Made by a program: the position numbers and the translations under genes. Source: Pseudomonadota bacterium (lineage in GTDB: Bacteria; Bdellovibrionota_B; Oligoflexia; Oligoflexales; CAIYRB01). Taken from it: 41,964 nt of DNA. Under the pieces are notes generated by a model. It saw only the letters and a list, made by a program, of their open reading frames with translations, searched no databases and was not told where the DNA came from. Shown here piece after piece: positions 1 to 41,964 of this stretch (positions are counted from its first letter, which is position 1; each line of letters opens with the position of its first letter). The DNA lies in assembly GCA_031416315.1 (NCBI GenBank), contig JANOTL010000119.1, positions 1 through 41,964 of the forward strand, given 5' to 3'.

Positions 1-64
1 GGCCGAAGGTCGCGGCGGTCGCGGCACCGGTTTTCAGGAGGCTGCGACGAGAAAGCTGAGACAT
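1..64 (-). CDS. 5' end of a Tat-exported protein (truncated by window edge); DUF1501-like by context only
   Basis: Reverse complement reads ATG TCT CAG CTT TCT CGT CGC AGC CTC CTG AAA = MSQLSRRSLLKTGAATAATFG, a twin-arginine signal (S-R-R-x-L-L-K). GAGGA RBS overlaps the upstream TGA stop (73-75). Confidence 0.75.
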   Translation of the reverse strand, partial: MSQLSRRSLLKTGAATAATFG

Positions 65-72
65 GGTCGTCC

Positions 73-849
73 TCATTTTCGGATCAAAAAGTGGGGGTTC
101 ATCATGATCGCCGTCATCATGCCGCGGACGGACGGCGCGCCGCCTTCGCCGCTGAGCGTCCCGAGCTCGCCGTCTTCGCCGAAGGCCGCGAGGAACGCGT
201 CCTTCTCTTCTTGGGGCGCATCGTAAGCCATCACCTCGTCCCAGAGCCGGTCCCTCGCCGCCACGATCTCGACGTCATCGCCCTGCTTGCAGAGCGGCAG
301 CAGGATGTCCACGAAAGAGTCGGAGAGCCGCATCTGATAGCCGACGTCGGGCGAGCCGGCGTCACAAACCTTCGCGACGTCCGCCGCAAGGCCGGAGACG
401 GCGAGATGCCAGAGGACGACGTTCACCGCGTTCGCCTTGCCGTTGCGGAAGCCGGAGCGCACGCCGTTGCCGGTCTCAACGCCGAGCAACTCCGGCAGGC
501 CGAACGCGCGCTGGCGGGAGTAGCTGTCGAGATAACGGCCGAGGTAGAACTGGTCGCTCGCCTCGAGGTCGAGCATGCGGTCGCGCACGGCGCCGTCGAT
601 CGCGAAAAAACCCTTAAAATCGGCCACCGCCTCGTTCACTGGCTCGTCGACGACGAGGTCTGGACCGGCGGGCTCCGGCGCGGGGTCGTCGGAACCCTTC
701 GCCGGCAGGCCGTCGCCTTCACCATCCGCATCGGGCCCCGGCTGCTCGTCCGGCTCGTCGCCCGCTTCCTTGCGGCCGCACCCGCTGCCGACGAGCGCCG
801 CGGCGAGCACGAGCGCCAAAATTTTCACCAGTCCGAGCTCGCTCATCAT
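73..849 (-). CDS. Lipoprotein of unknown function (258 aa)
   Basis: Hydrophobic signal with lipobox-like LVGSG-C, an acidic D/E/P linker, then a globular domain ending MMTAIMMNPHFL. ATGA overlap with the upstream gene. Confidence 0.8.
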   Translation of the reverse strand: MMSELGLVKILALVLAAALVGSGCGRKEAGDEPDEQPGPDADGEGDGLPAKGSDDPAPEPAGPDLVVDEPVNEAVADFKGFFAIDGAVRDRMLDLEASDQFYLGRYLDSYSRQRAFGLPELLGVETGNGVRSGFRNGKANAVNVVLWHLAVSGLAADVAKVCDAGSPDVGYQMRLSDSFVDILLPLCKQGDDVEIVAARDRLWDEVMAYDAPQEEKDAFLAAFGEDGELGTLSGEGGAPSVRGMMTAIMMNPHFLIRK

Positions 850-2870
850 CGCGCCTTCTCCTTGTACGCCCAGAGGTAGATCGTTTCGCGGTCTTCCGCG
901 GAGATGAACTGGTTGAGCGGCATGCGACGGTCGCGGTCGCCGCTCTCGAGCCGGTCGACGATGCGTTGCATCGTGTCTTCGCGACCAATCTGGACGCCGT
1001 CCTGCACGTGCTGAAATCCAGCGCCGCCGTCATCCAGCCGGATCCAGGTCGTTAGGCTCAAGCCGCCGGCGCCGCCGCTCCCACCGTGGCAAGAAGCACA
1101 GTTCTTCTCGAGCACGTGCATCACGCGGCAAGGGGGGCCGGCATCGGTGCCGCCTTCTCGCGGCAAGCGGTCGTAGCACTGCGAGGAGATCGGATCGGGC
1201 TCAGAGAAAGTGTTGCCCAGGACGAGGCGCGCCACGGTGTTGCGGACGGCGGTCGTCGAGCTCGTCTCCGCCTCGGAGGCGAATTTCGCCGCGAGGTAGT
1301 CGAGCCAGCCCGGATCGATCGCCTGGCCTTCGCCGTTGAAGCGCTCGAACATGCGGCGCACCAGGCACCTTTTCGGTTCCGGCGCCGTGCGCAGGAGCGC
1401 GAAGAGGTCGTCCAGCGACTCCCCGTACGAATTCAGGGAAGAGTCGTCGACCGAGCGCACGTAGCCCACGTCCCAAGTCCGGCCCGAGCCGTCGGGCGCA
1501 CGCCAGGCATCGGCGTAGGTGTCGTGGTCGGCGCGAGCCTGGTCGTCGAAAATGATCTCCTTCGCCTTGCTGAAGTCGAGGCCGACGATGCCTTTGTCGC
1601 GGAAGTAGCCGGCCATCGGGTCCAGCTTGTAGTGGCAGGATTGGCAAGCCGGCTCGGAGGCGTGGCGACCGCCCGCGTGATCGTCCGGGATGGTTTGGTT
1701 GATCGGCGTCAGGTCGTCGCAGAAAAAGCGCTTCAACATGTAGGCCGCGCGGCGGCGGTTGTAGTTCGTCGACGAGTTTTGCACGCGGAAGAAGAAGGTC
1801 TGCGAGAAGGAGGGCTGCGGCGCCAGCCCCAGCGGCGCGGTGTCGATCGCTTTGATGCCGGCGAGGCCGGAGGCAGCGTAGGTGGCGGAGTCGAAGGTCG
1901 CGAGCGAGCTGAACAAGGCGCCAAGGGTCGCCTCGGCGCGCGCCAGATTCCCCGAAAGATCCGGCTTCGGATAGGGCGGGAGGAAGCAGTAGAACAGGGC
2001 GTCGCCGAACCAGGCTTCGGTCAAAGCCTGCACGAGCTCGCTCGGGACGCCGTAGTCGTCCAGGAGATCGTCGACGGTCTGACCCTCCTCCGGGAACAAA
2101 CGGCCGCAGTACTCGGCCTGCGTCGTGTCCGGATTCATCACGAAGGCGCGAAGCGCTTGCACCTCCGCGACGATCAGGGGGCGCAGCGTGGCGCGGATCG
2201 TCTCCTGCGGAATCTCAGGCTCCTCCGAGCCGGAGCCCGGCTCTTGCGGGTCCGCGTCGCCGCCTTCACTTCCAGTGTCGGGAAGCTCGGCCTTTTCCAG
2301 CGGCTTCAGATAGAGCGGCTGGCGCGCGTCGAAGAGCGTCAGATAATCCCCGCCGCCTTCAAGCGCTTTCGCGGCGCTCAGCGCGGCGGGCAGCGTCATG
2401 ACGTCGTCGGCCAGCATGCCGTCGTCGCCGATGATGCGGCCTTCGCGAAAACCCAGGAACCAGAGGTTAAACTCGAGCATCCGCTCGGCAAAGCCCGGCT
2501 CGGCGAGGAGGCGCCCTACGAACTCGCGGCGCGGCAGCGCGCGGAGCTCCGCGGCGTCGGCGCGCGTCGAAAGCTCGCGTCCGGTCAGGGCCAAGGCGGT
2601 CTTGCCGTACCACCAGGCTTCACGGCCTTCCGGCAGCGCGGCCGGCGACTCGAGCGGGTCGACGAGGCTCGCGACCACGGGCTCGACGCTCGGCACGGTC
2701 GCGACGGCCTTGTCCGCGTCGACCGGTGCGGGCGCCGCCGGAACGTCCGGATGCGCTGGCGACTGCGGTCGGTTTTTATCGTCTTTCCGACCGCAACCAC
2801 CACCGGTAACGGCGACCAGCGCGCTGGCAATCAATGCGCGGCGTAGGGCTTCCACGAGAGCGTCCTCCAA
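846..2870 (-). CDS. Di-CxxCH c-type cytochrome lipoprotein (DUF1588/PSD-like region + C-terminal planctomycete-cytochrome-like domain)
   Basis: Signal ending TGGG-C. RAAYMLKRFFCDDL...HASEPACQSCHYKLDPMAGYF resembles DUF1588. C-terminal VLEKNCASCHGG..GGLSL...RMP..IS..D..TI..W resembles PSCyt1 (His/Met ligation). Start codon (TTG 2870) is uncertain. Confidence 0.8.
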   Translation of the reverse strand: MEDALVEALRRALIASALVAVTGGGCGRKDDKNRPQSPAHPDVPAAPAPVDADKAVATVPSVEPVVASLVDPLESPAALPEGREAWWYGKTALALTGRELSTRADAAELRALPRREFVGRLLAEPGFAERMLEFNLWFLGFREGRIIGDDGMLADDVMTLPAALSAAKALEGGGDYLTLFDARQPLYLKPLEKAELPDTGSEGGDADPQEPGSGSEEPEIPQETIRATLRPLIVAEVQALRAFVMNPDTTQAEYCGRLFPEEGQTVDDLLDDYGVPSELVQALTEAWFGDALFYCFLPPYPKPDLSGNLARAEATLGALFSSLATFDSATYAASGLAGIKAIDTAPLGLAPQPSFSQTFFFRVQNSSTNYNRRRAAYMLKRFFCDDLTPINQTIPDDHAGGRHASEPACQSCHYKLDPMAGYFRDKGIVGLDFSKAKEIIFDDQARADHDTYADAWRAPDGSGRTWDVGYVRSVDDSSLNSYGESLDDLFALLRTAPEPKRCLVRRMFERFNGEGQAIDPGWLDYLAAKFASEAETSSTTAVRNTVARLVLGNTFSEPDPISSQCYDRLPREGGTDAGPPCRVMHVLEKNCASCHGGSGGAGGLSLTTWIRLDDGGAGFQHVQDGVQIGREDTMQRIVDRLESGDRDRRMPLNQFISAEDRETIYLWAYKEKAR

Positions 2871-2920
2871 AGCGTTTCACGGGCAAGTGTCACGGGAACG
2901 CGATGCTAAGAGCACGGACC

Positions 2921-2937
2921 GTGCCAAGGCGGCGCAG
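2921..2937 (-). promoter_or_regulatory. sigma54 (-24/-12) promoter
   Basis: Minus strand TTGGCACGGTCCGTGCT versus consensus TGGCACG-N4-TTGCW. GG and GC are exactly 10 nt apart. Lies ~50 nt upstream of the cytochrome gene start. Confidence 0.8.
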
Positions 2938-3007
2938 ACACTCCGAAAGCCTTGAGCCGTGCGGAAAACGCGGGTTTTAGACGAGTAAACGCGCGGCGCA
3001 TCGCCAC

Positions 3008-3033
3008 GACCTGTTGCCGAGCGGCAACAGGTC
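3008..3033. promoter_or_regulatory. Palindromic site 1 (candidate upstream activating sequence)
   Basis: GACCTGTTGCCG-AG-CGGCAACAGGTC, perfect 12-bp arms; core CCTGTTGCC-N4-GGCAACAGG. Confidence 0.7.
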
Positions 3034-3054
3034 TACGGGTGAGAATTGGGCGCG

Positions 3055-3076
3055 CCTGTTGCCCGTTGGCAACAGG
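3055..3076. promoter_or_regulatory. Palindromic site 2 (candidate upstream activating sequence)
   Basis: CCTGTTGCC-CGTT-GGCAACAGG. Arms are identical to site 1, the spacer differs, and the centres are 45 bp apart. Confidence 0.7.
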
Positions 3077-3098
3077 TTCAGTCGTCGGTCGACGGCCA

Positions 3099-4529
<1,431 letters not shown>

Positions 4530-4611
4530 GCGAAGAGCTCCTGCAATGGGACCTTGACGAGCTGTATCAGCCGGGCGGCTCCGGGCGCAAGGATCCTTCC
4601 GATCGGGACCA

Positions 4612-6042
4612 TCACGAGACTCCCGCGTCCGGCGCGCCGCGGGGCAAGGCGTGGAGCGGCAGGCGCAGCGTGAACACGCTGCCTTTGCCGCCGGTCGAGG
4701 TCAGATCGAGCGACCCACCGTGATCCATCGCGATCTTGCGCGCGATCGCCAGCCCCAAGCCCATGCCCTTCTCGCCGTCGCCGGTCGAGCGCGTCGTGAC
4801 GTAGGCGTCGAACAAGGTCTCGCGCAAGGTCTCCGGCACGCCGCCCGCGTCGTCCATCACGTCGACGACCGCGCCGTCCGCCTCGCGCCGGAGGCGAAAG
4901 CCGACCTCGACCGCCTGCGGCGCCTTGGCGAGGCGGGCGTTGTTCACCAGATTGTGCAGGATCTGCGCGATCATCGCGCGATCGAGGACGACAGGGTAAG
5001 GCCCCGGCTCGCCGCCCATGGTAAACTTAGGTCCGTTTATCACGAGGTTCCTTTGGGCGAAGTCCCGCACGAGGTCCTCGAGATCGCCCGCCTCGAGCCG
5101 CGGCTCCGGCAAGCGGGCGAACGCGGTGAACTCGCGCACCATGCGCTCGAGCGAAGAGGTCTCTTCGTAGAGGACGCGGCCGGCCTCCTCGAGGAAGCTC
5201 GCCGTTTCGCCCGTGGCCGCAGCGCCCCGGCGCTTGAGCTCGGCCGCGACGAGGCTGATCGGGGTCAGCGGGTTCTTGATCTCGTGCGCGACTTTCCGCG
5301 CGACGTTCTGCCACGACTGCATCTTCTCCGTCAGGACGAGGCGCTGCCGAGCTTGATCCAGGTCTTCGGCCATCCGCTCCAGCGCCCGCGCCAGCATCCC
5401 GACCTCGTCTGTGCCCCGGGTCAAAGGCGGCGCCTCCGCCAGCTCGCCGACGGCGATGCGCCGGGTATAGTCGACCAACGCGGAGACCCGCGCGGCGATG
5501 CGCCGCGACAGGAGCCAGATGCCGAAGAGCCCGAGGATCGCGGCGCCGAAGAGCGCGAGGCCGAGCGCGACGAGGAACGAGCGCGTCAGCTCCGGCAAAA
5601 GCAGGCTCAGGTGCTCGCGCCGGCCGATCACCTCGCTCACGGCCTCGAAGCGCGGCTTCATCTCGTCCCAGTCGAAGCGCGCGCGTACGAGCTTTTTGCC
5701 GTCGCGGAAGACGTAGGCCTTCTCGCCCTCCCAGCGCGGCACGGCGCCCGGGTCGTCTTCAGCCAACTCCTCCCACGCGATCGTGACGTCCGGGACCGTA
5801 CAGGCGGCGACACGGCCGGCGTCGCGGCAATTGGCGATCAAGGCCTCGGCGCTCGCACGGCGCAGCTTGTGGCCGTCGAGCAGCGCCTTGCGCTCGTCGG
5901 TCAGGGCCTCGGTGACGCCTTTGTCTTCCGCTAGCGCGGCGACGCGCTCGAGCACCCCTTGGCCGGCGAGGAAGCCGGCGGCGCCGATGACGACGGTCGT
6001 GCCGACGACGACCGCGGCGAAGCGCGAGCCGATCGAGCTCAC
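4612..6042 (-). CDS. Membrane sensor histidine kinase (2 TM, HAMP, HisKA, HATPase; NtrY-like)
   Basis: HAMP segment DEVGMLARALERM. H-box WQNVARKVAHEIKNPLTPI, EFTAFARLP, N-box NLVNNA, G-boxes DDAGG and GMGLGL. GTGA overlap with the upstream gene. Confidence 0.95.
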   Translation of the reverse strand: MSSIGSRFAAVVVGTTVVIGAAGFLAGQGVLERVAALAEDKGVTEALTDERKALLDGHKLRRASAEALIANCRDAGRVAACTVPDVTIAWEELAEDDPGAVPRWEGEKAYVFRDGKKLVRARFDWDEMKPRFEAVSEVIGRREHLSLLLPELTRSFLVALGLALFGAAILGLFGIWLLSRRIAARVSALVDYTRRIAVGELAEAPPLTRGTDEVGMLARALERMAEDLDQARQRLVLTEKMQSWQNVARKVAHEIKNPLTPISLVAAELKRRGAAATGETASFLEEAGRVLYEETSSLERMVREFTAFARLPEPRLEAGDLEDLVRDFAQRNLVINGPKFTMGGEPGPYPVVLDRAMIAQILHNLVNNARLAKAPQAVEVGFRLRREADGAVVDVMDDAGGVPETLRETLFDAYVTTRSTGDGEKGMGLGLAIARKIAMDHGGSLDLTSTGGKGSVFTLRLPLHALPRGAPDAGVS

Positions 6043-7313
6043 TGGGTGAACCGGGCGTGATCCGGGAAGAAATAGCGCACCATCGTACGATCGAGCCCCG
6101 GGTCGCCGTAGACGAAGGCGAGGTCGATCTGGGTGCCGCTGTACGTCGCGCCGAGGGCCACTTTCCAGCGGAAACGCTTCGGGTCGTCCTGATCAAAATC
6201 CGAGACGTCGACGGCCTTTTCCTCGCCGTAGGTGAAGCCGAGGACGGTCGTGCCGAGGAAGACGAACTCGTAGGTTGCCGAGAGATCGTAGCTGCGCCGA
6301 AGGTCGGTCCGGCAGTCGTCATTGTAGCAGCTCATCATGTACGAGAGGTCGTAGATCCCCGTCGGCGTCAACGCGTGCGGCCCGACCATCCAAGTACGCG
6401 CCGCGTTCACCGTCGCCAGCGGCGGCTGGACCTCGGGCGCATAGCCGCGCATGTACTGGACGCTGGCGACGAGGCCGGGCTCGACGCGGCTAATAAAGGG
6501 CTTGTCGCTGTAGCGCGCGTTCACAATCCAGTACGTGAAGTAGGCGTGGCCGTTCTCCTTGCCGAAACCCCGCGACTCGTAGCGGTAGTCGCTCATGCCG
6601 CGCATCCATGTGGCGCTGCCGCTGAGGAGGCCGACGCGCCGGCCGAGCGTGAGATGCGCGACGCGCATGTAGCTCGTCGATTCGCCGTGATAGTCAGGGC
6701 CTTCATCATACTGCGCATCGCTCGTCGACTGGCCGCCGGAATATAGGAGATTCACGCCTGCGAACCACGGCGTGCCGAAGATCGCCGGCTCGTACAGCGA
6801 GGCGCGCCCGACGACGTGGCCGTTGGTGTGGCTGGAGCTCTTTTCCTCGCTTCGCTCTTCGTTTCGAAAGACCGCGAGCTCCCCGCGGAGACTCGTGCCG
6901 AAGAGAGCACGCGAGCCGACGAAAGCCTCGGCAAGCATCGAGGTGTCGCTCAAGACCTCGTTCTCCTTGCGCGCTCGCACCGAGGTCAGGCTCGCGCCCT
7001 GATAGACGACGCGCGCCGCACCTAGGACGACGGCCAGGCGGTAATGATCACGGACGGCGCCCTTTACGAGGCGCATGTCGATCGTGCGAAAAAAGGCGAG
7101 CGCGTCGAGGCGCCTTCGCGCGCCCTCGATCTCGAGGTCGAGCTTCTCCCGCGACAGCGGTTTTCCGGCGGGAATGCCGATCATGGATTCGAGGAACTCG
7201 CGCGAGATCCCCGAGCCGCCGTCAAAGTCGATGCCGTCGAGCACGACCTCGCCTTCGGCTGCGAAACTGGCGGACGCGCAGAGGACGGCAAGGAGGAAGA
7301 GGAAGCGACTCAT
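6039..7313 (-). CDS. POTRA-domain outer-membrane protein (Omp85-like), paralog A
   Basis: Start re-called at ATG 7313 (MSRFLFLLAVLCASASFA signal peptide; ATGA overlap). POTRA-like VVLDGIDFDG...RRRLDALAFFRTIDM, followed by alternating amphipathic beta-strands. Confidence 0.7.
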   Translation of the reverse strand: MSRFLFLLAVLCASASFAAEGEVVLDGIDFDGGSGISREFLESMIGIPAGKPLSREKLDLEIEGARRRLDALAFFRTIDMRLVKGAVRDHYRLAVVLGAARVVYQGASLTSVRARKENEVLSDTSMLAEAFVGSRALFGTSLRGELAVFRNEERSEEKSSSHTNGHVVGRASLYEPAIFGTPWFAGVNLLYSGGQSTSDAQYDEGPDYHGESTSYMRVAHLTLGRRVGLLSGSATWMRGMSDYRYESRGFGKENGHAYFTYWIVNARYSDKPFISRVEPGLVASVQYMRGYAPEVQPPLATVNAARTWMVGPHALTPTGIYDLSYMMSCYNDDCRTDLRRSYDLSATYEFVFLGTTVLGFTYGEEKAVDVSDFDQDDPKRFRWKVALGATYSGTQIDLAFVYGDPGLDRTMVRYFFPDHARFTQ

Positions 7314-7864
7314 TGCCGCACCTCGCAATCCCGCTCGTGCGACTGCGTCTGGTGCATGCTGACCATGGCGGCAGCGGCGCGGCCGAAGAGGGCCTTCGAG
7401 TTGCCGCCGATGCCTTTTTCCGCGAGCCATTCGCGCGTTTTCGCGGCCTGCTCCTCGCTCACGGGGTCGACGACGGTGACCACCGTGACCCGGTCGCCTC
7501 CGGCCAGGGCCCAAGCGGGAGCGCCGGCGTTGCAGGCCTCGAGCGCTTTGGCGCGATCCTTCTCGATCCGCTTCGAGCCGCCGAAAGGCGTGACGCCGTA
7601 AGTCTCGTCCCAGAGGTCGAAGTAAATCTTGCAGCCGAAGACGTGCGTCCCTTCTTTGCCGGCTAAGCTAGCTTGATGAACGATGGTGACCGACAGGCCC
7701 TTCGCGAGCTTCGCCGTCACTTCGGGAAAGGTCGCCTCGACGTCTTCTAGCTTGATCAACGCGCGCCCCGCCGTGCCGGCCGTGGCGACGCAGCCTCCCG
7801 CCGCGTCGGCGCCGGGTGCGAGCAAGTTGAGCAGGGCCAAGAGGGCCGCCAAGATCTTCCTCAT
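7310..7864 (-). CDS. Secreted protein, DUF4390-like (184 aa)
   Basis: Signal peptide MRKILAALLALLNLLAPGADA. Motif AKLAKGLSVTIV...CKIYFDLWDETY. Sits upstream of an NtrY-like kinase, where DUF4390 genes typically occur. Confidence 0.6.
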   Translation of the reverse strand: MRKILAALLALLNLLAPGADAAGGCVATAGTAGRALIKLEDVEATFPEVTAKLAKGLSVTIVHQASLAGKEGTHVFGCKIYFDLWDETYGVTPFGGSKRIEKDRAKALEACNAGAPAWALAGGDRVTVVTVVDPVSEEQAAKTREWLAEKGIGGNSKALFGRAAAAMVSMHQTQSHERDCEVRQ

Positions 7865-9195
7865 GGCTCACCTACCCGGGCTCGGTTGCTCAGATGCTGT
7901 TCTTGCAGGTTCAAGCCTTCCAATCCGTAAACGAGGCGAAGACTGGCGAGGAACGAGCTGGTGCCCCATTTCAGCACGAGCTGCGTCCTTCGCCCAGACA
8001 AAGTGCCAGGATCCCCATGCAAGGTCGCGTCGCGCACGTACGCATGCTCAAGGCCGACGACCAGGGCCCCGGTGCCGACGAGTTCGTAGGTCAGGCCCAG
8101 GTCCGACTGGCGATGATCCCGCTTCCAGTCCACGACGGCGGCAGGGGTGAAAGCATGGCGCTCAGCGACGAGGAGCGTATCCAGTAGCGAGGCGGTCCAC
8201 GTCGGCGGCTCGACGTCTTCCGTGTCGCCCGCGCCGTAACCACGCTCGAAGCCGATGCGCGCGACGATGCCGGGCTCGACCAAGGCCAAACGCGACTTTT
8301 CCGAGTAGACCGTCTCGACGGAGAGGAAGCTGAACCAGCCGCGCTTGCGAAAGCCTCGCTCCGCATCCGGCTGCGCGAAGGTCGACACGTAGTCGACGCG
8401 GGACTTGCCGCCCGAGGTGATCCGGCCGCGGCCGAAAGCGGCGTTGAGGGAAGCCAGGCCAAAACGCCAGCCCGCGAGGACGGCCCCGAGCTGGAAGTTG
8501 GTCGCGCCGCGATTCTCGTAACGACCGACGGGAAAGCGTCCCGAGTTCGCCCAGGGCTGCTCCGCGTGCACGCCGATCAGGCCCAAATGCGCGTGCGAAT
8601 CCTGGATGTCCGGCCAGTAGGCCGAGGCGTGGACGCGCTCGTCCTTCCAGGCGTTCTCGGCGTCGCCGTGACGGTGGCTGAAGGTCTCACGCGAAACCTC
8701 GAGGTCGAGGCGCGCGCCCGTGCCAAACAGATCCCGCGTCCCTCCGAACAGCGCGCTGCGCGTCGCGCGCTCGGCGACGACCTCGTTCGTGCGCCGCGCG
8801 ACCGCGTCGACGCCGAAGTATGTGGCGCTCTTCCGGACGAGGGTCGCAATGACGCGGAAGCTGCCGCGAATGGCGCCGCGCTCCAGAGCGAAGTCGACGC
8901 TCTCGTAGATGCCGAGCGCCATCAGCCGCTCCCGAGCGAGCTCCAGCCGGACCGCGAGATCTTCGTGACTCAGGGGTTTTCCGACCTCGATCTCGAGAGC
9001 TTTCGCGGCGAAGACGCGCGCGCCGCCACGCACGCCCCGGACGTCCACCGCCTCGACCGTCACCAAAGGTGTCGACGCCGCAGCGAGAGCCTGCGGCTCG
9101 CGCAGCGTCGCGAGGCAGAGCACGCCGAAAAAGATGAGGCGGAGGCGATCCGTCATGAGGGACTCATGATCCACGGGGGCGTCTGAGAAAGCCAT
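7861..9195 (-). CDS. POTRA-domain outer-membrane protein (Omp85-like), paralog B
   Basis: Signal peptide (alternative start ATG 9156). POTRA-like VTVEAVDVRG...RERLMALGIYESVDF. Shares GKPLS, R.LFGT, VEPG, RGY, HAxTP and VYG..GL with paralog A. Confidence 0.7.
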   Translation of the reverse strand: MAFSDAPVDHESLMTDRLRLIFFGVLCLATLREPQALAAASTPLVTVEAVDVRGVRGGARVFAAKALEIEVGKPLSHEDLAVRLELARERLMALGIYESVDFALERGAIRGSFRVIATLVRKSATYFGVDAVARRTNEVVAERATRSALFGGTRDLFGTGARLDLEVSRETFSHRHGDAENAWKDERVHASAYWPDIQDSHAHLGLIGVHAEQPWANSGRFPVGRYENRGATNFQLGAVLAGWRFGLASLNAAFGRGRITSGGKSRVDYVSTFAQPDAERGFRKRGWFSFLSVETVYSEKSRLALVEPGIVARIGFERGYGAGDTEDVEPPTWTASLLDTLLVAERHAFTPAAVVDWKRDHRQSDLGLTYELVGTGALVVGLEHAYVRDATLHGDPGTLSGRRTQLVLKWGTSSFLASLRLVYGLEGLNLQEQHLSNRARVGEP

Positions 9196-9330
9196 GAGCT
9201 TCGAAAAATCAAAGCTAGCGCAGGCGCTTGCCGACGTGCTCTGGAAAGATCTTGCCCGCGACCTCCTGGCACTTCGTGCGTGACGCTCTTTGCTTGGCCG
9301 GTCACGCTCTTCGTTCAGACGTCGGTATCT

Positions 9331-11133
9331 TCACCCCGCCTGAGCCTCAGCCCCCGGCAAAGTCCGCAACAAATCCGCATCCCGCGTCTGCCCCGGAATG
9401 CATCCCTGCCACTCGCCCGACTTCGCCAGCTGCTTCCTCACGTCGCCGACGTTCGGCGTGTTCGAGCAGAAGTCGTCTTCGCCGGCCAGGCCGTCGCCGT
9501 CCATGTCGGCATTCGAATCGTAGCCGCCGAGCAAGGAGTCCGAGACGTCCTTGTCGCGCATCTGTCCGGGCGCGCAGCCGGCCCATTCGCCGGCGCCGTG
9601 GGTCACGGGCTTCAGGTCGGCAGATCCGGGGGTATTCCAGCACTGGTCGACCGCATTCTGGACGCCGTCACCGTCGTAGTCGGTACCGCTCGCGGTGGTT
9701 CCATGCCCTTCACTGAGGCCGAAGGCGCCGCCGCATTGATACGCGGGACAACCCGCCATGTAGAGGTAAGGTCCGGCCAAGCCATGCACGATCCGCGAGG
9801 TGCCCGCTATGACCCAGCTCGCGACGTTGACGGTTGCGCGGGCGACCGCGCCGACCGCGTGCGCGCCAACGCGGACGATGCCCACCGCGAGACGACCCGT
9901 CGCTCGGACGGTGGCCGCGACGATGCGCGCGCCGCCGCGGATGACGGCGGCGCCGCCGCGCACCAAGGCGACACCAACGCGGACGCCAGCGCGAGCGACG
10001 CCAAAAGCGACACGACCCACAGCGACGCCGGTATGCACGATGCCGCGGCCGATGCCGACCGCGAGCCGCGCGAACGGCCGCGCGATGCCGCCCACGACCC
10101 CCCGTAGGATGCGACCGCGCAGGCTCGAGCCTTCACTCTCGCCGGCCGATTGATCGATCTCCTTGGCCAACTTCGGCAGGTCCGACTCTTCGTCGACCTC
10201 GGGGAACTGCGTCGCCAGCGCCTCCAGGTCTTTGACGAAGGGCGTGAAGGCCGCATTCGTCTCCGGGAAGTCCTTGACCATGGTCGCGCGCGTGTCAGCG
10301 TTGCAGTAGAAGGAGTCGAAAGCCTCCGCGAAGACGAAGTCGCGCAGGAGCTCGGGCGCGTCGCCGTCGGGCTCGACTTTCAGAGCGTACGACTCCAGCG
10401 CCTTCATGTCGTAGCGGGAATTTTCCTGCGCGGACGCGCTTGCCAATTCGCGCATGAAGGTGCGCGCGAGCTCGCTCGTGCGGCTTTCGAACTGGCGGTC
10501 GCCGTCGCTCACGTCGACGTCTTGGGGAACGGCGAGCTTGGTGAGATGCTGCGAGACGATGTAGCCGAATGCGCGCACGGTCTGATGCGACAGCGAGCCC
10601 TCGCCGCCGGAGAGGTAGATCACCTGCTTCACCGGGCGCACGTTCTTCCCTTCGAACTGCAGCTCCTCGGCGGCGACGTCGCGCCAGCAGAAGCCGTCGA
10701 CCTGGCCGCGGTCGGTGACAAAAGCCTCTTCGTTCGCGTCCTTGAACTTCGCCGGCCGCTTGCCGCATTCCTCTTTCGTCGTGTCGCTGACGACGATGGC
10801 GCCGCCGGAGTCGAAAAAGCCGACGAGCGCCGCGAACGGCACGGCGACGAGCGACGCCTTCAGCTCTTCGCGCGCGCGCTGCGCGTCGCCCTTCATGTCG
10901 ACGCTGACAAAGCCGGCGTCGGCGACGAGCTCGTCGAGGAGCTTCTTTTTCGCCGCGGGGATGTCGAGATCGCCGGCCTGGTCGGGATCGTTGGTGCCGC
11001 ACAGATTGTGGCGGAAGTCGGCGTTGGCCGAGCGCGCCAGGTTGTCGAGGGACTTGACCTCGCTCGTCCTTTGCGTCGACTTGCAGCCAGGGACTAGGAC
11101 CGCAAGGAGAAGCGCGTAGCTTGCAAAGCGCAT
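9331..11133 (-). CDS. Multidomain lipoprotein: ATLF-like domain, Arg/Gly/Ala/Val amphipathic repeat, two TSP type-3-like repeats
   Basis: Lipobox LVPG-C and GAGGA RBS. FVFAEAFDSFYC..TR..M...FPET; low-complexity aa 339-454; DYDGDG..DQC..TP..GC and DMDGDG..DFC..TP..GC. Confidence 0.8.
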   Translation of the reverse strand: MRFASYALLLAVLVPGCKSTQRTSEVKSLDNLARSANADFRHNLCGTNDPDQAGDLDIPAAKKKLLDELVADAGFVSVDMKGDAQRAREELKASLVAVPFAALVGFFDSGGAIVVSDTTKEECGKRPAKFKDANEEAFVTDRGQVDGFCWRDVAAEELQFEGKNVRPVKQVIYLSGGEGSLSHQTVRAFGYIVSQHLTKLAVPQDVDVSDGDRQFESRTSELARTFMRELASASAQENSRYDMKALESYALKVEPDGDAPELLRDFVFAEAFDSFYCNADTRATMVKDFPETNAAFTPFVKDLEALATQFPEVDEESDLPKLAKEIDQSAGESEGSSLRGRILRGVVGGIARPFARLAVGIGRGIVHTGVAVGRVAFGVARAGVRVGVALVRGGAAVIRGGARIVAATVRATGRLAVGIVRVGAHAVGAVARATVNVASWVIAGTSRIVHGLAGPYLYMAGCPAYQCGGAFGLSEGHGTTASGTDYDGDGVQNAVDQCWNTPGSADLKPVTHGAGEWAGCAPGQMRDKDVSDSLLGGYDSNADMDGDGLAGEDDFCSNTPNVGDVRKQLAKSGEWQGCIPGQTRDADLLRTLPGAEAQAG

Positions 11134-11175
11134 AAGTCCTCGATAGATAGGGATTTCTTGGGTGATCCCAAGACT

Positions 11176-11589
11176 TTAGCGGGAGGGGCGCGTCGGGGCA
11201 AGCCCTAAACGGTCGGCCGGACAGTGACCGGGACGGGGGCCCACCTCCGGAAATTGCCGGCAAACCTGCGGTCGCGTCGCGTAGGTCCCGCAGCGCCGCG
11301 TCTCGGCATCCAGGTAGCGACAGTCCCCGTTCGCCTTCTTGCCCAAGAAAAAGGTGCCGCTGATCGGGTTGAATTCGCGGATCGCGCCGGAAGCGAGCAA
11401 AGGACGCGCCGCTTTGCGCAAAGAGCCGCGCGCTTCGGCCGCCGACAAGAGGCCTAGGCGCACGAGGTCAGCGGGCGATGCCTCGACCGGCAGGGAGCAG
11501 CAATGGGCGCGGCAGCCCTCGCAAAGGCCGGGCTTCCACGCGGGCCAGCGCGAAGGCAGATCGAGATCCTCGAGACCTTGCTCCGTCAC
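11176..11589 (-). CDS. YkgJ-family cysteine-cluster (Zn/Fe-chelating) protein
   Basis: CEGCRAHCC...C.YL....C..Y..RP.VCRQFP motif. Confidence 0.85.
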   Translation of the reverse strand: MTEQGLEDLDLPSRWPAWKPGLCEGCRAHCCSLPVEASPADLVRLGLLSAAEARGSLRKAARPLLASGAIREFNPISGTFFLGKKANGDCRYLDAETRRCGTYATRPQVCRQFPEVGPRPGHCPADRLGLAPTRPSR

Positions 11590-11605
11590 GGCATGGTCCT
11601 GCGCC

Positions 11606-12577
11606 TCAGCTGCCGTAGCCGGGCTTGGTCGCGAGGCGATGGGTCGACTTCAGCTCGCGCGTCGTGCCAGTCTCCGAGCGCATGACGATCGAGTGCGTGT
11701 GGGCGTGGCCGCCGTAAACCTTGACGCCTTCGAGGTAGCTGCCGTTGGTGATGCCGGTGGCGATGAACATGACGTTGCCGCGAGCGAGCTCTTCGGCCGA
11801 GTAGACCTTGTTCTCGTCGGTGATGCCCATTTTTTTGGCGCGGGCGCGCTCGTGGTCGTTCCGGAACTTGAGGACGCCCTGCATGTCGCCGCCCAAGCAG
11901 CGCAAGGCCGCCGCGGTGATCACGCCCTCGGGCGCGCCGCCGATGCCCATCAGGATGTCGACGCCGCTCATCGCGTTCGCGGTCGCGATTCCGGCCGAAA
12001 CGTCGCCGTCGCCGATCAGGCGGATGCGGGCGCCAGAGCTGCGGAGCTCGGCGATCAAGTCCGCGTGGCGCGGGCGGTCGAGGACGATGACGAGCATCTC
12101 GCTGACCGATTTCTTCAGGGCCTTGGCCACCGACTGCAGGTTCCAGGTCGGGCTCTTGGTGATGTCGATCGAGCCCTTTGCCTGGGGGCCGACGGCGAGC
12201 TTGTCCATGTAGGTGTCGGGCGCGTGCAGGAAGTTGCCGTCCTCGGCGGCCGCGATCACCGATAGGGCTTCGCTGCGGCCCATCGCCGTGATCGAGGTGC
12301 CTTCGAGCGGGTCGCAAGCGATGTCGATGCGCGGGCCTTCGACGCGGCCTTCGGCCGAGCCGATCTTCTCGCCGATGTAGAGCATCGGCGCCTCGTCGCG
12401 CTCGCCTTCGCCGATGACGATGGTGCCCGAGAACTTGATCGAGTCGAAACTCTTCCGCATCGCCTCGACGGCGGCGTGGTCGGCCTCGTTTTCCTTGCCG
12501 CGGCCGATCCAGGGGCTGACCGCCAGGGCGGCGGCTTCGGTGACGCGGACGAACTCGAGGGCTAGGTTGCGGTCCAT
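11606..12577 (-). CDS. glpX: Class II fructose-1,6-bisphosphatase
   Basis: Start re-called at ATG 12577: MDRNLALEFVRVTEAAA. VIGEGERDEAPML, DPLEGT, APDTYM, IGDGDV, GIGGAPEGV. Confidence 0.97.
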   Translation of the reverse strand: MDRNLALEFVRVTEAAALAVSPWIGRGKENEADHAAVEAMRKSFDSIKFSGTIVIGEGERDEAPMLYIGEKIGSAEGRVEGPRIDIACDPLEGTSITAMGRSEALSVIAAAEDGNFLHAPDTYMDKLAVGPQAKGSIDITKSPTWNLQSVAKALKKSVSEMLVIVLDRPRHADLIAELRSSGARIRLIGDGDVSAGIATANAMSGVDILMGIGGAPEGVITAAALRCLGGDMQGVLKFRNDHERARAKKMGITDENKVYSAEELARGNVMFIATGITNGSYLEGVKVYGGHAHTHSIVMRSETGTTRELKSTHRLATKPGYGS

Positions 12578-12657
12578 GTGGTGCGACTCCCGGCGGTTGA
12601 AGGCGCCTGTTCTACCACGCGCTCTGCATCGCAGAAAGTCCCGAAACCACGGCCGGT

Positions 12658-13491
12658 CTAGGGCGGCCCGAACGACCCCTCGGGGTCGGCGAAAGCCCGC
12701 TCGACCACCTTCGCCAGACCGGCGGCGTGGACACCGTCGATGATGCGGTGGTCGAAGGTGACGCCGAGGCTGGCGACGGTCCTCACCACCGGTACCCCCG
12801 AGGCGGCGACGACCCGGGGGCGCGCGGCGCCCAGAGCCAAGACCATCGGCACGCGGGAGTACGGGACCAAAGGCGCCAGCGCGAAGTCGAGCCCGAGCGA
12901 GCCGACATTGGTGATCATCACGCTGCCGAGCGGGTCCTTGGGCGTGCCGAAGAGCGGCGTCCAAATGTTGAGCCCGAACTGCACGAAGCCGGCGAAGTCC
13001 ATCACCAGGCCCGAGATCCACCCCGGCAGAAGCTCCATCAGCCGCTTCATTCGAGCGTAGCTCTTGTCCTTCCCGGTGCGGACGCCGCCGACCTTCTCGC
13101 TCATCTCGCGCGCGATCGTCTCGACCGACTTCGTCTCGGCGGCGAAGACGCGCACGCCCGATAGATCCTCGCCGGCGGCGTCCGTCGCGACCTGAAAAAA
13201 GAGGGTCACGGCGCGTCGCGGATAAACGGCGCCGAAGCGCAAGATCCCGTTGATCGCGGGCTTCTGCCGGAAGGCTTCGGCGACGGCGCGGCCGAGGAAG
13301 TGCGTCAACGTCACCTTGAGGCCGGTGCGCTCGGAGATCCGGCGCACGTAGGCCAGCGCCGCGTCGCACTCCAAATCCATCGCGCCGTAGACGGTCGGAT
13401 CCTTGGCGGTGCGCCACGTGCCGATCGCCATTTTGCGCCACGCGCTCGTTCGCAGCGGCGGCAAAAGGTCGAGATGGCGCTCGAAAAGCAT
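12658..13491 (-). CDS. 2-oxoacid dehydrogenase E2-type acyltransferase, catalytic domain only
   Basis: ITNVGSLG and catalytic TFDHRIIDG; no lipoyl or E3-binding domain (277 aa). Confidence 0.85.
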   Translation of the reverse strand: MLFERHLDLLPPLRTSAWRKMAIGTWRTAKDPTVYGAMDLECDAALAYVRRISERTGLKVTLTHFLGRAVAEAFRQKPAINGILRFGAVYPRRAVTLFFQVATDAAGEDLSGVRVFAAETKSVETIAREMSEKVGGVRTGKDKSYARMKRLMELLPGWISGLVMDFAGFVQFGLNIWTPLFGTPKDPLGSVMITNVGSLGLDFALAPLVPYSRVPMVLALGAARPRVVAASGVPVVRTVASLGVTFDHRIIDGVHAAGLAKVVERAFADPEGSFGPP

Positions 13492-14381
13492 CAGCTGACG
13501 ATGGGAAGCGCGAGCGAGAGGCTCGGGCCGCGCTCGAAGCGCAAGGTGTCGCCGTACTTCAGGTCGAGCGAGCCGTGCTGGCCGTCGAGCGCGAGCAGCG
13601 CCAGCGGACAGCGGTTCTCGATGACGACCGATTCCACCGCGGCGTCGAAGAGCCCGCCGTCGATCATCGGCTGGGGGCGGGCCAGGCGGTAGAGCTCACG
13701 GATCTTGAACTGGAAGAAGACGTCGTCCTTCGGGCGGGGCGCGCCGCCGGCGGCGAGGATGGCCGCCGTCGAGCCGACGCCCGTGGCGATCCAGATGCCG
13801 CTGGAGCGGTGCAGCTCGGTCTCGCCGCGAAAATGGATACGATAACGGGTGGTTGCGGCCGGGTTGGCGTTGGTGTACAGGAAGTCGTTCAGGATCGGGA
13901 CCGTGCGCGTCTCGGCCGAGGTGCCGGCGAAGTCGGCGTGCTTCACGATGCAGACCAGGCGGTTCACCGTGACGAAACGCGTGCGCTTCGCGAGCAGGGA
14001 TTTGACCAGGGCCTCGGGGTCGTCGGGGCCGGCGCAACAGAGGTAACCGACACTGGACTCGGAGGAGCGCACGCCGTAGATCGGCATGCCGTCCGCGATG
14101 TGGTGCGAGGCGGACAGGAGCGTGCCGTCGCCGCCGACGGTGAGCACGGCCTCGTACTTCGCGCCGCGGGTGCCGTCGTCTTCGCGGCTCACGAGATCGT
14201 AGTCGACCTTCGCCTTCTCCATCGCGTCCTTGAGGCGCGAGAGCGTGGCGTAGTGCTCGGAATGCGCCTTCACCAGCCGCGCGAGCGCGTCGGGCGAGAC
14301 GCGCCCCGCTTGCACGCGCGCTTCGACGGCAGGACCGTGAAGCTCGTAGTTCGTGGTCTTGGTGACGATGAGGACGCGCAC
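13491..14381 (-). CDS. nadK: NAD(+)/NADH kinase
   Basis: VGGDGTLL, LND, SSGIWIATGVGSTA, DG. Start re-called at GTG 14381 with AGGAAGGGAAG RBS. Confidence 0.85.
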   Translation of the reverse strand: MRVLIVTKTTNYELHGPAVEARVQAGRVSPDALARLVKAHSEHYATLSRLKDAMEKAKVDYDLVSREDDGTRGAKYEAVLTVGGDGTLLSASHHIADGMPIYGVRSSESSVGYLCCAGPDDPEALVKSLLAKRTRFVTVNRLVCIVKHADFAGTSAETRTVPILNDFLYTNANPAATTRYRIHFRGETELHRSSGIWIATGVGSTAAILAAGGAPRPKDDVFFQFKIRELYRLARPQPMIDGGLFDAAVESVVIENRCPLALLALDGQHGSLDLKYGDTLRFERGPSLSLALPIVS

Positions 14382-14406
14382 GCTTCCCTTCCTAGGACGG
14401 CTGGCT

Positions 14407-14466
14407 CCCGCCGGCAAGGCGAGCGCCGGCGCAGCCGGCCGCTACGGCGCTCGCCTTGCCGACGGG
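14407..14466. repeat. Long intergenic inverted repeat (17-bp perfect stem, 16-nt loop, short extension)
   Basis: CGGCAAGGCGAGCGCCG (14412-14428) pairs with CGGCGCTCGCCTTGCCG (14445-14461). No U-tract on either strand. Confidence 0.8.
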
Positions 14467-14482
14467 CGCCGGCACACTCGCT

Positions 14483-16102
14483 TCACCCGCCAGTTTCTTT
14501 GGCGGCCCCGTCGGCAGCAGCATCGTCTAGCGCCAGGAAATCCGGGTTCATCCAGATCTTCTGCTTCTTCTCCATGTCGTCTCTGATCTGCTTCTCGTAG
14601 AGATTGAAGAGCGCGTAGCCCTCGGAAAAGGAGGCGCTGGCGGTGAGCTCGCGCTTCTTGTCGAGGTCGAACTTCGACATGTCCGGGTCTTTTTTCGTTT
14701 TCAGGCGGACGATGTAGAGGTTGCCGCGGACGTCGAGGACCGCCGGGTGCACGTCGCCCGGGTTGCGTAGGCCGGCGAGGGCGTCCGAGACCTCTTTCGA
14801 GGAGCCGATGCCCGGGAGGTACTTGGTCGACGCCGGAAGCTCGCCCGTCGACGCCCAAGCCGTGCTGCTCGAGGCGAGGAGCGCGTCGACGTTGCCCTTC
14901 TCCTTGATCGCGGCGAGCACCTTCTCGCCGGTCTCCTTGGCGACTTTCGGGCGCTTCTCCTTACCGATGAGGGTCTCGGCGATCTGACGCTGCGCGTCCT
15001 CGAGCTTGGTGACCTTCGCGGCCTTCTTGTCCTCGACCTTGATGACGTGGAAGCCGAAGGGCGACTCGACGGCGCCCGAAACCTCGCCCGGGGCCATCTT
15101 AAAGGCCGCTTCGCTGAACTCGGGCACCATCGCCTCGCGGGCGAAAAAGCCCAAGTCGCCGCCCGAGCTCTTGCCCTGCGGCTCGTCGGTGTCCTTCTTC
15201 GCCAGGGCGACGAAGTCGGCGCCGGCAACCTTCGCCGCGGTGGCGATCTCTTCGGCGCGCTTCTGCGCCTCTTCCTTCGTGCGCTTCGCGCCGTCCGGGG
15301 TGGCGTTGCGCGAGCCCTTGTAGCCGACGAGGATGTGGCGGGCCTTCACCTGCTCGGCGGTGTTGTACTCTTTGACGTTCTGGTCGTAGTGCTCTTTCGC
15401 CTTGTTTTTGGTCGTCTCGTCGGTGAGAAACTTGTCGATCTCAGCGGCGTCGATCTTCACGTCGACCTTCTGCGGATCGAACTTAAGGTACTCGAGGTCG
15501 AGCTTCGTCTCGTTCAGGCGGTAGTCGAGCTCGGCGGATTTCGTCGACACGAGGGCCGTGTCGGTGACGAAGCGGCGCATCTTCTGCACGGTGACGTTGC
15601 GGCGGACCTCCTCGAGGAAGGACGCCTCGGTATAGCCCTGGGAGCGGAGGAAGTTCTCGAAGCCTTCCTCGGAGAACTGGCCGTTTTCGCCCTTGAAGGT
15701 GTCGCTCTTCTTCAGGAGGTCCAGGACCTCCTCATCGGAGGCCTTGAGGCCCAAATCGATGGCCCGGATGTAAAGCGCGCGGTCGTCGACCAGCTCTTTC
15801 ATGACGTTGTGCGCGAGGCGCAGCGCTTGCGGGTTGAATTGATCGGAGAATTGGCGCTGGTAGCGCTCGTAGGCGACGCGGTACGCGCGGTTGAACTCGG
15901 CGCGCGAGATCACCTCGCCCTCGACGACGGCGGCGGAGCCGGACATGCCGGCCGTGGTCCCGGTCCGCTGACTGGTCGGGTCACAGACGCCGAAGAAGGT
16001 CATCGCGCCGAGCGCCGCCAGCAGAACGGCGTACGTGGTGTAGTTCTTCTTGAGCTTGGCGGCCTCGAGGCCGTGGAGGCTCTTATCTTTCATCTTCCAC
16101 AT
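14483..16102 (-). CDS. ppiD: PpiD/SurA-family peptidyl-prolyl isomerase chaperone
   Basis: N-terminal TM, SurA-N domain, parvulin motifs KARHILV, GGDLGFF, MVPEF and SPFGFHVIKV. Start re-called at ATG 16102 (GGAG RBS). Confidence 0.85.
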   Translation of the reverse strand: MWKMKDKSLHGLEAAKLKKNYTTYAVLLAALGAMTFFGVCDPTSQRTGTTAGMSGSAAVVEGEVISRAEFNRAYRVAYERYQRQFSDQFNPQALRLAHNVMKELVDDRALYIRAIDLGLKASDEEVLDLLKKSDTFKGENGQFSEEGFENFLRSQGYTEASFLEEVRRNVTVQKMRRFVTDTALVSTKSAELDYRLNETKLDLEYLKFDPQKVDVKIDAAEIDKFLTDETTKNKAKEHYDQNVKEYNTAEQVKARHILVGYKGSRNATPDGAKRTKEEAQKRAEEIATAAKVAGADFVALAKKDTDEPQGKSSGGDLGFFAREAMVPEFSEAAFKMAPGEVSGAVESPFGFHVIKVEDKKAAKVTKLEDAQRQIAETLIGKEKRPKVAKETGEKVLAAIKEKGNVDALLASSSTAWASTGELPASTKYLPGIGSSKEVSDALAGLRNPGDVHPAVLDVRGNLYIVRLKTKKDPDMSKFDLDKKRELTASASFSEGYALFNLYEKQIRDDMEKKQKIWMNPDFLALDDAAADGAAKETGG

Positions 16103-16265
16103 ACGCACGCCGCTCCATCGAGGAATCGAGAAAGTGATAGACCCTAAGCTGTAGCACACGATGCGGGGGTCGTGCTAACAAGCATCCTTGTCTCGATCCC
16201 CAAGCTTTCAAAGAGTGTAGCGCCCGATCTCATCGGACGTTTCACGAATCTTTCCCCCATCTTAA

Positions 16266-17311
<1,046 letters not shown>

Positions 17312-17312
<1 letters not shown>

Positions 17313-18205
17313 TGATGATGAGCCGAGGCAAAAGGCTACTCTTCACCGCGCTCCTCGTGAGCGCCGTGTTGTCGCCGTTCATTTTTTTCTCGGCGCCCTT
17401 GAGCGCTTGGAAAGGCTCGAATCCCGCGGTGATGATGCTGCAGGACGCGCTCTATCCGATCGAGCGCGTCTGGCACGGCGTCACCAGCGGCTTGGGCAAG
17501 GTGATGTCGACCTACGTCTTCGTCACCGGCGCCGCGGACGAGAACGCGAAGCTGCGCTCGCAGCTCGCGGGCGTCCAGGCGCGCATCATGGACTACGAGG
17601 AGCAGGTGCTGGAGAACGAGCGCTTGCGCCGTCTCCTCGGCTTCAGCAACCGCAGCGAGAAGAAGTTGATCGCGGCCGAGGTGATCGGCGTCAGCGAGAA
17701 CGCGCCTTTCCAATCGATCCGGATCACGCGCGGGCACACGGCCGGCGTGAAGCCGGGGATGCCGGTCGTCGCGGCGGACGGCATCGTCGGCAAGGTGATC
17801 CGCACCGGCGCCTATTTCTCCGACGTGCAGCTCCTCGTCGACTCGGATTTCCACCTCGACGTCCTTCTGCAGAGAACGCGCGTGCGCGGCGTCCTCTCCG
17901 GCGCCGACCGCCAGCATTGCACCTTGTCCCTAAACAAGAGGGTCGAGATCCGCATCGGCGACACCCTGATCACTTCGGGGATCGTCGGCGGCTTTCCGAA
18001 GGGCATGCCGATCGGGCGCGTGATGCGCATCACGTACGAGTCCGACAACGTCGCCCAGACGATCACGGTCGAGCCTTGGGTCGACTACCGCCGCCTTGAA
18101 GAAGTGATGGTGATCTTCAACGAAGATCAGGAGCTCGCCAAGATCGTCGAGACCGCGGGGCCGGAATGGCTCGGACGCGCGCTCGGCGACCCTGCGGGAG
18201 GCTGA
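17312..18205 (+). CDS. mreC: Rod shape-determining protein MreC
   Basis: N-terminal TM, coiled coil ENERLRRLL, GMPVV..GIVGKV, GDTLITSG..G.FPKG. Directly follows mreB. Confidence 0.95.
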
Positions 18206-18209
18206 GCTT

Positions 18210-18848
18210 ATGCTCCCAGGTCACGCCCAGCCCTTACGGCCGAGCCAGCTGCGACGCGCGGGCGACGCGTTCTTGCGCTTGCGCGAGGTGATGACGCCGC
18301 GGCCGGTGACCGGCAAGCTCTGGCTCGACCTCGTCTGGCTCCTGGTCGTCGGCGCACTGCACCACGCGGTCTTGCCGACCCTGACACGCCTACCGCCGGT
18401 GACGCGGTCGACGTTCCTGATCGATCTGATGACGCCGTGGCTCACGATCACCTTCGTCGCCGCGCCCCTGTCGCGCGCGGCACTGTTCGCGCTGGTCGGC
18501 GCGATGATCCTCGAAACGCACTCGACGGCGCCTTCGGGACTCTACATCACGGCCTATTGGGTCGTGGCAGTGGTGATTCGTCTGACGCGCTCGACCTTGT
18601 CGTGGCGGCACGCCTTCCCTTGGCTCGTGACCTTGGCCTTGGCGGAGCTCTGGGTGATGGGCTTCGAGCTCTTCGTCTCCGGCGTCGCCGGGCTCTCCGA
18701 CGGGCCGCTCGATTTCACCATGGTCGCGCAGATGGGCCTTCGATTCGTGCTCTCGACTGGAATCGGCATGCTCCTAGCGCGGCGCCTGATGGCCGAGCCC
18801 TTGACGCCCGACCCGGAAAAAGACGCCGTCTACGACGGGTCGTACTGA
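18210..18848 (+). CDS. mreD: Rod shape-determining membrane protein MreD (start may be ~18291)
   Basis: About five hydrophobic segments; located between mreC and PBP2. Confidence 0.75.
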   Translation: MLPGHAQPLRPSQLRRAGDAFLRLREVMTPRPVTGKLWLDLVWLLVVGALHHAVLPTLTRLPPVTRSTFLIDLMTPWLTITFVAAPLSRAALFALVGAMILETHSTAPSGLYITAYWVVAVVIRLTRSTLSWRHAFPWLVTLALAELWVMGFELFVSGVAGLSDGPLDFTMVAQMGLRFVLSTGIGMLLARRLMAEPLTPDPEKDAVYDGSY

Positions 18849-20770
18849 TGCAAAGGCTCTTCAACGAGACGCAACAGATCGGGCCCGGACGCTTCATGTG
18901 GGCGAACATCGCCGTCGTCGCGATCGTCAGCGCCCTCCTGTTCCGCCTCTGGTACGTGCAGATCTATCGCGGCGACTATTACCGCCAGATCTCCGAGAAC
19001 AACCGGATCCAATACATCGAGGTGCCGGCGGCGCGCGGCATCGTTTACGACCGCAACGGCCAGACGGTGCTGGGCAACCGGCCTTACTTCGACCTCGTGT
19101 ATGTGCCGCAGTTCGTGAAGGACACCGACACGACCTTCAAGATCTTGTCGCGGCTCCTGCACGTACCGGCGCCGGTCTTCCAGCGTCGCCTCAACATGGC
19201 GAAGGGGCTACCGAAGTACCTCCCCGTGAGCTTGAAGCGCAACCTCTCGCTGCACGAAGTCGCCGTCATCGAGTCGAACAAGATCTTCCTGCCCGGGATC
19301 GACGTCGCGCAGGCGCCGCGGCGCGATTACAAGGCGGTGACGCCTTCGCACGTCGTCGGCTATCTCGGCGAGATCTCGAAGAAGGAGCTCGTGCGGCAGA
19401 ACGACGAGAATCCCGACAATCCGTACCGGGCCGGGGACCTCATCGGCAAGCAAGGGCTGGAAGCGCGCTGGGAGCGCTACTTGCGCGGAGACCGGGGCAA
19501 CCGCTTGATCCAAGTCGACGCCTTCGGCCGCCAGGTCGACTCGCTGGAGCGCGCGTCCCTGAACCTGCCCGAGGTGGCGGCAGTGCCCGGCTCCGATCTC
19601 ATCCTGACGATCGACATGGAGCTGCAGGTGATCGCGCAGGAAGCCTTCAAAGGCAAGAACGGCGCCGTCGTCGCGCTCGACCCGCGGACGGGCGAGATCC
19701 TGGCTATGGTGAGCGAGCCCGGCTACGACCCCAACCTCTATCAGACCGGGATGTCGGCGGACAAATATCGCTCGCTCGTGGCGAACCCGTACAAGCCCTT
19801 CCTCGACAAGACGACGGGCGGCATCTTCATGCCGGGCTCGACCTGGAAAGCGGTGGTGGCGGTCGCTGGTTTGGAAGAAGGCGTGATCAACGCGAACAAG
19901 ACGATCTACTGCCCCGGCTACTACACCCTGGGCGACAAGACGATGAAGTGTCACGCGCACCAAGGCCACGGCACGGTGAACCTGCGCAAGGCGTTGATGA
20001 AATCTTGCGACGTCTACTTCTACAACCTGGGCGTCGAGCTCGGCGTCGACCGGATCGCCCGCTACGCGAACGAGCTCGGCATGGGCCAGAAGCTCGGCGT
20101 GAACTTGAACATGGAGCTGCCCGGCCTCGTGCCGACGACCGCGTGGAAACGGCTGACCGCGCGCGTGCCGTGGGCGGCGGGCGAGACGCCCTCGGTGGCG
20201 ATCGGTCAGGGCGCGGTGCAAACCACGCCGATGCAGATGGCGGCGCTCTACGCCGAGATCGGCATGGAGGGGAAGCTCTTCCGCCCGCACCTCGTCCGCC
20301 GGATCGTCAACCACGTCGGCGAGACGGTTCTAACCGAGGAGCCCGAGCTCATCCGCACCGCGAAGATCCGCCCGGAGACCTGGCGTCTGGTGAAAGAGGG
20401 CCTGACGGCCGTCGTCATGGACCAGGAAGGCACGGGGAAGAACGCGCGCGTCGAGGGCCAGGTCGTGGCCGGGAAGACGGGCTCGGTGCAGGTCGTGAGC
20501 CTGTCGCGAAACAGCGGCAAAGGGCAAAAGGACGTCAGCATGCAGTGGCGCGAGCACGCGATGTTCACGGCGTTCTCGCCTGCGGAGAATCCGGAGATCG
20601 CCTTGGCCATCGTCTCGGAGCACGACATCGTCGGCGGCGGCGGCGCCTCGGCCGCGCCGGTGGCGGGCAAGATCCTGAACGCGTTCTGGCGGCTGAAAAA
20701 AGACCGGGCGCGGCTCGCGCAAGCGGCGCAAACCCCGAAAGCGGAGGAACGCGATGTCAAGCGCAACTGA
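18848..20770 (+). CDS. mrdA: Penicillin-binding protein 2
   Basis: Start re-called at ATG 18848 (TGATG overlap). ARGIVYDRNG, GKQGLE, SxxK (GSTWK), SCD, KTG. Confidence 0.96.
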   Translation: MQRLFNETQQIGPGRFMWANIAVVAIVSALLFRLWYVQIYRGDYYRQISENNRIQYIEVPAARGIVYDRNGQTVLGNRPYFDLVYVPQFVKDTDTTFKILSRLLHVPAPVFQRRLNMAKGLPKYLPVSLKRNLSLHEVAVIESNKIFLPGIDVAQAPRRDYKAVTPSHVVGYLGEISKKELVRQNDENPDNPYRAGDLIGKQGLEARWERYLRGDRGNRLIQVDAFGRQVDSLERASLNLPEVAAVPGSDLILTIDMELQVIAQEAFKGKNGAVVALDPRTGEILAMVSEPGYDPNLYQTGMSADKYRSLVANPYKPFLDKTTGGIFMPGSTWKAVVAVAGLEEGVINANKTIYCPGYYTLGDKTMKCHAHQGHGTVNLRKALMKSCDVYFYNLGVELGVDRIARYANELGMGQKLGVNLNMELPGLVPTTAWKRLTARVPWAAGETPSVAIGQGAVQTTPMQMAALYAEIGMEGKLFRPHLVRRIVNHVGETVLTEEPELIRTAKIRPETWRLVKEGLTAVVMDQEGTGKNARVEGQVVAGKTGSVQVVSLSRNSGKGQKDVSMQWREHAMFTAFSPAENPEIALAIVSEHDIVGGGGASAAPVAGKILNAFWRLKKDRARLAQAAQTPKAEERDVKRN

Positions 20771-21914
20771 GAGCGTGGCGCGGATGCCGACGGGCGAGAT
20801 CCGCGAGAAGAAGGCAATCAACACGCGGATCCTGATCTGCCTCTTTATGGTCCTGGCGGTGATCGGGACGATCAATCTGTGGAGCGGCACGGCCGGCGGC
20901 GCGATCTTCTACGCGCAGCTCAGACACCTGGCGTTGGGTTTCGTCGCCTTCATCGTTTGCGCCTTTTTCGTGCATCCGCGGCATCTGGCGACCTATGCCT
21001 ATTGGCTCTTCGGCGCCATCTGCGCCCTCTTGATCGCGGTGCTCGCGATCGGCCGGATTGGCGGCGGCGCGCAACGTTGGATCGACCTCGGCTTCATCGG
21101 CATGCAGCCGTCGGAGCCGGCGAAGGTGATCGTGGCGATCGTCACGGCGCGATTCTTCGCGGTGGCGAAGCAGAGCCAGCCGTACCGCATCCGCGACATG
21201 TGGCCGCTCCTCGCGATGCTCTCGATCCTGTTCCTTTTGATCTTCACGCAGCCGGATCTGGGGACGGCCTGCCTGGTGGCCGGCGTCGGCGTCGTGCAGA
21301 TCTGCTTCATGCGCATCGACCGGCGGACGATCGGGGCCGTCGTCCTGATCGCGATGATCGCGATCCCGATCGTCTGGGTCTTCTTCATGTACGACTACCA
21401 GAAGTTGCGCGTCATCAACTTCCTGAACCCCGAGTACGACGTCAAAGGAACCGGCTACAACGCGCTGCAGTCCCTAGTGGCGATCGGCTCGGGCGGCCTG
21501 AACGGCAAGGGTTTCATGGCCGGGACGCAGACGCAGCTGTCGTTTCTGCCGAAAGGGCATACGGACTTTGTCTTCTCGGTGTTCGCCGAGGAGCACGGGT
21601 TCAAGGGCGGCGCGCTGCTCTTCCTCTTGTTCGGCGGCATTGCTTACGTCGCGCTGGAGATCGCGCGGCAAGCGAAAGATATGTTCTCGGCTCAGCTGGC
21701 CGTCGGGCTCGCGGCCTTCATTTTCTTCGAGTTCGTGGTCAACGTGGGGATGGTCTTGCGCATGTTCCCGATCGTCGGGATCCCGCTGCCGTTCTTCACG
21801 TACGGCGGGTCGATCTTACTGACGGTGTGCGCGGCCTTGGGGATGTTGGTGTCGATCGATCGGGACAATTTGGGGCGGTTCAGGAGGCCGGCGTCGCTCG
21901 GGCGAAAGCGATGA
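20754..21914 (+). CDS. rodA: SEDS peptidoglycan polymerase RodA
   Basis: GAQRWI, QPSE, QPDLGT, GYN..QS..AIGSGG, HTDFVF, GIPLPF.TYGGS. Confidence 0.96.
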   Translation: MSSATESVARMPTGEIREKKAINTRILICLFMVLAVIGTINLWSGTAGGAIFYAQLRHLALGFVAFIVCAFFVHPRHLATYAYWLFGAICALLIAVLAIGRIGGGAQRWIDLGFIGMQPSEPAKVIVAIVTARFFAVAKQSQPYRIRDMWPLLAMLSILFLLIFTQPDLGTACLVAGVGVVQICFMRIDRRTIGAVVLIAMIAIPIVWVFFMYDYQKLRVINFLNPEYDVKGTGYNALQSLVAIGSGGLNGKGFMAGTQTQLSFLPKGHTDFVFSVFAEEHGFKGGALLFLLFGGIAYVALEIARQAKDMFSAQLAVGLAAFIFFEFVVNVGMVLRMFPIVGIPLPFFTYGGSILLTVCAALGMLVSIDRDNLGRFRRPASLGRKR

Positions 21915-22110
21915 CGCCTTTTTCAGGACCTAAGAACCGCTGGATTGCCGTGGCGCTGAGTTTCCCGCAGGGGCGCGCCATCCTAGCCGTTGACCACGCG
22001 GCCAAAAACCTCTAGATTCCTCGCAAGACCAACTGAATTCCCGTCCGCATCTCGAGAGCACGCAGTGACGCGTGCGCGGCGTGGAGTTTTCCGTCCATGA
22101 GGGATGCACG

Positions 22111-22974
22111 ATGAGACATTCGATGAACATGCTGTCCGGCGTCGCGGTGCTCGCGCTCCTCGGAGCCGCCCAAGGTTGCGGTCAGGCCGCGTCGCAGGAC
22201 GTGAGCGACACGAAGATCATCGGCGGCGCCCCGGTCCCCGAGGGTCAGCAGGACGAAAGGCGATGGTCGACCGTGGCGCTCACCACCGATTTCCAGCGCG
22301 ACCCGGCGAACCCGTCGACCCTCGACGCGAACCATTCCTTCTGCTCCGGCACGATCGTCGCGCCGCGCATCATCTTGACGGCCGCGCACTGCGTGCAGAA
22401 GTTCGACGCGACGACGCGCGAGAAGCTCGACGAGCTCATCCTCCCGACCGCGAACGACTTCCTGATCTTCTTCGGCACGACGGTGAGCCGCAGCGGCAAA
22501 TGGCTGCGCGCCGCCGCGGCCATCCCGCATCCCGACTGGAGTCCGGCGGAGACCCTGTCGCCCCAGCCGACCGCAGCCCCGAACGACATCGCCGTCATCG
22601 TCCTCGGCGAGGACGTCCCGGCCGAGGCCAAGATCGCCGAGATCGGCGAGCCCACGGATTCGCTGCCCGCGCGCATCGCGCTCGCCGGCTACGGCGTGAC
22701 CACGAGCCGCAACACGAACGACACCGGCATCCTCCGCCAGGTCGAGTCGGCGGTCACCGGTAACGACGCCGCAGTGAAGCGCATCGGCGTCGGCGAGTTC
22801 TTCCGCGGCGCCTGCGCCGGCGACTCGGGCGGCCCGGCCTACGTGCAGAAGAACGGCAAATACGTGGTCGTGGGCGCGACGTCGACGGGCGCCGAGATCG
22901 CCGGTCAATGCCTCGGCCTGATGAACAACTACACCGACGCCCGCTACTACAAGGACTGGGTCCTCAACCGCTGA
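22111..22974 (+). CDS. S1 (chymotrypsin-fold) serine protease lipoprotein
   Basis: Signal ending AAQG-C, K-IIGG activation-type site, CSGT, LTAAHC, NDIAV, GDSGGP. Start re-called at ATG 22111. Confidence 0.92.
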   Translation: MRHSMNMLSGVAVLALLGAAQGCGQAASQDVSDTKIIGGAPVPEGQQDERRWSTVALTTDFQRDPANPSTLDANHSFCSGTIVAPRIILTAAHCVQKFDATTREKLDELILPTANDFLIFFGTTVSRSGKWLRAAAAIPHPDWSPAETLSPQPTAAPNDIAVIVLGEDVPAEAKIAEIGEPTDSLPARIALAGYGVTTSRNTNDTGILRQVESAVTGNDAAVKRIGVGEFFRGACAGDSGGPAYVQKNGKYVVVGATSTGAEIAGQCLGLMNNYTDARYYKDWVLNR

Positions 22975-23011
22975 GGCCTCGCCGCGATCCGAACGGCGCA
23001 CACGCGCCGCA

Positions 23012-23050
23012 AAGGCCTGGGAAACTTCAGTTTCCCAGGCCTTCGCTTTT
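23012..23050 (+). terminator. Probable intrinsic terminator
   Basis: AAGGCCTGGGAAAC-TTCA-GTTTCCCAGGCCTT 14-bp stem followed by CGCTTTT, downstream of the protease gene. Confidence 0.65.
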
Positions 23051-23099
23051 ACGCTATCCTCGCCGCCATTCCGAGAACGCGCGACGGAGGCGGTAAGCC

Positions 23100-24089
23100 G
23101 TGAAAACAATTCGCGAAATCCTTGCCTCACTCGACGAGTCCAGCGCGCCGCAGCACGCGTACCACGGCCTCTCTCCCGAGCAGCGCGCGCGCCTCGCGAC
23201 GCTCGACGTGGCGAGCTACACCGGGAAGGTCCGCGACGTCGTCTACCTTCCGGGCGGCGACGAGCTCCTCATCGTGCATTCCGACCGCCTCACCGCTTTC
23301 GACAAGCTGATCTCGATGGTCCCGTACAAGGGCACGATCCTGACGGCGATCTCCGAGTTCTGGCTGAAAGAAGCGCAGAAAGTCGTCCCGACCCACTACC
23401 TCGGAAGGCCGCACGAGCGCGTCCTGCGCACGCGTCGCACGACGCCGTTCAAGGCCGAGGTCGTCGTCCGCGGCCACCTCGCAGGCGCCATGCTCCGTTC
23501 CTACAAGGAAGGGACGCGCGACTACTGTGGCGCCAAGCTCCCGGACGGGCTCGGCGACTACGCCGAGCTGCCAAAGCCGATCATCACGCCGACGACGAAG
23601 GCCGCCGCGTTCGAGCACGACGAGAACGCCTCCCCCGCCGAGCTCGTCCGTCAGGAGGTCTGTACCGCCGCGCAATGGGCCGAGATCGAGACGAAGGCCT
23701 TCGCCCTCTTCGCCCACGGCAAGAAGGTCCTGGCGCAGCACGGCTGGATCCTCGTCGACACCAAGTACGAGTTCGGCCGCACGGGCTCGGGCGAGATCAT
23801 CGTCATCGACGAGGTCCACACGCCCGACTCCAGCCGTTTCTGGCTCGCGAAGACCTACGCCGAGCGGCTCGCGCGCGCCGAAGCCCCGGAGATGCTCGAC
23901 AAGGAGACGGTCCGCCGCTACTTGCTCGAGCGCGGCTTCAAAGGCGACGGGCCGGTTCCCCACGTGCCGGTCGATCAACTCGTGGCGCTCGCCAATCTCT
24001 ATCTCGATGTCACCGAGAAGCTTGTCGGCAAGCCGCTGCGGACCGATGGCGTCACGCCCCAGCAGGTTGCGATCGAGAGCCTCCTCTGA
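23100..24089 (+). CDS. purC: SAICAR synthetase
   Basis: YTGKVRDV, SDRLTAFD, KG, EVVVRG, TPTTKA, LVDTKYEFG, IDEVHTPDSSRFW, LDKE.VR. Confidence 0.96.
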   Translation: MKTIREILASLDESSAPQHAYHGLSPEQRARLATLDVASYTGKVRDVVYLPGGDELLIVHSDRLTAFDKLISMVPYKGTILTAISEFWLKEAQKVVPTHYLGRPHERVLRTRRTTPFKAEVVVRGHLAGAMLRSYKEGTRDYCGAKLPDGLGDYAELPKPIITPTTKAAAFEHDENASPAELVRQEVCTAAQWAEIETKAFALFAHGKKVLAQHGWILVDTKYEFGRTGSGEIIVIDEVHTPDSSRFWLAKTYAERLARAEAPEMLDKETVRRYLLERGFKGDGPVPHVPVDQLVALANLYLDVTEKLVGKPLRTDGVTPQQVAIESLL

Positions 24090-24628
24090 TGCCTGCGGCG
24101 ATTCGACTCCGTCCCGTGCGCGGCACGGATTCGGCGCTCCTCTTCGCCTGGCGCCAGGAAGACGAGACGAAGCGCTACAACCCGCTCGAGCCGGTGAGCT
24201 ACGCCGAATTCCTCGAGCGCCGCGTCCTGGAGTCCGGCGACCTCACGGACCACACGGTCGACACCTACAGGTACATGATCGACGCGCTCGACTCCGGCGA
24301 GCCCGAGCCCGTGGGATCCGTCTCGCTGAAGAGCGTCAGCCGCCGCATGGGCTTAGGCGAGCTCGGTTACGCGCTCACCGCCTCGGCGCAAGGCCAAGGC
24401 TACGGCACCGCCGCGGTGCGCGCCTGGATCGCGCTCATCTTCGAGCACACGACGCTCGAGCGGCTCTTCGCCCTCGTCGCTGCAGAGAACCTTGCCTCCT
24501 GCAAGCTCCTCGAGCGGCTCGGTTTCACGCGGGAAGGCTGCCTTCGCCAGCACTACGTGATCGAAGGCCGCCGCGTCGACGAGGTCTTTTACGGGCTCAT
24601 GCGGTCGGAGTGGAAGAGCTCGAGCTGA
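24089..24628 (+). CDS. RimJ/RimL-type GNAT N-acetyltransferase
   Basis: Start ATG 24089 (TGATG overlap). ELGYAL..QGQGYGT, EN.AS..LLERLGF..EG.LR. Confidence 0.9.
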   Translation: MPAAIRLRPVRGTDSALLFAWRQEDETKRYNPLEPVSYAEFLERRVLESGDLTDHTVDTYRYMIDALDSGEPEPVGSVSLKSVSRRMGLGELGYALTASAQGQGYGTAAVRAWIALIFEHTTLERLFALVAAENLASCKLLERLGFTREGCLRQHYVIEGRRVDEVFYGLMRSEWKSSS

Positions 24629-24807
24629 CCGGGCGCCTTCGCGTGCTTGCCGACCAAAGGCCGCTGGAACCGCGCCCCGTCGAGATAAATCGTGCGCGGA
24701 TCGTCCGGCAGCGGCTCGAAGTCGGGATCGGCTTCGGTCCGCGTCGTGGCGTAGCGGTTGTCCCGTCTCAGGGCGGCGCCGCGGCGCCTCTTGCGCTCTT
24801 CAGACAT
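24589..24807 (-). CDS. Candidate small protein (72 aa) with QLELF near its C-terminus
   Basis: Fills an otherwise empty gap. Codons end mostly in G/C like neighbouring genes. Overlaps the GNAT 3' end by 40 nt; RBS is weak. Confidence 0.4.
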   Translation of the reverse strand: MSEERKRRRGAALRRDNRYATTRTEADPDFEPLPDDPRTIYLDGARFQRPLVGKHAKAPGQLELFHSDRMSP

Positions 24808-24888
24808 GCGCCGAAGGGTACCTTAAATCCCAAGGCCCTTCGAACTTCGATCGCAAACCCATGAAAATACGGGTGAAACACGCACCCC

Positions 24889-24915
24889 TCAAGCCCGGCG
24901 CCATGGTGCCGAAAG
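24889..24915 (+). promoter_or_regulatory. sigma28 (FliA)-like promoter
   Basis: TCAA-N15-GCCGAAAG versus consensus TAAA-N15-GCCGATAA; ends 40 nt before the CDS at 24956. Confidence 0.65.
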
Positions 24916-24955
24916 TATTCCCGGTATCTTCGGACCGCATAGAGGACGTTTTCCC

Positions 24956-26194
24956 GTGAATATTGCCAGTCTAGAGGTTGCGATCGTCTATGTCTGCCGC
25001 GCCAGCATCCGACCCGTCGTGCGTCAGGAGCTGAAGGCGGCGGGGATCAAAAACCTCGTGCCGGTCGATACTCCCGAGAGTTGCATCCAAGCGCTCGCGC
25101 AGATGCCGCACGCGCTCCTCGTCGTCGACTGGGATCACGGCCAGAAAACCGTCAACAACGTGCTGCGCGCCGCGCAAAGCACCTTCAAGACCGATACCCG
25201 CCCGATTTTTTTGATCGCGGCGCAAGTCTCTATGGAGGTGATCGCGGTCGGCACCGAGTACAACGTGTCGCGCCTCCTTACCGGCGAGATCTCGCGTAGC
25301 GTCATTCACGAGCACGTCGAGGGCATCGTCCGCGAAGAGACGGACGCGGCGAGCATCCGCTCCCTTTTTCTGCGGGTCGCCGAGGCGCGGGCGCGCGGCG
25401 ACCTCGCCCTGGCGAGCGAGCGTTTGGTTGAGCTTCGCGCGCGCTTTCCCGATAATCTGCGCATCATCTGCGAGCTCGCCGACAACCTGATCCAGGAAGA
25501 CCGCTGGACCGAGGCGTACGCGATCCTCGAGCAGGCGAAAGCGCACGACCAGCAAAGCCTCCGCTCCCAGCACCTCACTGCGCGGTGCCTGATGAAGATG
25601 GGCAAGGACAAGGACGCCGCCGCGATCCTCGAGCGCTGCAATCTGATCAACCCGTTCAACGTCGAGCGCCTGATCGACCTCGGCCACGCGCTGCTGCGTC
25701 TGGGCGAGATCCGCGCCGCGGCCGCCAATTTCGAGGCGGTCCTCGAGCTCGACTTCGCCAACACCGAGGCCAAGAAGGGCACGGCCCAGTGCCGCCTCGC
25801 CGAAGGCGACGTGAACGAGGCCCTCGTCTTGCTGAGGCAGCTCTCCGGCCCGCAGGAGCTCGCCTCCATATTCAACAACGCCGCCATCCTCTCGATCCGC
25901 CAGGGCCGCTTCGATGCCGGCCTGACGCTGTACAAGACCGCGCTCGGCGCGGTCGGGAAGAAGGACCGCCTGGTCTCGCGGCTCCTCTTCAACTTGGGGA
26001 TCGCGCTGACGAAAAACCAGCGGATGGCGGAAGCGCTCGACTGCTTCGAGCGCGCCGTGACGCACGACCGGTTCTTCGAGAAGGCGCAGCACAATGCCTC
26101 CGTGCTGAAGGCGCGCCTCGGTCGCGTTGCTGTTACACTGGCAGACGATCAGTCCCCCGACTTCGAAGACGAGAAGGTCGACCGGATTCTATGA
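24956..26194 (+). CDS. Atypical receiver domain + TPR repeat protein
   Basis: N-terminal REC-like alpha/beta pattern (LLVVDWD; PIFLIAA). TPR helices (INPFNVERLIDLGHALL, LFNLGIAL, FERAV). GAGGA RBS before GTG. Confidence 0.8.
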   Translation: MNIASLEVAIVYVCRASIRPVVRQELKAAGIKNLVPVDTPESCIQALAQMPHALLVVDWDHGQKTVNNVLRAAQSTFKTDTRPIFLIAAQVSMEVIAVGTEYNVSRLLTGEISRSVIHEHVEGIVREETDAASIRSLFLRVAEARARGDLALASERLVELRARFPDNLRIICELADNLIQEDRWTEAYAILEQAKAHDQQSLRSQHLTARCLMKMGKDKDAAAILERCNLINPFNVERLIDLGHALLRLGEIRAAAANFEAVLELDFANTEAKKGTAQCRLAEGDVNEALVLLRQLSGPQELASIFNNAAILSIRQGRFDAGLTLYKTALGAVGKKDRLVSRLLFNLGIALTKNQRMAEALDCFERAVTHDRFFEKAQHNASVLKARLGRVAVTLADDQSPDFEDEKVDRIL

Positions 26195-27060
26195 AACGCT
26201 GGACCCAGACCGTACGCAACGTGCCGCAGCACTGGGTCGGCGACGGATTTCCCGTCCGCAGCCTGTTCTCTTACCTTGAGGGCGAGAAGTTCGACCCCTT
26301 TCTCCTCCTCGACTACGCTGCGCCGCAGGCCTTCCCGCCGGCCACGAAGAAGCGCGGCGTCGGCGAGCACCCGCACCGCGGCTTCGAGACGGTGACGATC
26401 GCCTATTCGGGTGAGATCGAGCACCGCGACTCCGCCGGCGGCGGCGGGCGCATCGGCCCGGGCGACGTGCAGTGGATGACGGCGGCGTCCGGGCTCGTCC
26501 ACGAAGAGTTCCACGGCGGCGCTTTCACGCAAGCCGGCGGCACGCTCGAGATGGTGCAGCTGTGGGTGAACTTGCCGAAAAAGGACAAGATGTCTTCGCC
26601 AAAGTATCAAGGCATCACCGACGCCTCCATCCCGAAGGTCGCGCTCGAAGGCGAGCGCGGCACGGTGCGCGTCATCGCCGGAAACTTCCGCGGCACGAAG
26701 GGGCCGGCGTCGACCTTCACGCCGATCGACCTCTGGGACGTGGCGGTGAAGACCGAAGGCGCGATCATCCTCCCCGTTCCGGAAGGCTACACCACGATGC
26801 TCGTCGTGCAGCGCGGCACCGTCGTCAACCACGAGGGGCAGGCGGCCGACGCCGGCGATCTGGTGATCTTCGAGCGCAAGGGCGAGAACGTCCGATTCAG
26901 CCCCAGCGCCGGCGCGCGCTTTCTCTTCCTGGGCGGCAAGCCGATCGGCGAGCCGGTCGTCGGCCAGGGGCCTTTCGTGATGAACACGCGCGACGAGATC
27001 CGGCAGGCCATCGCGGACTACCAGAGCGGCAAGATGGGGAAGCTCACGAGCGGAAATTGA
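26191..27060 (+). CDS. Pirin family protein
   Basis: Start ATG 26191 (ATGA overlap). DPFLLLD, HPHRGFETVT, QWMTAASG..HEE, QLWVNLP, GPFVMNT. Confidence 0.95.
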   Translation: MKRWTQTVRNVPQHWVGDGFPVRSLFSYLEGEKFDPFLLLDYAAPQAFPPATKKRGVGEHPHRGFETVTIAYSGEIEHRDSAGGGGRIGPGDVQWMTAASGLVHEEFHGGAFTQAGGTLEMVQLWVNLPKKDKMSSPKYQGITDASIPKVALEGERGTVRVIAGNFRGTKGPASTFTPIDLWDVAVKTEGAIILPVPEGYTTMLVVQRGTVVNHEGQAADAGDLVIFERKGENVRFSPSAGARFLFLGGKPIGEPVVGQGPFVMNTRDEIRQAIADYQSGKMGKLTSGN

Positions 27061-27081
27061 CCGCGGCGCCGCCGGCCTCGA

Positions 27082-27804
27082 TCACGGGAGGAACTCGATC
27101 CGGCTCATGTCCTCACGGATCGGCGCCGTGAGGTCTTTGGTGAGGTAATGGAATTTCCAGCCGCTCTCGTTGCGCAGAAAGCCGACGGTGAATTTCGCGT
27201 GGATCTCGTTGGCGGACTCGGTGACGCAGAAGCCGCCGACGACGGGGACGCTCTCGTTGAAACGGTTGACGGGCGGGAAGACGGTGTCCTTCGCCACCGT
27301 CGGCGCCCCGTTCCAGTCGGGCCACCTGCGCACGACGAGCATCGGCCTTTGCTCGACGGCGCAAACGGTGCCGCAGCCGTCTTTCACCGCCTCGGCGACG
27401 GTGATCCCGCCAAGTCCCATCTTGGTCATCCGCCCTTGCTCCTTGCCGGTGAGCGCGCGGCACATGGTCTTGAAGCGGAGCTTCTCGATGACGCGCGTCG
27501 CGCCGGCCTTGCGCCAACGAAAAACGTCCAGGCACGGTGACGCCGGCAGCGGGTCGTTGCAGGAGGATATGGAATAGCCGAAGTCGGGCCGCGAGACGGC
27601 GCGGGTGCGCATCGTGGTCGAGAGGCGCTCGAAGACGTGATGCAACTGGTTACCCGCGTCCCCTTTCGCCGCAAGCGCGGCTTTTCCCGCGGCGATGTTG
27701 GACATCAACGTGACGACGCCGTAGAGGACGACGCCGAGGATGCCGACGGCGACCATCATTTCGGCGAGCGTGAAGCCGGCCTGAGCTTTTAAGCGAAAGC
27801 GCAT
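27082..27804 (-). CDS. Prepilin-type N-terminal cleavage/methylation protein (minor pilin/pseudopilin-like)
   Basis: Start re-called at ATG 27804: MRFRLKAQAG|FTLAEMMVAVGILGVVL (G-F..E5 class III signal). Several Cys in the head domain. Confidence 0.88.
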   Translation of the reverse strand: MRFRLKAQAGFTLAEMMVAVGILGVVLYGVVTLMSNIAAGKAALAAKGDAGNQLHHVFERLSTTMRTRAVSRPDFGYSISSCNDPLPASPCLDVFRWRKAGATRVIEKLRFKTMCRALTGKEQGRMTKMGLGGITVAEAVKDGCGTVCAVEQRPMLVVRRWPDWNGAPTVAKDTVFPPVNRFNESVPVVGGFCVTESANEIHAKFTVGFLRNESGWKFHYLTKDLTAPIREDMSRIEFLP

Positions 27805-27824
27805 ACGCCCGTAGTATCGGCAGA

Positions 27825-28739
27825 TTAGGGACGAGCCTTGAGGCCTTGACCGTCGAGGCGGGCGTGCAGGCCGCAAAGGAGCGGAAATCGCGCCGGATCC
27901 CGGGCGAGTCCGGCGAGGTAAGCGCTCTCGGTGAGGCGGCCGAGGCGCACGTCGCGGGCCATGGAGTTCTCGTTGTCGGCCGTGGCGACCAGCAAAGCTT
28001 CCAGCGCCTGAAACGCCGCGTCCTTGGCGAAGGTCCAGGTTCCGAAGCGCTCGGCGCCAAGGCGCCAGGCCTCCTCGAAAACAGCGGCGAGCATCGGGAT
28101 GTCGGCCAGGAGCTCGCCGTTGCGAGGCAGGCGGCGCGTGGCGGCGAGGGAGTTGATGACCACGTTGAAGAGCCACTTGCGGCGCGCGAGCTTGACGACC
28201 TTCTCGTGCCAGCAGAACCGGGCGACGGCGCCGTGATGCGCCGTCAGCGCGATTTCGGCGGCCGACTTGGCGCCGCCGTCGAGCGGTCCGAAGGCGATCT
28301 CGCCCTCTTTGGCGCGTAGCGCGTAACGCCCCGGCTCGAGCGCCGACACGCCGAAGGTCACGAAGCCGAGCCGCGTGCCGCCCGCCGCGCGCACCTCGTC
28401 CTCGACGAAGCCGTTGGCGAGGGGGATGAGCACGGCGTCCGGCGAAAGCTCGCGCGCGCGGCGAAGTCCCGCCGCGAGATCGAAAGCCTTGACGGCGACG
28501 AAGGCCAGCTCGCAGTCGCGAAAAGCCGCCGGATCAGCGGTTTTGGCGCAGACGAGCCGCTCTTCGCCCGAAGGCAGGATCAGGCGCGCCGTCCAAGGCA
28601 TCGGGCCTTGCCGCCCGACGAAGCTCGACTGGAAGCCGCGCTCTTCGAGGGCCGCCGCCAAAAGCGTGCCGATCGCTCCGTTGCCGATGATCGCCGCCCG
28701 TCGCAAAGTGAAGCCCTTCCTATCGAAATTCATTGCCAT
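27825..28739 (-). CDS. panE: Ketopantoate reductase (PanE/ApbA family)
   Basis: IIGNGAIG Rossmann motif, VAVKA, NG, K..FN..IN, N.NSM..D...GR.TE..YL.G. Confidence 0.85.
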   Translation of the reverse strand: MAMNFDRKGFTLRRAAIIGNGAIGTLLAAALEERGFQSSFVGRQGPMPWTARLILPSGEERLVCAKTADPAAFRDCELAFVAVKAFDLAAGLRRARELSPDAVLIPLANGFVEDEVRAAGGTRLGFVTFGVSALEPGRYALRAKEGEIAFGPLDGGAKSAAEIALTAHHGAVARFCWHEKVVKLARRKWLFNVVINSLAATRRLPRNGELLADIPMLAAVFEEAWRLGAERFGTWTFAKDAAFQALEALLVATADNENSMARDVRLGRLTESAYLAGLARDPARFPLLCGLHARLDGQGLKARP

Positions 28740-28763
28740 TTTCCTGTGGTTCCAGGGTTCCCG

Positions 28764-28790
28764 TCAAGGGACGCGGAATTAAGACGATAA
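28764..28790 (+). promoter_or_regulatory. sigma28 (FliA)-like promoter
   Basis: TCAA-N15-GACGATAA, followed by GGAGG RBS and ATG 28810. Confidence 0.65.
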
Positions 28791-28809
28791 TGACCTACGG
28801 GAGGCCGAG

Positions 28810-30075
28810 ATGGCACTCAATCCTAGTGGTAAGACCCTGGTCGCAAAGCCGAAGCGTTTCAGCGAGATCTTGGCCGTCATGGACGATCAGAGCTGGATCT
28901 GGAGCTTGGCGTCGAAGCAGATGGAATGGCTCAACCTCGCGCACGTGCGCCTGCCGTCCACCGTGCCGATCCGCCAAAGCTGGGAGCGCTTGCGCGACGC
29001 CCAGCGCATCATCGTCCACTGGGAAGCGAAAAGCCGCTCGGGCGGCGCCGTCATCGAGGAGATCCTCGACGTCCAGCCGAACTTCGACGTCGGCGAGCGC
29101 ATCATCGTGCTGACGACGAACCCGACGCACGAGGACGTCGTCTACTTCTCCGAGCTCGGCGTCCGCCGCATCATCCGCCTACGCCAGCGCGACAAGGATC
29201 TCGCGCAGGCCGCGCGCGAGCTCGACCTTCATCTCACCGCCGAGCCCGAGCACGACCGCCGCGAGATCGCCTGGCGGAAGCTCCTATACGCCCTCGACAC
29301 GCTGCCCGACACGGTGCCGCCGGAAGCGGTCGACAAGCTCGACGAGGCGGTGCGCAAGCTCCGGCCGGACGAGTTCACGGCACGCTATTTCGACGCCGTC
29401 TCGACCATCGCCATGCTCCGCGAGCAGGACGAGGTCGCCGTCAAAGGCTGGCACAAGGCCCTCGACAAGAACCCGAACTACTACCGCACCTACCACAACC
29501 TGATCCGCTTCTACCGCCGCCGCGGCAAGAACGACGAAGCGCTGGCGCTCATGCAGAAGATGCAGGAGCTCAACAAGTCCAACATCTCGCGCCTCGTCGG
29601 CATGGGCGAGATTCAGATGGCCTTGGCGGACTACGAGCGGGCGGAGTTCTGCTTCAAATCCGCGCTCGAGCGCGACACGTTCTGCAGCGGCGCCCTGAAC
29701 GGCTTGGCGGAGATCCGCTTCCACCAGGGCAACCTCGAAGAGTCGCGCCAGCTCCTGGCTCGCTCGCATCTGGCGTACAAAGCCGCAGCTTCGCTCAACC
29801 AGCAGGGCATCGAGCTCGTGCGCAAAGAGAAGTTCGAGCACGCGCTCGACCACTACACGAAAGCTCAGTACGTTCTGCCCGTGCAGGACAAGGGACCTTT
29901 GCTCTTCTACAACATCGGTCTGTGCTATGCGCGCTGGGGCAAGCACAAGATGGCCCGCGAGTTCCTCAAGATCGCTTTGATCAAAGAGCCGACCTACCGG
30001 AAGGCGCAGCGCCTCCTCGAGCAGGTCGACACGAAGGCGACGGTGAGCGAGAACGTGATCGAGGATGTCGCCTAG
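28810..30075 (+). CDS. Pseudo-receiver + TPR repeat protein
   Basis: ILAVMDD...IIVHW...IIVLTT...ELGVRRII REC-like pattern. Multiple TPRs (KALDKNPNY, ALNGLAEI, LFYNIGLCY). Confidence 0.8.
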   Translation: MALNPSGKTLVAKPKRFSEILAVMDDQSWIWSLASKQMEWLNLAHVRLPSTVPIRQSWERLRDAQRIIVHWEAKSRSGGAVIEEILDVQPNFDVGERIIVLTTNPTHEDVVYFSELGVRRIIRLRQRDKDLAQAARELDLHLTAEPEHDRREIAWRKLLYALDTLPDTVPPEAVDKLDEAVRKLRPDEFTARYFDAVSTIAMLREQDEVAVKGWHKALDKNPNYYRTYHNLIRFYRRRGKNDEALALMQKMQELNKSNISRLVGMGEIQMALADYERAEFCFKSALERDTFCSGALNGLAEIRFHQGNLEESRQLLARSHLAYKAAASLNQQGIELVRKEKFEHALDHYTKAQYVLPVQDKGPLLFYNIGLCYARWGKHKMAREFLKIALIKEPTYRKAQRLLEQVDTKATVSENVIEDVA

Positions 30076-30199
30076 ACACCGAACGCCCGGAAATGCTCTG
30101 CCGCCGCGAGCGCGGGCGCGGCGGAAAGAGCCGCGGCACGACGCGCAAGCGTCGGACCACGGCCGCGAACCTCGGTTCGGCGAACGGGAGTGGAGCGTC

Positions 30200-30577
30200 T
30201 CAGCGCTTGAGCATGGCCTCGTCCCACTGATACGTCTGCGGCAGCTGGCGCGCCGAGCGGATCAGGTGGGCTTGCTGGTTGCGCAGGTACTGCACGATGT
30301 TCTTCGACGTCGGGTCGGTTTTCAGACGGTCGATCTCCGTCTGAATGTCGTTGATCCGCTCGACGTCGTTTTCTTTGGCGTAGATCTGGTCGAGAATGGA
30401 GTTGAAGTCCGTCTTCTCTTGCTCGTTCAACCCCGTGGTGTTCGTATAGCGGTGATACTGATTGACGCGCATCGGATCGGTGTCGATCACGACGGCGCCG
30501 TCTTCCTTCTTCTCCACCACCACACCCGGCTCGGTGTAGATCCCCGACTTGGACACTAGGTCGCCGATGTTCGCCAT
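30200..30577 (-). CDS. Hypothetical protein (125 aa), paralog of 30593-30970
   Basis: GGAGGAG RBS and typical codon usage; aligns over its full length with its neighbour. Confidence 0.85.
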   Translation of the reverse strand: MANIGDLVSKSGIYTEPGVVVEKKEDGAVVIDTDPMRVNQYHRYTNTTGLNEQEKTDFNSILDQIYAKENDVERINDIQTEIDRLKTDPTSKNIVQYLRNQQAHLIRSARQLPQTYQWDEAMLKR

Positions 30578-30592
30578 GGCGCACTCCTCCTG

Positions 30593-30970
30593 CTAACGCG
30601 CTTTGCTCTCGTGGATCGAATACTCACGCGGCTTGATGCCGTTCGAATTCATGATGTGCATCATCTCGGCGCGCACGTACTTCGCGAGCAAGTGGCGCGT
30701 CGGATCGCTCTCGATCTCGGCCAGGCGAAGTTTTAGGGTCTCGACGCGGTCGTTTGCGTCCATGGTGTCGCTCTTGACGACGTCGAGCAGCGAGTCGAAA
30801 GCCTCGCGGTCCTCCGGGGAAAGCCCGTTCACGAAGCCGTGACGCGTCGCCGCCTGGACCTCGCCGAGCTCCGCGTCCAGCGTCAAAAGGCCAGAGAACT
30901 CGTCGCGGTTCTTCACGACCGCGGGAGTTCCGTTCCTGATGAAGGCCGTGTCACCGATGCGGATGGTCAT
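30593..30970 (-). CDS. Hypothetical protein (125 aa), paralog of 30200-30577
   Basis: GAGGG RBS; shared IGD, P.VV, GL...F.S.LD, DPT, Y.R...H and P..Y motifs. Confidence 0.85.
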   Translation of the reverse strand: MTIRIGDTAFIRNGTPAVVKNRDEFSGLLTLDAELGEVQAATRHGFVNGLSPEDREAFDSLLDVVKSDTMDANDRVETLKLRLAEIESDPTRHLLAKYVRAEMMHIMNSNGIKPREYSIHESKAR

Positions 30971-30991
30971 GCGGCAATTCCCTCTAGTCCT

Positions 30992-31020
30992 ATGCTAGCT
31001 GGAGCCGTCTGGAGCCGCAA
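30992..31020 (-). promoter_or_regulatory. Possible sigma70-type promoter for the paralog pair
   Basis: Minus strand TTGCGG-N17-TAGCAT just upstream of the RBS; a GGCTCCAG direct repeat overlaps the -35 box and spacer. Confidence 0.35.
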
Positions 31021-31108
31021 CTCACTGAAATGAGTATGTTTTTCCTAGTGGGGGTGGGCAAATTTCGCCGGTCGAAAGACTTGAGCGCGTTTTAAGCCCG
31101 ATTTTCGC

Positions 31109-31136
31109 TCAAGAATCCGGTGAAACATGCCGAATC
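31109..31136 (+). promoter_or_regulatory. sigma28 (FliA)-like promoter
   Basis: TCAA-N16-GCCGAATC upstream of ATG 31197; spacer is one base longer than canonical. Confidence 0.5.
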
Positions 31137-31196
31137 CAAGCCTTGTATGCAGAGAGAACCACGAAAACTCAGAGGGACGTAGAAAGCCAACATGCC

Positions 31197-31562
31197 ATGA
31201 GTCAGCTTATCCAACTCAACAGCTACCGCCGCAGACGCCGCCAATCGTATCTTGCCCGCCATGGCTCCCGCATCGATCACATCATCCAGAAATTCATCCA
31301 GAACCACGTCGACTTCACGTTCCGCGAGCTGAGCCGGATGTATCAGGCCGATCTTGCTAGCGTTTCTGAAGAAGCCTGGGATTACGTGGACTTCCGGGAA
31401 GTGCTGGGGGAAGTGCTGGACCACGTCATCGGGGAAGCCCTGTACGGACTCCTGAAGAGTCAGTACTGGTTCGACCGCTGCCTGATCTCGCAGGAGGAAG
31501 TGATGGATCGCGCCCTACGCGCCTACATCACCGAGCAATGCGAGGTTGCGACGGCTCCGTGA
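31197..31562 (+). CDS. Hypothetical helical protein (121 aa)
   Basis: Start re-called at ATG 31197 (MSQLIQLNSYRRRRR); protein-like composition; divergent from the paralog pair. Confidence 0.75.
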   Translation: MSQLIQLNSYRRRRRQSYLARHGSRIDHIIQKFIQNHVDFTFRELSRMYQADLASVSEEAWDYVDFREVLGEVLDHVIGEALYGLLKSQYWFDRCLISQEEVMDRALRAYITEQCEVATAP

Positions 31563-31597
31563 GCGTCTGAATCGAGGCTCCGAAGATCCGTGGCCCT

Positions 31598-31852
31598 TCA
31601 GCCGCCGGTCCGGCTCCGATTCGTCTCTCCGAGTCCCCGAACGTGGGACACGTCGCCGAGCTCCTCCGGGATCTTGGCGGTCACGTGGCCTTCCGCGATC
31701 TCGCGGAGGGCGGTTACGGCGAGCTTGTTCTTCGAGCGGACGAGGGCCTCGTCGCCGTTCATAAGCTGGCGGGTGCGGGAAGCCGCGACCGAGACCAGCG
31801 CGAAGCGGTTTTCCAGGACGTTGAGACAGTCTTCGATCGAAACGCGGGCCAT
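31598..31852 (-). CDS. rpoZ: RNA polymerase omega subunit
   Basis: MARVSIEDCL..LENRFALV.VAA.R.RQL...NK..VTALREIAEG; AAAGGA RBS before ATG 31852. Confidence 0.96.
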   Translation of the reverse strand: MARVSIEDCLNVLENRFALVSVAASRTRQLMNGDEALVRSKNKLAVTALREIAEGHVTAKIPEELGDVSHVRGLGETNRSRTGG

Positions 31853-32011
31853 CGTCTTATCCTTTGAAAATCTCCGATTTCTGGGCTGACGGACGCGCGA
31901 CACCGGGTTAGCATCGACGCGGAATCTAATCGGAGATCGCCCAATCTATCGCCTCGGACGCCCGCGATCAAGCACTGATCGGTCGTGCCGGAGGCCCGCG
32001 AGGTCACCCGC

Positions 32012-33511
32012 ATGCGCCCTTCACGTCCCTTGGCCGCCGTGGCCGCCCTCGTGTTGAGCCTTGCCTTGGCGGCTTGCGGGGATCAAGACCCGCCCGCGCG
32101 TGGCCGGAAGCCCGTTCTGCCGGTGGTCGCTAGCCCAGATCAGCCCGTGAGCTACCAGCTGGCCGACCCGGACTGCCAAAATACCACCCAGCCGACCCTC
32201 CTGACCCAGACGCGGATTCGCGCCTGGGATGAGGACGAGATCGTCGACCGTCAGGTCCGTTACCCGGCCAAGGTCGAGTCGGGTCGCACGCTCACGAGCG
32301 ACGCCATCGGCGAGACGAGCTACGACGATCGCATGGAGCGGGTCTGCGACTACGAGAAGGGCCCGGGGCGATACTGCGACGACGACGAGGGCCAAGAAAA
32401 GGGTTGGTCGAACGCGCGCGATCTCAAAATGCTGCGGATCTGCAAGGACGACTTCGACTACGGTCGCCGGACGTTCGAGGGCGTCGCGCTCGCGAGCGTG
32501 AACTACATCGAGATCGCGAGCACGGACTACAAGCGGCTCGCTCCCGCCGGCGCCAAACCCTTGCCGCAGATCCATCTCTCGGTCCTGCCGCACTTTATCG
32601 ACTATTACGACAACTACCCGCAATCGGACGGTACCCGCGTGCGGCTGAAGACCTGGATCACGCACAACATGGCGCACTTCCAGTCGCCGCCGATGATCGC
32701 GGTTTTCCCGGACACGCGCCAGGACGAGCAAAACACCCAGGGCTCTTTCTGGGAGTCGCAGTTCGTCCTCGCTCACGAGTTCGGCCATCACATCGACTTC
32801 ACCCTCAACGGCTTCGCGCTCGAGGCGATGGGCCTCGGCTGGAGCCCGCTCGAGCACGGACTCGTCGACCGGTTCGCGCTGGCGCAAGGGCTCTCTGGCG
32901 GCTCGGACCGCGCGAAAGTCCACGGCGCCGTCGGCGAGACCTTCGCCGACCTGACGGCGTACTACTCCGAAGGCGGCACCGGCAAATCGATGGTCGCCCT
33001 CCCCTGCTTCGGCGTGAACCGCAACGTCCGCGGCGACGCGTTCAAGAACGGCGACGACAAGATCATGACCGAAGACCGGCTCGGCTTTCTCCTCGGGACG
33101 TTCGACGAGGGCGACAAGACCTGCGGCGAGCCGCGCTACGGCGACATTCACATCGCGGGCGCGATCATCGCCCGCACTCTTGACGAAGCGTTCGGACGCC
33201 TTCTTCTCGCCAGCGGCGTCGACGAAGAGGGCGATGCGGACGCGCGCTACCGCCTGACGCTGGCTTGGATGGACCGCTTCGTCGAGGCTTCGCGCGGCAT
33301 GGCGCTGACGACGACGGGCGCGGGCTGGCTCGCCCCCGTGGCGCAGGCCATGCGCGACGTGACCGAGAGCTACCTGGAGGCGCCCGGCCTGAAGCTGGCT
33401 CCGGGCGAATCGACGGACAGGGTCCAACGCGACGTGTGCCGCATCGTGGCGGAGCGCCTGCCGGTGGTTGAAGGCAAGCCGTTCGCGCTGGCGGGCGGCG
33501 GCTGCGGCTAA
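32012..33511 (+). CDS. Zinc metallopeptidase lipoprotein (gluzincin, M4/M36-like)
   Basis: Lipobox LAA-C. VLAHEFGH, downstream GETFAD (third Glu ligand), and DIHIAG resembling the thermolysin/fungalysin VH motif. Confidence 0.78.
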   Translation: MRPSRPLAAVAALVLSLALAACGDQDPPARGRKPVLPVVASPDQPVSYQLADPDCQNTTQPTLLTQTRIRAWDEDEIVDRQVRYPAKVESGRTLTSDAIGETSYDDRMERVCDYEKGPGRYCDDDEGQEKGWSNARDLKMLRICKDDFDYGRRTFEGVALASVNYIEIASTDYKRLAPAGAKPLPQIHLSVLPHFIDYYDNYPQSDGTRVRLKTWITHNMAHFQSPPMIAVFPDTRQDEQNTQGSFWESQFVLAHEFGHHIDFTLNGFALEAMGLGWSPLEHGLVDRFALAQGLSGGSDRAKVHGAVGETFADLTAYYSEGGTGKSMVALPCFGVNRNVRGDAFKNGDDKIMTEDRLGFLLGTFDEGDKTCGEPRYGDIHIAGAIIARTLDEAFGRLLLASGVDEEGDADARYRLTLAWMDRFVEASRGMALTTTGAGWLAPVAQAMRDVTESYLEAPGLKLAPGESTDRVQRDVCRIVAERLPVVEGKPFALAGGGCG

Positions 33512-33514
33512 GGG

Positions 33515-34303
33515 TCAGCGTCGTGGAAACGAGCGCGTCTCGGCGCGCTCGAACGGCCCAGACGGCCAAAGCCAGTCCCAACGCTCCACCTCGACCAGCT
33601 CGCGGTCCAAGCGCAGGACGTTGAAGGAGTTCGGCTGGCCGCCCCGGACGCGCCACGAGCACGCCGTGCCCGCGGCGACGAGGAGCGCCTTATGAGTCGC
33701 GTCGGTATGCACCTTCTCGGCGACGGCGGCGTCTGGCGTGTGCAGGTGTCCGCTCAGGACGAGGTCGAGGCGCAGCTCGGCGATCTCGGGAAAGGCGACG
33801 TGCTTTTTCCGTGCCCCGCCTCGGCCGCGTCGGCCCGCTGCGTCGATTGGATGGTGCAAGACCAGAAGACGGCTCTTATCGGCGGGAACGCCGCGGAGCC
33901 GCTCCGCCAAGTCCCGTACGCGCCGTGGTGAGAGGCGGCCCTCCGCGACGGTGAGCGAACGCACGCTCGGGATGCCGACGACCACGTAGTCCGCCGTCTC
34001 ATGCAGCGGCAAAGATTCACTGCCGAACACCTTTTTGTACCCCGCCAGCGGCCGGAAGAAGCGAGAGAAGAGGTCGTAAAGCGGGACGTCGTGGTTCCCG
34101 GGTACGACCAGGCGGGCGCCAGGCAGGCGGTCCAGAAAGGCGCGCGCGGCCTGGAATTCCCGCGGCCTTGCCCGCTGCGTGAGGTCGCCGGAAACAAGGA
34201 CGAGGTCGGGCCGAAGGTCCGTGATGGCGGTCACTAAGCCCTCGACCACCGGCGGCGCCTCGGCGCCGAAGTGCAGGTCGGAGATGTGGACGAGCGTTTG
34301 CAT
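33515..34303 (-). CDS. Calcineurin-like metallophosphoesterase (CpdA/Icc-like)
   Basis: SDLHFG, SGDLTQ, PGNHD, LHHP, SGHLH. Confidence 0.93.
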   Translation of the reverse strand: MQTLVHISDLHFGAEAPPVVEGLVTAITDLRPDLVLVSGDLTQRARPREFQAARAFLDRLPGARLVVPGNHDVPLYDLFSRFFRPLAGYKKVFGSESLPLHETADYVVVGIPSVRSLTVAEGRLSPRRVRDLAERLRGVPADKSRLLVLHHPIDAAGRRGRGGARKKHVAFPEIAELRLDLVLSGHLHTPDAAVAEKVHTDATHKALLVAAGTACSWRVRGGQPNSFNVLRLDRELVEVERWDWLWPSGPFERAETRSFPRR

Positions 34304-34345
34304 GGCGGGGTCCGTGCAAGTTTACGGCCGAGAAGGGGCAGATTG

Positions 34346-35242
34346 ATGGGACGTCGAGCATTGCTTCTCGTGAATCCGGTGTCGCGTTCGGGCGCCGACG
34401 CGGCCAAAGCCGCCGCGACGATTCTCCGCGAAGGCGGCCTCGAGGTGATCGAAGGTGACGGCGAGCACCCGGAGCGTTACGCCGACTGCGTTCGCGGCCA
34501 CCGTGGCAAGGTCGACTGCGTCGTCGTCGGCGGCGGCGACGGAAGCGCCCACCTGGTCCTACCCGGCCTCCTCGGCCTCGAGATGCCGCTCGGCTTCCTC
34601 CCCCTCGGCACGGCCAACAATCTAGCGCGCAACCTCGGACTGCCGACCGACCTGGCGGAGGCCTGCGGCGTCGTCGTCGCGGGCGCCACGCGGCGGATCG
34701 ACGTCGCCGACGTCAACGGCCACTATTTTTTCAACGTCGCGGGTCTCGGGCTCAGCTCGGAGGTGAATCGCAAGGTTCCCCGTAAGCTGAAGCGGCACTT
34801 CGGAGTCCTGGCCTATGCCGGATACGCGTTCAAGGTCGCGCGCCGCTTCCGCCCGTTTCACGCGGAGATCGAGGGCGACGACGGCAAGGTTTTGCGCGTG
34901 CGCACGATGCAGATCACGGTGTGCAACGGCAAACACTACGGCAACGGCTTAGCGATCGCGAAGGCCGCGCAGATCGACGACGGGCGCCTCGACCTCTGCA
35001 GCACTGAGGTCGACCGTTGGTGGCGCGGCGTGCGCAATCTGCCGGCCCTCCTGCGCGGCGACCCCGATGCGGCGCCCGACGTCCGCTGGCTCACGAGCGC
35101 GAGCTTCCGGATCAGCACGCGCCGGCCGATGCGGCTCGACGCAGACGGCGAGATGGTCGGCAAAACGCCGGCCATGATCCGCGTGCATCCACGCCGGATC
35201 GAGGTCTTCGTGCCGGGCGAAGCTAAGGCGCCCCTCGGCTGA
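34346..35242 (+). CDS. Diacylglycerol/lipid kinase (YegS/BmrU family)
   Basis: Start re-called at ATG 34346. NP.S, GGGDGS, PLGTAN, NG..YG, DDG.LD, DGE. Confidence 0.93.
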   Translation: MGRRALLLVNPVSRSGADAAKAAATILREGGLEVIEGDGEHPERYADCVRGHRGKVDCVVVGGGDGSAHLVLPGLLGLEMPLGFLPLGTANNLARNLGLPTDLAEACGVVVAGATRRIDVADVNGHYFFNVAGLGLSSEVNRKVPRKLKRHFGVLAYAGYAFKVARRFRPFHAEIEGDDGKVLRVRTMQITVCNGKHYGNGLAIAKAAQIDDGRLDLCSTEVDRWWRGVRNLPALLRGDPDAAPDVRWLTSASFRISTRRPMRLDADGEMVGKTPAMIRVHPRRIEVFVPGEAKAPLG

Positions 35243-35690
35243 GCATCAACTCGCCGATGATGCGGATCAGGAGCTTGGGATCGATGGGCTTCGTAACGTA
35301 CTCGTCGAAGCCCGCAGCGAGGCACCGTAGGCGCTCATCTTTCAGAGCGTGCGCCGTCAGCGCCACGATCGGCATCGCATGGCCTTCGGCGCGCAGCTTG
35401 ACCACGGCCTCGTAGCCATCGAGCCGTGGCATCTGCAGGTCCATCAGGATCAGATCGAACCGCACGGCGCGGATCATCTCGACGGCCTCGAGGCCGTCGG
35501 CCGCGTACTCGGTCAAGGCTTCGGTCGGGCGCAGAAAACGCGCGACCAGCACCCGGTTGTCCGGCGCGTCGTCGACGATCAGGATGCGCTTGCCCGTGAG
35601 CTTCGGAATCGCAGCGATCAATGTTGGCTTCTCCCGCAACCCGAGGAATTTAGTCAAGCGCCGGGTTTTCGTGAATGTCTCTGATTGCAT
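35223..35690 (-). CDS. Single-domain response regulator
   Basis: ILIVDD, ILMDLQMP, ALTA, TKP: all canonical phospho-site residues are present. Confidence 0.9.
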   Translation of the reverse strand: MQSETFTKTRRLTKFLGLREKPTLIAAIPKLTGKRILIVDDAPDNRVLVARFLRPTEALTEYAADGLEAVEMIRAVRFDLILMDLQMPRLDGYEAVVKLRAEGHAMPIVALTAHALKDERLRCLAAGFDEYVTKPIDPKLLIRIIGELMLSRGAP

Positions 35691-35779
35691 ACGGCAAAAA
35701 AGCGTCAGCCTCCGGCCCGTTAACTTATGATATGATTGCGGTAAGACTTAGTAATCCTTCACTGAATCGAGGACGCACC

Positions 35780-37582
35780 CTGCTGGCGCGCATCCGCATC
35801 GCGATCATCTCGGGGACGCTGACCGCGCTCGCGCCGGCGGCGTGGGCGCAGGCGGGGAAACCCGGCGTGAAGAAGGCCCCCAAGGCGCAAGGCGCCAAGA
35901 AGAAGAAGAAGAAGGCTGACAAGGACGAAGGCGACTGGATCGAGGGTGACAACTTCAAGGCGCCGAAGACCGGGAAAGACCGCGCCGGACGCGCCGGTCC
36001 CAAGGGCGTCCGGGCCATGTTCGAGTCGGCGCAGAAGCTCTACGACGCCGGAAAGTTCGAGGCCGCCCTCGGCGCCTACGACGCCCTGCTGCGCAAGTTT
36101 CCTCAGCACGATCCCGCGCGCGTGCAGCTCGCGAAGACTCTTTATCGACTCGACCGCATCAAAGACGCGTACGGCGTCTTCGCCCAGGTCAACCCACAGC
36201 ATCTCGACCCCGAGACCGCCTACGAATACGGCTGGTCCTTCTACACGAACAAGCAATACGAGGGCGCGCTCTATGCCTTCCAGCGCGTGCCGAAGGGCCA
36301 TGCGCTTTTCGACCTCGGCAACTATTACGGCGCCATCTGCGCTATCAAGCTGAAGAAGTACGAGGACGCCGAGGACATGCTGGAGAAGGCCGTCGTCCTT
36401 CCCGACAAGCTGGCCAAAAGCCGGTCGCTCTACATCAAGCACGTCCAGGCCCTACGCCTGATGAAGGAAAAGGGCGCTCTCGCGAAAGAGCGGCAGGCCG
36501 AGATCGACGCGCTCAACAAGCAGCTGGCCCAAGAAAAAGGCATGAACGGCGCCGGCAAGGACGGGAAGCCCGCCGAGAAAGGTCCCTACGTCCACGGCGG
36601 CCGCCTCGGCGTCGACAAGCAGGCGAAGGTCAGATACGCGTTCGAGCACCAGTACCGCGACAATCACGGCTACAAAGAGGGCAATTACGACGCGCGCGTC
36701 GCGACGCTCGACGTCAAGGGCGGCCCCTTGATCCCGATCTCGGCGTTACGGCAAGGCAAGGATCGGCTGGCGGCCTTCGGCACGACGTTTTCCGTGGGCG
36801 CGGAGAACCGCATTACGGAGGGCAAGGAGCAACGCGTCCTCGCCGACGAGGAGAACGACGACCTCACGCGCGTCCTCGCCACCGAGCTCGGGACGACCGA
36901 CACGACGGCGGGCCTGGTCGGCGTCGCGCCGTGGATGGAGTTCCCGCTGCCAGAAGGCGTTTGGGCCGGCTTTGGCGGGGAGCTCAACTTCACCTATCCC
37001 GAGTTCGAGCGCGGCAAGCGCAGCGGCAATCGCAAAGGCTACGTGACCGGGGGCGGCACGCTCGGCTTTTGGCGCTACGGCGGCGACGTCTCCTATTCCG
37101 AGATCCTGAACGTCAAGACCGAGCCGTTGGTGACCATCGTCGGCGGCCAAGGCTCCGCCGGCTTCGCGATGCCGAGCAAGATCGAGGGCGACGTCGTCGT
37201 CACCTACGAGCTCAACGACTATCTCGACGAGACCGCCGGCCTCGACGGGCCGGACGCCTTGACCCGGATCCATGTGAAAGCGAAGCAAGGCTTTCCGTTC
37301 GGCTTCACCGCCGGCGTCGAGCTCGGCATTGAGCAGCAGGCGAACTACATCTTTCATGCGATCCCGGTGTATGGGCAGGTCTCGGCCGACGCGCAGATCA
37401 TGAGCGGCAAGGCGAAGCTGAGCGCCAATCCCTTCCCGTGGCTCTCCGCTTCGCTGAGCCAGCTCGTGGCCAAGACCACCTGGCAGATCGACAACGAGGC
37501 GGCGCGCGACCCGTTCGAGCAGAACGTCGCCGACTACCTCGAGGCGTTCACCGGCACGGTGGCCGTCAACCTCGCGTTTTAA
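35780..37582 (+). CDS. TPR-repeat + C-terminal beta-barrel outer-membrane protein (start uncertain: CTG 35780 or ATG 35732)
   Basis: Signal peptide ending AWA, Lys-rich linker, TPRs (AQKLYDAGKFEAAL, YEYGWSFY, YYGAICA), then amphipathic beta-strands ending in a terminal Phe (VAVNLAF). Confidence 0.75.
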   Translation: MLARIRIAIISGTLTALAPAAWAQAGKPGVKKAPKAQGAKKKKKKADKDEGDWIEGDNFKAPKTGKDRAGRAGPKGVRAMFESAQKLYDAGKFEAALGAYDALLRKFPQHDPARVQLAKTLYRLDRIKDAYGVFAQVNPQHLDPETAYEYGWSFYTNKQYEGALYAFQRVPKGHALFDLGNYYGAICAIKLKKYEDAEDMLEKAVVLPDKLAKSRSLYIKHVQALRLMKEKGALAKERQAEIDALNKQLAQEKGMNGAGKDGKPAEKGPYVHGGRLGVDKQAKVRYAFEHQYRDNHGYKEGNYDARVATLDVKGGPLIPISALRQGKDRLAAFGTTFSVGAENRITEGKEQRVLADEENDDLTRVLATELGTTDTTAGLVGVAPWMEFPLPEGVWAGFGGELNFTYPEFERGKRSGNRKGYVTGGGTLGFWRYGGDVSYSEILNVKTEPLVTIVGGQGSAGFAMPSKIEGDVVVTYELNDYLDETAGLDGPDALTRIHVKAKQGFPFGFTAGVELGIEQQANYIFHAIPVYGQVSADAQIMSGKAKLSANPFPWLSASLSQLVAKTTWQIDNEAARDPFEQNVADYLEAFTGTVAVNLAF

Positions 37583-37593
37583 AGGGGGCGAAG

Positions 37594-38085
37594 GTGGCCG
37601 ACGAAGCCTGGCTCAAGCATCTCGCGTCGGCGACCCTCAAAGGGACCTTCCTTGCGCCCGAGGACCCGCGCGAGGTCGAGCGCCTCGCCGCGTCGCGCAT
37701 CGAGGCCGCGATCCACGAGCTCTATGAAGAAGCGCAGGAAGCGGCCGTCGTCTACAACGACCACGTGCGCACCGGGCGGACCGTCGCCGTGCTGCCGGCG
37801 ACTCCCGACGCCAAAGCCGGGGCTGGGGCGGCGAAACCCGGCGAGGTGGGCTTCATGCTCCTCCTGGGCGGCGCTCAGATCTCCCTGATCTATCGCCCGC
37901 ACGTCCTCGAGGCGACGCTCGTCGCCATGGACGGCTTCCGCCGTGTGGCGCGGCCGCTCCACCGCTTCGAGCCGCACGTCGATCCCTTCGGCTCCGTGGC
38001 CTGGAACATGGATAACGCCTTGCTTCTCACCAACGAGCTGATTATGAAAAGACTCTTCGAAGACTTACGGAGAGCTGCCCCATGA
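37594..38085 (+). CDS. Hypothetical protein (163 aa)
   Basis: GTG 37594 after AAGGGGG; ATGA overlap with the next gene. Confidence 0.75.
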   Translation: MADEAWLKHLASATLKGTFLAPEDPREVERLAASRIEAAIHELYEEAQEAAVVYNDHVRTGRTVAVLPATPDAKAGAGAAKPGEVGFMLLLGGAQISLIYRPHVLEATLVAMDGFRRVARPLHRFEPHVDPFGSVAWNMDNALLLTNELIMKRLFEDLRRAAP

Positions 38086-38381
38086 GAATCAAGTTCGCCG
38101 AGACCGACCGCCAGAAAGTGCTCGCCGCCATCCAAACGACGATGGGCGATCGCAAGCTCGGGGACATGGTCTCCTTCAAGCTGGTGGCCGGCGGCCTCGA
38201 CGTCGTGATCTCGAAGATGGGCACCTCCACCATCTCCTTCAAGGAGAAGATGATGGACGACGGCATCGAGTACACGCTGGCAAACGAGAAGATCGCCTTC
38301 ACGCACAAGCCGTTCAAAGACGAAGTCACGCAGAAGATCGCCAAGGTGATCCAGTCCTCCGGCGGCAAAGTCACGGCGTGA
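38082..38381 (+). CDS. Hypothetical protein (99 aa)
   Basis: Strong codon bias; coupled by ATGA and GTGA overlaps on both sides. Confidence 0.85.
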   Translation: MRIKFAETDRQKVLAAIQTTMGDRKLGDMVSFKLVAGGLDVVISKMGTSTISFKEKMMDDGIEYTLANEKIAFTHKPFKDEVTQKIAKVIQSSGGKVTA

Positions 38382-39994
38382 GCACGGGCCCGGTCCCGGC
38401 CTACTCGCCTGTGTGGCATCGCGCCCTGGCGCGTGCCGTCGACGAGCTGTCTACGGAGACGTACGAGATCTCCGGGCTAGCGCTGATGGAGACCGCGGGG
38501 CGCGGCGTCGCCGAGATCGTCGAAAAGCTCGCCGAAGCCGAGCACCGTGACGTTCTCGTCTTGGTCGGCCGCGGCAACAATGGCGGCGACGCCGCGGTCG
38601 CGGCGCGGCATCTGGAAGGCGCCGGCTTCGCCGTGCGGATCTTCCTCGTCGGCTACGACGAGGGTCCCACCGCGCGCCCTGCGAGCGAGAGCAACGTCGC
38701 GCAGCTGCGCACCGCGAAGGCGATCGGGATCCCCGTCCAGCCGTGGCGCCCCGGCGCCCTCGTCGCCGCGGCGGCCGGGGGCACGCCAATCATCGTCGAC
38801 GGCGTCCTCGGGCTTGGCTTTCGCGGCCCCCTAGTTCCTGGGTCTCCGGTGTACGCCGCGCTCGCCGAAGCGGCGACGCTCGCAGGCGAAGTTTTCGCCG
38901 TCGACCTGCCGAGCGGGCTGGACTGCGACTCCGGCGAAGCACAAGACGTGCCGCTCGCAGCGGACGTCACCGTCACCTTCGGCGCGCGCAAGCCGGCGCA
39001 CGTCCTCGCGCCGGCGCGCGACGTCTGCGGTCACGTCGTTTGCCTCGAGATCGGCTTTCCGCCGGCCGCCGCGACGGCTGCCCGCGCCGTCCACGGCCTC
39101 GTCTTCGTGGAGCCCGACGCGAAATCGATCATCCGCGTGAGTCCGTGGGACGAGCTCGCGCCGAGCGCCAACAAGTATGACCGAGGTCACGTCTTGGTGA
39201 TCGGCGGCAGCCCCGGAAAGACGGGCGCGCCGATGCTCGCGGGACTCGCCGCCCTCCGCTCGGGCGCCGGCTGGGCGACGCTTGCGATGCCCGACGCCGC
39301 TCTGCTGACGATGGCGGGCGAGACGCCGCCCGAGCTCACTTTCGAAGCGCTTTTCGACGGCAACGAGGTCAACGCGATCAACCTCGAGCGCTTCCTGACC
39401 GAGCGCAAGGTTCGCGCCGTCGTCGTCGGACCGGGCTCGATGACGAGCCCGGTCACGCCGGAGGTCTTCGGCGTGCTCGAGAACTTCACGAAGGACGGCG
39501 GCTTCGTGGTGCTCGACGCGGGCGCGACACACGGAGCGTACGCGCTCTTGGCCTCGGCGCCCGGCGATGCCGCTCAGTGGCTCCTCACGCCGCATCCGGG
39601 CGAATGGCGGCGCATGGGACCGGAGTTCGACTTCGCGCCCCTCGACCCGACGGGCGTGACGCGCGCTCGGAAGCTCGCGCGCGAAATGGGCGCGACTCTC
39701 GTTTACAAAGGCGCGACTCCGGTCGTCATTGCCGGCGCCCTCGCGGCGGAGCCTGCCTACGTCGTCACCGAAGGCAGCTCGACACTCGCGCGCGCGGGCT
39801 CGGGCGACGTGCTGGCCGGCGTCGCAGGCGCACACGGGGCCGCAGGCCTCGACGCCGTGACGACCGCGTTGCGCAGCCAGATCGCGATCGCGTGGGCGGC
39901 GACCTTGGCGGCAGAGACGCATGGAGAGCACGCGGTGCTCGCGACCGATGTGCTGGCCTCGCTCGGCAAAGTGACGCAGCTCTTCGACGTCTGA
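38378..39994 (+). CDS. nnr: Bifunctional NAD(P)H-hydrate epimerase/dehydratase (YjeF)
   Basis: LMETAG, GRGNNGGD, VDGVLGLG, AVDLPSG; NKYDRG.VLVIGGS, ALRSGAG, TPHPGE, GSGDVLAG. Confidence 0.95.
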   Translation: MSTGPVPAYSPVWHRALARAVDELSTETYEISGLALMETAGRGVAEIVEKLAEAEHRDVLVLVGRGNNGGDAAVAARHLEGAGFAVRIFLVGYDEGPTARPASESNVAQLRTAKAIGIPVQPWRPGALVAAAAGGTPIIVDGVLGLGFRGPLVPGSPVYAALAEAATLAGEVFAVDLPSGLDCDSGEAQDVPLAADVTVTFGARKPAHVLAPARDVCGHVVCLEIGFPPAAATAARAVHGLVFVEPDAKSIIRVSPWDELAPSANKYDRGHVLVIGGSPGKTGAPMLAGLAALRSGAGWATLAMPDAALLTMAGETPPELTFEALFDGNEVNAINLERFLTERKVRAVVVGPGSMTSPVTPEVFGVLENFTKDGGFVVLDAGATHGAYALLASAPGDAAQWLLTPHPGEWRRMGPEFDFAPLDPTGVTRARKLAREMGATLVYKGATPVVIAGALAAEPAYVVTEGSSTLARAGSGDVLAGVAGAHGAAGLDAVTTALRSQIAIAWAATLAAETHGEHAVLATDVLASLGKVTQLFDV

Positions 39995-40206
39995 TCGTCT
40001 GCCGTCGGCGCGAAACGGTCGAAACGCTTTCGCGTGTCGCGATTTCGAGGCATCCGTCGCATCGGCCGGGACGCGCGAAACTGTTCTGCGAACAGTCGTT
40101 TAGCGTTGCAGGCGCGCGCTCGTTCGTCGAAAACCAAAGTCGTCAAACTGAGTTATTTTTTTGTGTTCACGAGATTTCCACGATGCTTCCACGAAAGGAA
40201 TTCGAG

Positions 40207-41721
40207 ATGTTCGTTGCCGCACGGCGCTCCATGTCAGCGCTCGCGTTCGCAGCCACTTGCTTCGGGCTCTCCGCCTGCTCGCCGGTTGAGCCTTCCACCT
40301 CGCAGACGCAAGAGGCCTGGGACGGCGCGAATGCGCCCACCATCTTCGGCGTCCAGAGCGCTCCGTATCTGAACGTCGCCGCGAGCGCTTATCTGCCGGA
40401 CGCCAAGCTCGGTTGGAGCGGCGATTACTGGCCGACGATCAAAGGCGGCATCTCGGACCGCTGGCAGACCAACCGCAGCGACAGCGAGGACTACACCAAC
40501 CATGTCTACGCTCCGCTGACCGCACAGGCCGCCTCGCGCCTTACGAATGCCCAGCTCGACAAGCTGTCCCCGGCCGAGAAATATGACATTTTGACGGGTC
40601 GCCTCGACTTCCCGCTGACGCGCGCCGAGAAGGGCGCGGTCCTCGCCGCCCGCGACGCAAGCGGCGACGTCCCGAGCTGGCACGGCATCTGTCACGGCTG
40701 GTCGGCCGCCTCGATTCGCGAGAAGCAGCCGGGCAAGGCCGCACGCGTCGACCTCGGCGCAGGCCGCAGCCTAACGTTCAACTACGGCGACCTTCAAGCG
40801 CTCGCCTCGCGCGCTTACGCCGACTTCGACACCTACGACTTCGCCTTTCTGGGCGGCCGCTGCGACGCCCAGACCGTGCGCTTCGACGCGCAAGGCCGCG
40901 CTGTCGACTCGGAATGCCGTGACGTCAACCCGGGCGCGTTTCACCTGATTCTTGGCGACTACCTCGGACGCCGTCAGGAGTCCTTCATCGCCGACGTCCA
41001 CAACGGCGAGCAAGTCTGGAACCAGCCGATCGTCGGCTACAAGCTCACCTACTCAAATGAGCGCGGCCTGCAAGGCGACCGTCTCGCCGGCTACCGAGCC
41101 CCGGGCACGCAGCGTCTCGTCGACGTCTCGGCCCAGCTCTTCTACCTCCTGGAGTCGAACACGAGCCTCGAGCCGACGCGCCCGTATTACGACAGCGTCA
41201 CGGTCACCTACTCGCTCGAGCTCGACTCGCGCGGCTACGTGCTGGGCGGCGAGTGGACGAGCAAGGATCGTCCGGACTTCCTGTGGTCGGTGCGCTCGGC
41301 GCCGCGCACGAACTCGAGCTCGCTCATCGACTACAACACCGTGAAGCGCCTTCTCGACCTGTCGCACGGCAACCAGCCCCTGCCGGATCCGACGCCCGAT
41401 CCGGATCCGATTCCCGATCCGGATCCGACCCCCGGCCCAGTGACGCTCACCGTCTCGGACTTCCGCCTGGTCAACGACATCGGCCTCCGTCCGGTCGCCG
41501 TGGCCACCGGCTACGCGTACGGTCAGGGCGCCGATGCCGTCGAGATGGTCGCCGACCTCGGCAACGGCGATCTGCGCGTCCTCGACGGGCAGCCGGTCTC
41601 CGCCGACGGCCGCTTCGAGCTGCGCGGTCGCGTGGCGCTGCGCGCCGCGGGCATCGTCATCCGCGTCATCGACCGGAACGGCAGAGTCTTGCGAGTCGAG
41701 ACCGTCGCCTGGGGCACTTGA
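40207..41721 (+). CDS. Transglutaminase-elicitor (GP42-like) domain lipoprotein with Pro/Asp linker and C-terminal beta-sandwich-like domain
   Basis: Start ATG 40207 (AAAGGA RBS), lipobox LSA-C. WSGDYWP..GI..RW, LSPAEKYD, SWHGICHGW (catalytic Cys), DVNPGAFH, EQVWNQP, YSLELD..G...GGEW...PDFLW. Confidence 0.8.
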   Translation: MFVAARRSMSALAFAATCFGLSACSPVEPSTSQTQEAWDGANAPTIFGVQSAPYLNVAASAYLPDAKLGWSGDYWPTIKGGISDRWQTNRSDSEDYTNHVYAPLTAQAASRLTNAQLDKLSPAEKYDILTGRLDFPLTRAEKGAVLAARDASGDVPSWHGICHGWSAASIREKQPGKAARVDLGAGRSLTFNYGDLQALASRAYADFDTYDFAFLGGRCDAQTVRFDAQGRAVDSECRDVNPGAFHLILGDYLGRRQESFIADVHNGEQVWNQPIVGYKLTYSNERGLQGDRLAGYRAPGTQRLVDVSAQLFYLLESNTSLEPTRPYYDSVTVTYSLELDSRGYVLGGEWTSKDRPDFLWSVRSAPRTNSSSLIDYNTVKRLLDLSHGNQPLPDPTPDPDPIPDPDPTPGPVTLTVSDFRLVNDIGLRPVAVATGYAYGQGADAVEMVADLGNGDLRVLDGQPVSADGRFELRGRVALRAAGIVIRVIDRNGRVLRVETVAWGT

Positions 41722-41768
41722 CGGTTTCTTTTCCTGTGTGAATCCCTGAACTATTGAAGGAGATGAAG

Positions 41769-41964
41769 ATGAAGATGACCAAGCTGATCATGATCGCGGC
41801 ACTCGCCCTCAGCGCCCCGGCCTACGCCGGCCAGCGCGGCGGCAACCCTGGCCAAGGCAATCCGGGCCAAGGCAATCCGGGCCAAGGCAATCCGGGCCAA
41901 GGCAATCCGGGCCAAGGCAATCCGGGCCAAGGCAATCCGGGCCAAGGCAATCCGGGCCAAGGCA
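41769..41964 (+). CDS. Secreted Gly/Gln/Asn/Pro repeat protein, 5' part (truncated)
   Basis: AAGGAG RBS; MKMTKLIMIAALALSAPAYA signal peptide, then GQRGGNP(GQGNP)n to the window end. Absent from the supplied ORF track. Confidence 0.85.
   Translation, partial: MKMTKLIMIAALALSAPAYAGQRGGNPGQGNPGQGNPGQGNPGQGNPGQGNPGQGNPGQGNPGQG
41850..41964 (+). repeat. Perfect 15-bp tandem repeat GGCCAAGGCAATCCG (7 full copies + partial)
   Basis: Counted directly; a degenerate copy precedes it and the array runs off the window end. Confidence 0.97.

Follow-up and report, generated by a model that had tools for sequence, protein, structure and literature searches.

An Omp85-like barrel, a DUF4390 relative, a histidine kinase and a sigma-54 activator form a conserved cassette beside a predicted haem-lipoprotein operon in Oligoflexales

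The window, the 41,964-nucleotide stretch of DNA analysed here, carries one copy of a four-gene cassette composed of a one-POTRA Omp85-like barrel, a relative of DUF4390, an NtrY-like histidine kinase and a sigma-54 activator. By a narrow preference, we read the whole locus as a relay in which the barrel and the small protein would be the input to the kinase, and the activator would switch on the adjacent haem-lipoprotein operon. The different parts of this reading carry different weight, the link between activator and operon being the firmest.

Layout and distribution of the cassette

The initial annotation described eight co-oriented genes in positions 1 to 9195, and the ORF calls agree, with all eight on the minus strand. 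The first gene encodes Omp85-like barrel B (7861..9195, minus strand), a 444-aa ORF call with a signal peptide, one POTRA domain and a beta-barrel, whose true start may be the in-frame ATG at 9156. It is followed by the gene for a small exported protein (7310..7864, minus strand; 184 aa with four Cys), a divergent relative of DUF4390 (PlrP-like), by that for Omp85-like barrel A (6039..7313, minus strand; 424 aa, one POTRA domain plus barrel) and by that for the sensor histidine kinase (4612..6042, minus strand). The ATGA, ATGA and GTGA overlaps said to link these four genes are confirmed in the letters, and 82 bp separate the kinase and activator genes. The kinase has two membrane helices, HAMP, HisKA and HATPase domains, and a box, AHEIKNPLTP, that we take to be NtrY-like. 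Its periplasmic domain of about 134 aa holds a Cys pair; no PAS or PDC domain was detected in the kinase, and the 26 aligned kinase periplasmic domains gave no PDB match, no consistent Pfam match and no known sensor fold. The next gene encodes a sigma-54 enhancer-binding response regulator (3099..4529, minus strand) in which receiver, AAA+ and Fis-type HTH domains were detected and the GAFTGA loop is intact, as first annotated; it falls below the NCBIfam cut-offs for NtrC, AtoC, NtrX and ZraR (378 bits against a cut-off of 600 for NtrX). The gene identities first proposed are supported throughout, with the labels Omp85-like and DUF4390-like resting on profile and fold evidence, as the window's own proteins score below the Pfam cut-offs. 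A 600-aa lipoprotein encoded upstream (9331-11133) was considered as a part of the cassette and rejected, having no homologue in any other cassette locus. The region is covered with 0 differences by overlapping contigs of the probable source run, which come from the same sample and are not independent, and contig depth in the read run is even except over conserved kinase and activator stretches.

Across the order, all four cassette genes occur together at 40 of the 46 copies of the small gene, with a barrel directly upstream at 43/46 and a kinase downstream at 44/46; these counts come from related genomes and are not independent samples. Five of the six incomplete cassettes lie near contig ends. 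A weak partial match (L064) was left out of the counts and trees. Both the small-protein tree (support 100/98) and the barrel tree (100) split the cassettes into type I and type II, and on comparison of the loci the four genes remain linked and diverge in step into these two types. The 36 type I copies keep a fixed order of barrel, small gene and kinase, and in the type I loci examined the neighbour is a nucleosidase-family gene, not a cargo gene. Locus L028 has a joint duplication of barrel and small gene, and genome G052 has both genes without an adjacent kinase. The cassette of the window is a type II paralogue; the other copy of its genome lies on contig C115. The circuit of the early description is neither unique nor self-contained, the locus being the second copy of an order-wide cassette with a swappable output gene set. 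Literature searches, with most subscription papers outside them, returned no paper on a barrel, DUF4390, kinase and sigma-54 cassette. The "twin" barrels of the initial annotation are indeed two in the window (29% identity over 435 columns), but twinning is not a trait of the cassette: of the type II loci 3/9 have two barrels, of the type I loci none, and doubling was rejected as an essential feature. Because most cassettes hold one barrel, the pair is read as a local duplication.

Palindromes, promoter and probable output operon

Between the activator gene and the cytochrome operon lie two palindromes, annotated from the start as having identical arms, that are likely activator binding sites without assigned strand. 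The distal one (3055..3076) reads CCTGTTGCC-N4-GGCAACAGG and the proximal one (3010..3031) has the same 9-bp arms, each with a 4-bp spacer; they are the only exact copies in the 6.36-Mb genome. The sigma-54 -24/-12 motif TGGCAC-N5-GTGCT, also noted initially, is present ahead of the operon (2911..2926, minus strand) as one of 14 strict matches in the genome, and the palindrome centres lie 95.5 and 140.5 bp upstream of its GG. A single copy of rpoN is present.

Three other type II genomes have the palindrome 60-130 bp upstream of a sigma-54 site, and a fourth has a weaker match to it, also with such a site. Scored against the window's half-site alone (maximum 18), the sites reach 17/18 in G032, 15 and 15 in G035 and 15 in G056, each 61-131 bp upstream of the sigma-54 motif. 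Sites scoring at least 15 number 4 in 108 kb of type II loci, against a background of 6 in the 6.36 Mb of the window's genome, G000 (two being the window's own palindromes), 1 in 445 kb of type I loci and 1 in 299 kb of other cytochrome loci. When two mismatches are allowed, motif and reversed control are about equally frequent in most genomes. The HTH recognition helix of the window activator is unlike those of the other 17 activator domains of its genome. Its pattern, ER[TS]T[VI]HKW, is common to the type II activators of G000, G032, G056, G065, L028 and G073:C401 and is found in no other activator of G000. In G086 both the recognition helix and the site have changed; the site, TGT-N12-ACA, precedes a perfect promoter by 100 bp. 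A perfect site on G056:C3 lacks any sigma-54 motif within 200 bp. On this comparative evidence the palindrome accompanies type II activators and sigma-54 sites, and because it recurs upstream of such sites in type II relatives, the window activator very probably controls the sigma-54 promoter through the palindromes. The wiring first proposed, from activator through palindromes and promoter to operon, is thereby strengthened.

The palindromes begin 22 bases past the activator stop and form two stems (z = -3.66 against 200 shuffles), as would suit RNA hairpins that terminate or stabilise the activator transcript at its 3' end, rather than protein sites. This explanation is very improbable: no U-tract follows the palindromes, and the sites of G032, G035 and G056 are imperfect palindromes, nowhere near an activator 3' end, that keep their spacing to the sigma-54 motif. 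A secondary hairpin role may exist beside protein binding.

The first gene of the operon encodes a predicted dihaem lipoprotein (846..2870, minus strand) with a DUF1588-like CxxCH and a C-terminal cytochrome c CxxCH; its matches to PF07627 and PF13442 are both below cut-off. Lipobox and start codon were read by eye, and the true start is likely the GTG at 2855 behind GGAGG. At least two CxxCH motifs occur in 36 of 37 homologues, and cytochrome c assembly genes are present in the window's genome. The next gene encodes a predicted lipoprotein of no known family (73..849, minus strand) that is nearly always beside the dihaem gene. The last is the 5' end of a Tat-signal DUF1501 gene (1..64, minus strand) with a twin-arginine motif, cut by the contig end. 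It runs on into contig C174, whose last 19 bases equal window positions 1-19, with the frame open; the C174 frame matches a relative's DUF1501 protein (39%, E 2e-93), which itself scores 57.6 bits against a Pfam cut-off of 27. Periplasmic or surface redox would be the likeliest chemistry of this module.

The regulatory and cytochrome halves, which by the initial annotation would speak against the circuit if never syntenic in relatives, are in fact neighbours at 4/9 type II loci, the operon lying downstream of the cassette (G000), upstream (G035, G086) or divergent from it (G056); the fetched flanks of the other 5/9 hold no cytochrome operon. In G032, an M48-like lipoprotein stands behind the same site in place of the haem operon. 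Because the placement of the operon varies and G032 has this other lipoprotein, the output of the cassette is swappable. Chance adjacency, with another activator of the genome driving the sigma-54 promoter, might be considered, given that the genome has 18 full activator domains, that 23 of the order's 95 genomes have the operon, in most cases well away from any cassette, and that an unlinked copy in G034 (82% complete, no type II cassette found there) has a weaker 13/18 site and a sigma-54 motif before the cytochrome gene. It is improbable in view of linkage in four genomes in three arrangements, of the same site in front of another target beside the G032 cassette, and of a site plus promoter at 3/4 linked cytochrome copies against 1/32 unlinked copies with upstream DNA. 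This count leaves out L080 and L095, which have no upstream DNA (L095 is also out of the cytochrome tree), and includes about six copies that are not first in their operon, for which the scanned stretch is not the promoter. The G073 cytochrome, sister to the G086 copy, has neither site nor promoter, and the site-linked copies do not form a single clade (4 changes on a fast tree, a count not below that of shuffles).

Barrels, small protein and a possible relay

Barrel B has no Pfam match of its own, and its nearest Atlas clusters are Omp85/POTRA (score 0.96). Barrel A has a POTRA match below the Pfam cut-off (E 0.006), and its model, built from 10 sequences (pLDDT 79), shows POTRA topology and 15 barrel strands listed by DSSP (BamA has 16). 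The best Foldseek matches of this model are BamA, CdiB and TamA (E 2e-12, TM 0.37-0.58), BamA being first at E 2e-12 and TM about 0.5. Within the barrel family, PF07244 (POTRA) was found in 33 of 43 members at E up to 1 (best 1.1e-9) and the family profile matches the POTRA domains of BamA (E 2e-11), with PF01103 (barrel) found in 0/43 at the same limit. The lid-lock motifs as defined in the available part of PMC11358297, RG(F/Y/W) in loop 6 and FxDxG in strand 13, never occur together in any of the 43 barrels; one or the other is present in 11/43, at positions from 160 to 299, and no barrel of the family has a C-terminal Phe or Trp. A separate long multi-POTRA frame on contig C187 of the same genome is probably BamA.

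The small protein has a signal peptide read by eye and a mixed alpha/beta model (pLDDT 88). Its family profile finds P0068 (E 7.4e-7), the only sequence bridging to DUF4390, which scores 31.3 bits on PF14334, above the curated cut-off of 27 bits. HHalign of the small family against DUF4390 gave 97.5% (E 6.7e-12, 175 columns). PF14334 does not match the window protein and matched one of 49 family members (E 0.0076); its scan over 131 genomes gave 0 matches, with the controls equally silent. Searches with the small protein gave nothing significant in PDB and only scores below 0.8 in the Atlas.

In the proposed relay, cargo load, damage or a ligand would bring about a change at the outer membrane that repositions the small protein, held by the POTRA domain of the barrel; this is the most speculative step, to which we lean slightly. 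That the barrel feeds the kinase at all is something we infer with similarly modest preference. By analogy with PlrP of Bordetella, the small protein would likely set the kinase/phosphatase balance through the periplasmic domain. The kinase would phosphorylate the activator receiver, and the activator would oligomerise on the tandem palindromes and open the sigma-54 complex, turning the operon on; established bEBP biology makes these last steps highly probable. The output of the relay is a set of exported lipoproteins that can be exchanged.

The barrels, with or without the small protein, might instead be output, a co-regulated assembly or export channel for lipoproteins, with the kinase sensing alone. 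The cassettes of G032, G035 and G086 (across contig breaks) lie on the same strand behind the site plus promoter and could be co-induced with their targets, although a strong hairpin separates DUF1501 and barrel in G035, and the barrels of the window and G056 are not downstream of the sigma-54 promoter. The observed outputs are predicted to be lipoproteins or Tat proteins, and described Omp85/TpsB proteins assemble or translocate proteins (PMC11358297, in the part available), yet the cassette barrels lack paired lid-lock motifs and a terminal Phe or Trp. G052 has barrel and small gene without the kinase, but the 36 fixed-order type I copies have no cargo gene beside them in the loci examined, and the PlrP precedent ties DUF4390 to the kinase. 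An export role is possible, if the less probable of the two. The receptor reading, in which an Omp85-family barrel has been turned into the outer-membrane receptor of a relay across the envelope and type II is a portable switch, is itself offered tentatively. If true, an Omp85 protein permanently wired to a kinase would be a new role for the family and a new mode of outer-membrane sensing, a type of cell-surface signalling distinct from that of Rcs and TonB-dependent systems, with the type II switch plugged onto different exported outputs, here the haem/DUF1501 module. The footprint gives a defined activator, a predicted binding site and a promoter for a DUF1501/cytochrome operon, so that with a locked-on activator the module could be turned on at will and its function tested.

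Comparison with known systems

The closest known system is PlrP-PlrS-PlrR of Bordetella, in which a DUF4390 protein is the third component of an NtrYX-family system and acts on its kinase via the periplasmic domain (PMC13001219, in the part available). In both, the gene for a two-helix HAMP kinase is directly preceded by a small exported DUF4390-related gene (44/46 copies here) that overlaps or abuts it, although in the window barrel A sits between the two. The cassette has an Omp85-like barrel upstream instead of rsmB, and its regulator keeps AAA+ and GAFTGA, whereas beta-proteobacterial NtrX lacks AAA+ (PMC13001219). The passages of that paper searched mention no Omp85, outer membrane or sigma, and the part of PMC5192318 available mentions DUF4390 once, with no bearing on the cassette. 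The Bordetella system has no barrel and no sigma-54 output; the cassette extends the idea of a PlrP third component beyond the beta- and gamma-proteobacteria.

Two-component activators of the NtrC family combine receiver, AAA+ and HTH domains and bind tandem sites upstream of sigma-54 promoters. The TGT-N12-ACA palindromes about 95 and 140 bp upstream of the -24 GG fit this pattern, while the window activator has its own recognition helix, its own site and targets of no assigned function. In Rcs (RcsF-BamA-IgaA) and in TonB-dependent receptor/anti-sigma systems, a periplasmic partner connects an outer-membrane barrel with a transcription switch in the cytoplasm. The resemblance is in logic only, with no shared components found; here a dedicated barrel paralogue shares the operon, and the output runs through sigma-54.

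As far as PMC11358297 was available, the Omp85 proteins that have been characterised serve protein insertion or translocation, not signalling. Like Omp85/TpsB proteins (BamA, TamA and Sam50-type one-POTRA proteins), the cassette barrels have a signal peptide, a BamA-type POTRA domain and a barrel with BamA as best fold match. They differ in a single POTRA, a short barrel (about 300 aa), a C-terminal tail of 15-30 residues, the unmatched PF01103, the unconserved lid-lock motifs and the fixed linkage to a kinase.

The output resembles the DUF1501 modules with planctomycete-type cytochromes for which the authors propose electron transfer (PMC3542564, in the part available), in that a Tat-signal DUF1501 protein is co-transcribed with an exported CxxCH protein. 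The partner here is a DUF1588-like dihaem lipoprotein with a second lipoprotein, not PSCyt1/PSCyt2/PSD1: the window dihaem protein has only the sub-cut-off DUF1588 and cytochrome c matches and none of that architecture, and one relative's protein just passes PSCyt1. Whereas the available part of that paper names no regulator for its modules, here one is identified by its footprint.

The regulatory cassette and its surroundings

The initial annotation had described eight co-oriented genes at this end of the window, and all eight are found on the minus strand. The cassette is composed of barrel B (7861-9195), a small gene (7310-7864), barrel A (6039-7313), a kinase (4612-6042) and a sigma-54 activator (3099-4529), and the ATGA, ATGA and GTGA gene overlaps are present in the window sequence as described. 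The proposed output operon encodes a predicted dihaem cytochrome lipoprotein (846-2870), a lipoprotein (73-849) and a cut Tat gene (1-64). The window is contig C119 of the source genome G000 (6.36 Mb, 65% GC, 93% complete), which encodes one copy of rpoN and carries cytochrome c assembly genes three times. HMM annotation confirmed the domains of the kinase (HAMP, HisKA and HATPase) and the activator (receiver, sigma-54 AAA+ and HTH) using Pfam, and gave no match above the cut-offs for either barrel, the small gene or the lipoprotein of the window. The last 19 bases of contig C174 are identical to window positions 1-19, and the cut Tat gene runs on into C174; with this continuation, it is a predicted DUF1501 protein.

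Upstream of barrel B, and separated from it by a hairpin, a gene at 9331-11133 encodes a predicted lipoprotein of 600 aa that contains a long stretch rich in Gly, Ala and Val as well as thrombospondin type 3-like repeats. C169 and C121 encode two distant paralogues of it. The neighbours at 11179-20770 are ordinary: a CxxCxxCC protein, the fructose bisphosphatase glpX, a 2-oxoacid acyltransferase-like domain, an NAD kinase-like protein, a SurA/PpiD-type isomerase, mreB, mreC and a penicillin-binding protein. At 38378-41721, the gene for an NAD(P)H-hydrate repair enzyme precedes one whose product matches the transglutaminase elicitor family (E 3e-40).

The small protein of the window does not match PF14334 directly. 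A profile of 49 small-protein sequences retrieves the bridging protein P0068, which itself passes the PF14334 cut-off, and the profile aligns to P0068 with 97.5% probability over 175 columns. Through this one bridging sequence, the small protein is a predicted divergent relative of DUF4390, and its structural model is confident (pLDDT 88).

Barrels A and B exhibit 29% identity. A BamA-type POTRA domain is identified in 33 of the 43 barrel-family members (E up to 1), and the barrel-family profile matches BamA POTRAs at E 2e-11. The barrel A model (pLDDT 79, built on 10 sequences) features one POTRA domain and a barrel with 15 strands listed, which in structure most resembles BamA, CdiB and TamA; the Atlas neighbours of barrel B are Omp85 clusters (0.95-0.96). 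Three findings argue against placing them plainly in the Omp85 superfamily: none of the 43 family members matches PF01103, lid-lock motifs are not conserved across the family, and no barrel-family sequence ends in the terminal aromatic signal (Phe or Trp). The window barrels are most aptly described as divergent Omp85-like barrels with one POTRA domain, and a long multi-POTRA frame on contig C187 of G000 is probably the housekeeping BamA. Of the "twin Omp85-like proteins" proposed initially, the Omp85 likeness is upheld by profile and fold and the doubling is not general, as double barrels occur at three of nine type II loci and in differing positions.

Two forms of the cassette across the order

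The small-gene profile gives 45 matches in 40 of the 131 genomes of the phylum, all inside the order of the window. The set used for comparison comprises 46 copies, being every profile match and a metagenome locus with two copies, minus one weak partial match; the genomes are kin, and the counts below are not independent trials. A barrel lies directly upstream of 43 of the 46 copies, a kinase lies downstream of 44, and all four genes are present at 40. Of the six incomplete copies, five lie close to a contig end; the true exception is G052, which has a barrel and a small gene only, with a transporter-like gene carrying a Usp domain in the kinase's place (L021, G052:C226). As judged by sequence comparison, the linkage of the four cassette genes is fixed and their divergence is joint.

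The small-protein and barrel trees both split 36 type I copies from 10 type II copies, the latter found at nine loci in seven genomes and one metagenome contig, across three families. The window copy is type II. At the listed loci, type I cassettes follow a nucleosidase-family gene, and so does the type I copy of G000 itself (C115:126-5190, L029), which is composed of a barrel, a small gene, a kinase and an activator with GSFTGA. The recognition helix of the type I activator, as in L029, is almost invariant across the order. In three genomes of one family, sigma-54-like motifs on the cassette strand (L056:4010, L060:7650 and L062:2913) lie close to the type I barrel or ~0.8-1.1 kb ahead of it, and autoregulation is possible. 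Small proteins contain three to four Cys residues in type II versus two in 35 of the 36 type I copies, and a periplasmic Cys pair found in all nine type II kinases is wholly absent from 31 of 32 type I kinases. The plain reading of these extra residues is structural disulfides.

Predicted binding sites, promoter and proposed output operon

The two palindromes reported initially (3010-3031 and 3055-3076) do have identical arms and are the sole exact copies in the 6.36-Mb genome, and the genome has 14 strict matches to the sigma-54 promoter motif, among them the one at 2911-2926. As RNA, the palindromes can also form stems (z = -3.66), with no U-tract. Scored against the half-site of the window alone, relatives carry sites of 17/18 and 13/18 (G032), two of 15/18 (G035) and one of 15/18 (G056), with a sigma-54 motif 61-131 bp downstream. 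In G086, an 11/18 site of the form TGT-N12-ACA is followed 100 bp later by a perfect sigma-54 motif. The type II loci (108 kb) contain four sites scoring at least 15, against one in the type I loci (445 kb), one at other cytochrome loci (299 kb) and six in G000; at two mismatches, the palindrome motif is near background. Upstream DNA is available for 36 cytochrome copies, and three of the four linked versus one of the 32 unlinked copies pass both the site test and the promoter test, using a consensus slightly relaxed after the relatives were seen. Five further unlinked copies have a promoter-like motif only. Several results weigh against the proposed wiring, among them the RNA folding of the palindromes, the near-background frequency at two mismatches and the G073 cytochrome, which has neither site nor promoter. 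On the same side, G034 (82% complete) has a 13/18 site and promoter motif, yet no type II cassette was found in it, and a perfect palindrome in G056 (C3:537500, L108:4501) has no sigma-54 motif within 200 bp; two divergent genes that encode predicted exported proteins start close to this palindrome. The predicted site-promoter pair is conserved with type II cassettes, and the type II recognition helix is absent from the other 17 activator domains of G000. On one contig of that genome, a pair of sigma-54 activator genes in opposite orientation (C126:2323 and 15862) share identical scores and C-termini, representing a recent duplication or an assembly artefact.

The dihaem, lipoprotein and DUF1501 operon is present in 23 of the order's 95 genomes, and G000 has four copies. 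The regulatory and cytochrome halves, initially presented as one circuit, are also syntenic in relatives, being neighbours at four of the nine type II loci, the window locus among them; the operon is seen in the flanks of no type I copy. Relative to the cassette, it is downstream in the window, divergent in G056 and upstream in both G035 and G086; in G086, the DUF1501 gene and barrel start share one contig and the remainder is deduced across two contig breaks. Of 37 homologues of the dihaem protein, 36 have two or more CxxCH motifs. Electron transfer has been proposed for DUF1501 modules (PMC3542564, in excerpt), and the CxxCH motifs and Tat signal of the operon fit that proposal. The three further operons of G000 (C138, C137 and C65; L022-L024) have no palindrome or sigma-54 motif seen upstream, and the C65 operon has its DUF1501 gene first.

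In G032, the conserved site and promoter precede a gene for a predicted lipoprotein of 794 aa that has an M48-like HExxH motif (L014:719-3103), and the cassette comes next. The output thus appears modular, with the M48-like lipoprotein a candidate alternative output of the type II switch. In G065, a protein of at least 732 aa (L015:3-2201) with no Pfam family and no relation to the G032 protein is encoded directly upstream of the barrel; its start and promoter lie off the contig.

Proposed signalling and known systems

By analogy with bEBP biology, it is very probable that the kinase would phosphorylate the receiver of the activator, which would bind the tandem palindromes and drive sigma-54 opening. 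PlrP restrains the phosphatase activity of PlrS through the PlrS periplasmic domain (PMC13001219, in excerpt), and we infer from this that the small protein probably tunes the kinase. No other cassette genes are as tightly paired as the barrel and small gene: the two were duplicated as a unit in L028 and stand by themselves in G052. This is consistent with a physical partnership but gives no direction. More speculatively, the POTRA domain of the barrel could hold the small protein, with the barrel reporting on the outer membrane. A sensor role for the barrel is given slightly less than an even chance; its main rival is that the barrel serves as a co-regulated channel for export or assembly, and no other function is described for Omp85 proteins in the excerpted part of PMC11358297.

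The literature search found no paper on a cassette of barrel, DUF4390 relative, kinase and sigma-54 activator. The cassette is predicted to work like PlrP-PlrS-PlrR but is not a member of that system. What the window locus adds is a cassette paralogue with a predicted binding site, seen as a comparative footprint, and a defined, apparently swappable output.
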